From contig OZ024744.1 of NCBI GenBank assembly GCA_964016885.1, positions 136,435,334 through 136,499,333 of the forward strand: 64,000 nt of DNA, read 5' to 3'. Positions within the stretch are counted from its first letter, which is position 1, and every line of letters starts with the position of its first letter. Below the pieces are notes generated by a model. That model was given only the letters and a program-made list of their open reading frames with translations, searched no databases and had not been told where the DNA came from. This DNA comes from Eledone cirrhosa (taxonomy: Eukaryota). Positions 1 through 64,000 of this stretch are shown in pieces. A program made the position numbers and the translations under genes.

Positions 1-3000
1 AGAGACTGTGTCTGAGAGGGATATAATGTAGTGTGCGAGAGAGGAGACTGAGGTGGTATGGACATGTGATGTGTTGAGAGAGAAACTGTGTCTGAGAGGG
101 ATATAATGTAGTGTGCGAGAGAGGAGACTGAGGTGGTATGGACATGTGATGTGTTGAGAGAGAAACTGTGTCTGAGAGGGATAGAATGTAGTGTGCGAGA
201 GAGGAGACTGAGGTGGTATGGACATGTGATGAGTTGAGAGAGAAACTGTCTGAGAGGGATAGAATGTAGTGTGCGAGAGAGGAGACTGAGGTGGTATGGA
301 CATGTGATGTGTTGAGAGAGAAACTGTGTCTGAGAGGGATAGAATGTAGTGTGCGAGAGAGGAGACTGAGGTGGTATGGACATGTGATGACTTGAGAGAG
401 AAACTGTCTGAGAGGGATAGAATGTAGTGTGCGAGAGGGGAGACTGAGGTAGTATAGACATGTGATGAATTGAGAGAGAAACTGTGTCTGAGAGGGATAG
501 AATGTAGTGTACGGGAGAGGAGACAGGTGGTATGGACATGTGATGAGTTGAGAGAGAAACTGTGTCTGAGAGGGATAGAATGAAGTGTGCGAGAGAGGAG
601 ACTGAGCTGGTATGGACATGTGATGTGTTGAGAGAGAAACCGTGTCTGAGAGGGATAGAATGTAGTATGCGAGAGAGGAGACTGAGGTGCTATGGACATG
701 TGATGAGTTGAGAGAGAAACTGTGTCTGAGAGGGATAGAATGTAGTGTGTGAGAGAGGAGACTGAGGTGGTATGGACATGTGATGAGTTCAGAGAGAAAC
801 TGTGTCTGAGAGGGATAGAATGAAGTGTGCGAGAGAGGAGACTGAGGTGGTATGGACATGTGATGAGTTGAGAGAGAAACTGTGTCTGAGAGTGATAGAA
901 TGTAGTGTGTGAGAGAGGAGACTGAGGTGGTATAGACATGTGATGTGTTGAGAGAGAAACTGTGTCTGAGAGGGATAGAATGTAGTGTGCGAGAGAGGAG
1001 ACAGGTGGTATGGACATGTGATGAGTTGAGAGAGAAACCGTGTCTGAGAGGGATAGAATGTAGTGTGCGAGAGAGGAGACTGAGGTGGTATAGACATGTG
1101 ATGTGTTGAGAGAGAAACTGTGTCTGAGAGGGATAGAATGTAGTGTACGGGAGAGGAGACAGGTGGTATGAACATGTGATGAGTTGAGAGAGAAACTGTG
1201 TCTGAGAGAGATAGAATGTAGTGTGTGAGAGAGGAGACTGAGGTGGTATGGACATGTGATGTGTTGAGAGAGAAACTGTGTCTGAGAGGGATAGAATGTA
1301 GTGTGCGAGAGAGGAGACTGAGGTGGTATGGACATGTGATGAGTTGAGAGAGAAACTGTGTCTGAGAGAGATAGAATGTAGTGTGTGAGAGAGGAGACTG
1401 AGGTGGTATGGACATGTGATGTGTTGAGAGAGAAACTGTGTCTGAGAGTGATAGAATGTAGTGTACGGGAGAGGAGACTTAGGTAGTATGGACATGTGAT
1501 GAGTTGAGAGAGAAACTGTGTCTGAGAGGGATAGAATGTAGTGTGAGAGAGAGGAGACTGAGGTGGTATGGACATGTGATGAGTTGAGAGAGAAACTGCT
1601 TCTGAGAGGGATAGAATGTAGTGTGCGAGAGAGGAGACTGAGGTGGTATGGACATGTGATGTGTTGAGAGAGAAACTGTGTCTGAGAGGGATAGAATGTA
1701 GTGTGTGAGAGAGGAGACTGAGGTGGTATGGACATGTGATGTGTTGAGAGAGAAACTGTGTCTGAGAGGGATAGAATGTAGTGTGCGAGAGGGGAGACTG
1801 AGGTGGTATGGACATGTGATGTGTTGAGAGAGAAACTGTGTCTGAGAGGGATAGAATGTAGTGTGTGAGAGAGGAGACTGAGGTGGTATGGACATGTGAT
1901 GTGTTGAGAGAGAAACTGTGTCTGAGAGGGATAGAATGAAGTGTGCGAGAGAGGAGACTGAGGTGGTATGGACATGTGATGAGTTGAGAGAGAAACTGTG
2001 TCTGAGAGGGATAGAATGTAGTCTGTGAGAGAGGAGACTGAGGTGGTATGGACATGTGATGTGTTGAGAGAGAAACTGTGTCTGAGAGGGATAGAATGTA
2101 GTGTGCGAGAGAGGAGACTGAGGTGGTATGGACATGTGATGAGTTGAGAGAGAAACTGTGTCTGAGAGGGATAGAATGTAGTCTGTGAGAGAGGAGACTG
2201 AGCTGGTATAGACATGTGATGTGTTGAGAGAGAAACCGTGTCTGAGAGGGATAGAATGTAGTGTGCGAGAGAGGAGACTGAGGTGCTATGGACATGTGAT
2301 GTGTCGAGAGAGAAACTGTGTCTGAGAGGGATATAATGTAGTGTGCGAGAGAGGAGACTGAGGTGGTATGGACATGTGATGTGTTGAGAGAGAAACTGTG
2401 TCTGAGAGGGATAGAATGTGGTGTACGGGACAGGAGACTGAGGTGGTATGGACATGTGATGAATCGAGAGAGAAACTGTGTCTGAGAGAGATAGAATGTA
2501 GTGTGCGAGAAAGGAGACAGGTGGTATTGATATGTGATGAGTTGAGAGAGAAACTGTCTGAGAGAGATATAATGTAGTGTGCGAGAGAGGAGACTGAGCT
2601 GGTATGGACATGTGATGTGTTGAGAGAGAAACCGTGTCTGAGAGGGATAGAATGTAGTATGCGAGAGAGGAGACTGAGGTGCTATGGACATGTGATGAGT
2701 TGAGAGAGAAACTGTGTCTGAGAGGGATAGAATGTAGTGTGTGAGAGAGGAGACTGAGGTGGTATGGACATGTGATGAGTTCAGAGAGAAACTGTGTCTG
2801 AGAGGGATAGAATGAAGTGTGCGAGAGAGGAGACTGAGGTGGTATGGACATGTGATGAGTTGAGAGAGAAACTGTGTCTGAGAGTGATAGAATGTAGTGT
2901 GTGAGAGAGGAGACTGAGGTGGTATAGACATGTGATGTGTTGAGAGAGAAACTGTGTCTGAGAGGGATAGAATGTAGTGTGCGAGAGAGGAGACAGGTGG

Positions 3001-6000
3001 TATGGACATGTGATGAGTTGAGAGAGAAACCGTGTCTGAGAGGGATAGAATGTAGTGTGCGAGAGAGGAGACTGAGGTGGTATAGACATGTGATGTGTTG
3101 AGAGAGAAACTGTGTCTGAGAGGGATAGAATGTAGTGTGCGAGAGAGGAGACTGGTGGTATGGACATGTGATGAGTTGAGAGAAAAACTGTCTGAGAGGT
3201 ATAGAATGTAGTGTGCGAGAGAGGAGACTGAGGTGGTATGGACATGTGATGAGTTGAGAGAGAAACTGTCTCTGAGAGTGATAGAATGTAGTGTGCGAGA
3301 GAGGAGACTGGTGGTATGGACATGTGATGAGTTGAGAGAGAAACTGTCTCTGAGAGGGATAGAATGTAGTGTGCGAGAGAGGAGACAGGTGGTATGGACA
3401 TGTGATGAGTTGAGAGAGAAACCGTGTCTGAGAGGGATAGAATGTAGTGTGCGAGAGAGGAGACTGAGGTGGTATAGACATGTGATGTGTTGAGAGAGAA
3501 ACTGTGTCTGAGAGGGATAGAATGTAGTGTACGGGAGAGGAGACAGGTGGTATGAACATGTGATGAGTTGAGAGAGAAACTGTGTCTGAGAGGGATAGAA
3601 TGTAGTGTGCGAGAGAGGAGACTGAGGTGGTATGGACATGTGATGACTTGAGAGAGAAACTGTGTCTGAGAGAGATAGAATGTAGTTTGTGAGAGAGGAG
3701 ACTGAGGTGGTATGGACATGTGATGTGTTGTGAGAGAAACTGTGTCTGAGAGGGATAGGATATAGTGTGCGAGAGGAGGAGACTGAGGTGGTATGGACAT
3801 GTGATGTGTTGAGAGAGAAACTGTGTCCGAGAGTGATAGAATGTAGTGTAAGAGAGAGGAGACTGAGGTGGTATGGACATGTGATGAGTTGAGAGAGAAA
3901 CTGTGTCTGATAGGGATAGAATATAGTGTGCGAGAGGAGGAGACTGAGGTGGTATGGACATGTGATGTGTTGAGAGAGAAACTGTCTGAGAGGGATAGAA
4001 TGTAGTGTGTGAGAGAAGAGACTGAGGTGGTATGGACATGTGATGTGTTGAGAGAGAAACTGTGTCTGAGAGGGATAGAATGTAGTGTGCGAGAGAGGAG
4101 ACTGGTGGTATGGACATGTGATGAGTTGAGAGAGAAACTGTGTCTGAGAGGGGTAGAATGTAGTGTGCGAGAGAGGAGACTGAGGTGGTATGTACATGTG
4201 ATGACTTGAGAGAGAAACTGTCTGAGACGGATAGAATGTAGTGTGCGAGAGGGGAGACTGAGGTGGTATGGACATGTGATGAGTTGAGAGAGAAACTGTG
4301 TCTGAGAGGGATAGAATGTAGTGTACGAGAGAGGAGACTGAGGTGGTATGTACATGTGATGAATTGAGAGAGAAACTGTGTCTGAGAGAGATAGAATGTA
4401 GTGTGCGAGAGAGGAGACTGAGGTGGTATGGACATGTGATGTGTTGAGAGAGAAACTGTGTCTGAGAGGGATAGAATGTAGTGTACGGGAGAGGAGACAG
4501 GTGGTATGGACATGTGATGAGTTGAAAGAGAAACTGTGTCTGAGAGGGATAGAATGTAGTGTGCGAGAGAGGAGACTGAGGTGGTATGAACATGTGATGA
4601 GTTGAAAGAGAAACTGTGTCTGAGAGGGATAGAATGTAGTGTGTGAGAGAGGAGACAGGTGGTATGGACATGTGATGAGTTGAGAGAGAAACTCTGTCTG
4701 AGAGGGATAGAATGTAGTGTGCGAGAGAGGAGACTGAGGTGGTATGAACATGTGATGAGTTGAAAGAGAAACTGTGTCTGAGAGGGATAGAATGTAGTGT
4801 GTGAGAGAGGAGACAGGTGGTATGGACATGTGATGAGTTGAGAGAGAAACTGTGTCTGAGAGGGATAGAATGTAGTGTACGGGAGAGGAGACAGGTGGTA
4901 TGAACATGTGATGAGTTGAGAGAGAAACTGTGTCTGAGAGGGATAGAATGTAGTGTGCGAGAGAGGAGACTGAGGTGGTATGGACATGTGATGACTTGAG
5001 AGAGAAACTGTGTCTGAGAGAGATAGAATGTAGTGTGTGAGAGAGGAGACTGAGGTGGTATGGACATGTGATGTGTTGTGAGAGAAACTGTGTCTGAGAG
5101 AGATAGAATGTAGTGTGTGAGAGGGGAGACTGAGGTGGTATAGACATGTGATGAGTTGAGAGGGATAGAATGTGGTGTGCGAGAGAGGAGACTGAGGTGG
5201 TATGGACATGTGATGTGTTGAGAGAGAAACTGTGTCTGAGAGGGATATAATGTAGTGTGCGAGAGAGGAGACTGAGGTGGTATGGACATGTGATGTGTTG
5301 AGAGAGAAACTGTGTCTGAGAGGGATATAATGTAGTGTGCGAGAGAGGAGACTGAGGTGGTATGGACATGTGATGTGTTGAGAGAGAAACTGTGTCTGAG
5401 AGGGATAGAATGTAGTGTACGGGAGAGGAGACAGGTGGTATGGACATGTGATGAGTTGAAAGAGAAACTGTGTCTGAGAGGGATAGAATGTAGTGTGCGA
5501 GAGAGGAGACTGAGGTGGTATGAACATGTGATGAGTTGAAAGAGAAACTGTGTCTGAGAGGGATAGAATGTAGTGTGTGAGAGAGGAGACAGGTGGTATG
5601 GACATGTGATGAGTTGAGAGAGAAACTCTGTCTGAGAGGGATAGAATGTAGTGTGCGAGAGAGGAGACTGAGGTGGTATGAACATGTGATGAGTTGAAAG
5701 AGAAACTGTGTCTGAGAGGGATAGAATGTAGTGTGTGAGAGAGGAGACAGGTGGTATGGACATGTGATGAGTTGAGAGAGAAACTGTGTCTGAGAGGGAT
5801 AGAATGTAGTGTGCGAGAGAGGAGACTGAGGTGGTATGGACATGTGATGAGTTGAGAGAGAAACTGTGTCTGAGAGGGATAGAATGTAGTGTGCGAGAGA
5901 GGAGACGGAGGTGGTATGGACATGTGATGAGTTGAGAGAGAAACTGTGTCTGAGAGGGATAGAATGTAGTGTACGGGAGAGGAGACAGGTGGTATGAACA

Positions 6001-9000
6001 TGTGATGAGTTGAGAAACTGTGTCTGAGAGGGATAGAATGTAGTGTGCGAGAGAGGAGACTGAGGTGGTATGGACATGTGATGACTTGAGAGAGAAACTG
6101 TGTCTGAGAGAGATAGAATGTAGTGTGTGAGAGAGGAGACTGAGGTGGTATGGACATGTGATGTGTTGTGAGAGAAACTGTGTCTGAGAGAGATAGAATG
6201 TAGTGTGTGAGAGGGGAGACTGAGGTGGTATAGACATGTGATGAGTTGAGAGAGAAACTGTGACTGAGAGGGATAGAATGTGGTGTGCGAGAGAGGAGAC
6301 TGAGGTGGTATGGACATGTGATGTGTTGAGAGAGAAACCGTGTCTGAGAGGGATAGAATGTAGTGTGCGAGAGAGGAGACTGAGGTGCTATGGACATGTG
6401 ATGTGTCGAGAGAGAAACTGTGTCTGAGAGGGATATAATGTAGTGTGCGAGAGAGGAGACTGAGGTGGTATGGACATGTGATGTGTTGAGAGAGAAACTG
6501 TGTCTGAGAGGGATATAATGTAGTGTGCGAGAGAGGAGACTGAGGTGGTATGGACATGTGATGTGTTGAGAGAGAAACTGTGTCTGAGAGGGATAGAATG
6601 TAGTGTGCGAGAGAGGAAACTGAGGTGGTATGGACATGTGATGAGTTGAGAGAGAAACTGTCTGAGAGGGATAGAATGTAGTGTGCGAGAGAGGAGACTG
6701 AGGTGGTATGGACATGTGATGTGTTGAGAGAGAAACTGTGTCTGAGAGGGATAGAATGTAGTGTGCGAGAGAGGAGACTGAGGTGGTATGGACATGTGAT
6801 GACTTGAGAGAGAAACTGTCTGAGAGGGATAGAATGTAGTGTGCGAGAGGGGAGACTGAGGTAGTATAGACATGTGATGAATTGAGAGAGAAACTGTGTC
6901 TGAGAGGGATAGAATGTAGTGTACGGGAGAGGAGACAGGTGGTATGAACATGTGATGAGTTGAGAGAGAAACTGTGTCTGAGAGGGATAGAATGTAGTGT
7001 GCGAGAGAGGAGACTGAGGTGGTATGGACATGTGATGAGTTGAGAGAGAAACTGTGTCTGAGAGAGATAGAATGTAGTGTGTGAGAGAAGAGACTGAGGT
7101 GGTATGGACATGTGATGTGTTGAGAGAGAAACTGTGTCTGAGAGAGATAGAATGTAGTGTGTGAGAGGGGAGACTGAGGTGGTATGGACATGTGATGAGT
7201 TGAGAGAGAAACTGTCTGAGAGGGATAGAATGTAGTGTGCGAGAGAGGAGACTGAGGTGGTATGGACATGTGAAGTGTTGAGAGAGAAACTGTGTCTGAG
7301 AGAGATAGAATGTAGTGTGTGAGAGAGGAGACTGAGGTGGTATGGACATGTGATGTGTTGTGAGAGAAACTGTGTCTGAGAGAGATAGAATGTAGTGTGT
7401 GAGAGGGGAGACTGAGGTGGTATAGACATGTGATGAGTTGAGAGAGAAACTGTGACTGAGAGGGATAGAATGTGGTGTGCGAGAGAGGAGACTGAGGTGG
7501 TATGGACATGTGATGTGTTGAGAGAGAAACCGTGTCTGTGAGGGATAGAATGTAGTGTGCGAGAGAGGAGACTGAGGTGCTATGGACATGTGATGTGTCG
7601 AGAGAGAGACTGTGTCTGAGAGGGATATAATGTAGTGTGCGAGAGAGGAGACTGAGGTGGTATGGACATGTGATGTGTTGAGAGAGAAACTGTGTCTGAG
7701 AGGGATATAATGTAGTGTGCGAGAGAGGAGACTGAGGTGGTATGGACATGTGATGTGTTGAGAGAGAAACTGTGTCTGAGAGGGATAGAATGTAGTGTGC
7801 GAGAGAGGAGACTGAGGTGGTATGGACATGTGATGAGTTGAGAGAGAAACTGTCTGAGAGGGATAGAATGTAGTGTGCGAGAGAGGAGACTGAGGTGGTA
7901 TGGACATGTGATGTGTTGAGAGAGAAACTGTGCCTGAGAGGGATAGAATGTAGTGTGCGAGAGAGGAGACTGAGGTGGTATGGACATGTGATGAGTTGAG
8001 AGAGAAACTGTCTGAGAGGGATAGAATGTAGTGTGCGAGAGAGGAGACTGAGGTGGTATGGACATGTGAAGTGTTGAGAGAGAAACTGTGTCTGAGAGAG
8101 ATAGAATGTAGTGTGTGAGAGAGGATACTGAGGTTGTATGGACATGTGATGTGTTGTGAGAGAAACTGTGTCTGAGAGAGATAGAATGTAGTGTGTGAGA
8201 GGGGAGACTGAGGTGGTATAGACATGTGATGAGTTGAGAGAGAAACTGTGACTGAGAGGGATAGAATGTGGTGTGCGAGAGAGGAGACTGAGGTGGTATG
8301 GACATGTGATGTGTTGAGAGAGAAACCGTGTCTGTGTGGGATAGAATGTAGTGTGCGAGAGAGGAGACTGAGGTGCTATGGACATGTGATGTGTCGAGAG
8401 AGAGACTGTGTCTGAGAGGGATATAATGTAGTGTGCGAGAGAGGAGACTGAGGTGGTATGGACATGTGATGTGTTGAGAGAGAAACTGTGTCTGAGAGGG
8501 ATATAATGTAGTGTGCGAGAGAGGAGACTGAGGTGGTATGGACATGTGATGTGTTGAGAGAGAAACTGTGTCTGAGAGGGATAGAATGTAGTGTGCGAGA
8601 GAGGAGACTGAGGTGGTATGGACATGTGATGAGTTGAGAGAGAAACTGTCTGAGAGGGATAGAATGTAGTGTGCGAGAGAGGAGACTGAGGTGGTATGGA
8701 CATGTGATGTGTTGAGAGAGAAACTGTGTCTGAGAGGGATAGAATGTAGTGTGCGAGAGAGGAGACTGAGGTGGTATGGACATGTGATGACTTGAGAGAG
8801 AAACTGTCTGAGAGGGATAGAATGTAGTGTGCGAGAGGGGAGACTGAGGTAGTATAGACATGTGATGAATTGAGAGAGAAACTGTGTCTGAGAGGGATAG
8901 AATGTAGTGTACGGGAGAGGAGACAGGTGGTATGGACATGTGATGAGTTGAGAGAGAAACTGTGTCTGAGAGGGATAGAATGTAGTGTGCGAGAGAGGAG

Positions 9001-12000
9001 ACTGAGGTGGTATGGACATGTGATGAGTTGAGAGAGAAACTGTGTCTGAGAGGGATAGAATGTAGTGTGCGAGAGAGGAGACTGAGGTGGTATGGACATG
9101 TGATGAGTTGAGAGAGAAACTGTGTCTGAGAGGGATAGAATGTAGTGTGCGAGAGAGGAGACGGAGGTGGTATGGACATGTGATGAGTTGAGAGAGAAAC
9201 TGTGTCTGAGAGGGATAGAATGTAGTGTACGGGAGAGGAGACAGGTGGTATGAACATGTGATGAGTTGAGAAACTGTGTCTGAGAGGGATAGAATGTAGT
9301 GTGCGAGAGAGGAGACTGAGGTGGTATGGACATGTGATGACTTGAGAGAGAAACTGTGTCTGAGAGAGATAGAATGTAGTGTGTGAGAGAGGAGACTGAG
9401 GTGGTATGGACATGTGATGTGTTGTGAGAGAAACTGTGTCTGAGAGAGATAGAATGTAGTGTGTGAGAGGGGAGACTGAGGTGGTATAGACATGTGATGA
9501 GTTGAGAGAGAAACTGTGACTGAGAGGGATAGAATCTGGTGTGCGAGAGAGGAGACTGAGGTGGTATGGACATGTGATGTGTTGAGAGAGAAACCGTGTC
9601 TGAGAGGGATAGAATGTAGTGTGCGAGAGAGGAGACTGAGGTGCTATGGACATGTGATGTGTCGAGAGAGAAACTGTGTCTGAGAGGGATATAATGTAGT
9701 GTGCGAGAGAGGAGACTGAGGTGGTATGGACATGTGATGTGTTGAGAGAGAAACTGTGTCTGAGAGAGATAGAATGTAGTGTGTGAGAGAGGAGACTGAG
9801 GTGGTATGGACATGTGATGTGTTGTGAGAGAAACTGTGTCTGAGAGAGATAGAATGTAGTGTGTGAGAGGGGAGACTGAGGTGGTATAGACATGTGATGA
9901 GTTGAGAGAGAAACTGTGACTGAGAGGGATAGAATGTGGTGTGCGAGAGAGGAGACTGAGGTGGTATGGACATGTGATGTGTTGAGAGAGAAACCGTGTC
10001 TGTGAGGGATAGAATGTAGTGTGCGAGAGAGGAGACTGAGGTGCTATGGACATGTGATGTGTCGAGAGAGAGACTGTGTCTGAGAGGGATATAATGTAGT
10101 GTGCGAGAGAGGAGACTGAGGTGGTATGGACATGTGATGTGTTGAGAGAGAAACTGTGTCTGAGAGGGATATAATGTAGTGTGCGAGAGAGGAGACTGAG
10201 GTGGTATGGACATGTGATGAGTTGAGAGAGAAACTGTCTGAGAGGGATAGAATGTAGTGTGCGAGAGAGGAGACTGAGGTGGTATGGACATGTGATGTGT
10301 TGAGAGAGAAACTGTGTCTGAGAGGGATAGAATGTAGTGTGCGAGAGAGGAGACTGAGGTGGTATGGACATGTGATGACTTGAGAGAGAAACTGTCTGAG
10401 AGGGATAGAATGTAGTGTGCGAGAGGGGAGACTGAGGTAGTATAGACATGTGATGAATTGAGAGAGAAACTGTGTCTGAGAGGGATAGAATGTAGTGTAC
10501 GGGAGAGGAGACAGGTGGTATGGACATGTGATGAGTTGAGAGAGAAACTGTGTCTGAGAGGGATAGAATGTAGTGTGCGAGAGAGGAGACTGAGGTGGTA
10601 TGGACATGTGATGAGTTGAGAGAGAAACTGTGTCTGAGAGGGATAGAATGTAGTGTGCGAGAGAGGAGACTGAGGTGGTATGGACATGTGATGAGTTGAG
10701 AGAGAAACTGTGTCTGAGAGGGATAGAATGTAGTGTGCGAGAGAGGAGACGGAGGTGGTATGGACATGTGATGAGTTGAGAGAGAAACTGTGTCTGAGAG
10801 GGATAGAATGTAGTGTACGGGAGAGGAGACAGGTGGTATGAACATGTGATGAGTTGAGAAACTGTGTCTGAGAGGGATAGAATGTAGTGTGCGAGAGAGG
10901 AGACTGAGGTGGTATGGACATGTGATGACTTGAGAGAGAAACTGTGTCTGAGAGAGATAGAATGTAGTGTGTGAGAGAGGAGACTGAGGTGGTATGGACT
11001 TGTGATGTGTTGTGAGAGAAACTGTGTCTGAGAGAGATAGAATGTAGTGTGTGAGAGGGGAGACTGAGGTGGTATAGACATGTGATGAGTTGAGAGAGAA
11101 ACTGTGACTGAGAGGGATAGAATCTGGTGTGCGAGAGAGGAGACTGAGGTGGTATGGACATGTGATGTGTTGAGAGAGAAACCGTGTCTGAGAGGGATAG
11201 AATGTAGTGTGCGAGAGAGGAGACTGAGGTGCTATGGACATGTGATGTGTCGAGAGAGAAACTGTGTCTGAGAGAGATAGAATGTAGTGTGTGAGAGGGG
11301 AGACTGAGGTGGTATAGACATGTGATGAGTTGAGAGAGAAACTGTGACTGAGAGGGATAGAATGTGGTGTGCGAGAGAGGAGACTGAGGTGGTATGCACA
11401 TGTGATGTGTTGAGAGAGAAACCGTGTCTGTGAGGGATAGAATGTAGTGTGCGAGAGAGGAGACTGAGGTGCTATGGACATGTGATGTGTCGAGAGAGAG
11501 ACTGTGTCTGAGAGGGATATAATGTAGTGTGCGAGAGAGGAGACTGAGGTGGTATGGACATGTGATGTGTTGAGAGAGAAACTGTGTCTGAGAGGGATAT
11601 AATGTAGTGTGCGAGAGAGGAGACTGAGGTGGTATGGACATGTGATGTGTTGAGAGAGAAACTGTGTCTGAGAGGGTTAGAATGTAGTGTGCGAGAGAGG
11701 AGACTGAGGTGGTATGGACATGTGATGAGTTGAGAGAGAAACTGTCTGAGAGGGATAGAATGTAGTGTGCGAGAGAGGAGACTGAGGTGGTATGGACATG
11801 TGATGTGTTGAGAGAGAAACTGTGCCTGAGAGGGATAGAATGTAGTGTGCGAGAGAGGAGACTGAGGTGGTATGGACATGTGATGAGTTGAGAGAGAAAC
11901 TGTCTGAGAGGGATAGAATGTAGTGTGCGAGAGAGGAGACTGAGGTGGTATGGACATGTGAAGTGTTGAGAGAGAAACTGTGTCTGAGAGAGATAGAATG

Positions 12001-15000
12001 TAGTGTGTGAGAGAGGAGACTGAGGTGGTATGGACATGTGATGTGTTGTGAGAGAAACTGTGTCTGAGAGAGATAGAATGTAGTGTGTGAGAGGGGAGAC
12101 TGAGGTGGTATAGACATGTGATGAGTTGAGAGAGAAACTGTGACTGAGAGGGATAGAATGTGGTGTGCGAGAGAGGAGACTGAGGTGGTATGGACATGTG
12201 ATGTGTTGAGAGAGAAACCGTGTCTGTGAGGGATAGAATGTAGTGTGCGAGAGAGGAGACTGAGGTGCTATGGACATGTGATGTGTCGAGAGAGAGACTG
12301 TGTCTGAGAGGGATATAATGTAGTGTGCGAGAGAGGAGACTGAGGTGGTATGGACATGTGATGTGTTGAGAGAGAAACTGTGTCTGAGAGGGATATAATG
12401 TAGTGTGCGAGAGAGGAGACTGAGGTGGTATGGACATGTGATGTGTTGAGAGAGAAACTGTGTCTGAGAGGGATAGAATGTAGTGTGCGAGAGAGGAGAC
12501 TGAGGTGGTATGGACATGTGATGAGTTGAGAGAGAAACTGTCTGAGAGGGATAGAATGTAGTGTGCGAGAGAGGAGACTGAGGTGGTATGGACATGTGAT
12601 GTGTTGAGAGAGAAACTGTGTCTGAGAGGGATAGAATGTAGTGTGCGAGAGAGGAGACTGAGGTGGTATGGACATGTGATGACTTGAGAGAGAAACTGTC
12701 TGAGAGGGATAGAATGTAGTGTGCGAGAGGGGAGACTGAGGTAGTATAGACATGTGATGAATTGAGAGAGAAACTGTGTCTGAGAGGGATAGAATGTAGT
12801 GTACGGGAGAGGAGACAGGTGGTATGAACATGTGATGAGTTGAGAGAGAAACTGTGTCTGAGAGAGATAGAATGTAGTGTGTGAGAGAGGAGACTGAGGT
12901 GGTATGGACATGTGATGTGTTGAGAGAGAAACTGTGTCTGAGAGTGATAGAATGTAGTGTACGGGAGAGGAGACTTAGGTAGTATGGACATGTGATGAGT
13001 TGAGAGAGAAACTGTGTCTGAGAGGGATAGAATGTAGTGTGAGAGAGAGGAGACTGAGGTGGTATGGACATGTGATGAGTTGAGAGAGAAACTGCTTCTG
13101 AGAGGGATAGAATGTAGTGTGCGAGAGAGGAGACTGAGGTGGTATGGACATGTGATGTGTTGAGAGAGAAACTGTGTCTGAGAGGGATAGAATGTGGTGT
13201 ACGGGACAGGAGACTGAGGTGGTATGGACATGTGATGAATCGAGAGAGAAACTGTGTCTGAGAGAGATAGAATGTAGTGTGCGAGAAAGGAGACAGGTGG
13301 TATTGACATGTGATGAGTTGAGAGAGAAACTGTCTGAGAGAGATATAATGTAGTGTGCGAGAGAGGAGACTGAGCTGGTATGGACATGTGATGTGTTGAG
13401 AGAGAAACCGTGTCTGAGAGGGATAGAATGTAGTATGCGAGAGAGGAGACTGAGGTGCTATGGACATGTGATGAGTTGAGAGAGAAACTGTGTCTGAGAG
13501 GGATAGAATGTAGTGTGTGAGAGAGGAGACTGAGGTGGTATGGACATGTGATGAGTTCAGAGAGAAACTGTGTCTGAGAGGGATAGAATGAAGTGTGCGA
13601 GAGAGGAGACTGAGGTGGTATGGACATGTGATGAGTTGAGAGAGAAACTGTGTCTGAGAGTGATAGAATGTAGTGTGTGAGAGAGGAGACTGAGGTGGTA
13701 TAGACATGTGATGTGTTGAGAGAGAAACTGTGTCTGAGAGGGATAGAATGTAGTGTGCGAGAGAGGAGACAGGTGGTATGGACATGTGATGAGTTGAGAG
13801 AGAAACCGTGTCTGAGAGGGATAGAATGTAGTGTGCGAGAGAGGAGACTGAGGTGGTATAGACATGTGATGTGTTGAGAGAGAAACTGTGTCTGAGAGGG
13901 ATAGAATGTAGTGTACGGGAGAGGAGACAGGTGGTATGAACATGTGATGAGTTGAGAGAGAAACTGTGTCTGAGAGAGATAGAATGTAGTGTGTGAGAGA
14001 GGAGACTGAGGTGGTATGGACATGTGATGTGTTGAGAGAGAAACTGTGTCTGAGAGGGATATAATGTAGTGTGCGAGAGAGGAGACTGAGGTGGTATGGA
14101 CATGTGATGTGTTGAGAGAGAAACTGTGTCTGAGAGGGTTAGAATGTAGTGTGCGAGAGAGGAGACTGAGGTGGTATGGACATGTGATGAGTTGAGAGAG
14201 AAACTGTCTGAGAGGGATAGAATGTAGTGTGCGAGAGAGGAGACTGAGGTGGTATGGACATGTGATGTGTTGAGAGAGAAACTGTGCCTGAGAGGGATAG
14301 AATGTAGTGTGCGAGAGAGGAGACTGAGGTGGTATGGACATGTGATGAGTTGAGAGAGAAACTGTCTGAGAGGGATAGAATGTAGTGTGCGAGAGAGGAG
14401 ACTGAGGTGGTATGGACATGTGAAGTGTTGAGAGAGAAACTGTGTCTGAGAGAGATAGAATGTAGTGTGTGAGAGAGGAGACTGAGGTGGTATGGACATG
14501 TGATGTGTTGTGAGAGAAACTGTGTCTGAGAGAGATAGAATGTAGTGTGTGAGAGGGGAGACTGAGGTGGTATAGACATGTGATGAGTTGAGAGAGAAAC
14601 TGTGACTGAGAGGGATAGAATGTGGTGTGCGAGAGAGGAGACTGAGGTGGTATGGACATGTGATGTGTTGAGAGAGAAACCGTGTCTGTGAGGGATAGAA
14701 TGTAGTGTGCGAGAGAGGAGACTGAGGTGCTATGGACATGTGATGTGTCGAGAGAGAGACTGTGTCTGAGAGGGATATAATGTAGTGTGCGAGAGAGGAG
14801 ACTGAGGTGGTATGGACATGTGATGTGTTGAGAGAGAAACTGTGTCTGAGAGGGATATAATGTAGTGTGCGAGAGAGGAGACTGAGGTGGTATGGACATG
14901 TGATGTGTTGAGAGAGAAACTGTGTCTGAGAGGGATAGAATGTAGTGTGCGAGAGAGGAGACTGAGGTGGTATGGACATGTGATGAGTTGAGAGAGAAAC

Positions 15001-18000
15001 TGTCTGAGAGGGATAGAATGTAGTGTGCGAGAGAGGAGACTGAGGTGGTATGGACATGTGATGTGTTGAGAGAGAAACTGTGTCTGAGAGGGATAGAATG
15101 TAGTGTGCGAGAGAGGAGACTGAGGTGGTATGGACATGTGATGACTTGAGAGAGAAACTGTCTGAGAGGGATAGAATGTAGTGTGCGAGAGGGGAGACTG
15201 AGGTAGTATAGACATGTGATGAATTGAGAGAGAAACTGTGTCTGAGAGGGATAGAATGTAGTGTACGGGAGAGGAGACAGGTGGTATGAACATGTGATGA
15301 GTTGAGAGAGAAACTGTGTCTGAGAGAGATAGAATGTAGTGTGTGAGAGAGGAGACTGAGGTGGTATGGACATGTGATGTGTTGAGAGAGAAACTGTGTC
15401 TGAGAGTGATAGAATGTAGTGTACGGGAGAGGAGACTTAGGTAGTATGGACATGTGATGAGTTGAGAGAGAAACTGTGTCTGAGAGGGATAGAATGTAGT
15501 GTGAGAGAGAGGAGACTGAGGTGGTATGGACATGTGATGAGTTGAGAGAGAAACTGCTTCTGAGAGGGATAGAATGTAGTGTGCGAGAGAGGAGACTGAG
15601 GTGGTATGGACATGTGATGTGTTGAGAGAGAAACTGTGTCTGAGAGGGATAGAATGTGGTGTACGGGACAGGAGACTGAGGTGGTATGGACATGTGATGA
15701 ATCGAGAGAGAAACTGTGTCTGAGAGAGATAGAATGTAGTGTGCGAGAAAGGAGACAGGTGGTATTGACATGTGATGAGTTGAGAGAGAAACTGTCTGAG
15801 AGAGATATAATGTAGTGTGCGAGAGAGGAGACTGAGCTGGTATGGACATGTGATGTGTTGAGAGAGAAACCGTGTCTGAGAGGGATAGAATGTAGTATGC
15901 GAGAGAGGAGACTGAGGTGCTATGGACATGTGATGAGTTGAGAGAGAAACTGTGTCTGAGAGGGATAGAATGTAGTGTGTGAGAGAGGAGACTGAGGTGG
16001 TATGGACATGTGATGAGTTCAGAGAGAAACTGTGTCTGAGAGGGATAGAATGAAGTGTGCGAGAGAGGAGACTGAGGTGGTATGGACATGTGATGAGTTG
16101 AGAGAGAAACTGTGTCTGAGAGTGATAGAATGTAGTGTGTGAGAGAGGAGACTGAGGTGGTATAGACATGTGATGTGTTGAGAGAGAAACTGTGTCTGAG
16201 AGGGATAGAATGTAGTGTGCGAGAGAGGAGACAGGTGGTATGGACATGTGATGAGTTGAGAGAGAAACCGTGTCTGAGAGGGATAGAATGTAGTGTGCGA
16301 GAGAGGAGACTGAGGTGGTATAGACATGTGATGTGTTGAGAGAGAAACTGTGTCTGAGAGGGATAGAATGTAGTGTACGGGAGAGGAGACAGGTGGTATG
16401 AACATGTGATGAGTTGAGAGAGAAACTGTGTCTGAGAGAGATAGAATGTAGTGTGTGAGAGAGGAGACTGAGGTGGTATGGACATGTGATGTGTTGAGAG
16501 AGAAACTGTTTCTGAGAGGGATAGAATGTAGTGTGCGAGAGAGGAGACTGAGGTGGTATGGACATGTGATGAGTTGAGAGTGAAACTGTGTCTGAGAGAG
16601 ATAGAATGTAGTGTGTGAGAGAGGAGACTGAGGTGGTATGGACATGTGATGTGTTGAGAGAGAAACTGTGTCTGAGAGTGATAGAATGTAGTGTACGGGA
16701 GAGGAGACTTAGGTAGTATGGACATGTGATGAGTTGAGAGAGAAACTGTGTCTGAGAGGGATAGAATGTAGTGTGAGAGAGAGGAGACTGAGGTGGTATG
16801 GACATGTGATGAGTTGAGAGAGAAACTGCTTCTGAGAGGGATAGAATGTAGTGTGCGAGAGAGGAGACTGAGGTGGTATGGACATGTGATGTGTTGAGAG
16901 AGAAACTGTGTCTGAGAGGGATAGAATGTAGTGTGTGAGAGAGGAGACTGAGGTGGTATGGACATGTGATGTGTTGAGAGAGAAACTGTGTCTGAGAGGG
17001 ATAGAATGTAGTGTGCGAGAGGGGAGACTGAGGTGGTATGGACATGTGATGTGTTGAGAGAGAAACTGTGTCTGAGAGGGATAGAATGTAGTGTGTGAGA
17101 GAGGAGACTGAGGTGGTATGGACATGTGATGTGTTGAGAGAGAAACTGTGTCTGAGAGGGATAGAATGAAGTGTGCGAGAGAGGAGACTGAGGTGGTATG
17201 GACATGTGATGAGTTGAGAGAGAAACTGTGTCTGAGAGGGATAGAATGTAGTCTGTGAGAGAGGAGACTGAGGTGGTATGGACATGTGATGTGTTGAGAG
17301 AGAAACTGTGTCTGAGAGGGATAGAATGTAGTGTGCGAGAGAGGAGACTGAGGTGGTATGGACATGTGATGAGTTGAGAGAGAAACTGTGTCTGAGAGGG
17401 ATAGAATGTAGTCTGTGAGAGAGGAGACTGAGCTGGTATAGACATGTGATGTGTTGAGAGAGAAACCGTGTCTGAGAGGGATAGAATGTAGTGTGCGAGA
17501 GAGGAGACTGAGGTGCTATGGACATGTGATGTGTCGAGAGAGAAACTGTGTCTGAGAGGGATATAATGTAGTGTGCGAGAGAGGAGACTGAGGTGGTATG
17601 GACATGTGATGTGTTGAGAGAGAAACTGTGTCTGAGAGGGATAGAATGTGGTGTACGGGACAGGAGACTGAGGTGGTATGGACATGTGATGAATCGAGAG
17701 AGAAACTGTGTCTGAGAGAGATAGAATGTAGTGTGCGAGAAAGGAGACAGGTGGTATTGACATGTGATGAGTTGAGAGAGAAACTGTCTGAGAGAGATAT
17801 AATGTAGTGTGCGAGAGAGGAGACTGAGCTGGTATGGACATGTGATGTGTTGAGAGAGAAACCGTGTCTGAGAGGGATAGAATGTAGTATGCGAGAGAGG
17901 AGACTGAGGTGCTATGGACATGTGATGAGTTGAGAGAGAAACTGTGTCTGAGAGGGATAGAATGTAGTGTGTGAGAGAGGAGACTGAGGTGGTATGGACA

Positions 18001-21000
18001 TGTGATGAGTTCAGAGAGAAACTGTGTCTGAGAGGGATAGAATGAAGTGTGCGAGAGAGGAGACTGAGGTGGTATGGACATGTGATGAGTTGAGAGAGAA
18101 ACTGTGTCTGAGAGTGATAGAATGTAGTGTGTGAGAGAGGAGACTGAGGTGGTATAGACATGTGATGTGTTGAGAGAGAAACTGTGTCTGAGAGGGATAG
18201 AATGTAGTGTGCGAGAGAGGAGACAGGTGGTATGGACATGTGATGAGTTGAGAGAGAAACCGTGTCTGAGAGGGATAGAATGTAGTGTGCGAGAGAGGAG
18301 ACTGAGGTGGTATAGACATGTGATGTGTTGAGAGAGAAACTGTGTCTGAGAGGGATAGAATGTAGTGTGCGAGAGAGGAGACTGGTGGTATGGACATGTG
18401 ATGAGTTGAGAGAAAAACTGTCTGAGAGGTATAGAATGTAGTGTGCGAGAGAGGAGACTGAGGTGGTATGGACATGTGATGAGTTGAGAGAGAAACTGTC
18501 TCTGAGAGTGATAGAATGTAGTGTGCGAGAGAGGAGACTGGTGGTATGGACATGTGATGAGTTGAGAGAGAAACTGTCTCTGAGAGGGATAGAATGTAGT
18601 GTGCGAGAGAGGAGACAGGTGGTATGGACATGTGATGAGTTGAGAGAGAAACCGTGTCTGAGAGGGATAGAATGTAGTGTGCGAGAGAGGAGACTGAGGT
18701 GGTATAGACATGTGATGTGTTGAGAGAGAAACTGTGTCTGAGAGGGATAGAATGTAGTGTACGGGAGAGGAGACAGGTGGTATGAACATGTGATGAGTTG
18801 AGAGAGAAACTGTGTCTGAGAGGGATAGAATGTAGTGTGCGAGAGAGGAGACTGAGGTGGTATGGACATGTGATGACTTGAGAGAGAAACTGTGTCTGAG
18901 AGAGATAGAATGTAGTTTGTGAGAGAGGAGACTGAGGTGGTATGGACATGTGATGTGTTGTGAGAGAAACTGTGTCTGAGAGGGATAGGATATAGTGTGC
19001 GAGAGGAGGAGACTGAGGTGGTATGGACATGTGATGTGTTGAGAGAGAAACTGTGTCCGAGAGTGATAGAATGTAGTGTAAGAGAGAGGAGACTGAGGTG
19101 GTATGGACATGTGATGAGTTGAGAGAGAAACTGTGTCTGATAGGGATAGAATATAGTGTGCGAGAGGAGGAGACTGAGGTGGTATGGACATGTGATGTGT
19201 TGAGAGAGAAACTGTCTGAGAGGGATAGAATGTAGTGTGTGAGAGAAGAGACTGAGGTGGTATGGACATGTGATGTGTTGAGAGAGAAACTGTGTCTGAG
19301 AGGGATAGAATGTAGTGTGCGAGAGAGGAGACTGGTGGTATGGACATGTGATGAGTTGAGAGAGAAACTGTGTCTGAGAGGGATAGAATGTAGTGTGCGA
19401 GAGAGGAGACTGAGGTGGTATGTACATGTGATGACTTGAGAGAGAAACTGTCTGAGACGGATAGAATGTAGTGTGCGAGAGGGGAGACTGAGGTGGTATG
19501 GACATGTGATGAGTTGAGAGAGAAACTGTGTCTGAGAGGGATAGAATGTAGTGTACGAGAGAGGAGACTGAGGTGGTATGTACATGTGATGAATTGAGAG
19601 AGAAACTGTGTCTGAGAGAGATAGAATGTAGTGTGCGAGAGAGGAGACTGAGGTGGTATGGACATGTGATGTGTTGAGAGAGAAACTGTGTCTGAGAGGG
19701 ATAGAATGTAGTGTACGGGAGAGGAGACAGGTGGTATGGACATGTGATGAGTTGAAAGAGAAACTGTGTCTGAGAGGGATAGAATGTAGTGTGCGAGAGA
19801 GGAGACTGAGGTGGTATGAACATGTGATGAGTTGAAAGAGAAACTGTGTCTGAGAGGGATAGAATGTAGTGTGTGAGAGAGGAGACAGGTGGTATGGACA
19901 TGTGATGAGTTGAGAGAGAAACTCTGTCTGAGAGGGATAGAATGTAGTGTGCGAGAGAGGAGACTGAGGTGGTATGAACATGTGATGAGTTGAAAGAGAA
20001 ACTGTGTCTGAGAGGGATAGAATGTAGTGTGTGAGAGAGGAGACAGGTGGTATGGACATGTGATGAGTTGAGAGAGAAACTGTGTCTGAGAGGGATAGAA
20101 TGTAGTGTACGGGAGAGGAGACAGGTGGTATGAACATGTGATGAGTTGAGAGAGAAACTGTGTCTGAGAGGGATAGAATGTAGTGTGCGAGAGAGGAGAC
20201 TGAGGTGGTATGGACATGTGATGACTTGAGAGAGAAACTGTGTCTGAGAGAGATAGAATGTAGTGTGTGAGAGAGGAGACTGAGGTGGTATGGACATGTG
20301 ATGTGTTGTGAGAGAAACTGTGTCTGAGAGAGATAGAATGTAGTGTGTGAGAGGGGAGACTGAGGTGGTATAGACATGTGATGAGTTGAGAGGGATAGAA
20401 TGTGGTGTGCGAGAGAGGAGACTGAGGTGGTATGGACATGTGATGTGTTGAGAGAGAAACTGTGTCTGAGAGGGATATAATGTAGTGTGCGAGAGAGGAG
20501 ACTGAGGTGGTATGGACATGTGATGTGTTGAGAGAGAAACTGTGTCTGAGAGGGATATAATGTAGTGTGCGAGAGAGGAGACTGAGGTGGTATGGACATG
20601 TGATGTGTTGAGAGAGAAACTGTGTCTGAGAGGGATAGAATGTAGTGTGCGAGAGAGGAGACTGAGGTGGTATGGACATGTGATGAGTTGAGAGAGAAAC
20701 TGTCTGAGAGGGATAGAATGTAGTGTGCGAGAGAGGAGACTGAGGTGGTATGGACATGTGATGTGTTGAGAGAGAAACTGTGTCTGAGAGGGATAGAATG
20801 TAGTGTGCGAGAGAGGAGACTGAGGTGGTATGGACATGTGATGACTTGAGAGAGAAACTATCTGAGAAGGATAGAATGTAGTGTGCGAGAGGGGAGACTG
20901 AGGTAGTATAGACATGTGATGAATTGAGAGAGAAACTGTGTCTGAGAGGGATAGAATGTAGTGTACGGGAGAGGAGACAGGTGGTATGAACATGTGATGA

Positions 21001-23979
21001 GTTGAGAGAGAAACTGTGTCTGAGAGGGATAGAATGTAGTGTGCGAGAGAGGAGACTGAGATGGTATGGACATGTGATGAGTTGAGAGAGAAACTGTGTC
21101 TGAGAGAGATAGAATGTAGTGTGTGAGAGAGGAGACTGAGGTGGTATGGACATGTGATGTGTTGAGAGAGAAACTGTGTCTGAGAGAGATAGAATGTAGT
21201 GTGTGAGAGGGGAGACTGAGGTGGTATGGACATGTGATGAGTTGAGAGAGAAACTGTCTGAGAGGGATAGAATGTAGTGTGCGAGAGAGGAGACTGAGGT
21301 GGTATGGACATGTGAAGTGTTGAGAGAGAAACTGTGTCTGAGAGAGATAGAATGTAGTGTGTGTGAGAGGAGACTGAGGTGGTATGGACATGTGATGTGT
21401 TGTGAGAGAAACTGTGTCTGAGAGAGATAGAATGTAGTGTGTGAGAGGGGAGACTGAGGTGGTATAGACATGTGATGAGTTGAGAGAGAAACTGTGACTG
21501 AGAGGGATAGAATGTGGTGTGCGAGAGAGGAGACTGAGGTGGTATGGACATGTGATGTGTTGAGAGAGAAACCGTGTCTGAGAGGGATAGAATGTAGTGT
21601 GCGAGAGAGGAGACTGAGGTGCTATGGACATGTGATGTGTCGAGAGAGAAACTGTGTCTGAGAGGGATATAATGTAGTGTGCGAGAGAGGAGACTGAGGT
21701 GGTATGGACATGTGATGTGTTGAGAGAGAAACTGTGTCTGAGAGGGATATAATGTAGTGTGCGAGAGAGGAGACTGAGGTGGTATGGACATGTGATGTGT
21801 TGAGAGAGAAACTGTGTCTGAGAGGGATAGAATGTAGTGTGCGAGAGAGGAGACTGAGGTGGTATGGACATGTGATGAGTTGAGAGAGAAACTGTCTGAG
21901 AGGGATAGAATGTAGTGTGCGAGAGAGGAGACTGAGGTGGTATGGACATGTGATGTGTTGAGAGAGAAACTGTGTCTGAGAGGGATAGAATGTAGTGTGC
22001 GAGAGAGGAGACTGAGGTGGTATGGACATGTGATGACTTGAGAGAGAAACTGTCTGAGAGGGATAGAATGTAGTGTGCGAGAGGGGAGACTGAGGTAGTA
22101 TAGACATGTGATGAATTGAGAGAGAAACTGTGTCTGAGAGGGATAGAATGTAGTGTACGGGAGAGGAGACAGGTGGTATGAACATGTGATGAGTTGAGAG
22201 AGAAACTGTGTCTGAGAGGGATAGAATGTAGTGTGCGAGAGAGGAGACTGAGGTGGTATGGACATGTGATGAGTTGAAAGAGAAACTGTGTCTGAGAGAG
22301 ATAGAATGTAGTGTGTGAGAGAGGAGACTGAGGTGGTATGGACATGTGATGTGTTGAGAGAGAAACTGTGTCTGAGAGAGATAGAATGTAGTGTTCGAGA
22401 GAGGAGACTGAGGTGGTATGGACATGTGATGTGTTGAGAGAGAAACTGTGTCTGAGAGTGATAGAATGTAGTGTGCGAGAGAGGAGACTGAGGTGGTATG
22501 GACATGTGATGTGTTGAGAGAGAAACTGTGTCTGAGAGGGATAGAATGTAGTGTGCGAGAGGGGAGACTGAGGTGGTATGGACATGTGATGTGTTGAGAG
22601 AGAAACTGTGTCTGAGAGGGATAGAATGAAGTGTGCGAGAGAGGAGACTGAGGTGGTATGGACATGTGATGTGTTGAGAGAGAAACTGTGTCTGAGAGGG
22701 ATAGAATGTAGTGTGCGAGAGGGGAGACTGAGGTGGTATGGACATGTGATGTGTTGAGAGAGAAACTGTGTCTGAGAGGGATAGAATGAAGTGTGCGAGA
22801 GAGGAGACAGGTGGTATGGACATGTGATGAGTTGAGAGAGAAACTGTGTCTGAGAGGGATATAATGTAGTCTGTGAGAGAGGAGACTGAGGTGGTATGGA
22901 CATGTGATGTGTTGAGAGAGAAACTGTGTCTGAGAGGGATAGAATGTAGTGTGCGAGAGAGGAGACTGAGGTGGTATGGACATGTGATGAGTTGAGAGAG
23001 AAACTGTGTCTGAGAGGGATAGAATGTAGTCTGTGAGAGAGGAGACTGAGCTGGTATGGACATGTGATGTGTTGAGAGAGAAACCGTGTCTGAGAGGGAT
23101 AGAATGTAGTGTGCGAGAGAGGAGACTGAGGTGCTATGGACATGTGATGTGTCGAGAGAGAAACTGTGTCTGAGAGGGATATAATGTAGTGTGCGAGAGA
23201 GGAGACTGAGGTGGTATGGACATGTGATGTGTTGAGAGAGAAACTGTGTCTGAGAGGGATAGAATGTGGTGTACGGGTCAGGAGACTGAGGTGGTATGGA
23301 CATGTGATGAATCGAGAGAGAAACTGTGTCTGAGAGAGATAGAATGTAGTGTGCGAGAAAGGAGACAGGTGGTATTGACATGTGATGAGTTGAGAGAGAA
23401 ACTGTCTGAGAGAGATATAATGTAGTGTGCGAGAGAGGAGACTGAGCTGGTATGGACATGTGATGTGTTGAGAGAGAAACCGTGTCTGAGAGGGATAGAA
23501 TGTAGTATGCGAGAGAGGAGACTGAGGTGCTATGGACATGTGATGAGTTGAGAGAGAAACTGTGTCTGAGAGGGATAGAATGTAGTGTGTGAGAGAGGAG
23601 ACTGAGGTGGTATGGACATGTGATGAGTTCAGAGAGAAACTGTGTCTGAGAGGGATAGAATGAAGTGTGCGAGAGAGGAGACTGAGGTGGTATGGACATG
23701 TGATGAGTTGAGAGAGAAACTGTGTCTGAGAGTGATAGAATGTAGTGTGTGAGAGAGGAGACTGAGGTGGTATAGACATGTGATGTGTTGAGAGAGAAAC
23801 TGTGTCTGAGAGGGATAGAATGTAGTGTGCGAGAGAGGAGACAGGTGGTATGGACATGTGATGAGTTGAGAGAGAAACTGTGTCTGAGAGGGATAGAATG
23901 TAGTGTGCGAGAGAGGAGACTGAGGTGGTATGGACATGTGATGTGTTGAGAGAGAAACTGTGTCTCAGAGGGATAGAAT
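1..23979. repeat. 80-bp tandem satellite (77/78/80-bp variants, ~300 copies) with higher-order duplications, derived from RTE-LINE coding sequence
   Basis: Monomer AGTTGAGAGAGAAACTGTGTCTGAGAGGGATAGAATGTAGTGTGCGAGAGAGGAGACTGAGGTGGTATGGACATGTGATG repeats to 23979. Variant blocks recur at offsets of 15230 bp (789/16019, 3233/18463) and 2462 bp (11677/14139). The + frame reads ELREKLCLRGIECSVRERRLRWYGHVM. Confidence 0.97.
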
Positions 23980-23980
23980 A

Positions 23981-25017
23981 CCAGATAGAAAAATGCGTAC
24001 AGCAAAAAAAAGTAATATCGTTGGAATATAAACCTTTAAAAATACAGGACAAGAAACTAAAATAAAACTTTAAAAGAATAGGACAAGAAACTAAGATAAA
24101 ACATTAAAGAATTGGACAAGAAATAAAAAATTTTACAATAATATTAGTGGCAAAATTTTTATTGGTAAAAAATCGAGTTCCACATTCAGAGGGCGTCGTC
24201 AGACCGGAGGGATCATTTGATCCTGGTTTGAACACCAATTGGGCCATAACCATACCCCTAGTTTATCAATCGGCGACACGCCTCATGTGTCATGCATAAT
24301 GTGAATGGACCCATGGGCCCATGAGCACAGATCTTGAGCAGCAGCGGACGGTCTTGTCGTCCCGCTCATCCTTGATCTTGACCAACCCGTCCATCTTCTC
24401 CTTGCATCTTGTCCTTGAGTTCAAGTCCGGCAGTCCAGATGAATGCGTGCCACAGCTTTCTGGTACAGGAAGGGGGAGCAGGAGGACTGGAGGGATGACG
24501 GGACAGAGGGAGGGAGGACCGGTGGTTGAGGGAGGTGCCGTAGTCGGTGGTCAGAGTCGACATCTTGTCCTGGTCGTCTTCTCCATCTTCGTCTGGTGTT
24601 GCGGGACCAGAAGTGCATTCTTGGAGGAGACCTGCAGCTGCATCGGCCAATTCTTCTTGCAATGGTCATTCTGACAGAGCAGAACTGCTCAACCAACCAA
24701 CCCCAACCAGAACCAACCGCTCAGGGGCAACGCACAATGAGAGCATGACAATTATTATGCACTAATCAAGAAGATACTGGGGCATAGCACAGGAAACGAA
24801 TAAAAAAATTTTGCCACTAATATTAATGTAAAATTTTTTATTTCTTGTCCAATTCTTTAAAGTTTTATCTTAGTTTCTTGTCCTATTCTTTTAAAGTTTT
24901 ATCTTAGTTTCTTGTCCTATTCTTTTAAAGTTTTATTTTAGTTTCTTGTCCTGTATTTTTAAAGGTTTATATTCCAACAATATTACTTTTTTTTGCTGTA
25001 CGCATCTTTCTATCTGG
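23981..25017. repeat. 3'-terminal foldback of Helitron A1: inverted arms ~23981-24163 and ~24798-25017 with ~33-bp subrepeats and a GC-rich spacer
   Basis: CCAGATAGAAAAATGCGTACAGC... is mirrored by ...GCTGTACGCATCTTTCTATCTGG. The right arm has one extra ~33-bp subunit. Confidence 0.93.
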
Positions 25018-25288
25018 TCTACTATTTTTTAAGGCAATGCAAGCAACAACTATCTAATAATTAAATGATCATAGTGAATTACTGACAAGTGATTGACATT
25101 TTAAAGTTCTTTTGAGTATAATTGCAATCTAGTTGAGGCAACTGGCTTAATGACAAAGCTAGTAAATCTTGAATGCATTTGAGATGATTAGTGCATAATA
25201 GTGAATTGGTGAAACTTGTGCATTTCAATTGTGTTACAATAGATGTAAGTTATATAGTAGTAATACTTTATCATTTTAACTTTTTAGA

Positions 25289-25648
25289 ATGGACAAAAAC
25301 CCATGCAAAGAAATGACTTTGACTGCAGTGATTCTCTCCAATTTACTTACAAAGCAAAACGTGGTCAAATACCTTATCATCTCTGATAAAATGCCCATTG
25401 AATCACTGAAAATCGGATGCATGGAATTCCTCATAAAATACACCTATGAATCGGAAGCCATCACATATATCAATGGATATAGGGAGTTGTTCACACTGGA
25501 AGACCATCACTTCATTTGTGACTTCATCAGTTATCTCCACGATTATCTCAGACACACAATGCCATTGATGAGAGGTGATCCAATGTGTGAGCATGTAACT
25601 AATCTTATAGAAGTTGTTATCGACCACCTGGCTTTTAGTGACATTTGA
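25289..25648 (+). CDS. 119-aa ORF/exon with BACK-like (BTB-associated) helical motif
   Basis: ILSNLLTKQNVVKYLIISDKMPIESLKIGCMEFL resembles the SPOP/BACK pattern L..NL..EN...L..AD....LK..C..FI. It is preceded by a pyrimidine tract and AG (25286-25287). Confidence 0.4.
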   Translation: MDKNPCKEMTLTAVILSNLLTKQNVVKYLIISDKMPIESLKIGCMEFLIKYTYESEAITYINGYRELFTLEDHHFICDFISYLHDYLRHTMPLMRGDPMCEHVTNLIEVVIDHLAFSDI

Positions 25649-25828
25649 CTGATTTGACTGATAATGATGTATTTTTAAAAAGTATGTGTACATTCTTGTT
25701 ACTATTTTAAGGCAATGCAAGCAACAACTATTTAATAAAATTTAAATTTAAAAATGACCATTGTGCATTACTAGTATGATGACATTTTATTAAGTCACAA
25801 AATTAGTCAGTCAGCCATAGAACAAGGA

Positions 25829-26540
25829 TCAGGTGGCAAAAACATTGGCAAAAATTTGTGTCAATTTAAGATTTCCAACATTGTTCAAATGTATATCTGG
25901 TTTGAAGTCAGATTTGTCAAATTTTGACCAATTTTCAATGTTGTGAAGATTGGGCAAGTTCAATTTTTGAATCATTTCTTTCATGCAGTAATTAAACTTT
26001 TCCAAACGAGAATTTCTCTTGCCCAAGTCATTTTTATTTTCAATTACACTTTGTGGACGTGGAATGACACCACTGTAGAAAATGGGTGTACAGTGGTGCT
26101 TTTCCGCTATTTTCTGTAGCCTTGCAAAGAGACTCTTCCCCTGTTTTTCCGGTTTTGTGCCTCGAATGGGCACTTTGTCCTTAATTTACAAATAAATGAT
26201 TAATAAAAAATACTTGGGCAAAAATTATTGTATTACTTTGCACAGCTTTGTAGTGCCAACGGTGAGACGAGGATACAGATCATTAGAGCCGACATGAACC
26301 ACCAATACTTTCACAAAAGGACAACAGATAACAATGTTGGCGATTAACATTACCTGGCTCTGACGGGCCCCAGGTATACAAAATATCTAAGTATTTTTGT
26401 TGGTATGATAAGTAAATACATTTGAATTAATATTTTTATACCTTCTGGTCATTCGATTTCGCCACATTTCTAATTATTGAATCACCCACAATATACTTGA
26501 ATTGTGGGTAATTTTTATTCAAAAGTGCACAGACGACCAT
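25829..26540 (-). CDS. SGNH/GDSL hydrolase (esterase), three exons 26540-26442, 26386-26237, 26179-25829, ~199 aa
   Basis: All four SGNH blocks occur in order after splicing two phase-0 GT-AG introns (26387-26441, 55 nt; 26180-26236, 57 nt): IVGDSIIR, IPGA, VVHVGSND, PDIHLNNVG. No internal stops. The start codon is uncertain. Confidence 0.85.
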
Positions 26541-26649
26541 TAAACAACGGCCATGGAGATTTGTACCATTCCCATTAAATCCTCGCCCCCAAATTGGATT
26601 AGGGGTGTCCTCGACCAATTGTTGCTACAAATATTCAAGAAATGAGCTA

Positions 26650-26824
26650 GATTCAAATGGGTTTTCCCTCAAAAAACATTTTTTTTTACCGTTTTTTACT
26701 GGTTTTTAATGGAAAAAAAACCGTTTGTAACTTTTTTTGGAAACTTTTTCAAGTCTGGTAAAAAACGTTTTTTTAACCGTTTTTTACTGGTTTTTTAATG
26801 GTAAAAAAACCGTTTGCAACCCTA
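26650..26824. mobile_element. Probable MITE/DNA-transposon remnant
   Basis: Internally duplicated A/T-run motifs (ACCGTTTTTTACTGGTTTTTAATGG) ending ...CCGTTTGCAACCCTAG, a TIR-like end. The partner TIR was not found. Confidence 0.3.
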
Positions 26825-26836
26825 GTCACATATACA

Positions 26837-27951
26837 CTAGCTAGAAAAATGCGTACAGCAAAAAAAAGTAATATTGTTGGAACAAACCTTTAAAAATACA
26901 GGACAAGGAAGTAAGATAAACCTTTAAAAATACAGGACAAAGAACTAAGATAAAACTTTAAAAGAATAGGACAAGGAATATAAATTTTTACAATAATATT
27001 AGTGGCAAAATTCAATTGGTAAAAAATTGAGTTTCCATCATTACACCAATTACAACTATGATGTTCCGCATGCATCCACTCCAACCATGATCACTTGTCT
27101 GTCATCTTTCCCGGTCCAACTCCTCGCGAATGACCCGGCGCAACTCGGACTGGGTCGGAGCAGGAACTGGAGGGGGAGAGGGAGGGGTACGGGTCTTGAC
27201 TCTGGGACGATGACGGCGAGTGACCAAGGTGAATGGGCCCGTGTTCGACTCGGAATCCTGCTGGTCCTCGATGACACTTTGAGGCACGGTTGACGGTTCC
27301 GGACTGGCTTCATGGGCAGTGGTAGAAGGGCAGGTGGATAGGGCAGAGTGCTTCTTCCTGGGAGAGCACTTGAAGCAGGTGAAGCCGGCGCCGGACTCGT
27401 TGAACCACTTCCAGACAGCACTGGGCATGTTGGCGCAGCAATGATGAAAGTTGAAGCAGGCGACGAGGGGGGAGGAGGTGGAGGCGTTGGTGCAGGAGCA
27501 ACAGACTGCTGATTTGGGAGTCATTGTAGCTGGGGGATGCAGGCGCTGAGGGGGCTCGAGTAGAAGGGAAGAACAGAAATGAACCATGATGACTTTTCCT
27601 ACATTTTTCCTGGCCCACTTCCTCATGAACCAATGAACCAGTTGGTACAACTCGGACTTGGAGGAGGAACACAAGACAGGGATCAATTTCATTGTATTGA
27701 TATTTCTCATTAAGTAATTTCATGTTACTCAAATAAATCACTTTTATTTGATCAATTATCTATTTTTCCAATAAAATTTTTGCCACTAATATTATTGTAA
27801 AAATTTATATTCCTTGTCCTATTCTTTTAAAGTTTTATCTTAGTTCTTTGTCCTGTATTTTTAAAGGTTTATCTTACTTCCTTGTCCTGTATTTTTAAAG
27901 GTTTGTTCCAACAATATTACTTTTTTTTGCTGTACGCATTTTTCTAGCTAG
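26837..27951. repeat. 3'-terminal foldback of A2: ~175-bp near-perfect inverted arms enclosing a ~760-bp spacer
   Basis: CTAGCTAGAAAAATGCGTACAGC... (26837-~27011) and ...GCTGTACGCATTTTTCTAGCTAG (~27776-27951). Confidence 0.95.
27060..27524 (-). pseudogene. PHD-finger fragment resembling the N-terminus of a CR1/Jockey-group LINE ORF1, inside the A2 foldback loop
   Basis: MTPKSAVCCSC...C..FHHCC...WKWF....FTCFKC, then a Pro-rich linker and IREELDRER followed (after a frameshift) by RQVIMVGV. Confidence 0.5.
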
Positions 27952-28424
27952 TTTCCTATTTTTCAAGGCAATGCAAACAACAACTACTTAATTAAATAGT
28001 TATTACTTTAGTTACTTCTATCAAAAAATCCCAAAAATGATGTTAATGAAAACTATAGGTGAAAGTGAAGCTATTCTTTTGTGACCTCTTAGTTACTTGT
28101 ACCAATTTTGAATTTAATTCAAGCTACAGTGTCAGCCTGTGCATTGGAGTCACAGAAATAAGTTGAGATATTTTATCTAATTGGTACAAGCATCCACTCC
28201 ACATGGCGGGGACATAGGTCAGATCGTGGAGCACTCACCTATCTTAAAAATATTAACTTATGATAAATAAGAGTCATTTAAGAAAATACAATTTTTTTAA
28301 ATTAGTAGGTGAGCATTAACAACTGAATCTAAATGGAGCAAATTTGCACCATTTGCATTTAGTTGAAAATAACATTTTAATTAAACATGACAAATTCTAA
28401 TGCAATAGAAGGCAAATATCAATT

Positions 28425-28760
28425 TTCACATGCAAATTTTTTTGGGATTTTTTTCACGCGCGCCATTTTTGGTCGATTTTTTGTCAATTTTTCACATGCA
28501 AATTTTTTTGGGTTTTTTTGATTTTTTTTTCACGCGCGCCACTTTTGTCGATTTTTTGTCAATTTTTCACATGATAATTTTTTTTTGGATTTTTGGATTT
28601 TCTTCACGCACGCCATTTTTGTCGATTTTTTTTGTCAATTTTTCACATGATAATTTTTTGGGGATTTTTGTATTTTCTTCACGCGCGCCATTTTTTGTCG
28701 ATTTTTCATATGCAAATTTTTTGATTTTCTTCTCACACGCCATTTTTGTCGATTTCATCA
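28425..28760. repeat. Degenerate ~60-70-bp T-rich tandem repeat (paralog at ~36975-37110)
   Basis: Recurrent TTTTCACATG...CACGCGCGCCATTTTT...GTCGATTTTT units. Confidence 0.75.
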
Positions 28761-29334
28761 TTTGAGTGTTCATAGTCCAAAAACAACTGTATTGCATTTT
28801 CGCGCCAGGCAAAAAAGTAATAAGCCGATCAAAAAGCCGCGAAACGTATATGGTGACTTTTTTCGAAAGCCGCGAAACGTATGAAGTGACCTTTTGCGAT
28901 TTTTTTTGCGACCATTTTGGCGAGACTTTTGCAGGGAAACAAATTTTTCATTTGTAATAGTCAAAATAAATAAGCCGATAAAAAAGCCGAGAGACGTCAT
29001 TTTCATATGTCAAATGAGCACACTATTCGCACCTATCGCAAATGAGTTCACTACTCGCACCTATCGGTACAAAAAATAGCACAACTATTCACAACTATTA
29101 GTACAAATCCAAATGATTTTCTGAATTTCTAGTATATCAATCAGCGACTGCTTTGAAAGAGAACAATGCAGTGAGTGATTACTCATTTGAATATAAATAG
29201 AAGACAACCTCAACTAGTTTGCAACGTGTGACCACTTATCGCGAGATAGGAGAACATAATAGCTCCTAATTAGCTCAATGATTAATGTTTACTGCCACAT
29301 TGTATCAACATTTAAAATTCAAATTCAAAAAAAT

Positions 29335-29903
29335 AACCGCAGTCACTGGGGGGGGGGGTTCAAATAACCATCGCACCCCGAATAACCGCAGTCACTAGGG
29401 GGGGTTCGAATAAGACCCTCACCCCAAATAACAGCAGTCACTGGGGGAGGGTTCGAATAAGCGCCTCACCCCGAATAATCGCAGTCACTGTGGGGGGGGG
29501 GGTTCGAATAAGCGCCGCACCCCGAATAACCGCAGTCACTGTGGGGGGGGGGGGGGGGGTTCGAATAAGCGCCTCACCCCGAATAATCGCAGTCACTGGG
29601 GGAGGGTTCGAATAAGCGCCGCACCCCGAATAACCGCAGTCACTGGGGGGAGGGTTCGAATAAGCGCCGCACCCCGAATAATCGCAGTCACTGGGGGGAG
29701 GGTTCGAATAAGCGCCGCACCCCGAATAACCGCAGTCACTGGGGGGAGGGTTCGAATAAGCGCCGCACCCCGAATAATCGCAGTCACTGGGGGGAGGGTT
29801 CGAATAAGCGGGGGGGGGGGGGGGGGGTTCGAATAAGCGTCTCACCCCGAATAATCGCAGTCACTGGGGGAGGGTTCGAATAAGCGCCGCACCCCGAATA
29901 ACC
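29335..29903. repeat. 47-48-bp G-rich minisatellite inside A2
   Basis: Unit GAATAAYCGCAGTCACTGGGGGGAGGGTTCGAATAAGCGCCGCACCCC, about 11 copies with variable G-runs. Confidence 0.92.
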
Positions 29904-30206
29904 CCTTATCCTCCTCTGACCGGTCCCAAGAGATGCATCAAATGCACAGAGCGTCACCCTTACTCACTCACTTACTCACTTGAACACAGTTTTTTTCAGC
30001 AAACTTTGATCATAACTTTTTTTTGTGCTGAACGAAATTTCGAGATTTTTAGCTTAAGAGATGTGCAATGATTTACTCTCCATGCTCATATAACTTTCAT
30101 GTGATTTTGATAATCGGAAGACATTCTAATAATGCTGTAAAGAGACGATTGCCAACAAAATCACTAAGACAACAATATTACTAAACCGACTACCGTCGGT
30201 TTAGGA

Positions 30207-31146
<940 letters not shown>

Positions 31147-31987
31147 ACAGAGCGTCACCCTTACTCACTCACTTACTCACTTGAACACAGTTTTTTTCAG
31201 CAAACTTTGATCATAACTTTTTTTGTGCTGAACGAAATTTCGAGATTTTTAGCTTAAGAGATGTGCAATGATTTACTCTCCATGCTCATATAACTTTCAT
31301 GTGATTTTGATAATCGGAAGACATTCTAATAATGCTGTAAAGAGACGATTGCCAACGAAATCACTAAGACAACAATATTACTAAACCGACTACCGTCGGT
31401 TTAGGATACAGTCCCCGTGTCACAAAGTTTTGATGCCAGTAGAGGATCATTTTCGAATTTCATTGAGAACAGTACCACCATGAGATCAAACTGGATTGAT
31501 TCCCATTTGAAATCTCTCTCTTTGCAAAAAGTTGACAATCTATCAAAAAATAGCATTGTAAACTTTAATCAAATATGTATGGGATATGTTTACTTAAATG
31601 GGTCTTTTTCTGCCAAAATGTGGCAGTTGGTCATTTCTTCCATAAAATAGGGTCTTGATGTACTTATAAGCATGTTCAACTGTGATGAATGAACATTCCA
31701 ATAAATTCAGTGGACTGTTTAATTTGCTCATATTGGACTAGACATGAAAAATGCGCAAGCTCAAAAGTGCCACAGAATGTTATAATAAACCTTCAAAAGT
31801 GTGGGACTAGAGTTGTTGCTAAAAAATATTGTAATCATTATATATCGTACATTCTGTGGCATCCTTTATAAAAATAGCTTAAACCAACGAAGCCTTTATT
31901 TTTACGCTATTTCACTTAGTTAATTCTTAGAGTGTAACATATAAAAATATGATTTACAACTATAAAATAAATTAATTAATATAATAA

Positions 31988-32075
31988 CAGAGCTGCGGAG
32001 CTGAAATTTAGGAAATAATGGAGTATCGGATCCTGAGTTGGAGCCAGTCAATTTTTGACCGACTCCGCAGCCCTG
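31988..32075. mobile_element. Tiny hAT-like MITE in the family B foldback loop (also at ~50144-50231 and ~58927-59014)
   Basis: TIR CAGAGCTGCGGAG.../...CTCCGCAGCCCTG, flanked by a near 8-bp duplication TATAATAA/TATAATAC. Confidence 0.6.
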
Positions 32076-33244
32076 TATAATACATTTCATATTAAAGTTA
32101 TTAATAAACCTATTTTACACTTCATGCAAATTACCACGAGATATTGATATTAGATATAAGATACAGCGCAATATCTACAGCTGTAAAAGTACGAAAGCGA
32201 AGTAATAATAAGTGGCTTAAGGTAATTCCAATATGAAAGTTTGTAGTGATAAAAATTTGATAATGCAATACGATTGTTAATATTATAGTTCTATGAAAAT
32301 GTAACAATAGATAACTAAATTATTTTACTATTAGTATATTTAAGAAATTATCATTATAGATTTGATCGTTCATATAAGCATCATATTAAGTTTCAACACA
32401 ATTATTTTGTTACTATGAGTATATGATAATAATATTACGTAATTATTTATAGCTGTTATTACATTAAACATAGATGTATTTATTTTTATATGTTACACTC
32501 TAAGAATTAACTAAGTGAAATAGCGTAAAAATAAAGGCTTCGTTGGTTTAAGCTATTTTTATAAAGGATGCCACAGAATGTACGATATATAATGATTACA
32601 ATATTTTTTAGCAACAACTCTAGTCCCACACTTTTGAAGGTTTATTATAACATTCTGTGGCACTTTTGAGCTTGCGCATTTTTCATGTCTAGTTTAATAT
32701 TTTTTTAAGGCAACGCTTGTAATAACTCTAGTTAAACAGGATATATATTAATAATAAATTATCGTTGTAATGTAATTAGATTATGTAATTGTTATTATAA
32801 ATTATCTTATAAATATTAGTGTAAGATGTATAAAAATATTTTCAGACTTTTAATATAAACAACTACAAAAAACAATCAATATTAAATCAATATATTATAC
32901 ATAATAGAAAACATAAAATATACAATACAAAAACAAAATATTTACATACAATTGCAATTATCAGTGTATATACATTTTCTTTATATTCCCTGAGCAAATT
33001 AATAAGATTTGTTTTTATTGTACATAATTTGATGACTTGTTGGAGTGTATTAAAAGATAGCAACAATTTGTGATTAAATTGTTATCTTAAGCAACTCACT
33101 TTTTAATAGTTGTTGGCTGAGCGAAATTGTAAAAGCCTATGAGCAAATATAAAAAAAAATACACAAACAACATTTCCTTGTGTTATTACAACATTAGATA
33201 AAATAATTGAGCAATGTCGTTATATTTTGCTCTTATTGCACATT

Positions 33245-33420
33245 AATAGTGTTTCTATTTTTCGGCACAAATCCATTACGGCAGTCCATTACTGGTACTT
33301 TATTTTATCGAATTAGTAAGTATGAAAGTCGAAGTTAACCTCGGCAGGATTTGAACTTAGAATGCAAAGGACCATAACAATACTGCAAAGCATGGTGTCT
33401 GACGCTCTACCAATACTTGT
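33245..33420 (-). mobile_element. Older degenerate SINE of the same family as 34141-34326
   Basis: Shared core ACTGGTACTTTATTTTATCG...AAAGTCGAAGTTAACCTCGGCAGGATTTGAAC. Confidence 0.7.
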
Positions 33421-33807
33421 GTTGAGCTGGTCATTAATTTATGGTGGTCGTGCGTGGAGTAGAGCAATCGCTAGTTGAAATATTATGAACAAAACATTTT
33501 TATTTGCCGAAGAACATATTTTCAATACTGTTTGTGAATGTGACGAAGGAAATACATTCTGATATGGAACAGTGTACAAAGTGTGTCTGTGAATAACATA
33601 ATGTTACCTCATGTTGTTGTCAAGACATAATGGATTTCGTTTATCCAGTTAGAAGATGAAACCTAGCCATCTCGGATTAGTTATATTTCATGCCATGTGT
33701 AAACGTGTTTGAGGATAGCAAAATATGCGCGTTAATTATAATAATTAGTTAATAATATTACAAAATATACCTAATTAAACTCTTTGCTTGAAATTTTATC
33801 ATTCTTC

Positions 33808-33916
<109 letters not shown>

Positions 33917-34140
33917 TCTAGTCCTTCGCTCAAGATTAATCTATAAGTTTAGATGTTTGCCTTCGTTTAAGTAAATATTACAGTAAGATTTTTAATATAA
34001 ACAACTGCAAAAAACAATTAATATTAAAACGAAAAAATTATCAATGATAAAAGAAGCGGATGCAACTTTTTTTTTTATAAAGTTATATTCCTGTTTCTTT
34101 AAAGAACATTTCATTTTTGTTCTATTGTAGGCGAAATAAT

Positions 34141-34326
34141 TGTTTCTACTTTAGGCACAAGGCCAGCAAATTACCCAGTACATTACTGGTACTTTATTTT
34201 ATCGACCCCGTAAGGATGAAAGGCAAAGTTAACCTCGGCGGGATTTGAACTCAGACTGTAAAGGGACGTAACTATGCTAGAAAGCATGGCGTCCAACCCT
34301 CTACCGATACTGCCAATTCACCGCCC
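34141..34326 (-). mobile_element. tRNA-derived SINE with 15-bp TSD
   Basis: TSD TGTAGGCGAAATAAT at 34126-34140 and 34327-34341. The empty site is seen in the other B copies (~55236-55250). 5' GGGCGGTGAATTGGCAG A-box-like head and GAGTTCAAATCCC B-box-like motif. Confidence 0.9.
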
Positions 34327-35552
34327 TGTAGGCGAAATAATGCAATGGTTTAATAGGGAAGATATAACTTACGAATTATGTCTCTAACCGTGTAACGCTT
34401 TTTAAGTAGATAACTACAATTGAAAATACTAAAGAAATGGAACCAACAATTCAATTTGAAAGTCGTCTAGTGACAGTGTATTACTGGTACTTTATTTTAT
34501 CGACCCCGTAACGATGAAAGGCAAAAATGCAAATGCTTAAAATTTAAATTGCCTTAATTCTATCGTCTGCTGTTTCATTAAAGGGAGATTATCGTCTGTA
34601 TTTAATTCTATCGTCTACTGTTCCACTAAACAGATATACCTCCACTATCGTCTCTATTTATACATTTTAACTTATAACTTATACACATTTGATTTGAAAT
34701 ATTTTATCTAGTCCCCCCTCTCAATATTATGATGATTTCTTTCGAATGAAACAGTTCTAGTCCTGTAGAAGCCATTTATATATATAATTGAACTGAGTTA
34801 AAAATTCACAATATTTATAATTAAATAAGCTCATATATATATGTGTGTATTTATCTGTTTATTGTATTATATATAATGTGTGTATATACAGGATGTCCCC
34901 CAAAAATATATACACACTTCAACAGCATTCTAATAACTATTGCCTGTACAGGTAATCAAAGTGTCAATCGAATGTTAGTTTCGTGTTTTAACAGTACAAA
35001 TTTACAATACACACATAAAACCAGTGTATATACATACATGAGTGTGTATACACATACATGAATGTGTATATACAATATATATGTATATATATATATAGAC
35101 ACATGTATTCACGGTGCAACGGTACATTAAAATATAGATGCGGGAGAGGGGGTGTATATATAGGGGCGCTGGGGATAAAGGAGTGTAAAGCGTGTGTAAT
35201 TGATATATTGAAGGAGAGGAGCGTGCAGCGATAGAGTAACAAATATATAGAGAGGGGGAGAGATGGTATTGAAGGGGAGGAGTGCAAAGCGAAAGAGTAA
35301 GAGATATAAATAGAGACGGAACAGATAGAGAGAAACAGGCGTAAGTAACAGTGGAAGAGATATAGAGAGAGGTACTCTGATTGGTTGAAAATTAGCCAAT
35401 CACATACGATCACCACCACGGCTATCCCCGAAAAATTTTTAAAGAAGCTAGGCATATATGTTAGAACACGAAAAGTGAACATTCTGTGTTTCACACTTTT
35501 CGTGTTCTAACAGATAAAAACTGATACTGCTGTCTACGACCTTTATATAGGA

Positions 35553-36429
35553 CTAGCAGTAAAGCCCGGCGTTGCTCGGGGTCGCTCAGTAGCTGTGTTA
35601 AAGTTACAATGTTAAGTTTCTTTCTTGGCTTAAAAACTGTAGTGTCTACTGTGCAGACTTGCATGTGGTGTTTTTGATTAATATTCCCTCAACCAACAAT
35701 ATGCCTTATGAAGTTAAGAAAACATAACGATAACCCGAATGTTATAACAAAAGAGGATGCTGGGGATAGAAACTGCACTGGTTATTTATTAACAAAGATC
35801 GAAAATGTAAACACTGCAACGCAGAGAAAAACATTAGCGTAACCAAATTATCAGTTATGTCTGTCTGCACGCCTATATCACCTCTCTGCACGACTGTCTG
35901 TCTGCACGCCTATATCACCTCTCTGCACGACTGTCTGTCTGCACGCGTATATCACCTCTCTGCACGACTGTCTGTCTGCACGACTGTCTGTCTGCACGCC
36001 TAACGACGAAATATTTGCTTGTTTTACGTAGTCTTTAAATAGACTTGTTTTCAAGTAAAAATATTGTTTTAAAATGCTTTTAAATGGAAATGAAGCAAAA
36101 CGGAAGCTTAGTGTTCGAACTGATGAATTTTGCAGGTCAATATTTTGCTGGCTCGACAACTGTTAAAGCCAGCGTAATTTTTTACGTAAGACGCTCAATG
36201 TAAACAGAACAAAGGGAAATAACTGATAACTTACGCTCAAAAATCGATACATTATATTCGATTTCGTCACATAGGGTGGGTCAATTTGAAATTTTTTTTT
36301 TCCGATGTCTTCGCTAGGGCTCAATGTACAAGTATAGCAATTTCGGTGCAATTCCGTGAGAGATTCTAAGAGGAGATGTGTGCCAAAAATCGATAGACAG
36401 ACAGACAACCACAGTTTTATATATATAGA
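35553..36429 (-). mobile_element. Canonical short non-autonomous Helitron (family C) with internal 37-bp minisatellite
   Basis: 5' A|TCTATATATAT. 3' short GC hairpin (CCCGAGCAACGCCGGG) about 10 nt before CTAG|T. Minisatellite at ~35858-36000. Confidence 0.9.
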
Positions 36430-36654
36430 TTGTCATGTTTCTCTGTATCTGCAATGTGGGTATACAAAATAAGAATTATGTTATTAACTTTTATTTAAAA
36501 TCCCCCAAAATGCTGTGAATGAAAACTTCAAAAAGTAATTCTATTTCTATTGATGACCTCTTAGTTGCTCATACTAATTTTGTAAAAGATTTCAAGCCAA
36601 TAATCAGAATGATCTGGTATAATTTTTATGCAGATAAATGACTAATTAGTATAA

Positions 36655-36720
36655 AGGGCCATCCAGATATCATGTGGACACCGCGAACCAAAAATGGTCA
36701 CATGATATCTGGATGGCTCC
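36655..36720. mobile_element. 66-bp palindromic micro-MITE, PIF/Harbinger-like
   Basis: 19-bp inverted repeat GCCATCCAGATATCATGTG/CACATGATATCTGGATGGC, TAA on both sides, absent from the paralogous A2 site (~28185). Confidence 0.6.
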
Positions 36721-37679
36721 TAAGCATCCCCTCCACATGGCGGGGACATGGGTCATCGTCGTGGAGTACTCACCTATTTTTTAAATATTAGACTATGATA
36801 AATGAATTTAGTTAAAAATACAATTTGAAATATATTAGATAATATTTAGTAGGTGAGCATTAACAACTGAATCTAAATGGTGCAATTACACCATTTGCAT
36901 TTAGTTGAAAATTACATTTTAATTAGACATGACAATAAATGTGACAAATTTTACACAATACAAAGCAAATGTCAATTTTCACATGCAAGTTTTTTTGAGG
37001 TTTTTTTGATTTTTTTCACACACAGCATTTTTGTCAATTTTCACATGCAAACTTTTTTAGGGATTTTTTTCACGCGCGCCATTTTTTTTTGATTTTTCAC
37101 ATGAATTTTTTCGGAGATTAATTACAAATTTTATGTGCATTTTTTACAATTTTTCGCATGTATATTATTTGTTTGCTTATGATGTGGCTTGCTTGTTGCT
37201 TGTTTTGTTTCACCTGATTTGACTGTTCATATTTATTTTAAAAATCCACCCCCCAAGTCCAAGTTGTGACCAAGAAATTTAATAGTGAAGAATTGCCAGT
37301 AAAGATGTGTAACTCCATTAGACATACATATAAATGTTTATAATATAAAATGTTACATTTTGGCAGACAACAGATACATTGGATAGACCTACTGCATACT
37401 TCGGCACTATCCTCTGACACTGTAGCTTGACAAATGTAACAAATTTCCTGTAGTACTACATATAAATGAAAAATTGCTCATGTTACAAAACAACAGTTAC
37501 ATTGGACAGACCTACTGCATACTTCGGCACTGTCCTCTGACACAGTTGCTTGACAAATGAAACAAATTTTTCATATAGTAGTACAGATTTTTATACTCTA
37601 TATTATTTTAATGTCTAATAGAGTTCACTTGGATGTGTAGGAAAGAGCATTCTGGAGTGATATTGGACCTATATTTTTT

Positions 37680-40600
37680 TTTAAAAAAGTAAAACAATAT
37701 TTGGCAATTTAGGTGGAAATTTTGGGTGCCTTTTGGTTATGCACGTGTCACTAATTTCATCCCATTTGTGAATTAAACAAGTTTGTGAATTAAACAAGTG
37801 TAATGACCTCCTGATGTGGAACCTAATGTGTGAACAATTGCTGATTGAAGTTGGAAATTGGTACCAAAAAACTGCTGGCGTTTTGAACTGAAATTCAATA
37901 AATCACAATGTATTTGAGTTTCTTGACCACTGGTTATGAGGAATCGGTTGATTGATACTACAAGGCAGTGCATTGTGGGTTGGAAATCTCTCCTGATGGT
38001 TGTTTTGTGCTCTGTATTGTCACATTGTTTTATTATGGTGTCATTTGATACAAGTAAAGTACGAAACTGTTGAGGGCCTTGAATAGGATGCAATGTCAAG
38101 TCTGTTTGAATTTCTGGTGTTTTGTGAGTTTCGAGTCCACATCCAGGTCTATGTGTGCAAGTACAAATTTGATCATTCAAACGTGGGCATTCATTTTCAT
38201 GACTTTTAGTGCATCTTAGTGTTTCATTCACTTGCAATTGGAATATTTGCTGTGCATTTGGTGGAAAATGTGGGTAGATATTTTTCCAAAAATCATGGGC
38301 ACATTTCTGAGCACCATCATTAAATCTCCCCCCAATTAATCTTCGCAGAATTGAAACATCCCGATCCCCTGGTGTGACAATATTTGTTATTTCCTGAACA
38401 ACTGGACTGAGTAATTGGGTAGACAACAAAGTTTCCCAAAGTTTGGGCAATTGGGCAATAGCTTGAAGTGTGGAATTGGCAAAACAGGCATTTTCCTTAT
38501 TTTGTAGTCTAATCATGGGAGTGAGCATGGAAATTGTAGCTAATTTAGGTTTTTTGGTAGGAGGAGCATATTCAGAAGGGTTGTCCACATTCAACATTCG
38601 CCTTGATCGTTTTTTTGGCATGCAAGATTCAGAAGCCATGCATGGTGGTTTATTTCTACATGGTCCAAGTGGAGGCAATTTTGTTGTAGAACGCAATTTG
38701 TTGTACTCTTCCCAAGCAGATTTGTCACACATGATCAGGGTTCGAGGGTCAAAATCTATCAAATAGACATTGCAGAGTTTCCTAGCTCGTGAAAGTGCAA
38801 CATAGGCCATTCCATCTGCGAACACCAGAGGACCAAGATCAGCAATGACCCCATCAACACTTATTCCCTGTGATTTATGGATGGTGATGGCATCGGCAAG
38901 GCTTAGGGGGAACTGTTTTTATGTCACATACACACCAGGAGAGATTTCATAGTCTGCAGTCACCTTTTCTATTGAAATGTCATTGCCTATCATGTGATCA
39001 AATTCCACAATGATTTGTCCCATTTTCCCATCTTTTCCATTGACCATGCTTTGCACTGTTCCCATGACACCATTACATAGCCCCTTCACCAAATTAATGT
39101 TTCGTCTCAGCATTACTCTGGCCCCAACTCCAACTTGCAATTCAGTCTCAAGTCCAGCAGTGTCTGATGCCTTTTTTGGTTTGGAAAATTTGTTTGACTT
39201 TGACTTTTTTTTACGACCTTTCTGGCGCATTCCTGAGTCCTCAGCAATAACTACAACTGTACTGATGTTGGCATGCTTAAGCATTTCCTTGTTGAATTCA
39301 TCTACAGATTCATTGACAGGCAAAATACAGACAAATTTTTGACTAGGTAATGTGCAAAGTTGCATTAGTTTCTCAGTTGCCTCTCTCATTGTTGCCCTGC
39401 GATCTGGGAATAGGCAATGTTCACTCAAAGTATTGATGTCCATGTCTGTAGGTGATCCTATTCTTATTCGACCCAACATTTCAGAATAGTTTTCACTGTC
39501 ATTTTTTTGCCGCATGTTTATAGTGAGCTCATCATAGTCGAAAAATTTCCACAGTGACTGCCCACTTATTCCCAGACCAGTCCTTTTAGCATCATATGCA
39601 GAAATACTGGAAAAGACTGTTTTTTCATTTACTGGTGGAAGTTGAAGTAGATCGCCAAAAACCAGAATATTTATTTTTCCAAAAGGGCTGGTCATTTGAC
39701 TCTGGTCCCCCAAAATCTCATCTAGACGCCTATGGATAAATGCAAACATCAGATGACTGACCATACTTATTTCATCGATAATTATCAGACGGACACCCTC
39801 TAGAGTGGATCGCAAAATTTTGAGTTCATCACTTTCTAATTCCCTATATGATGGTGACTTTCCATGTTGGACTGGGAGTTTCAAGAGCCTGTGCAAAGTG
39901 GTCCCCTTGATTTGGAAAGCAGCCATACCAGTTGGTGCACAAATGACTACTGGGGCCCCATTTCTCTTGCAACAAATTTGAGTAACTTTGTCAGAAATTA
40001 TATCAATGAGAAAACTTTTTCCTGTACCTCCTACACCAGAGACAAATTTGAGAAATTGTGGGCAATCATCACATCTGCACCTTGGTAGTGGTTTTTCCGA
40101 ATTCCAATGCAATTCCTGTTTTTCAATTGCTGATACAATTAGATTGTATATGGATATTTGATCTGTATTAAGCTGTGTTTCTTTTGTCTGTAGAGCAGTT
40201 TCATCTACATCTCGAATTTGGGGAACATCAATACCAGCCTCATCTCTTGCCTCCTTCTCCCCCCCTTCTCTCCGTCCTTCTCCGACCTCTCCCTCCTTTT
40301 CACCCTCCTTCTCCAACCTCTTCCCCATCTCAACTGCATCAGTGATTTTTTCTTCACATTTTGAAAATTCACCATATCTGGCAAATTGTTTGCACACAGA
40401 TGAAAGGACTCTTCAAATGTTTTGCAGCCACCCAACAAATCTTTGTCCTCATCGCGCCAGGGTTTGAACAGCATTAGAAGATTGTGGTAATAACGTTCTT
40501 TTGTGTCATTTTTGAGCTGTATATTTGGTGCTTTAACTACCCGCTCTTTTACACTATGAAAATACCCCTTGTCATTGAGCAATTTCATTTTTGTAGCCAC

Positions 40601-42090
40601 ATCTTTGTCAACAGGTTTTTTTTGTGTCCTCTCATATTTGCTGCCAACTTCATATAAGGAAGAATCTTCCAGGAATTTTGGCCGGTTTTTGTAAAAAGTT
40701 TCCACCATGTTCTCATAGAACAAGTCCATTGAGTCTTCACTCAGTTCATCGAGATCATTTTGAGATTTCAATCTGCGGCCGCGCCTACTGGGAATGTCTG
40801 CACCTACCCAAATAACATGATCTGATGACCCGTAAAAATGATGCCCCAAAAGTTTGTCAGCAGCTTCATACCCTCCTGTATCCCTTTTCCCAAGCACTTT
40901 TGTATTTCCCATATTTTGTTTTGGAATGATCCAGATTCGCCCACACTCCCTCAGCCTCATTTTTTTCAGCCTTAGTCTGATAGCAGGTGACATATCTATT
41001 CAAAATCATACTATTCTCACCAATGTATTGCACATCTATATTTGCTTGCCAGGCTAGAAGTAAACATGGATTGTAGTCATTTATGTACTTTTCTGATTCT
41101 TTTCTTTCCAATTGGTACAGGTTTTTTGTCCCATTACCATTTTTTCGTGATTTGATACTTTCAGAAACTGAGAAAAATCGAAATGGCCCCACTGCACGTG
41201 CAAAACCAAAACGGCATTTTTTACGCAAATTTTTCCTCTCCCCACTATTATCCAGCATGCTTTGCCACAAGTATGGACTAGGAACCGTCTAACGAGATTT
41301 GCCAAGTTTGGGCTGGCCACAGGGGATGGTAGCCAGCAAGTAATGCAGCGTTCAATAAATTGCTTGATTTTTTCTTTAGGATCTTTGTCAAAAATTACAC
41401 TGTCCCGAACCCAGGCTTTAAGGTGAATGTGAGGGGCACCACGTTGTTGATACTCGAGTCGCCAAAAGTAATGAATAATTTCCCCAAATGGGCCTTTTTT
41501 ATTTAAAATTACATCATGAAAAACAGCACTAAAACGATGGTGAAAGTACTCACTGACAGCCACAACATCATTTGCACAGAGATTCCCTATCGGCCTTGTT
41601 TCAACATTTGCAATGTCTTTATTGAGTTTTTCCAAAAATTCCCTCAAGCCTGGCCAAAAGTATTCAGCACATGAAAGAGTGATAAACAAATGGGCAGGAC
41701 TGAATTTCTCATCTATGGCATTCAAGTCGGAGCACTTGCGTTCCCAAAATGGCTTTGTTCCACGAACATTCGCCATCATCATTGACAAACCACTTTCCAA
41801 TTGTTCATCATTGGCTTCCAATCTTTTATAAAATTGAGCAAGTGTCAATTTTGGACTTTTGAGTGATTTTATTACGGCATAAATGCCAGAATCTGGTGCT
41901 CTTTTGTCAGCCTTGTCTAAATTGTAGAGAATGTACTGAATGTCTCTACGAAACCGGGGGGTCCTCATGTCTGAGTCTGTTTCTGATGAACATGTATGGC
42001 TTTACTCTACCATGGGGTCTGTTCATGTGCATCATTCCAAATTTTCCTTTAGGGAATAAGTGGGGCAAGCACATCAGATCCAGATTTGAC
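37680..42090 (-). pseudogene. Helitron RepHel transposase (HUH Rep + Pif1 helicase) fused to a C-terminal USP/C19 deubiquitinase domain; N-truncated and frameshifted
   Basis: Rep motifs FITLSCAEY, RLEYQQRGAPHIH and the Y...Y motif (RYVTCYQTK). Helicase motifs SGVGGTGKS, IIIDEISMV, FGDLLQLPPV, TIHKSQG, AYVALSRA. In the same frame follow LQNKENACFANSTLQ, QKCAHDF and IVH..GSTSGGHY. About four frameshifts plus a stop at 38919-38921. Confidence 0.93.
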
Positions 42091-42476
42091 TAATGTAATC
42101 ACAATCACAAGAGTTCCGCCGAAAAAAATTTGTCATTTCTGGATGGCCCTGTAGAGAGAGAGAGACTCGTAATTATCTCCCCTTGTTATCTCGGGCCGAT
42201 TCTCATCTCATAGATGCATCAAATGCACACAGCGTCACGCTTACTACTCACTCACTTGAACACAGGATTTATCAGCAAACTTTGATTATAAACTTTTTCC
42301 CGCTGGACCAAATTTTTAGATTTTTAAGCCAAAAGATGCATAATGATCTATAATGCTCATATAAGTTTTATCTCAGTTAAATAAAGTAGAGCCGCGCTGT
42401 ACTGTCGTAAACAGACGATTGCCAACGAAAACACGACCACAACAATATTACTAAACGGACTACCTTCCGTTTAGGA

Positions 42477-43039
42477 TATATACTAGTGTATTTTCACAGT
42501 AAAGGCTTTACCTCACATAATATCTCACATAACATTTACATTACTCTATATATACTATTGTATTTTCACAGTAAAGGCTTTACCTCACATAATATCTCAC
42601 ATAACATTTACATTACTCTATATATACTATTGTATTTTCATGGTAAAGGGTTTACCTCACATAATATCTCACATAACATTTACATTACTCTATATATACT
42701 ATTGTATTTTCACAGTAAAGGCTTTACCTCACATAATATCTCACATAACATTTACATTACTCTATATATACTATTGTATTTTCACAGTAAAGGCTTTACC
42801 TCACATAATATCTCACATAACATTTACATTACTCTATATATACTATTGTATTTTCATGGTAAAGGGTTTACCTCACATAATATCTCACATAACATTTACA
42901 TTACTCTATATATACTATTGTATTTTCACAGTAAAGGCTTTACCTCACATAATATCTCGCATAACATTTACATTACTCTATATATACTATTGTATTTTCA
43001 CAGTAAAGGCTTTACCTCACATAATATCTCACATAACAT
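42477..43039. repeat. 72-bp tandem repeat, ~8 copies (resumes at 48594-48660 after the LINE)
   Basis: Unit TATTTTCACAGTAAAGGCTTTACCTCACATAATATCTCACATAACATTTACATTACTCTATATATACTATTG. Confidence 0.95.
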
Positions 43040-43571
43040 CTCGTATACGAGAGACGTGTGTGAACAAGCTCGGCTACCGAGTTGGATTTACTTACTCAAA
43101 AGTGAGTTTTGATTAATTTTTTTATACTGTAATATACGTTAACCCCTTGCCTTGGTCGTCAAACTTTGAGTTTATTTATTTTCGCCCCTTTTTGGGGCGA
43201 ATTTTCCTTTTAAAAATTTATTATGGCAAACTGATAGAAATGGACGGAATTTTCACATCTCATCTTAACGAGAAAGCCACGCCCCCTAAGAAAGGTGATA
43301 CAGAGAAGCTAGAAGCACAATGCTCTAAGTCTTCCCTCCTCACTTCTGCAAATTAAAAGAAACATTTGTAAAAATGGGTGAAAACCCAGAAAGTCACATA
43401 AACGCAGACAAAAACAACAATGACAATAACAGCAATAGTCACAACACCAACCAAGGAAAAAATAACGATAACACCAAACAAAGCGAACCCACTACTGGTG
43501 CCTCCTTTGCACAGGCGGTCCGGAAAACATAGACCTGCAAGCAACTGGTCATTACAACTCTGAGAGAAAAG

Positions 43572-44400
43572 ATGAAGGAAGCAAAACAGTATGTAACTTT
43601 CAAAGAAGGAGGAGACTTCACAATCACCTCCCCACAAGAAATCAAAAGAGACGCGACACTAAGAACGATATCTTTCAGAACAATTTCCAACATAACAAGG
43701 AAACCAACTCAATTATCCCAAAAAGAGATTGAGCTGGTCCTAAAAAATGTGTGGAGTGATATATCGTTCATACAAAAAGGGCCACTCTATGGGAATATAA
43801 CGGTGCTAATGAAAGATCAATTGACGGCCAGGAAATACTCTGTGGCGCCAATTGTTTCCAAGCTGCACACATTTTTCCCCACATATTTGGGGAAAAGAAC
43901 GCAGAAAATAAGAGTCTCCGGAATCCGGCCAAATGCATGCATTTCCTGGGTACTAACAGGATTTTTAGAAGATGAGGACGGAATCCTCAGTAGGAGAAGT
44001 CACCACAGACGTTTTCGGCGGTTTGAGCGTGGAGGTTCTGGTCCAAATGAGACCAGAACGAATAGCTAGAATACCACAGAGGGCGTCCCTCGATGGAGAA
44101 ACATTTATATACATTTCAGCCGAGGGTAGGAGGCCCATATGTTACTACTGTTCAAGCAGGGGTCATCTAAGGGCTGCCTGTCCTCAATTGACAAAAAAAA
44201 AAGGCTCTTTTGCCTACACACCGCCACCACCACCACCACCACCACCACCACCACCACAACAACAACAACAAAAACAACACGGAAAAATAACACAAGACAC
44301 GGCCCCACCCAAAACAACTCCAAAAACACACAAACACAACAAAACCCCAAAATACACCACTCCCCGACAGCACGGACGAGGACCCAGCTGAAACGGCACC
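43572..44400 (+). pseudogene. LINE ORF1 (gag-like, zinc knuckle), frameshifted
   Basis: RRPICYYCSSRGHLRAACP CCHC motif, split over ORFs 43572-44069 and 43972-44391. Confidence 0.75.
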
Positions 44401-44963
44401 TAGTGACGAAGATGGGGGACCCTTCCAACCTGTAAAAAGGAAAAAAAGAAAGCACCACTCGAACATAAACGAAACAAACACACAACCACCAACAAAAACA
44501 AAACAAACAGAACAAACAAAATCCGCCCCACCCCAAAACATAACACATACAACAAAACGCAAGCACACATAAGAACAACAAACAAATACAACACAAATAA
44601 AACAGTATACATACATTAACACAAATAACAAAGAACTAGTAAAAACAATACACAAAGACCCTTCGGTGGAAACTGAAGGGCAATTCTTTGCAAGCGCGGC
44701 CAACAAACCGCATTTAAAAATGATAAGACTCCCAATGGACACCTATGCAAAACTAAGAGAACTTTCCTGAGGACGTGGGGAAAACATGTACTCGACCCTA
44801 TAACCGCGTCCTCTTGAAACGTTTCCCCACCCACACCTCACCAAACACCCCCACCCCACCACAGAACAACACCCCACCAAACAAGCCCTCCAATACGCCC
44901 ACGGATATTGTGCAACCTGCTCCTCAGGAGCCGAACAGGTAGGTCCTTCCTCTTTTAACCAAC

Positions 44964-47900
44964 ATGGCTGATATAAGAGTTGGGTGTCTGAATATACGTG
45001 GCCTGGGACTGTCTTGGAAACAAGGCAAACTTTTAAACGATCTCAGGTCGCATAGAATGGATGTAATGGCTATTTGCGAGCGCCAACTGGCGCCCCTCTT
45101 CGACGACTTAGATCTTCGCATCTCTCTGTCAACCGGGGGGTGGGGGTGGAGTTGTCGTTCTGCTGCGAAAACACCTGGGCCTCGCCATACAGAAGGTGCA
45201 CCTGGACCCGGAGGGTCGACTGGTGGTTTTAGACGTCAGCAGGAGTGAAAGTGGAGCCCTTAGACTAATTGCTATTTGGGCAGCGCGGCCGTAATACATC
45301 CAACGTCTGGAAACTTTTCTGGGAACGTCCCGCTCCTTGCTTTTAGTGGGGGACTGGAATGGTATCCTGGATGCACGTTGGGACTATGTAGGGGCATGTG
45401 CCAACAGAGGGGCGTGTAAAAGCCTCAAAAGGTTAATCGGCCGATTTGACCTGGCCGATAGATATCGACTAGATTTTCCGACTGTACGACTATGGACGTG
45501 GACCAATCGCAGCGGAACATCTAGGTCGTACCTAGATAGGGTCCTAGTTAGAGAGAAGGATAGGGACACATTTAGCTGTCCAAAAATGTTCATGGTTGAC
45601 TATTCGGATCACAAGTTAGTGACCTGCATAGCCAACCTTGATATAACCCATAGATAGGGACCCGGTTACTGGAAGCTGAACTTGTCCTTACCGACAAGCA
45701 AAGCTAACAGTAAACGGATTAGCACGTTAGTTAAGCAGAGTTTGACAGGGGCAATTGTCAACAACAGGTGGTGGAGCTCTCTTAAGAGAGCAATTAGAAT
45801 AGAATCGATAGGTTTTAGTCAGGAATTAGCAAGGGATAGGAACAAGACGGAAAGGGAATTAGTAGATAGAGTAGAAGAGGCGATTAGGAGTGGCAATGTA
45901 GCCAGCGTGCTGGCATCAAGAATGGCCTTAGACCAGTTCTTTGAGGTGAAGCATGAAGGCTGCGTTGTCAGGAGTAAAATACGTGCTCTGGGAGCCAAAG
46001 CTGTTAGCTGGGCCCGAGTGACAGAGGCAAAAAGTGGGAACACGTCCACGATTCGGTCTTTGAAGGACTAGGATGGGCGTGTGATCCTTGAACCTGGGCA
46101 GATGTGTGCGCCCTTTCAGCGGCACTTTGCACGACTGTTCGAGAGGGGCGGCGCGCTGGGTGAGAGTATGGATTTCAATCCATACCTCGACGGTCTGCCG
46201 CGCCTCTCGGACGCGGAGGCGAAGTCCTGCGAAAGGACGATTTCAGCTGCTGAGATAGGGGCGGCGCTGAGCCAATGCTGCAAACGCAAATCCCCGGGTC
46301 TCGATGGTCTACCATACGAGCTATATGTAGCGATGCCGGACTTGTTCTCCGATATCCTCGAAGCGGTCTACTGCAACTGGCAGCAGAACGGGAGAATTCC
46401 CAGTTCTGTGACCAAGGGCGTAGTTACGCTGGTGAGGAAGGATGAGAACAAGGGGGATGACATAAGTAACTTCAGGCCCATAACTCTGCTAAATACAGAG
46501 TTAAAGATTTTGGCCAAGGTGTTAGCGAAGAGGTTGGCGCTTGTCGTCGGAAACCTGGTGGGAGAAGCGCAGACATGCGCAATCCCGTCCAGGTCCATTC
46601 ACGACAATCTCTACCTTATGCGATACATCATAGACAGGGTAGGGAATGAACCCGGCTTTGGTGGGGCCCTGATCAACTTGGATCAATCTAAAGCTTTCGA
46701 TAGGGTTGACCATCGTTACCTGGATGCGGTGCTCGCGGCAGCAGACGTCGGACCCGTTTTCAGGGGTTGGATTGCTGCGATGCACAGCAGCAACGTCTGC
46801 TCAAGGGTCAAGGTGAACGGCCACCTTTCGGAGCCGTTCCAAATCATGCGATCCATCCGACAGGGATGCCCTCTCTCCTCCCTTCTGTATGTGCTGACTC
46901 TTGAGCCACTACTGCGGAAGTTGGAGCGGTTGCAGGGCATCCCTTTGGAACCGGGATTGCAGAAAGCGGCGTCGGCCTACGCCGATGACGTGACAGTAAT
47001 GGTGTTGAAAACCTCACAAATCGGTGAGATCGGCACCTTACTGGAGGAATATGAAAGGTTTACAGGCGCCAAGCTGAACCGGGACAAGTCCGTCGGTTTG
47101 CAACTCGGAACATGGAGAGGCAAACCGATGCCCTCCAACGACGTCGTCGGACACTGGTCGGAGGGCCTGGTGAAGCTGCTTGGGGTCTGGTTAGGACCAG
47201 ACCTCCAGGTGGAGAAAAACTGGAACGAGGTAACGGCCAGGGTGTTTGCACTCACCCAGAAGTGGGCCCAGTGCAAACTATCCCTGAAAGGTCGAGCGGA
47301 GGTGGCGATACTTATATAGCATCTGTCATCTACTACCACTTGACCGTCGTGCCTTGCCCAGTGAAAAGACTCGCCAAAATGGAGTGCGCGCTGTTCCAAT
47401 TTCTTTTGAACAAGCGGACCCCTTTGGTGAGGAGATCCATCTGCTGTCAACACCCTTCGAAAGGAGGGCTGGGGATGCCGTGGCTACAGATGCGTAAACA
47501 CGCATTAAGGCTACGGCACCTCCAGGTATTCCTCACCGGTCAACCGGTGTGGGCCCCGTTTGTGAGGCGAGCCTTTCCCAGACTTGTCTCGCTCACCGAG
47601 CTGCAATCCTGGGTCAAGCAAAGACCGAGAAAAGTGGGCGACTGGCACATTGAATGTGCCCAGGCGCTCACGGCCCTCTGGAAAGCGGACCCGGCAATCA
47701 GTGGACTCCACCTCGACATTCTATAGAGGGTTGGTACGCAGCAGGTGCGACGATGCTCTCGGAGAAGCTCTAGGCATGGAGGAAGATGAACTGGCCAGTC
47801 TGTTCGGTAGGACGTTTGGCCCTGAACCGATGGACAACTTCCAAAAGTCCCTGGCTTGGCAGTGCTACCGAGGGGCTCTACCCGTTCGAGACAAGCTCCA

Positions 47901-48356
47901 CAGGCATGGGGGCCTGGGTAGGGATCCTTTGAATAAGATCTGTCCGAGATGCGTGCATGACGACGAAACCGTTGCGCACGCATTCGTACACTGCCCAGTC
48001 ATTGCCGATCTGTGGGGCTATGTGGAACGACTACTGTCGAGGGTGGGACCAATCCGGTTGACCACCGAGTCCATTGTCACGATCAAACCGCCTCCCCCTT
48101 TCAAAAACGAAGGAGAGGCGGTTTTTCTCTGTGTGATAGCCATGGCTAAGAAGTTGTATGGTGGACGAGGCTGAAAGGGCTGAGGTCAGACACCTTTCTC
48201 TCCGGCCAACAACTGGTCCCCTTTTTCAAATACCATTTTAAAAGAAGGATCAGAATGGAGAGAGAGGTGCTCTACCCCAGCAAGTTTTATGAAAGGTGGG
48301 TGAAAGTAGGGAGAATGGCCAGAGTGAATGGGTCTTCTCTCTATATCAGCCTGTAG
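44964..48356 (+). pseudogene. LINE ORF2: AP endonuclease, reverse transcriptase, zf-RVT; disrupted
   Basis: CLNIRGL, LVGDWN, SYLDR, SDHKLV; KSPGLDG, FRPITLLN, DQSKAFD, RQGCPLS, AYADD; CPRC...ETVAHAFVHC. Several stops and frameshifts. Confidence 0.93.
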
Positions 48357-48797
48357 GTGAAAGAAGAGGAAAAAGAGGAGACGAGGGAAGCACCTACTCT
48401 TTGTGCTCCTGAGGAGAAGGGTTGCACATTTTTTCCGGGGTGTGTGCGACCCATGTTAATGCCCCCTCCCTATTGAGGACTTCGTTTGTTGTTGTTATTT
48501 CATTGTTATATTTTTGTACTCGTTAATTATATGTAAACTTCCCCCCTTGTATCTGTCCCTACCTTTTGTGCCCTAGTGGCAAATAAAGAAACCACTCTAT
48601 ATATACTATTGTATTTTCACTGTAAAGGCTTTACCTCACACAATATCTCACATAATATCGAATCTATGAGTATTTATTTTGAGAACAATACTATAACATC
48701 AGTATGAGCGACCAGTTACAGCCAGTTTCGCCAGAAAGAGGTAGAGAATTCTGGCCGGTTTGAACATTAAAGGGTTAATGTTTTCTTTCGTTGACAG

Positions 48798-48923
48798 TTT
48801 GATGAGATCAGTACGGAACTGGAAGAACAACGGGAGTTTGCTACCACTCGACTTAGTGAATTGGAGAAACTCAGCAAGGACCACCACGAGGCACTGAAGG
48901 AAATTGAACAACTTAGGATGGAT
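48798..48923 (+). CDS. Bre1: Single internal exon of E3 ubiquitin ligase BRE1 (RNF20/RNF40 family), phase 0-0
   Basis: TTTTCTTTCGTTGACAG|...|GTAAGT. 42 codons FDEISTELEEQREFATTRLSELEKLSKDHHEALKEIEQLRMD match my recollection of the Bre1 coiled-coil segment (ELEE.RELA..RL.EL.KL...H.E.LKE.EKLKMD). Confidence 0.75.
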
Positions 48924-51170
48924 GTAAGTATAATTGTTTCTATGTTTGGTACAAGGCCAGCAATAACTCGGTACATTACTGGTACTTTATTTTGGAAGTA
49001 TCTGTTAGAACACGAAAAGTGTGAAACAACAGAATGTTCACTTTTCGTGTTCTAACATATATGCCTAGCTTCTTTAAAAATTTTTCGGGGATAGCCGTGG
49101 TGGTGGTGATCGTATGTCATTGGCTAATTTTCAACCAATCAGAGTACCTCTCTCTATATCTCTTCCACTGTTACTTACGCCTGTTTCTCTCTATCTGTTC
49201 CGTCTCTATATCTGTTAGAACACGAAAAGTGTGAAACACAGAATGTTCACTTTTCGTGTTCTAACATATATGCCTAGCTTCTTTAAAAATTTTTCGGGGA
49301 TAGCCGTGGTGGTGGTGATCGTATGTCATTGGCTAATTTTCAACCAATCAGAGTACCTCTCTCTATATCTCTTCCACTGTTACTTACGCCTGTTTCTCTC
49401 TATCTGTTCCGTCTCTATATATATCTCTTACTCTTTCGCTTTGCACTCCTCCCCTTCAATACCATCTCTCCCCCTCTCTATATATTTGTTACTCTATCGC
49501 TGCACGCTCCTCTCCTTCAATATATCAATTACACACGCTTTACACTCCTTTATCCCCAGCGCCCCTATATATACACCCCCCTCTCCCGCATCTATATTTT
49601 AATGTACCGTTGCACCGTGAATATATGTGTCTATATATATATACATATATATTGTATATACACATTCATGTATGTGTATACACATTCATGTATGTATATA
49701 CACTGGTTTTATGTGTGTATTGTAAATTTGTACTGTTAAAACACGAAACTAACATTCGATTGACACTTTGATTACCTGTACAGGCAATAGTTATTAGAAT
49801 GCTGTTGAAGTGTGTATATATTTTTGGGGGACATCCTGTATATACACACATTATATATAATACAATAAACAGATAAATACACACATATATATACTAGACA
49901 TGAAAAATGCGCAAGCTCAAAAGTGCCACAGAATGTTATAATAAACCTTCAAAAGTGTGGGACTAGAGTTGTTGCTAAAAAATATTGTAATCATTATATA
50001 TCGTACATTCTGTGGCATCCTTTATAAAAATAGCTTAAACCAACGAAGCCTTTATTTTTACGCTATTTCACTTAGTTAATTCTTAGAGTGTAACATATAA
50101 AAATATGATTTACAACTATAAAATAAATTAATTAATATAATAACAGAGCTGCGGAGCTGAAATTTAGGAAATAATGGAGTATCGGATCCTGAGTTGGAGC
50201 CAGTCAATTTTTGGCCGACTCTGCAGCCCTGTATAATACATTTCATATTAAAGTTATTAATAAACCTATTTTACACTTCATGCAAATTACCATGAGATAT
50301 TGATATTAGATATAAGATACAGCGCAATATCTACAGCTGTAAAAGTACGAAAGCGAAGTAATAATAAGTGGCTTAAGGTAATTCCAATATGAAAGTTTGT
50401 AGTGATAAAAATTTGATAATGCAATACGATTGTTAAAATTATAGTTCTATGAAAATGTAACAATAGATAACTAAATTATTTTACTATTAGTATATTTAAG
50501 AAATTATCATTATAGATTTGATCGTTCATATAAGCATCATATTAAGTTTCAACACAATTATTTTGTTACTATGAGTATATGATAATAATATTACGTAATT
50601 ATTTATAGCTGTTATTACATTAAACATAGATGTATTTATTTTTATATGTTACACTCTAAGAATTAACTAAGTGAAATAGCGTAAAAATAAAGGCTTCGTT
50701 GGTTTAAGCTATTTTTATAAAGGATGCCACAGAATGTACGATATATAATGATTACAATATTTTTTAGCAACAACTCTAGTCCCACACTTTTGAAGGTTTA
50801 TTATAACATTCTGTGGCACTTTTGAGCTTGCGCATTTTTCATGTCTAGTTTAATATTTTTTTAAGGCAACGCTTGTAATAACTCTAGTTAAACAGGATAT
50901 ATATTAATAATAAATTATCGTTGTAATGTAATTAGATTATGTAATTGTTATTCTAAATTATCTTATAAATATTAGTGTAAGATGTATAAAAATATTTTCA
51001 GACTTTTAATATAAACAACTACAAAAAACAATCAATATTAAATCAATATATTATACATAATAGAAAACATAAAATAAACAATACAAAAACAAAATATTTA
51101 CATACAATTGCAATTATCAGTGTATATACATTTTCTTTATATTCCCTGAGCAAATTAATAAGATTTGTTT

Positions 51171-53726
51171 TTATTGTACATAATTTGATGACTTGTTGGA
51201 GTGTATTAAAAGATAGCAACAATATATACCAGAATCAATGCCTCTCTTGTCGGCTTTATCAAGACAAAACATGAGATATTGTATATCTCGCCGAAATCTA
51301 GAGTCGCTATGATTCAGTCTGTTTCTTATGAACATGTATGGCTTTACAGCGCCAAACGGTCTATTGTCCACGAAAATGCCAAACTGACCAGTTGGATAAA
51401 GACAAGGAAAGCGCAACAACTCAAGTTTTTTATCATTGTCTGCAATGAAATCGCCTTCCACTCTTTTCATTTTGTACAAAGCCAAGTCAGTGTCTGCAGG
51501 GAGACACGGATTCATGTCTTTAACAGTGTGATGCTCATAGGTAATGCCAGCATTCGATTTAAGTAAAAGATTATCGAATTTGGCATTATTAACTCCCGAG
51601 CACTCGACAATGTTTTCATTTTCCGTATCGGCGTAGCGATTGATCTTAACATCGGCATACATTACATTGTTTGCTGCAAGCCAATCAAGTGCCTTCAATA
51701 CTTTACTCATGTCTACCATTGAACGCCAGATAATTTGTTTCCGCGAAGGCAAGCTATCAACGACTATTTTAAGCATGTCGTCTTGAAGCGCAGGTAACGT
51801 ATCCATGGTGCGGTTAATAGTTCCGTCCATAGGCAAAGGCAAGTGAATTGCAATTCCTTTAATAGCGGAAATGCATGCTGAAATATTGCCTTTGAATGAG
51901 TATGGCACCAGTTTTATTACATTGACGAAACATTTGGCCCGTTGTACAAGTATTCGCTCATATGTATTAAGATCAGCAAGTTCTTTGGGAACGGCAGCAA
52001 CGCCCAAGCCATTTATTGAGGCCATTGAAGGCACCCCACTGTTTCGCAAATGTGTAGTGCATGTTGTGCAGACTGTGCAAGGCAAAGAGTAGTTGGCAGT
52101 TATTGCATCCTTTGCAACGGCCGTTTTAAAATATCTAGAGTTCCAATTATCCCAAACTTTTAGTTCCTTGCTATATTTGCGCATATGACAATGTTGGATT
52201 TTATAGTTGGTAATTTCAGATTGAAATCTTTGAACTTGATTACCATATTTATGAATGACATCTGCATCAGTGTGTTCGACATCATTGAAACCAGTGCACA
52301 TATTATTGAATTTAACTGCAATAGCACGCTCAATGTTGGCAACGTCTGTCAAATTCTCAAAGTTGGTCCAATCGCCATTGAAAACAGCTTCATTGTACTT
52401 GTTGAGCCAAATACATAAGGACCGAACTTTATAAATTTTCCTCAGCAATGTGTGCAACTTTGGCGAGTGAACTGCTATGGATTTTAAAAAGCCAAATTCA
52501 CTGGTGCAGCCAGTTTGACCGATGCAGTGCTGATCATTATCATGAGTAACATTGCAAAACTCATATTTCTCGATCAACTGCCTTATTTCAGCAACTGTCA
52601 TATCGGGATTGAGTTTTGGAAGTTTATCATCAATTCTTTGGCACAAAGTTAGACGAGTAGCTGAGTCATTTGGACATGTATCTAATATGGAAGACCCGCA
52701 AGGTCTAACCAAACATTTAGACACATCATTATCATCATTCTGCTCGTCAGCATTAGCCATGTCATTCACAATGTTGTCTGTCTCCTTATTATTGATAACG
52801 ACTATTCGGACTTTCTCAACGGACTGATTTTTAAACTCATCCATTTTCATGTACTTTGCAGTGCTCTTGTCAAAATTAGGAAGCTCATTGGTGGAACTGT
52901 GATAATGTTGATTTCCCCAATAATGCAACAAACCGTTAGCATTGATCTTTTCCATCAATGTATGCACAGCTTTAACATTTATTTTTAATTGAGCACACAC
53001 AAAATTTCGCATCCCAACAGATCTGGAGAACACACTCAGCACGTGACTATATGCGTCGTTGCGAAGATTGGTATCTGTTATTGTCTTTTTATATGACTTA
53101 ACAAATTGGGACATCAAGATCTGATGCTGCATCCGGAAGTCAACCATTTTATTTAGTTTCTTCATTTGATACAAAGACCGCTTATGAAGAAACTTTTTTT
53201 TATAATATGTTTTCTCATAAGACTGTATATTATCTTTATGGTGAATTTTATACATAGCCTTTGTTTGTAATACTTTGTCTTGATTTGCAGATCTGTACTT
53301 GGTCTGCTCTTTAGCCAACTCGGTACGTTTAGAAGCTCTACGCTCGGCTTGCTTTTGAGATATAATAGCTGAATTTGCAGATCTATACTTGGCCTGCTTG
53401 TTTGCCAACTCATACCGTTTTGAACATCTATACTTGGCCTGTTTTTGTGTTAATTTAGCAAAATTCACAGCTCTATAATCGGCCTGTTTTTGTCTCAACT
53501 TCTCCCGATTCCGCATCCGGTAAGCTGCTTTCACATCCAATTTAATATGCCCATCTAGATTATTAGCACAGGAATGTGAACAAGCTTGTGGGACCGCATC
53601 ATTGTAAGTATATGAACTGCCTGCAACATCAAGACCCAATTCACAAGTGCAGCGTTGCTCATTCACATCGGCAGTGGGGACACCAAAATCAGTGACAGGT
53701 CTCGATTCACTCGCGAGATACATCAC
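51171..53726 (-). CDS. N-terminal 851-aa portion of a Helitron RepHel (DUF6570-like and start of Helitron_like_N), C-terminally truncated
   Basis: CxxC then GLGVAAVPKELADLNTYERILVQR...KGIAIHLP, VLKALDWLAANNVMY, FPCLYPTGQFG, RFRRDIQY. Homology stops at DSGIY (~51224), where family B non-coding sequence resumes. Basic KQAKYRSAN repeats lie near the N-terminus. Confidence 0.88.
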   Translation of the reverse strand: MMYLASESRPVTDFGVPTADVNEQRCTCELGLDVAGSSYTYNDAVPQACSHSCANNLDGHIKLDVKAAYRMRNREKLRQKQADYRAVNFAKLTQKQAKYRCSKRYELANKQAKYRSANSAIISQKQAERRASKRTELAKEQTKYRSANQDKVLQTKAMYKIHHKDNIQSYEKTYYKKKFLHKRSLYQMKKLNKMVDFRMQHQILMSQFVKSYKKTITDTNLRNDAYSHVLSVFSRSVGMRNFVCAQLKINVKAVHTLMEKINANGLLHYWGNQHYHSSTNELPNFDKSTAKYMKMDEFKNQSVEKVRIVVINNKETDNIVNDMANADEQNDDNDVSKCLVRPCGSSILDTCPNDSATRLTLCQRIDDKLPKLNPDMTVAEIRQLIEKYEFCNVTHDNDQHCIGQTGCTSEFGFLKSIAVHSPKLHTLLRKIYKVRSLCIWLNKYNEAVFNGDWTNFENLTDVANIERAIAVKFNNMCTGFNDVEHTDADVIHKYGNQVQRFQSEITNYKIQHCHMRKYSKELKVWDNWNSRYFKTAVAKDAITANYSLPCTVCTTCTTHLRNSGVPSMASINGLGVAAVPKELADLNTYERILVQRAKCFVNVIKLVPYSFKGNISACISAIKGIAIHLPLPMDGTINRTMDTLPALQDDMLKIVVDSLPSRKQIIWRSMVDMSKVLKALDWLAANNVMYADVKINRYADTENENIVECSGVNNAKFDNLLLKSNAGITYEHHTVKDMNPCLPADTDLALYKMKRVEGDFIADNDKKLELLRFPCLYPTGQFGIFVDNRPFGAVKPYMFIRNRLNHSDSRFRRDIQYLMFCLDKADKRGIDSGIYCCYLLIHSNKSSNYVQ

Positions 53727-53803
53727 AGCTACACTATATATTTAAACATATATACAGTGATACCTCGCTACTTGGCGGTTCATACGCTATATATATATAT
53801 ATA

Positions 53804-54638
53804 TAGGGTAAGAATAACTAGGGTAAGAACGGGATGGAAGAAGTTTAGGGAACTACTACCACTGCTAGCTGCAAAAGGCTTCTCCCTCAGAATGAAAGGC
53901 AGACTGTATGATGCGTGTATCCGAACAGCGATGCTGCATGGTAGTGAGACCTGGGCGCTGAAGGTGGAAGACTTACGTAGATTAGAGAGAAACGAAGCCT
54001 GCATGCTCCGATGGATGTGTAACAGTAATATACGTGAACGACAAAGCATAAATGAATTGAGAGAGAGACTGAGCATAAGAGGAATCAAATGCTGCGTGCA
54101 GGAGAGGCGGTTACGCTGGTATGGACATGTGATGCGTATGAAGGATGACAGCTGCATAAAAAGGTGCAGAGCACTAGAAGTTGATGGAAACCGCGGAGTG
54201 GGGAGACCCAAGATGACTTGGGATGAGGTGATAAAAGCCGACCTTACCCAACTACACCTCTCAAAGTCAATGACACACGACCGTGACTTCTGGCGTCACG
54301 CAGTAATACAGGGTACCCGACCTCCCATGGGTACATGCTGAAGCATATAAACGATATGCCCCCCCCCCCACCGCAAGGTGGTCGTGGAGGTGCCACGGCA
54401 AAAAAGCACCCAGCCCACACTGTAAAGTGGACGTGTAGGCGCCACGAAAAAGCACCCAGCACTCACTGTAAATGAGGTTGGTGTTAGGAAGGGCATCCAG
54501 CTGTAGAAATCAAGCCAGATCAGTTCCTGTATGAGCAAGGCATGGTCAGCCGACCAGACACTGCCCACAACAGGACAACCCGTCTAACCCATGCTAGCGT
54601 GGAAGAACGGACGTAAAACGGTGATGATGATGTGATGA

Positions 54639-54642
<4 letters not shown>
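53804..54642 (+). mobile_element. 5'-truncated RTE-clade LINE (ORF C-terminus, 3' UTR, (GAT)n tail) inserted in a TA run
   Basis: GWKKFRELLPLL...KGRLYDACIRTAMLHGSETW...RRLRWYGHVMR...GRPKMTW, ending in GATGATGAT. Confidence 0.9.
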
Positions 54643-54683
<41 letters not shown>

Positions 54684-54936
54684 TAAGTAATTAATACCGT
54701 ATAAATGGTACAAAGACTGTTTATGTAAAATGTATTTCTCAACAGAGCATTGAATACTTAGGAGAAATTCAAAACGAAGAGTGATAAAATTTTCAAGCAA
54801 AGAGTTTAATTAGGTAATGACTTACAAATTTGTTTCAGTATATAGACAAAGCCTGAAGCGTTAATTATAATAATTAGTTAATAATATTACAAAATATACC
54901 TAATTAAACTCTTTGCTTGAAATTTTATCATTCTTC

Positions 54937-55025
<89 letters not shown>

Positions 55026-57156
55026 TCTAGTCCTTCGCTCAAGATTAATCTATAAGTTTAGATGTTTGCCTTCGTTTAAGTAAATATTACAGTAAGATTT
55101 TTAATATAAACAACTACAAAAAACAATTAATATTAAAACGAAAAAATTATCAATGATAAAAGAAGCGGATGCAACTTTTTTTTTTATAAAGTTATATTCC
55201 TGTTTCTTTAAAGAACATTTCATTTTTGTTCTATTGTAGGCGAAATAATGCAATGGTTTAATAGGGAAGATATAACTTACGAATTATGTCTCTAACCGTG
55301 TAACGCTTTTTAAGTAGATAACTACAATTGAAAATACTAAAGAAATGGAACCAACAATTCAATTTGAAAGTCGTCTAGTGACAGTGTATTACTGGTACTT
55401 TATTTTATCGACCCCGTAACGATGAAAGGCAAAAATGCAAATGCTTAAAATTTAAATTGCCTTAATTCTATCGTCTGCTGTTTCATTAAAGGGAGATTCT
55501 CGTCTGTATTTAATTCTATCGTCTACTGTTCCACTAAACAGATATACCTCCACTATCGTCTCTATTTATACATTTTAACTTATAACTTATACACATTTGA
55601 TTTGAAATATTTTATCTAGTCCCCCCTCTCAATATTATGATGATTTCTTTCGAATGAAACAGTTCTAGTCCTGTAGAAGCCATTTATATATATAATTGAA
55701 CTGAGTTAAAAATTCACAATATTTATAATTAAATAAGCTCATATATATATGTGTGTATTTATCTGTTTATTGTATTATATATAATGTGTGTATATACAGG
55801 ATGTCCCCCAAAAATATATACACACTTCAACAGCATTCTAATAACTATTGCCTGTACAGGTAATCAAAGTGTCAATCGAATGTTAGTTTCGTGTTTTAAC
55901 AGTACAAATTTACAATACACACATAACACCAGTGTATATACATACATGAGTGTGTATACACATACATGAATGTGTATATACAATATATATGTATATATAT
56001 ATATATAGACACATATATTCACGGTGCAACGGTACATTAAAATATAGATGCGGGAGAGGGGGGGTGTATATATAGGGGCGCTGGGGATAAAGGAGTGTAA
56101 AGCGTGTGTAATTGATATATTGAAGGAGAGGAGCGTGCAGCGACAGAGTAACAAATATATAGAGAGGGGGAGAGATGGTATTGAAGGGGAGGAGTGCAAA
56201 GCGAAAGAGTAAGAGATATAAATAGAGACGGAACAGATAGAGAGAAACAGGCGTAAGTAACAGTGGAAGAGATATAGAGAGAGGTACTCTGATTGGTTGA
56301 AAATTAGCCAATGACATACGATCACCACCACGGCTATCCCCGAAAATTTTTTAGATAAGCTAGGCATATATGTTAGAACACGAAAAGTGAACATTCTGTT
56401 GTTTCACACTTTTCGTGTTCTAACAGATGAGCTTATTTAATTATAAATATTGTGAATTTTTAACTCAGTTCAATTATATATATAAATGGCTTCTACAGGA
56501 CTAGAACTGTTTCATTCGAAAGAAATCATCATAATATTGAGAGGGGGGACTAGATAAAATATTTCAAATCAAATGTGTATAAGTTATAAGTTAAAATGTA
56601 TAAATAGAGACGATAGTGGAGGTATATCTGTTTAGTGGAACAGTAGACGATAGAATTAAATACAGACGAGAATCTCCCTTTAATGAAACAGCAGACGATA
56701 GAATTAAGGCAATTTAAATTTTAAGCATTTGCATTTTTGCCTTTCATCGTTACGGGGTCGATAAAATAAAGTACCAGTAATACACTGTCACTAGACGACT
56801 TTCAAATTGAATTGTTGGTTCCATTTCTTTAGTATTTTCAATTGTAGTTATCTACTTAAAAAGCGTTACACGGTTAGAGACATAATTCGTAAGTTATATC
56901 TTCCCTATTAAACCATTGCATTATTTCGCCTACAATAGAACAAAAATGAAATGTTCTTTAAAGAAACAGGAATATAACTTTATAAAAAAAAAAGTTGCAT
57001 CCGCTTCTTTTATCATTGATAATTTTTTCGTTTTAATATTAATTGTTTTTTGTAGTTGTTTATATTAAAAATCTTACTGTAATATTTACTTAAACGAAGG
57101 CAAACATCTAAACTTATAGATTAATCTTGAGCGAAGGACTAGATAAATCTCTCTCC

Positions 57157-57191
<35 letters not shown>

Positions 57192-59264
57192 AACGAAGAA
57201 TGATAAAATTTCAAGCAAAGAGTTTAATTAGGTATATTTTGTAATATTATTAACTAATTATTATAATTAACGCGCATATTTTGCTATCCTCAAACACGTT
57301 TACACATGGCATGAAATATAACTAATCCGAGATGGCTAGGTTTCATCTTCTAACTGGATATACGAAATCCATTATGTCTTGACAACAACATGAGGTAACA
57401 TTATGTTATTCACAGACACACTTTGTACACTGTTCCATATCAGAATGTATTTCCTTCGTCACATTCACAAACAGTATTGAAAATATGTTCTTCGGCAAAT
57501 AAAAATGTTTTGTTCATAATATTTCAACTAGCGATTGCTCTACTCCACGCACGACCACCATAAATTAATGACCAGCTCAACACAAGTATTGGTAGAGCGT
57601 CAGACACCATGCTTTGCAGTATTGTTATGGTCCTTTGCATTCTAAGTTCAAATCCTGCCGAGGTTAACTTCGACTTTCATACTTACTAATTCGATAAAAT
57701 AAAGTACCAGTAATGGACTGCCGTAATGGATTTGTGCCGAAAAATAGAAACACTATTAATGTGCAATAAGAGCAAAATATAACGACATTGCTCAATTATT
57801 TTATCTAATGTTGTAATAACACAAGGAAATGTTGTTTGTGTATTTTTTTTTATATTTGCTCATAGGCTTTTACAATTTCGCTCAGCCAACAACTATTAAA
57901 AAGTGAGTTGCTTAAGATAACAATTTAATCACAAATTGTTGCTATCTTTTAATACACTCCAACAAGTCATCAAATTATGTACAATAAAAACAAATCTTAT
58001 TAATTTGCTCAGGGAATATAAAGAAAATGTATATACACTGATAATTGCAAATGTATGTAAATATTTTGTTTTTGTATTGTATATTTTATGTTTTCTATTA
58101 TGTATAATATATTGATTTAATATTGATTGTTTTTTGTAGTTGTTTATATTAAAAGTCTGAAAATATTTTTATACATCTTACACTAATATTTATAAGATAA
58201 TTTATAATAACAATTACATAATCTAATTACATTACAACGATAATTTATTATTAATATATATCCTGTTTAACTAGAGTTATTACAAGCGTTGCCTTAAAAA
58301 AATATTAAACTAGACATGAAAAATGCGCAAGCTCAAAAGTGCCACAGAATGTTATAATAAACCTTCAAAAGTGTGGGACTAGAGTTGTTGCTAAAAAATA
58401 TTGTAATCATTATATATCGTACATTCTGTGGCATCCTTTATAAAAATAGCTTAAACCAACGAAGCCTTTATTTTTACGCTATTTCACTTAGTTAATTCTT
58501 AGAGTGTAACATATAAAACTAAATACATCTATGTTTAATGTAATAACAGCTATAAATAATTACGTAATATTATTATCATATACTCATAGTAACAAAATAA
58601 TTGTGTTGAAACTTAATATGATGCTTATATGAACGATCAAATCTATAATGATAATTTCTTAAATATACTAATAGTAAAATAATTTAGTTATCTATTGTTA
58701 CATTTTCATAGAACTATAATATTAACAATCGTATTGCATTATCAAATTTTTATCACTACAAACTTTCATATTGGAATTACCTTAAGCCACTTATTATTAC
58801 TTCGCTTTCGTACTTTTACAGCTGTAGATATTGCGCTGTATCTTATATCTAATATCAATATCTCATGGTAATTTGCATGAAGTGTAAAATAGGTTTATTA
58901 ATAACTTTAATATGAAATGTATTATACAGGGCTGCGGAGTCGGTCAAAAATTGACTGGCTCCAACTCAGGATCCGATACTCCATTATTTCCTAAATTTCA
59001 GCTCCGCAGCTCTGTTATTATATTAATTAATTTATTTTATAGTTGTAAATCATATTTTTATATGTTACACTCTAAGAATTAACTAAGTGAAATAGCGTAA
59101 AAATAAAGGCTTCGTTGGTTTAAGCTATTTTTATAAAGGATGCCACAGAATGTACGATATATAATGATTACAATATTTTTTAGCAACAACTCTAGTCCCA
59201 CACTTTTGAAGGTTTATTATAACATTCTGTGGCACTTTTGAGCTTGCGCATTTTTCATGTCTAG

Positions 59265-59420
59265 TTAATAATTGTTTCTATGTTTGGCTCAAGGCCAGCA
59301 ATTACCCAGTACATTACTGGTACTTTATTTTGGAAGTATTAATAATTGTTTCTACGTTTGGCTGAAGGCCAGCAATAACCCAGTACATTACTGGTACTTT
59401 ATTTTGGAAGTATTAATAAT
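59265..59420. repeat. 74-bp SINE-derived tandem repeat (first unit at ~48930-49000), the target of the B insertion
   Basis: TTAATAATTGTTTCTATGTTTGG...CAGTACATTACTGGTACTTTATTTTGGAAGTA, matching the SINE 3' part at 34136-34200. Confidence 0.85.
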
Positions 59421-59591
59421 GGTGGAGGTAGTCATCATGACCATCAGGCAGCCTCAGTCGACTCGACAATTGATCCCCTCGTGGGTCTGTCATTCATTGC
59501 TGTTGCCAAAATCCTGGATTTCAATCCCAGAATCTCTGGAGATGACATCGGGGTAGGAGACCTTGCGCCCCCTGTTATTAGTAACACTTAT

Positions 59592-60040
59592 GGTGACACA
59601 GCCTCAGAGGTGACCCGGTGGCAGTGGCCAGCAAATCTTACCTTCCTTTTACAGACAACAACAGATATGGGTCGGAGGCTGGCATATCTCCCTCTCAATG
59701 GTGACACAGCCTCAGAGGTGACCCGGTGTCAGTCAACAGCAAATCTTACCCTCCTTTTACAGACAACAACAGATATGGGTCGGAGGCTGGCATATCTCTC
59801 TCTCAATGGTGACACAGCCTCAGAGGTGACCCGGTGTCAGTCAACAGCAAATCTTACCCTCCTTTTACAGACAACAACAGATATGGCTTGGAGGCTGGCA
59901 TATCTCCCTCTCAATGGTGACACAGCCTCAGAGGTGACCTGGTGTCAGTCAACAGCAAATCTTACCCTCCTTTTACAGACAACAACAGATATGGCTTGGA
60001 GGCTGGCATATCTCTCTCTCAATGGTGACACAGCCTCAGA
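59592..60040. repeat. 108-bp tandem repeat, ~4.2 copies
   Basis: Unit begins GGTGACACAGCCTCAGAGGTGACCCGGTG at 59592, 59700, 59808, 59916 and 60024. Confidence 0.93.
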
Positions 60041-60640
60041 TTGAAGCAGGCGAGTGTAAGTGCCATCAAGGTGTTTGGACATATAATGATGATGATGTTT
60101 CTTAGGTCCTGTAATCTATATGTTTTTCTTCTTCTTTTCCTATCTTCCTTCGAAGCATGTGACATGTCTGTATTTATATATGGATATATGTATGTACGGG
60201 AGAGGTGACCCCTTAGCCTGTGTCAAGGCAGAATTCTAGGAGAAGGAAAACTCTGATATAACACCTGCAACCCTCATGGTATCCAATGATGTTGACTTGT
60301 TCTTCTTTTTGGTAAATATCATCTTGGTTAAGAGAGTGGGTCTGGCTTTGTGCAGTGCCTTTGCTCACTATAAAAGCTTCACGGCACAGGCATTGCTTTA
60401 TATCTGGAGATCTCTCTGCACTTGTCGTCACATGGTACCATGGGCCCAGCACTATGTGTCAATAATTGTCACAGGTGTGGAGTGTTGTACCAGAGTTTTC
60501 AAGTTGCTGGGTGGACTAAAAAGTCACACTCGTTCAGCGCATCGGTAGGGGTTCTCCTACATGGATATAAAGTAGTGGCCGTACTCGAAAACGAGTTGGC
60601 AGCCACTGTATGTATGTATGGATGGATGTATGGAGGGATC

Positions 60641-63600
60641 ACCCTTTCTCCTACACTACACCACACCACCACCCTTCCTCCTACACTACACCACACCACC
60701 ACCCTTCCTCCTACACTACACCACACCACCACCCTTCCTCCTGCACTACACCACACCACCACCCTTCCTCCTACACTACACCACACACCACTACCCTTCC
60801 TCCTGCACTACACCACCACCCTTCCTCCTACACTACACCACACCACCACCCTTCCTCCTACACCACACCACTACCCTTCCTCCTACACTACACCACACCA
60901 CCCACCCTTCCTCCTACACCACACCACTACCCTTCCCTCCTACACTACACCACACCACTACCCTTTCCTCCTACACTACACTACACCACACCACCACCCT
61001 TCCTCCTACACTACACCACACCACCACCTTCCTCCTGCACTACACCACACTACCACCCTTCCTCCTACACTACACCACACCCACCACCCTTCCTCCTCCA
61101 CTACACCACACCACCACCCTTCCTCCTACACTACACCACACCACCACCCCTTCCTCCTACACCACACCACCACCTTCCTCCTACACTACACCACACCACT
61201 ACCCTTCCTCCTACACTACACCACACCACTACCCTTCCTCCTACACTACACCACACCACCACCCTCCTACACTACACCCACACCACCACCCTTCCTCCTA
61301 CACTACACCACCACCCTTCCTCCTACACCACACCACCACCCTTCCTCCTACACTACACCACACCACCACCCTTCCTCCTACACTACACCACACCACCACC
61401 CTTCCTTCTACACCACACACCACCACCCTTCCTTCTACACTACACCACACCACCAGCCTTCCTCCTACACTACACCACACCACCACCCTTCCTCCTACAC
61501 TACACCACACCACCACCCTTCCTCCTACACTATACCACACCACCACCCTTCCTCCTACACTACACCACACCACCACCCTTCCTCCTGCACTACACCACAC
61601 CACCACCCTTCCTCCTACACCACACCACTACCTTCCTCCTACACTATACCACACCACCACCCTTCCTCCTACACTACACCACACCACCACCCTTCCTCCT
61701 GCACTACACCACACCACCCACCCTTCCTCCTACACCACACCACACCACCACCCCTTCCTCCTACACTACACCACACCACCACCCCTCCTACACTACACCA
61801 CACCACCACCCTTCCTCCTACACTACACCACACCACCACCCCTTCCTCCCTACACTACACCCACACCACTACCTTCCTCCTACACTACACCACACCACCA
61901 CCCTGCCTCCTACACTACACCACACCACTACCTTCCTCCTACACTACACCACACCACCACCCTTCCTCCTGCACTACACCACACCACTACCCTTCCTCCT
62001 GCACTACACCACAACCACCACCCTTCCCTCCTACACTACACCACACCACTACCTTTCCTCCTACACTACACCACACCACCCACCCCTCCTACACTACACC
62101 ACACCACCACCCTTCCTCCTACACTACACCACACCACCACACCCTTCCTCCTGCACTACACCACACCACCACCCTTCCTCCTACACTACACCACACCACC
62201 ACCCTCCTACACTACACCCACACCACCACCCTCCCTCCTACACTACACCACACCACCACCCTTCCTCCTACACTACACCACACCACCTTCCTCCTGCACT
62301 ACACCACACCACCTCTTCCTCCTACACTACATCACACCACCACCCTTCCTCCTACACTACACCACCACCCTTCCTCCTACACTACACCACACCACCCACC
62401 CTTCCTCCTACACTACACCACACCACCACCCCTCTTACACTACACCCACACCACTGCCCTTCCTCCTACACTACACCACACCACCACCCTTCCTCCTGCA
62501 CTACACCACACCACTACCCTTCCTCCTACACTACACCACACCACCACCCTTCCTCCTACACTACACCACACCACCACCCTTCCTCCTACACTACACCACA
62601 CCACCACCCTTCCTGCTACACTACACCACACCACCCACCCTTTCCTCCTACACTACACCACACCACCACCCTTCCTCCTACACTACACCACACCACCACC
62701 CTTCCTTCTACACTACACCACACACCACCACCTTCCTCCTGCACTACACCACACACCACCTTCCTCCTACACTACACCACACCACTACCCTTCCTCCTAC
62801 ACTACACCACACCACCACCCTTTCCTCCTACACTACACCACACCACCACCCTTCCTCCTACACTACACCACACCACCACACTTCCTGCTACACTAGACCA
62901 CACACCACCACCCTTCCTCCTACACTACACCACACCACTACCCCTTCCTCCTGCACTACACACCACACACCACACCCTTCCTCCTACACTACACCACACC
63001 ACCACCCTTCCTCCTACACTACACCACACCACTACCCTTCCTCCTGCACTACACACACACCACCACCCTTCCTCCTACACTACACCACACCACCACCCTT
63101 CCTGCTACACTACACCACACACCACTACCCTTCCTCCTACACTACACCACACACCACCTCCACCCTTCCTCCTACACTACACCACACCACCACCCCTTCC
63201 TCCTACACTACACCACACCACCACCCTTCTGCACTACAACACACACCACCCCTTCCTCCTACACTACACCACACCACACCACCCTTCCTCCTACACTACA
63301 CCACACCACCCTCTCCTCCTACACTACACCACACCCACCACCCTTCCTCCTGCACTACACACACACCACTAACCCTTCCTCCTACACTACACCTACACCA
63401 CCACCCTTCCTCCTACACTACACCACACACCACCACCTCCTCCTGCACTACACCACACCACCACCCTTCCTCCTCCTACACTACACCACACCACCACCCT
63501 CCTGCACTACACCACACCACCACCCTTCCTCCTACCACCACACCACCACCCTCCTGCACTACACCACACCACCGCACCCTTCCTCCTACACTACACCACA

Positions 63601-64000
63601 CACACCACCCTTCCTCCTACACTACAACCACCACACCACCACCCTTCCCTCCTACACTACACCACACCACCACCCTTCCTCCTACACTACACCACACCAC
63701 CACCACCCTCCTGCACTACACACACACCACCACCCTTCCTCCTACACTACACCACACCACCACCCCTCCTGCACTAACACCACACCACCCGCCCTTCCTC
63801 CTACACTACACAACACACCACCACCCTTCCTCTCCTACACTACACCACACCACCACCCTTCCTCCTACACTACACCACACCACCACACCCTTCCTCCTAC
63901 ACTACACCACACCACCACCCTTCCTCCTACACTACACCACACCACCACCCCTTCCTCCTACACTACACCACACACCACCACCCTTCCTCCTACACTACAC
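60641..64000. repeat. 30-bp C/A-rich minisatellite running off the window
   Basis: Unit ACCCTTCCTCCTACACTACACCACACCACC with many indel variants; almost no G on the + strand. Confidence 0.97.

Follow-up and report, generated by a model that had tools for sequence, protein, structure and literature searches.

A predicted spliced NADAR-SGNH gene on the minus strand

The window analysed here is the whole stretch of 64,000 nt from the Eledone cirrhosa contig OZ024744.1. On its minus strand, exons at 26540-26442 (99 nt), 26386-26237 (150 nt) and 26179-25829 (351 nt) join into 199 codons, along which GDS, PGA, HVGSND and PDIH follow one another in SGNH order. The two GT-AG phase-0 introns of 55 and 57 nt that an earlier, sequence-only reading had placed between these blocks were confirmed at the sequence level: when up to two GT-AG introns of 45-75 nt were allowed in a 900-nt region, the longest ATG-started spliced frame reached 199 aa in the real sequence and at most 129 aa in 60/60 shuffles, none of which matched it. 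GC content is 18% in these introns versus 35-44% in the exons. The same reading had taken the frame for a stand-alone 199-aa gene, and this part had to be given up. The exon starts at an acceptor at 26624 (ttgtag/CAA; slashes mark junctions throughout), the frame is open from there through ATG 26540, and this ATG encodes an internal Met, residue 140 of the reconstructed fusion, conserved in the last helix of NADAR. Reconstruction of the frame shows that the SGNH part is the predicted C-terminal domain of a spliced NADAR-SGNH gene of at least five exons and at least 338 aa, with the following parts:

36449-36431, 35552-35515 and 31737-31594, minus strand: NADAR exon a, split by two Helitrons, with the frame restored across both empty sites
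31540..31593, minus strand: intron between exons a and b, 54 nt, GT-AG, phase 2, 24% GC
31410..31539, minus strand: NADAR exon b, Pfam NADAR positions 82-115 (E 0.031)
26625..31409, minus strand: intron, 215 nt without insert B, which splits its donor as GTA/TGT
26442..26624, minus strand: exon c, with the NADAR end (LVED...IWG...LM), a linker and SGNH block I GDS; Ser codon 26480-26478
26387..26441, minus strand: intron, 55 nt, GT-AG, phase 0, from the spliced-frame reconstruction and shuffle test
26237..26386, minus strand: exon d, SGNH blocks II (PGA) and III (HVGSND)
26180..26236, minus strand: intron, 57 nt, GT-AG, phase 0, two in-frame stops, from the same reconstruction and test
25829..26179, minus strand: exon e, C-terminal half of SGNH, block V as D-x-H; AATAAA at 25791

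Exon a reaches an acceptor at 36450 and carries one extra base near 31623 that shifts the frame; no start codon was found in its pieces between 36449 and 31594, the start lying further upstream.

In Pfam NADAR, positions 118-159 matched by exon c (E 0.083) directly continue those matched by exon b, so that the profile is contiguous across a 4.6-kb insert; both pieces score below the cut-off, as do all Pfam matches to the NADAR and SGNH pieces relative to their curated cut-offs. Using a profile built from 10 of 11 viral NADAR loci, joined exons a-c (with X at the breaks) scored 47.4 bits over positions 11-140, compared with 8.0 for the best of 1000 shuffles, 13.3 for exon a alone, 9-13 for single exons and 32.2 for b+c; exons joined in the wrong order (c+b) gave a best domain of 9.0 bits and the reversed sequence 0.5. 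The motifs TVEHAYKYIK and LVED provide the catalytic Glu, a Lys seven residues on and the last-strand Glu, which their motifs and spacing allow to be matched to E43, K50 and E125 in an oomycete NADAR; the site equivalent to its D130 is N or a gap, and is not conserved (PMC11543638). A PDB search with the NADAR pieces and an NCBIfam scan of five pieces returned nothing relevant.

Exons d and e each point to the GDSL/SGNH clan, in agreement with the SGNH-type product proposed from sequence, and their signals, individually weak, make this identity very likely when taken together. Exon e alone matched Pfam Lipase_GDSL_3 at positions 78-176 of 178 (E 0.0077; 17 bits, below the cut-off of 27), and since this match starts at position 78, space remains for the 83 preceding residues. 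For exon d, the ZfL2-1 ORF1 esterase (4C1B) was the only PDB match at E<=10 (E 0.64). In the ESM Atlas, both exons pointed to the GDSL clan, with a best named score of 0.87 for exon d and scores of 0.91-0.92 for exon e; the 10 best named matches of each exon all belonged to this clan, as they did for one third of shuffled proteins, and the top ranks, ahead of these names, were unnamed eukaryotic clusters. Blocks I (G-D-S), II (Gly) and III (G-x-N-D) are ordered and usually spaced, with catalytic positions S21, G39 and N68 (numbered from ATG 26540) separated by 18 and 29 residues versus 22 and 30 in ZfL2-1. No protein relative of exon e was present among 1.84 billion representatives, its PDB matches were unrelated, and its single-sequence AlphaFold model, at pLDDT 45, was too poor for use. 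A profile of 120 viral SGNH-like proteins, a narrow family itself lacking Pfam matches, gave -1.1 bits for the spliced product, and 675 shuffles scored as well. One weak SGNH match (E 0.018), on the giant-virus record L115, which has no Rep, was discarded when it was not reproduced on rescreening. Separately, a SGNH-like family of ~195 aa related to a giant-virus bin protein (L147 1360-1971; P0121-P0240) gave 792 matches; the 120 that are listed carry no precomputed Pfam label. Contigs assembled from sequencing runs retain the introns and contain no intron-skipping joint, which has no bearing on expression.

The gene behind the transposase of a Helitron

The earlier proposal that the gene lies inside a Helitron, on the transposase strand, gained support once nested inserts were removed. 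The strand is that of RepHel, and the gene falls within a RepHel-USP element, here called D:

23981..42476, minus strand: element D, putative HLE2-clade Helitron, 18.5 kb as found and 9,271 bp minus three nested inserts
42451..42476, minus strand: 5' terminus of D, TC followed by a hairpin (z = -5.0; 0/200 shuffles fold as well)
37773..42080, minus strand: RepHel-USP of D, lacking ~670 residues at the N-terminus, with four frame changes and an in-frame stop
35553..36430, minus strand: insert H, non-autonomous Helitron (TC...CTAG)
31738..35514, minus strand: insert C1, non-autonomous Helitron with a 5' hairpin and a long terminal inverted repeat
26837..31406, minus strand: insert B, non-autonomous relative of D, 4,570 bp, ending CTAG/T
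23981..25017, minus strand: 3' terminal module of D, inverted arms 25017-24804 / 24160-23981, 82% over 214 columns

With the inserts removed, the fusion gene begins 1,323 bp past the RepHel-USP stop on the same strand, and the SGNH serine lies ~2.1 kb from that stop. No 3' end of D was seen between RepHel and the gene, whose first acceptor lies 17 nt past the D/B homology block; it is the NADAR exons that connect the RepHel side of D to its SGNH side. Element D starts A/TC and ends CTGG/T, the 3' end being placed to within a few bases and adjoining an 80-bp satellite. Its 5' and 3' flanks are different satellites, and there is no empty site that would confirm D as one insertion. Altogether, this anatomy makes it highly probable that NADAR-SGNH is the second gene of an HLE2-clade Helitron, located ~1.3 kb behind RepHel-USP.

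RepHel-USP of D matched Pfam Helitron_like_N (2e-25), PIF1 (1.5e-26) and UCH (7e-9), mapped by tblastn to residues 674-2111 of P0001 and carries the Rep motif YFWRLEYQQRGAPHIH. That this transposase is heavily disrupted, as first noted, is true of the D copy with its frame changes and stop; the pieces then read as one RepHel belong in fact to two copies, since the D copy and 53741-51224 (element C2) overlap by ~65 residues, and the reading as a single interrupted gene was rejected on these overlapping residues. The DUF6570 match lies on the separate copy 53741-51224, and D has lost that region. For class assignment, the F/Y-w-R signature before Rep motif 2 (PMC4067079) is present in D as YFWRLEYQQRG, and motif 2 itself (RGAPH) has Ala between G and P, neither the Ser of HLE2 nor the Leu of HLE1, an Ala also found in the closest metagenomic loci. 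The C-terminus of D is UCH, a domain described as almost exclusive to HLE2 (PMC11417382); the AP endonuclease domain, 12-16-nt subTIRs and TT insertion of strict Helentrons were not found in D, and termini of HLE1 type (5' TC, 3' CTRR, A/T insertion without duplication) were. Seven 5' ends in the window fall into two non-canonical families that start A/TC with a hairpin (z -5.0 and -5.6) and have CTRR/T 3' ends; the hairpins of D and of the B family differ by one C-G to G-C pair exchange. The 3' module of D has a 53% GC loop between its arms and the CTGG/T end. Canonical HLE1 termini have a 16-20-nt hairpin ~11 nt from the 3' end; the last 50 nt of D, B and C1 gave no stable hairpin (z -0.5 to +1.3), and insert H, which looks canonical and served as control, did not beat shuffles either (z -0.6).

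Nested inserts and their surroundings

Exact empty sites were restored for C1, C2 and B. Removing insert H restores the frame, one extra A being counted with the insert, and the A/T empty site of C1, an element with 99% copies at 49-59 kb, restores Q-F-L-S-N-M. Insert B has a doubled 5' end, an AT microsatellite, a 48-bp tandem array and 189-bp arms (27951-27763 / 27024-26837). It resembles D by 75% over 260 nt at the 5' end, 73-75% between 28583-27994 and D 37111-36467, and 88% at the 3' end, and it joins the post-RepHel region directly to a D-type 3' end with the gene absent; the related elements B and C both lack NADAR-SGNH. Removing B at A/T recreates a GTATGT donor, a context found at 12/3788 AT sites. 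A separate SGNH element with its 5' end at 31406 was also considered and rejected, as removal of 31406-26837 restores the splice donor and the NADAR frame.

Several further features were observed in the window. Element C2 (56427-49894, minus strand) sits at an exact A/T site inside C3 (plus strand) in opposite orientation, in the interval 49211-59264; in C2, the N-terminal half of a second RepHel with DUF6570 replaces 660 bp of C1, and a retroelement fragment lies at ~53790-54340. Two Helitron families have terminal modules of ~1 kb (23981-25017, 26837-27951, 31738-32692, 49894-50848 and 58310-59264), consisting of arms of ~190-220 bp, an unrelated loop of 530-740 bp and a right arm that ends CTRR/T; the motif TTGCCTT(A/G)AAA is common to them, just before the left arm. 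Such inverted-repeat units were not retained as MITEs, their outer ends being CTRR/T Helitron ends. Inverted repeats of >=60 bp were found at 0/31 metagenomic RepHel loci. The inverted-repeat loop of B contains a 205-codon frame (27102-27719, minus strand) that lacks Pfam support; a stretch of it is Cys-rich, PHD-like and degenerate, and an acidic-basic helix looks like LINE ORF1 pieces. The intron between exons b and c (26625-26836) holds a unit of ~78 bp twice, starting TAGGGTTGCAAACGG, a start that we take to resemble a hAT-type end; the partner end was not seen. Likewise, TAGGGTTGC at 26827, a motif that we take to be hAT-like, was considered as a sign of a hAT-like owner and rejected: it lies within an intron and no partner end was seen.

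Behind the SGNH stop, a 112-codon frame (25403-25741, minus strand) may be the remains of further cargo, as may several short frames in the 53% GC loop at 24200-24780; neither has a Pfam match, and the loop shows the highest contig depth outside the arms. A decayed LINE (43000-48600, plus strand) with a CCHC knuckle, endonuclease, reverse transcriptase and zf-RVT lies within a 72-bp tandem array. The transposon nest is bracketed by satellites at 1-23979 and 60640-64000, made of 80-bp units (~300 copies, with higher-order repeats) and 30-bp units, both with extreme strand skew.

State of the gene in this copy and in related copies

The earlier reading had described the gene as intact, which the reconstruction contradicts. 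The NADAR frame is interrupted by three Helitron insertions and one frameshift, and block V is one codon short. These defects show that the NADAR-SGNH gene of this copy, judged on sequence, is dead. Block V reads D-x-H in the window, and contigs of three of four runs (X1, X4 and X5) have three more nucleotides at 25891-25892 that yield D-x-x-H, the form of block V in ZfL2-1 (D279, H282; PMC3905857); the D-x-x-H form is thus present in family contigs and missing from this copy because of three bases fewer here. Among the coding substitutions shown between window and contigs, nine further rows being left out, 6/6 change a residue, and one yields an Arg, as in the last helix of the NADAR profile. 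These substitutions show no sign of purifying selection as far as they can be read from copies that are themselves defective.

Summed contig depth, which is not a copy number, varied strongly along the element. In run X1 it was 31 (30.6) over exon c, rose to ~580-1250 across exons d-e and, along the last 1.3 kb toward 23981, reached ~4400-5700 in most bins, with higher values on the repeat arms. Nowhere in the stretch is contig depth lower than around exon c, with 30.6 in X1 and none in X4, X5 and X7. Contigs of X1, X4 and X5 share a breakpoint at 26477, directly after the catalytic Ser codon, and most contig depth over SGNH comes from copies breaking there. In addition, contigs of X1 and X4 join 25237 to 28188, one loose-end sequence recurs at 26008, 25427 and 25161, and one X1 contig departs from the window exactly at 26836, as expected for a copy without insert B. 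The depth steps and shared breakpoints fit a putative family whose copies retain the 3' end and have internal deletions. The sole match of the loose-end sequence in the window is in the 5' region of D (3 mismatches in 18), which 8/100 shuffles equal, with a pattern shortened after the match had been seen; two full-length loose-end motifs matched nothing within the window.

The search for relatives extended to 120 listed RepHel relatives (of 390 matches), among which 20 carry UCH and none has a SGNH Pfam label or a NADAR profile match. SGNH and NADAR were likewise found at 0/31 metagenomic loci with a Rep domain (of 146 loci screened), most of them too short to tell, with >2 kb after the helicase in only 2/11 measurable loci.

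Comparison with known systems

The premise that transposon-borne SGNH domains are intronless and confined to LINEs overlooks texim, a group of fish SGNH genes that are rich in introns and associated with Helitrons (PMC4021074). Like the gene of D, texim has introns, SGNH, a tie to Helitrons, multiple copies and kinship with the CR1 esterase, its function being unknown; teximY has 15 exons, and the Helitron coding region lies 3' of the gene or in its last intron (PMC4021074). In contrast, and as compared by description only, the gene of D lies behind RepHel and has introns of 54-57 nt and an N-terminal NADAR. For amphioxus, sea urchin and Oikopleura, the texim study finds no link to a Helitron, and it places the capture in fish (PMC4021074). 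The association of SGNH with a Helitron is thus already published, as is USP in HLE2.

Element D resembles HLE2, proto-Helentron and HLE2-reverse elements in its Helentron-clade Rep, lack of endonuclease, UCH, 5' stem-loop, CTRR-type 3' end, A/T insertion without duplication, doubled 5' ends and self-insertion; it differs in its start TC, its animal host and D-type 3' arms of ~190-220 bp around a 530-740-bp loop versus 12-16 nt (PMC4067079, PMC11417382, PMC5148889). Among these, proto-Helentron combines a 5' stem-loop with a CTAG end, USP/UCH is a known HLE2 domain (PMC11417382, PMC4067079), and doubled 5' ends and self-insertion are described for Fusarium Helitrons (PMC5148889). Searches of the HELIANO supplement returned no match for SGNH, GDSL or NADAR.

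GDSL esterases are common to LINEs, LTR and Penelope-like elements (PMC5408684, PMC6431247). The ZfL2-1 ORF1 esterase of CR1/L2/RTEX LINEs (4C1B) shares with D the SGNH blocks, their spacing, PGA and HVG-ND, and belongs to an intronless ORF1 of a retrotransposon, behind a coiled coil (PMC3905857); unlike it, the SGNH of D is spliced, follows a NADAR, belongs to a DNA transposon and has a shortened block V in this copy. The NADAR of D is similar to the YbiA family in its full-length domain and the last-strand glutamate that marks this family (PMC11543638). NADARs were reported in retrotransposons, namely Ectocarpus Gypsy Pol and oyster Tx1 ORF1 (PMC12477816), and the NADAR of D differs from the reported transposon cases in being Helitron-borne, spliced, SGNH-fused and broken (PMC11543638, PMC11125620, PMC12477816). 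Literature searches, Repbase not included, yielded no NADAR-SGNH fusion, Helitron-borne NADAR or 190-220-bp terminal arms in the text that was available, and neither did term look-ups in the accessible parts of PMC12730594, PMC10294476 and PMC13282606. The repeats appear similar to those of octopus-type cephalopods.

Possible reasons for the presence of the gene

Because USP on RepHel, NADAR and SGNH make up three modification-removing enzymes, our leading explanation, held tentatively and a little short of even, is that the gene would serve counter-defence by erasing host modifications; given the anatomy described above, an eraser role itself would be evenly balanced. Since the gene is whole, with uniform mini-introns and an exon e that has no protein relative, we infer that it would have been resident in the element for long, gaining its compact form with 54-57-nt introns, and it would have been kept through help to transposition. 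Rolling-circle transposition exposes single-stranded DNA. NADAR would strip ADP-ribose from guanines of this exposed intermediate or of element RNA, SGNH would act on an associated substrate by cleaving off an acetyl or acyl ester, and ubiquitin would be detached by the USP domain of RepHel. In line with the first of these steps, NADARs hydrolyse guanine-ADP-ribose, and CARP-1 of shellfish (clam) is a guanine-specific DNA ADP-ribosyltransferase (PMC11543638). Shortened non-autonomous copies would then spread the SGNH tail, minus its catalytic start, as passengers. Against such a counter-defence count the absence of NADAR and SGNH from the 120 listed RepHel relatives, the 31 RepHel loci and elements B and C, the shown coding substitutions, which all change amino acids, and the N or gap at the D130 site. 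That the three erasers form a set purposely kept in an animal HLE2 lineage with giant terminal hairpins, with NADAR undoing guanine ADP-ribosylation of the single-stranded intermediate, is a more specific version that we regard as distinctly doubtful. We still only infer that this is a dedicated accessory gene of the lineage, as the sequence-only reading had suggested.

The same absence of the gene from these relatives, loci and elements is what would be seen if NADAR-SGNH were passive cargo, acquired by terminator bypass, with a LINE ORF1 pool or a rapidly evolving host gene as its source, and playing no role in transposition. Both domains are known in LINE ORF1 proteins (PMC12477816, PMC5408684) and end bypass is the usual route of capture (PMC6431247); most SGNH depth, moreover, comes from copies broken at 26477, and the differences seen are only amino-acid-changing. 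Such an origin nevertheless appears rather unlikely to us, as the gene is whole and multi-exonic, with uniform mini-introns, and co-oriented behind RepHel; full-gene capture is called exceptionally rare (PMC6431247), and no host source of exon e was found in the protein collections searched with that exon. A LINE ORF1 present in place was rejected: the reverse transcriptase is not linked, and the LINE at 43-48.6 kb is on the opposite strand.

It is improbable that the gene is a resident accessory for membrane or lipid handling, in which SGNH would bind phospholipids and move the complex or RNA and NADAR would only bind nucleic acid or ADP-ribose. The ZfL2-1 esterase binds liposomes with slow turnover and has a proposed role in movement, it is the only PDB match of exon d, and the spacings of 18 and 29 are close to its 22 and 30 (PMC3905857). 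The coiled coil that precedes the domain in ZfL2-1 is however absent here, and fusion to NADAR points to nucleic-acid chemistry. Rolling-circle DNA transposons are not known to have a cytoplasmic particle stage, which also counts against membrane handling.

Very improbable is a host NADAR-SGNH gene that was hit by Helitrons and has RepHel D as a mere neighbour. NADARs are known in molluscs and other invertebrates (PMC11125620), exon c has the lowest contig depth and D lacks an empty site, all as such a gene would have it; on the other hand, D shows no 3' end between RepHel and the gene, only 17 nt separate the D/B block from the first acceptor, the SGNH tail occurs in multiple copies and runs on into a Helitron 3' end, and exon e has no protein relatives, which indicates that this is not a conserved host gene. 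Finally, an intact stand-alone 199-aa SGNH gene starting at 26540 is scarcely credible: the frame is open from this ATG and transcription from within insert B would be possible in principle, but this codon encodes the Met conserved in the last NADAR helix, downstream of acceptor 26624, and block V is one codon short.

What the finding may mean

Animal NADARs and transposon-borne SGNH esterases are both without a known physiological role, and their union in one spliced gene behind a deubiquitinase transposase offers a testable case for DNA ADP-ribosylation as a defence against rolling-circle elements. It also suggests that the partnership of SGNH with Helitrons extends beyond fish. Helitron surveys that rely on ORFs or TIRs would miss genes with such mini-introns and ends made of 1-kb terminal inverted repeats. 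Should the gene be passive cargo, it would add one more case of Helitron gene capture. If the three erasers do form a purposely kept set, an animal genome and its transposon would be engaged in a DarT/NADAR-like conflict, and SGNH would be an old Helitron accessory, not a fish-specific capture.

What the first reader, a model, noticed from the sequence alone, without database searches (positions are those of the whole stretch)
37680..38825. RepHel transposase fused to a USP (C19) deubiquitinase domain
Seen: in the same frame as the Pif1 helicase C-terminus (one premature stop upstream) are the USP Cys box LQNKENACFANSTLQ, a QxDAxEF-like QKCAHDF, and the His box VH..GSTSGGHY. Removing a 17-bp tandem duplication (37765-37798) restores W-D-E-I-S-D, the expected Asp box, ending NIVLLF*. 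Established: Helentron RepHels can carry OTU-type proteases and a C-terminal AP endonuclease. A C19 USP at the C-terminus is not an arrangement I know. Inference: the transposon carries a deubiquitinase that could stabilise its transposase or counter ubiquitin-based silencing.
Basis: partly seen in the sequence, partly recalled or inferred. Interest (0 to 1): 0.85.

Follow-up and report, generated by a model that had tools for sequence, protein, structure and literature searches.

The report
Transposase tipped with swappable ubiquitin eraser
This is a broken copy of a rolling-circle jumping gene whose transposase ends in a domain predicted to remove ubiquitin; intact young relatives sit in the same genome, and related elements fill the same end slot with other ubiquitin- or SUMO-type cutters, which suggests the transposase likely needs protection from the cell's protein-disposal tags.

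Summary
Observation confirmed. The window holds a dead copy (family A1, 42476 to 23981, minus strand) of an HLE2-type rolling-circle transposon whose RepHel runs in frame into a USP/C19 domain (Pfam UCH above cut-off; sister-family model pLDDT 92.7 matches USP21/USP2). A sister family B has 7 complete 2230-2245-aa DUF6570-Rep-Pif1-USP ORFs; 5 compared differ by 1-10 nt of 6672. The USP is under purifying selection (dN/dS 0.44). A search on the RepHel alone gave 26 clade relatives; all 23 with a long tail carry a ubiquitin-family protease there (USP 10, OTU 12, Ulp1 1), with OTU likely replacing USP twice. All four families examined have Helitron1-like ends (A|TC...CTRG|T) plus a 5' hairpin and short subterminal repeats, like proto-Helentrons. 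Prior art: HELIANO (2024) lists UCH in HLE2 but says it is a separate ORF; Helitron OTU/VTD deubiquitinases are known. This scan noted the fusion earlier in another genome (e1-9904788). New in my searches: the in-frame fusion, the swappable slot and the termini. Likely role, untested: removing ubiquitin from the transposase or its DNA-linked intermediate.

The parts
23981..42476 (-). Whole A1 rolling-circle element (about 12.6 kb in the one fetched A1 copy measured end to end; here internally deleted and split by three nested insertions)
   Evidence: blastn against sister copies and junction sequences
42440..42476 (-). 5' end: TC after an A, 10-bp-stem hairpin with GGTA loop (one mismatch in this copy), then the 13-bp subterminal repeat
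42084..42088 (-). Junction of a deletion of about 3.4 kb that removed the N-terminal coding region including DUF6570
40971..41998 (-). Rep (HUH) domain in pieces: motif 2 YFWRLEYQQRGAPHIH (41452-41423 for the last ten residues), Tyr motif YVTCYQTK 40994-40971; frameshifted
38700..40050 (-). Pif1-family helicase, with a premature stop at 38921-38919
   Evidence: Pfam PIF1 E=1.5e-26, UvrD_C_2
38520..38700 (-). About 60-residue basic linker with NLS-like runs (PKKRSRR, PTKKPK; the NLS reading is from recall, not tested)
   Evidence: fastest-evolving part
37684..38519 (-). USP/C19 domain: catalytic Cys 38486-38484, His 37805-37803, Asp 37749-37747; 12-nt deletion near 38019; net +5 frameshift at 37765-37799
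35553..36421 (-). Nested non-autonomous Helitron1-type element (TC ... hairpin ... CTAG, at A|T) in the 3' tail; boundaries read by eye, the scripted empty-site test returned no match for it
31738..35514 (-). Nested deletion derivative of sister family B, inserted between A and T with no target duplication (empty site in 2 uninterrupted A1 copies)
26837..31408 (-). Nested deletion derivative of sister family A2; the scripted empty-site test returned no match for it
23981..25029 (-). 3' end: about 200-bp inverted repeat whose outer arm is flush with the terminus (inner arm about 1 kb upstream), subterminal repeat about 30 nt from the end, CTGG then T

Best explanation
The window holds a dead copy of a rolling-circle transposon family whose single RepHel transposase ends, in frame, in a USP-fold domain with its catalytic Cys, His and Asp in place, and this domain likely works as a tethered deubiquitinase that would strip ubiquitin from the transposase or the nicked-DNA complex it builds. 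Shown here: the fusion, intact young copies, the fold, purifying selection, and a C-terminal slot that holds USP, OTU or Ulp1 across the clade. [quoted passage not shown] Inferred: the RepHel-DNA intermediate looks like such a crosslink to the cell, and a protease on the same polypeptide removes the degradation tag and so lengthens the life of the active complex.
For: Fusion: 7 of 9 long-ORF family-B loci fetched encode a complete 2230/2245-aa DUF6570-Rep-PIF1-UCH protein, the other 2 end inside the USP; 5 compared ORFs differ by 1-10 nt of 6672 on 5 contigs with different flanks. Catalytic boxes in the best 30 of 109 genome matches: His box 30 of 30, Cys box 29 of 30 by pattern (the miss, L027, keeps NACF), Asp box 29 of 30. 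Selection: family-level A1 vs A2 USP dN/dS 0.44 (bootstrap 0.26-0.77, 279 codons) while copy-level changes are neutral (1.23); one B1/B2 pair 0.35. Fold: AF2 pLDDT 92.7, pTM 0.90; Foldseek best hit USP21, E=6.9e-18, TMq 0.79. Complex of family-B USP with this genome's ubiquitin: score 0.69, best of 3 controls 0.00; mark reached by 51 of 78 solved and 2 of 108 mismatched pairs (eukaryotes 39 of 65 and 2 of 126); runs agree in at least 96% of contacts, partner pLDDT at least 87; like complexes are solved, so this shows likeness only. Slot: of 29 RepHel-only hits, 26 are in the clade; 23 have a tail over 200 aa and all 23 carry a USP (10, one degenerate), OTU (12, one truncated) or Ulp1 (1) there, none both USP and OTU. 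OTU rows held together are rejected, p-AU 0.016 under LG+G4. Literature: covalent intermediate (PMC5876387); crosslink ubiquitylation (PMC11300803 abstract); Helitron VTDs are active deubiquitinases with the same proposed role (PMC9741609).
Against: No activity or expression data. The USP evolves about three times faster than the helicase C-terminus (0.44 vs 0.14). The usual QQD motif reads QQC in all families of this genome (12 of 68 alignment rows have C, 55 have D), so specificity may have shifted. One slot holder is a Ulp1 (SUMO-type) domain, so ubiquitin may not be the only target. Rolling-circle transposases without any such domain exist (e.g. P0191 shows none; Helraiser is described with only DNA-binding, Rep and helicase domains), so the domain is not a general requirement. 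Nothing here distinguishes the transposase from another nearby substrate. The AU test used the simpler model, and the OTU group was tested after a first tree was seen.
Confidence: 0.5

Rival explanations
1. The USP is an active protease but acts on host proteins at the donor or target site (chromatin or repair factors such as ubiquitylated histones or PCNA), easing access, gap filling or escape from silencing, not on the transposase itself.
For: Same fold, selection and slot evidence. Bao et al. proposed that OTU and Ulp1 domains of transposases act on DNA-repair signalling (PMC2836005). Interchange with Ulp1 fits general signal erasure.
Against: Three unrelated folds with different likely preferences fill the slot, which fits a tethered low-specificity eraser better than one defined host target (inference). 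No host target is indicated by any search.
Confidence: 0.3
2. The domain has changed substrate or role: it cleaves another ubiquitin-like tag or processes the RepHel polyprotein, like viral papain-like proteases.
For: QQD to QQC change and a Cys/His-rich insert in the fingers specific to this genome's families; distant fold likeness to coronavirus papain-like proteases (TMq about 0.45).
Against: No conserved di-glycine cleavage-like motif across 35 RepHel proteins; the complex model places ubiquitin in the canonical site with its tail at the catalytic Cys (likeness only).
Confidence: 0.12
3. The USP is a captured passenger that no longer matters to transposition.
For: Weaker constraint than the helicase; Helitrons capture gene pieces often (PMC11417382).
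Against: dN/dS below 1 between families; catalytic residues kept across families 42-46% identical and in nematode, beetle and whitefly relatives; 23 of 23 long-tailed clade members hold a protease in the slot.
Confidence: 0.08

Closest known systems
UCH-bearing HLE2 elements, subgroups c and d (HELIANO, PMC11417382; passages, sections 23-24 and supplement text search; figures not seen)
   Same: HLE2-type RepHel with DUF6570, associated with Pfam UCH (PF00443).
   Different: The paper places UCH among 17 domains encoded in ORFs separate from RepHel, in subgroups mostly from axolotl and lungfish; here it is an in-frame C-terminal domain. Whether its Figure 7 shows UCH downstream could not be seen. 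The paper describes OTU as upstream of RepHel; here 12 relatives carry it after the helicase.
Helentrons with OTU and VTD deubiquitinase domains (PMC9741609, passages; PMC4067079, passages)
   Same: Rolling-circle transposase ORF carrying a deubiquitinase; VTD domains shown active; same proposed role of preventing proteasomal degradation.
   Different: Those have an AP endonuclease at the C-terminus, RGSPH in Rep motif 2, and the protease domains N-terminal (P0189, P0190), and insert at TT. Here the protease is a USP in the C-terminal slot, the motif is RGAPH and the target is A|T.
proto-Helentron (Phytophthora) and HLE2-reverse (FoHeli3-5) (PMC4067079, PMC11417382 section 24, PMC5148889; passages)
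   Same: HLE2-type protein without endonuclease; 3' CTAG and A|T target (proto-Helentron); 5' stem-loop before a short left repeat.
   Different: 5' TC, not TT; hairpin starts at nt 3; extra inverted repeat of about 140-220 bp flush with the 3' end; animal host, whereas HELIANO found no proto-Helentron-like element in 404 genomes. Kinship not tested.
Ginger1 and Mutator transposases with C-terminal OTU or Ulp1; a Trichomonas transposase with peptidase C19 (PMC2836005, passages)
   Same: Either/or use of OTU or Ulp1 at a transposase C-terminus; a C19 domain fused to a transposase.
   Different: Cut-and-paste DDE transposases, unrelated to HUH/Pif1 RepHel.
Cellular USP catalytic domains (USP21, USP2, USP12/46) and compact giant-virus USPs
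   Same: Thumb-palm-fingers fold (TMq up to 0.79; 0.74-0.76 to giant-virus USPs), catalytic Cys/His/Asp, zinc-finger cysteines.
   Different: Only 15-20% identity; QQC for QQD; no donor lineage identified.

Membership tests
USP / peptidase C19 | Profile match above curated cut-off | tested here: met
   Window 36-37 bits, sisters 41-48 bits, cut-off 23.9
USP / peptidase C19 | Cys box with oxyanion Asn, His box, Asp/Asn box | tested here: met
   N6, C11, H240, D256 in family B; conserved in 57, 64, 65, 64 of 68 rows; Asp box out of frame in the window copy
USP / peptidase C19 | USP fold | tested here: met
   Family-B domain. The 68-row alignment used includes ordinary USP-like hits, so the model leans towards that fold
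USP / peptidase C19 | QQD-A-x-E/D motif (typical, recalled; not strictly defining) | tested here: not met
   QQCAH[DE]F in all 30 loci (window QKCAHDF); other fused relatives mostly keep QQD
USP / peptidase C19 | Ubiquitin hydrolase activity | not testable with these tools
   Only a predicted complex
HLE2 group (Helentron/Helitron2 clade) | DUF6570 before Rep | tested here: met
   E=2e-17 and 9e-18 in families B and A2; deleted in the window copy
HLE2 group (Helentron/Helitron2 clade) | F/Y-w-R just before Rep motif 2 | tested here: met
   YFWRLEYQ / FFWRLEYQ
HLE2 group (Helentron/Helitron2 clade) | Short subterminal inverted repeats | tested here: met
   13 bp in A1 and A2, 10 bp in B, about 10 bp read by eye in C, at matching positions
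HLE2 group (Helentron/Helitron2 clade) | Placement in a tree with HLE1 and reference HLE2 transposases | tested here: inconclusive
   Trees hold no HLE1 or named reference rows
Helentron (strict sense) | C-terminal AP endonuclease | tested here: not met
   None in the full ORF
Helentron (strict sense) | Ser in RG-S-PH; TT target | tested here: not met
   RGAPH; A|T target
Helitron1 (HLE1) | 5' TC, 3' CTRR, A|T target, no duplication | tested here: met
   9 full copies listed (one lacks the last G), 4 family-C 3' ends and 6 5' ends (one reads TA); one empty site
Helitron1 (HLE1) | Hairpin 10-12 nt from the 3' end; RG-L-PH | tested here: not met
   Last 70 nt fold at only -2.7 to -4.9 kcal/mol; RGAPH
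proto-Helentron | HLE2 protein without endonuclease, 3' CTAG, A|T target, 5' stem-loop | tested here: met
   (A1 ends CTGG)
proto-Helentron | 5' TT | tested here: not met
   5' TC
proto-Helentron | Kinship with the Phytophthora element | not tested
   Sequence not in hand
HELIANO HLE2 subgroups c/d | Placement within those subgroups | not testable with these tools

The most novel reading that the evidence does not exclude
A broad animal clade of rolling-circle transposons (RGAPH Rep motif, proto-Helentron-like ends) keeps a dedicated C-terminal slot for an eraser of ubiquitin-family tags, ancestrally USP and repeatedly swapped for OTU or Ulp1, because its covalent transposase-DNA intermediate is attacked by host protein-crosslink repair; the slot is a transposon counter-defence against that pathway, and the young intact family B lets this be tested directly.
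Probability: 0.3. Interest if true: 0.78.

Novelty: new variant of a known kind. Interest (0 to 1): 0.52.

Why it matters
The role of the protease domains carried by Helitron-like elements is an open question (PMC8788227 says captured domains have no determined function; PMC9741609 offers a hypothesis). Three unrelated protease folds taking turns in one slot argues that the activity is selected for. A natural family with complete, nearly identical ORFs allows a direct test without reconstruction. The termini also extend a structure known from oomycetes and fungi to animals and may cause these elements to be mis-annotated, since they pair an HLE2 protein with HLE1-like ends.

Tried and rejected
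Word-index protein searches on the USP alone found nothing (986 candidates; 5741 candidates); the full HMMER search and the RepHel-based search did. The single-sequence PDB sequence search gave only weak USP hits (E 0.04-0.6) and a spurious designed repeat protein. The first AF2 model from 6 sequences was unusable (pLDDT 42). Sequencing runs: no RNA holder listed; contigs of two runs of unknown kind from one study cover the family-B helicase-USP stretch, possibly the source data, so not counted as support. A single origin of the fused USP is not shown: on a FastTree of 103 domains the fused label needs 11 changes (5 forced), 18 of 19 fused rows fall in a weakly supported part with unfused short ORFs, and P0105 lies apart on a long branch; a slower tree did not finish. 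Helicase and USP identities co-vary only modestly (Spearman 0.41, 8 of 5000 permutations, 15 rows; 0.34, 146 of 5000, 12 rows without this genome's paralogues). A giant-virus donor was considered but not adopted: 12-20% identity, no better than cellular USPs. Self-cleavage sites: none conserved. The dN/dS script stopped at the saturated A-vs-B comparison; the remaining pairs were not rerun. The VIA-align search was not obtained. Literature searches for a described in-frame RepHel-USP fusion or slot swap found none, but the library lacks most subscription papers and I had no access to Repbase Reports, the Thomas and Pritham 2015 review, HELIANO's figures or the preprint's supplements.

Full report
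Observation. On the minus strand the Pif1 helicase frame continues past one stop (38921-38919) through the helicase C-terminus and a 60-residue linker into a domain with NACFANS, QKCAHDF and GGHYTC; WDEISD and NIVLLF follow in another frame. Pfam UCH scores 36-37 bits against a cut-off of 23.9. The 17-bp repeat is real, but against sister copies it is a net +5 change standing in place of 12 nt. The copy also has a 12-nt deletion in the USP fingers, four Rep-region indels shared against two sister copies, and lacks about 3.4 kb of its N-terminal coding region. It is dead.

The element. The copy runs from 42476 to 23981. Its 3' tail is split by a small Helitron1-type element, a derivative of sister family B and a derivative of sister family A2. 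The family-B derivative sits between A and T with no duplication, shown by 2 uninterrupted A1 copies; the same scripted test gave no match for the other two inserts.

Other copies. The USP finds 109 matches in the genome, a lower bound. The best 30 fall into families A1 (89-98% identity to the window), A2 (85%), B and B2 (45-46%) and C (44-45%). Of 9 long-ORF family-B loci fetched, 7 encode a complete 2230- or 2245-residue protein, DUF6570-Rep-PIF1-UCH in one frame; 5 ORFs compared differ by 1-10 nt of 6672 and have different flanks, so the family moved very recently. One A2 copy is whole but for one stop. All 6 family-C copies fetched keep only the 5' end, the second half of the helicase and the USP. 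Contigs from two runs cover the family-B helicase-USP stretch, but may be the source data. The closest named relative of the USP is from Octopus bimaculoides, 71% identical to family B, so the host is probably an octopus.

Is the USP real and kept? In the 30 loci the His box is present in 30, the Cys box in 29 by pattern (the miss keeps the Cys) and the Asp box in 29. Between families A1 and A2, dN/dS is 0.44 (0.26-0.77) in the USP and 0.14 (0.07-0.24) in the helicase C-terminus, while changes private to dead copies are neutral (1.23). With a 68-row alignment, which includes ordinary USP-like hits, AF2 gives pLDDT 92.7, and Foldseek returns USP21, USP12, USP46 and USP2 (best E=6.9e-18, TMq 0.79). 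A complex with this genome's ubiquitin scored 0.69 against a best control of 0.00 (mark reached by 51 of 78 solved and 2 of 108 mismatched pairs; at least 96% contact agreement; partner pLDDT at least 87), with the ubiquitin tail at the catalytic Cys; like complexes are solved, so this shows likeness, not binding. Two oddities: QQD reads QQC, and a Cys/His-rich insert lies in the fingers.

How widespread? A USP profile found 1405 representatives; 14 of the best 150 carry helicase sequence before the USP in one protein, including complete DUF6570-Rep-PIF1 proteins from unnamed records and Caenorhabditis auriculariae, and PIF1-UCH from the weevil Anthonomus. The more telling search used the RepHel only: 29 hits, of which 26 belong to the clade with RGAPH or a close variant in Rep motif 2 (25 placed by the tree, SH 99; the short P0184 by motif alone). 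Three stop at or just after the helicase. All 23 with a tail over 200 residues hold a ubiquitin-family protease there: USP in 10 (one degenerate, with a second USP near the N-terminus; three whitefly proteins have two in tandem), OTU in 12 (one truncated), Ulp1 in 1; none has both USP and OTU. The two endonuclease-bearing Helentrons among the other 3 hits have the endonuclease in that slot and OTU or VTD towards the N-terminus. Rooted on those two, a 20-row tree has USP in the deepest branches and OTU in two separate places; holding the 6 OTU rows together is rejected at p-AU 0.016, under the simpler model and after a first tree was seen. The simplest reading is an ancestral USP replaced twice by OTU and once by Ulp1. 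The weevil protein has RGSPH and lies outside the clade, so a second USP capture or an older origin is possible; the USP tree cannot decide.

Termini. Families A1, A2, B and C begin A|TC with a hairpin from nt 3, followed or overlapped by a 10-13-bp repeat whose inverted copy lies about 30-35 nt from the 3' end; they end CTAG or CTGG before T, have no strong 3' hairpin (tested in A1, A2, B), and carry a roughly 140-220-bp inverted repeat flush with the 3' end. With DUF6570 and the F/Y-w-R signature this is an HLE2-type protein with HLE1-like ends, as in proto-Helentrons, which HELIANO did not find in 404 genomes.

Mechanism. HUH Rep domains form a covalent 5'-phosphotyrosine link to DNA (PMC5876387, passages). 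[quoted passage not shown] I infer that a protease on the same polypeptide removes such tags from the transposase or its complex (0.5). Rivals: host chromatin or repair targets (0.3), changed substrate or self-processing (0.12; no conserved di-glycine site), passenger (0.08).

Prior art. HELIANO lists UCH among domains of HLE2 subgroups c and d but says it is encoded in a separate ORF, and describes OTU as upstream (PMC11417382: passages, sections 23-24, supplement text search; preprint passages; figures not seen). Helitron VTD domains are active deubiquitinases, proposed to protect transposition proteins (PMC9741609, passages). Either/or OTU and Ulp1 tails are known from Ginger1, and a C19 domain from a Trichomonas transposase (PMC2836005, passages). 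PMC5148889, PMC4067079 and PMC8788227 were read as passages. Eight searches found no description of the in-frame C-terminal USP or of the slot swap in this clade; the library is incomplete. This scan noted the same fusion in another genome (e1-9904788).

Verdict. Real and well supported as architecture; a new variant of a known kind; function inferred. Interest 0.52.

Noticed in passing
   Followed up: partly
L077-L088 (family C): All 6 copies fetched are deletion derivatives (about 4.2 kb where both ends were found) that keep the 5' end, the second half of the helicase and the USP; they amplified as such.
   Followed up: partly
window 27102-27719 (-), inside the A2 derivative: A 205-codon frame with a Cys/His pattern like a PHD finger (recalled; no Pfam match) lies between the arms of the A2 3' inverted repeat.
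   Followed up: partly
family B 3' tail, about 10.0 kb from the 5' end: An 85-codon frame that looks like the C-terminal part of a LINE reverse transcriptase (recalled; not scanned).
   Followed up: no
window 48999-59277: Further family-B deletion derivatives, nested in each other, lie in the window, one keeping about 2.6 kb of the N-terminal ORF.
   Followed up: no
window 1-23979 and 60640-64000: [quoted passage not shown]
   Followed up: no
window 43040-48590 (+): A decayed LINE-like element (ORF1 pieces, endonuclease and reverse-transcriptase-like sequence, read by eye) upstream of the 5' end, next to a 72-bp tandem array at 42476-43039.
   Followed up: no
P0163 (MCP4491608.1): The best RepHel relative, with a C-terminal USP, is labelled as a Gammaproteobacteria metagenome-assembled genome on a 7.2-kb contig; likely a eukaryotic contig binned with bacteria (inference).
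   Followed up: no
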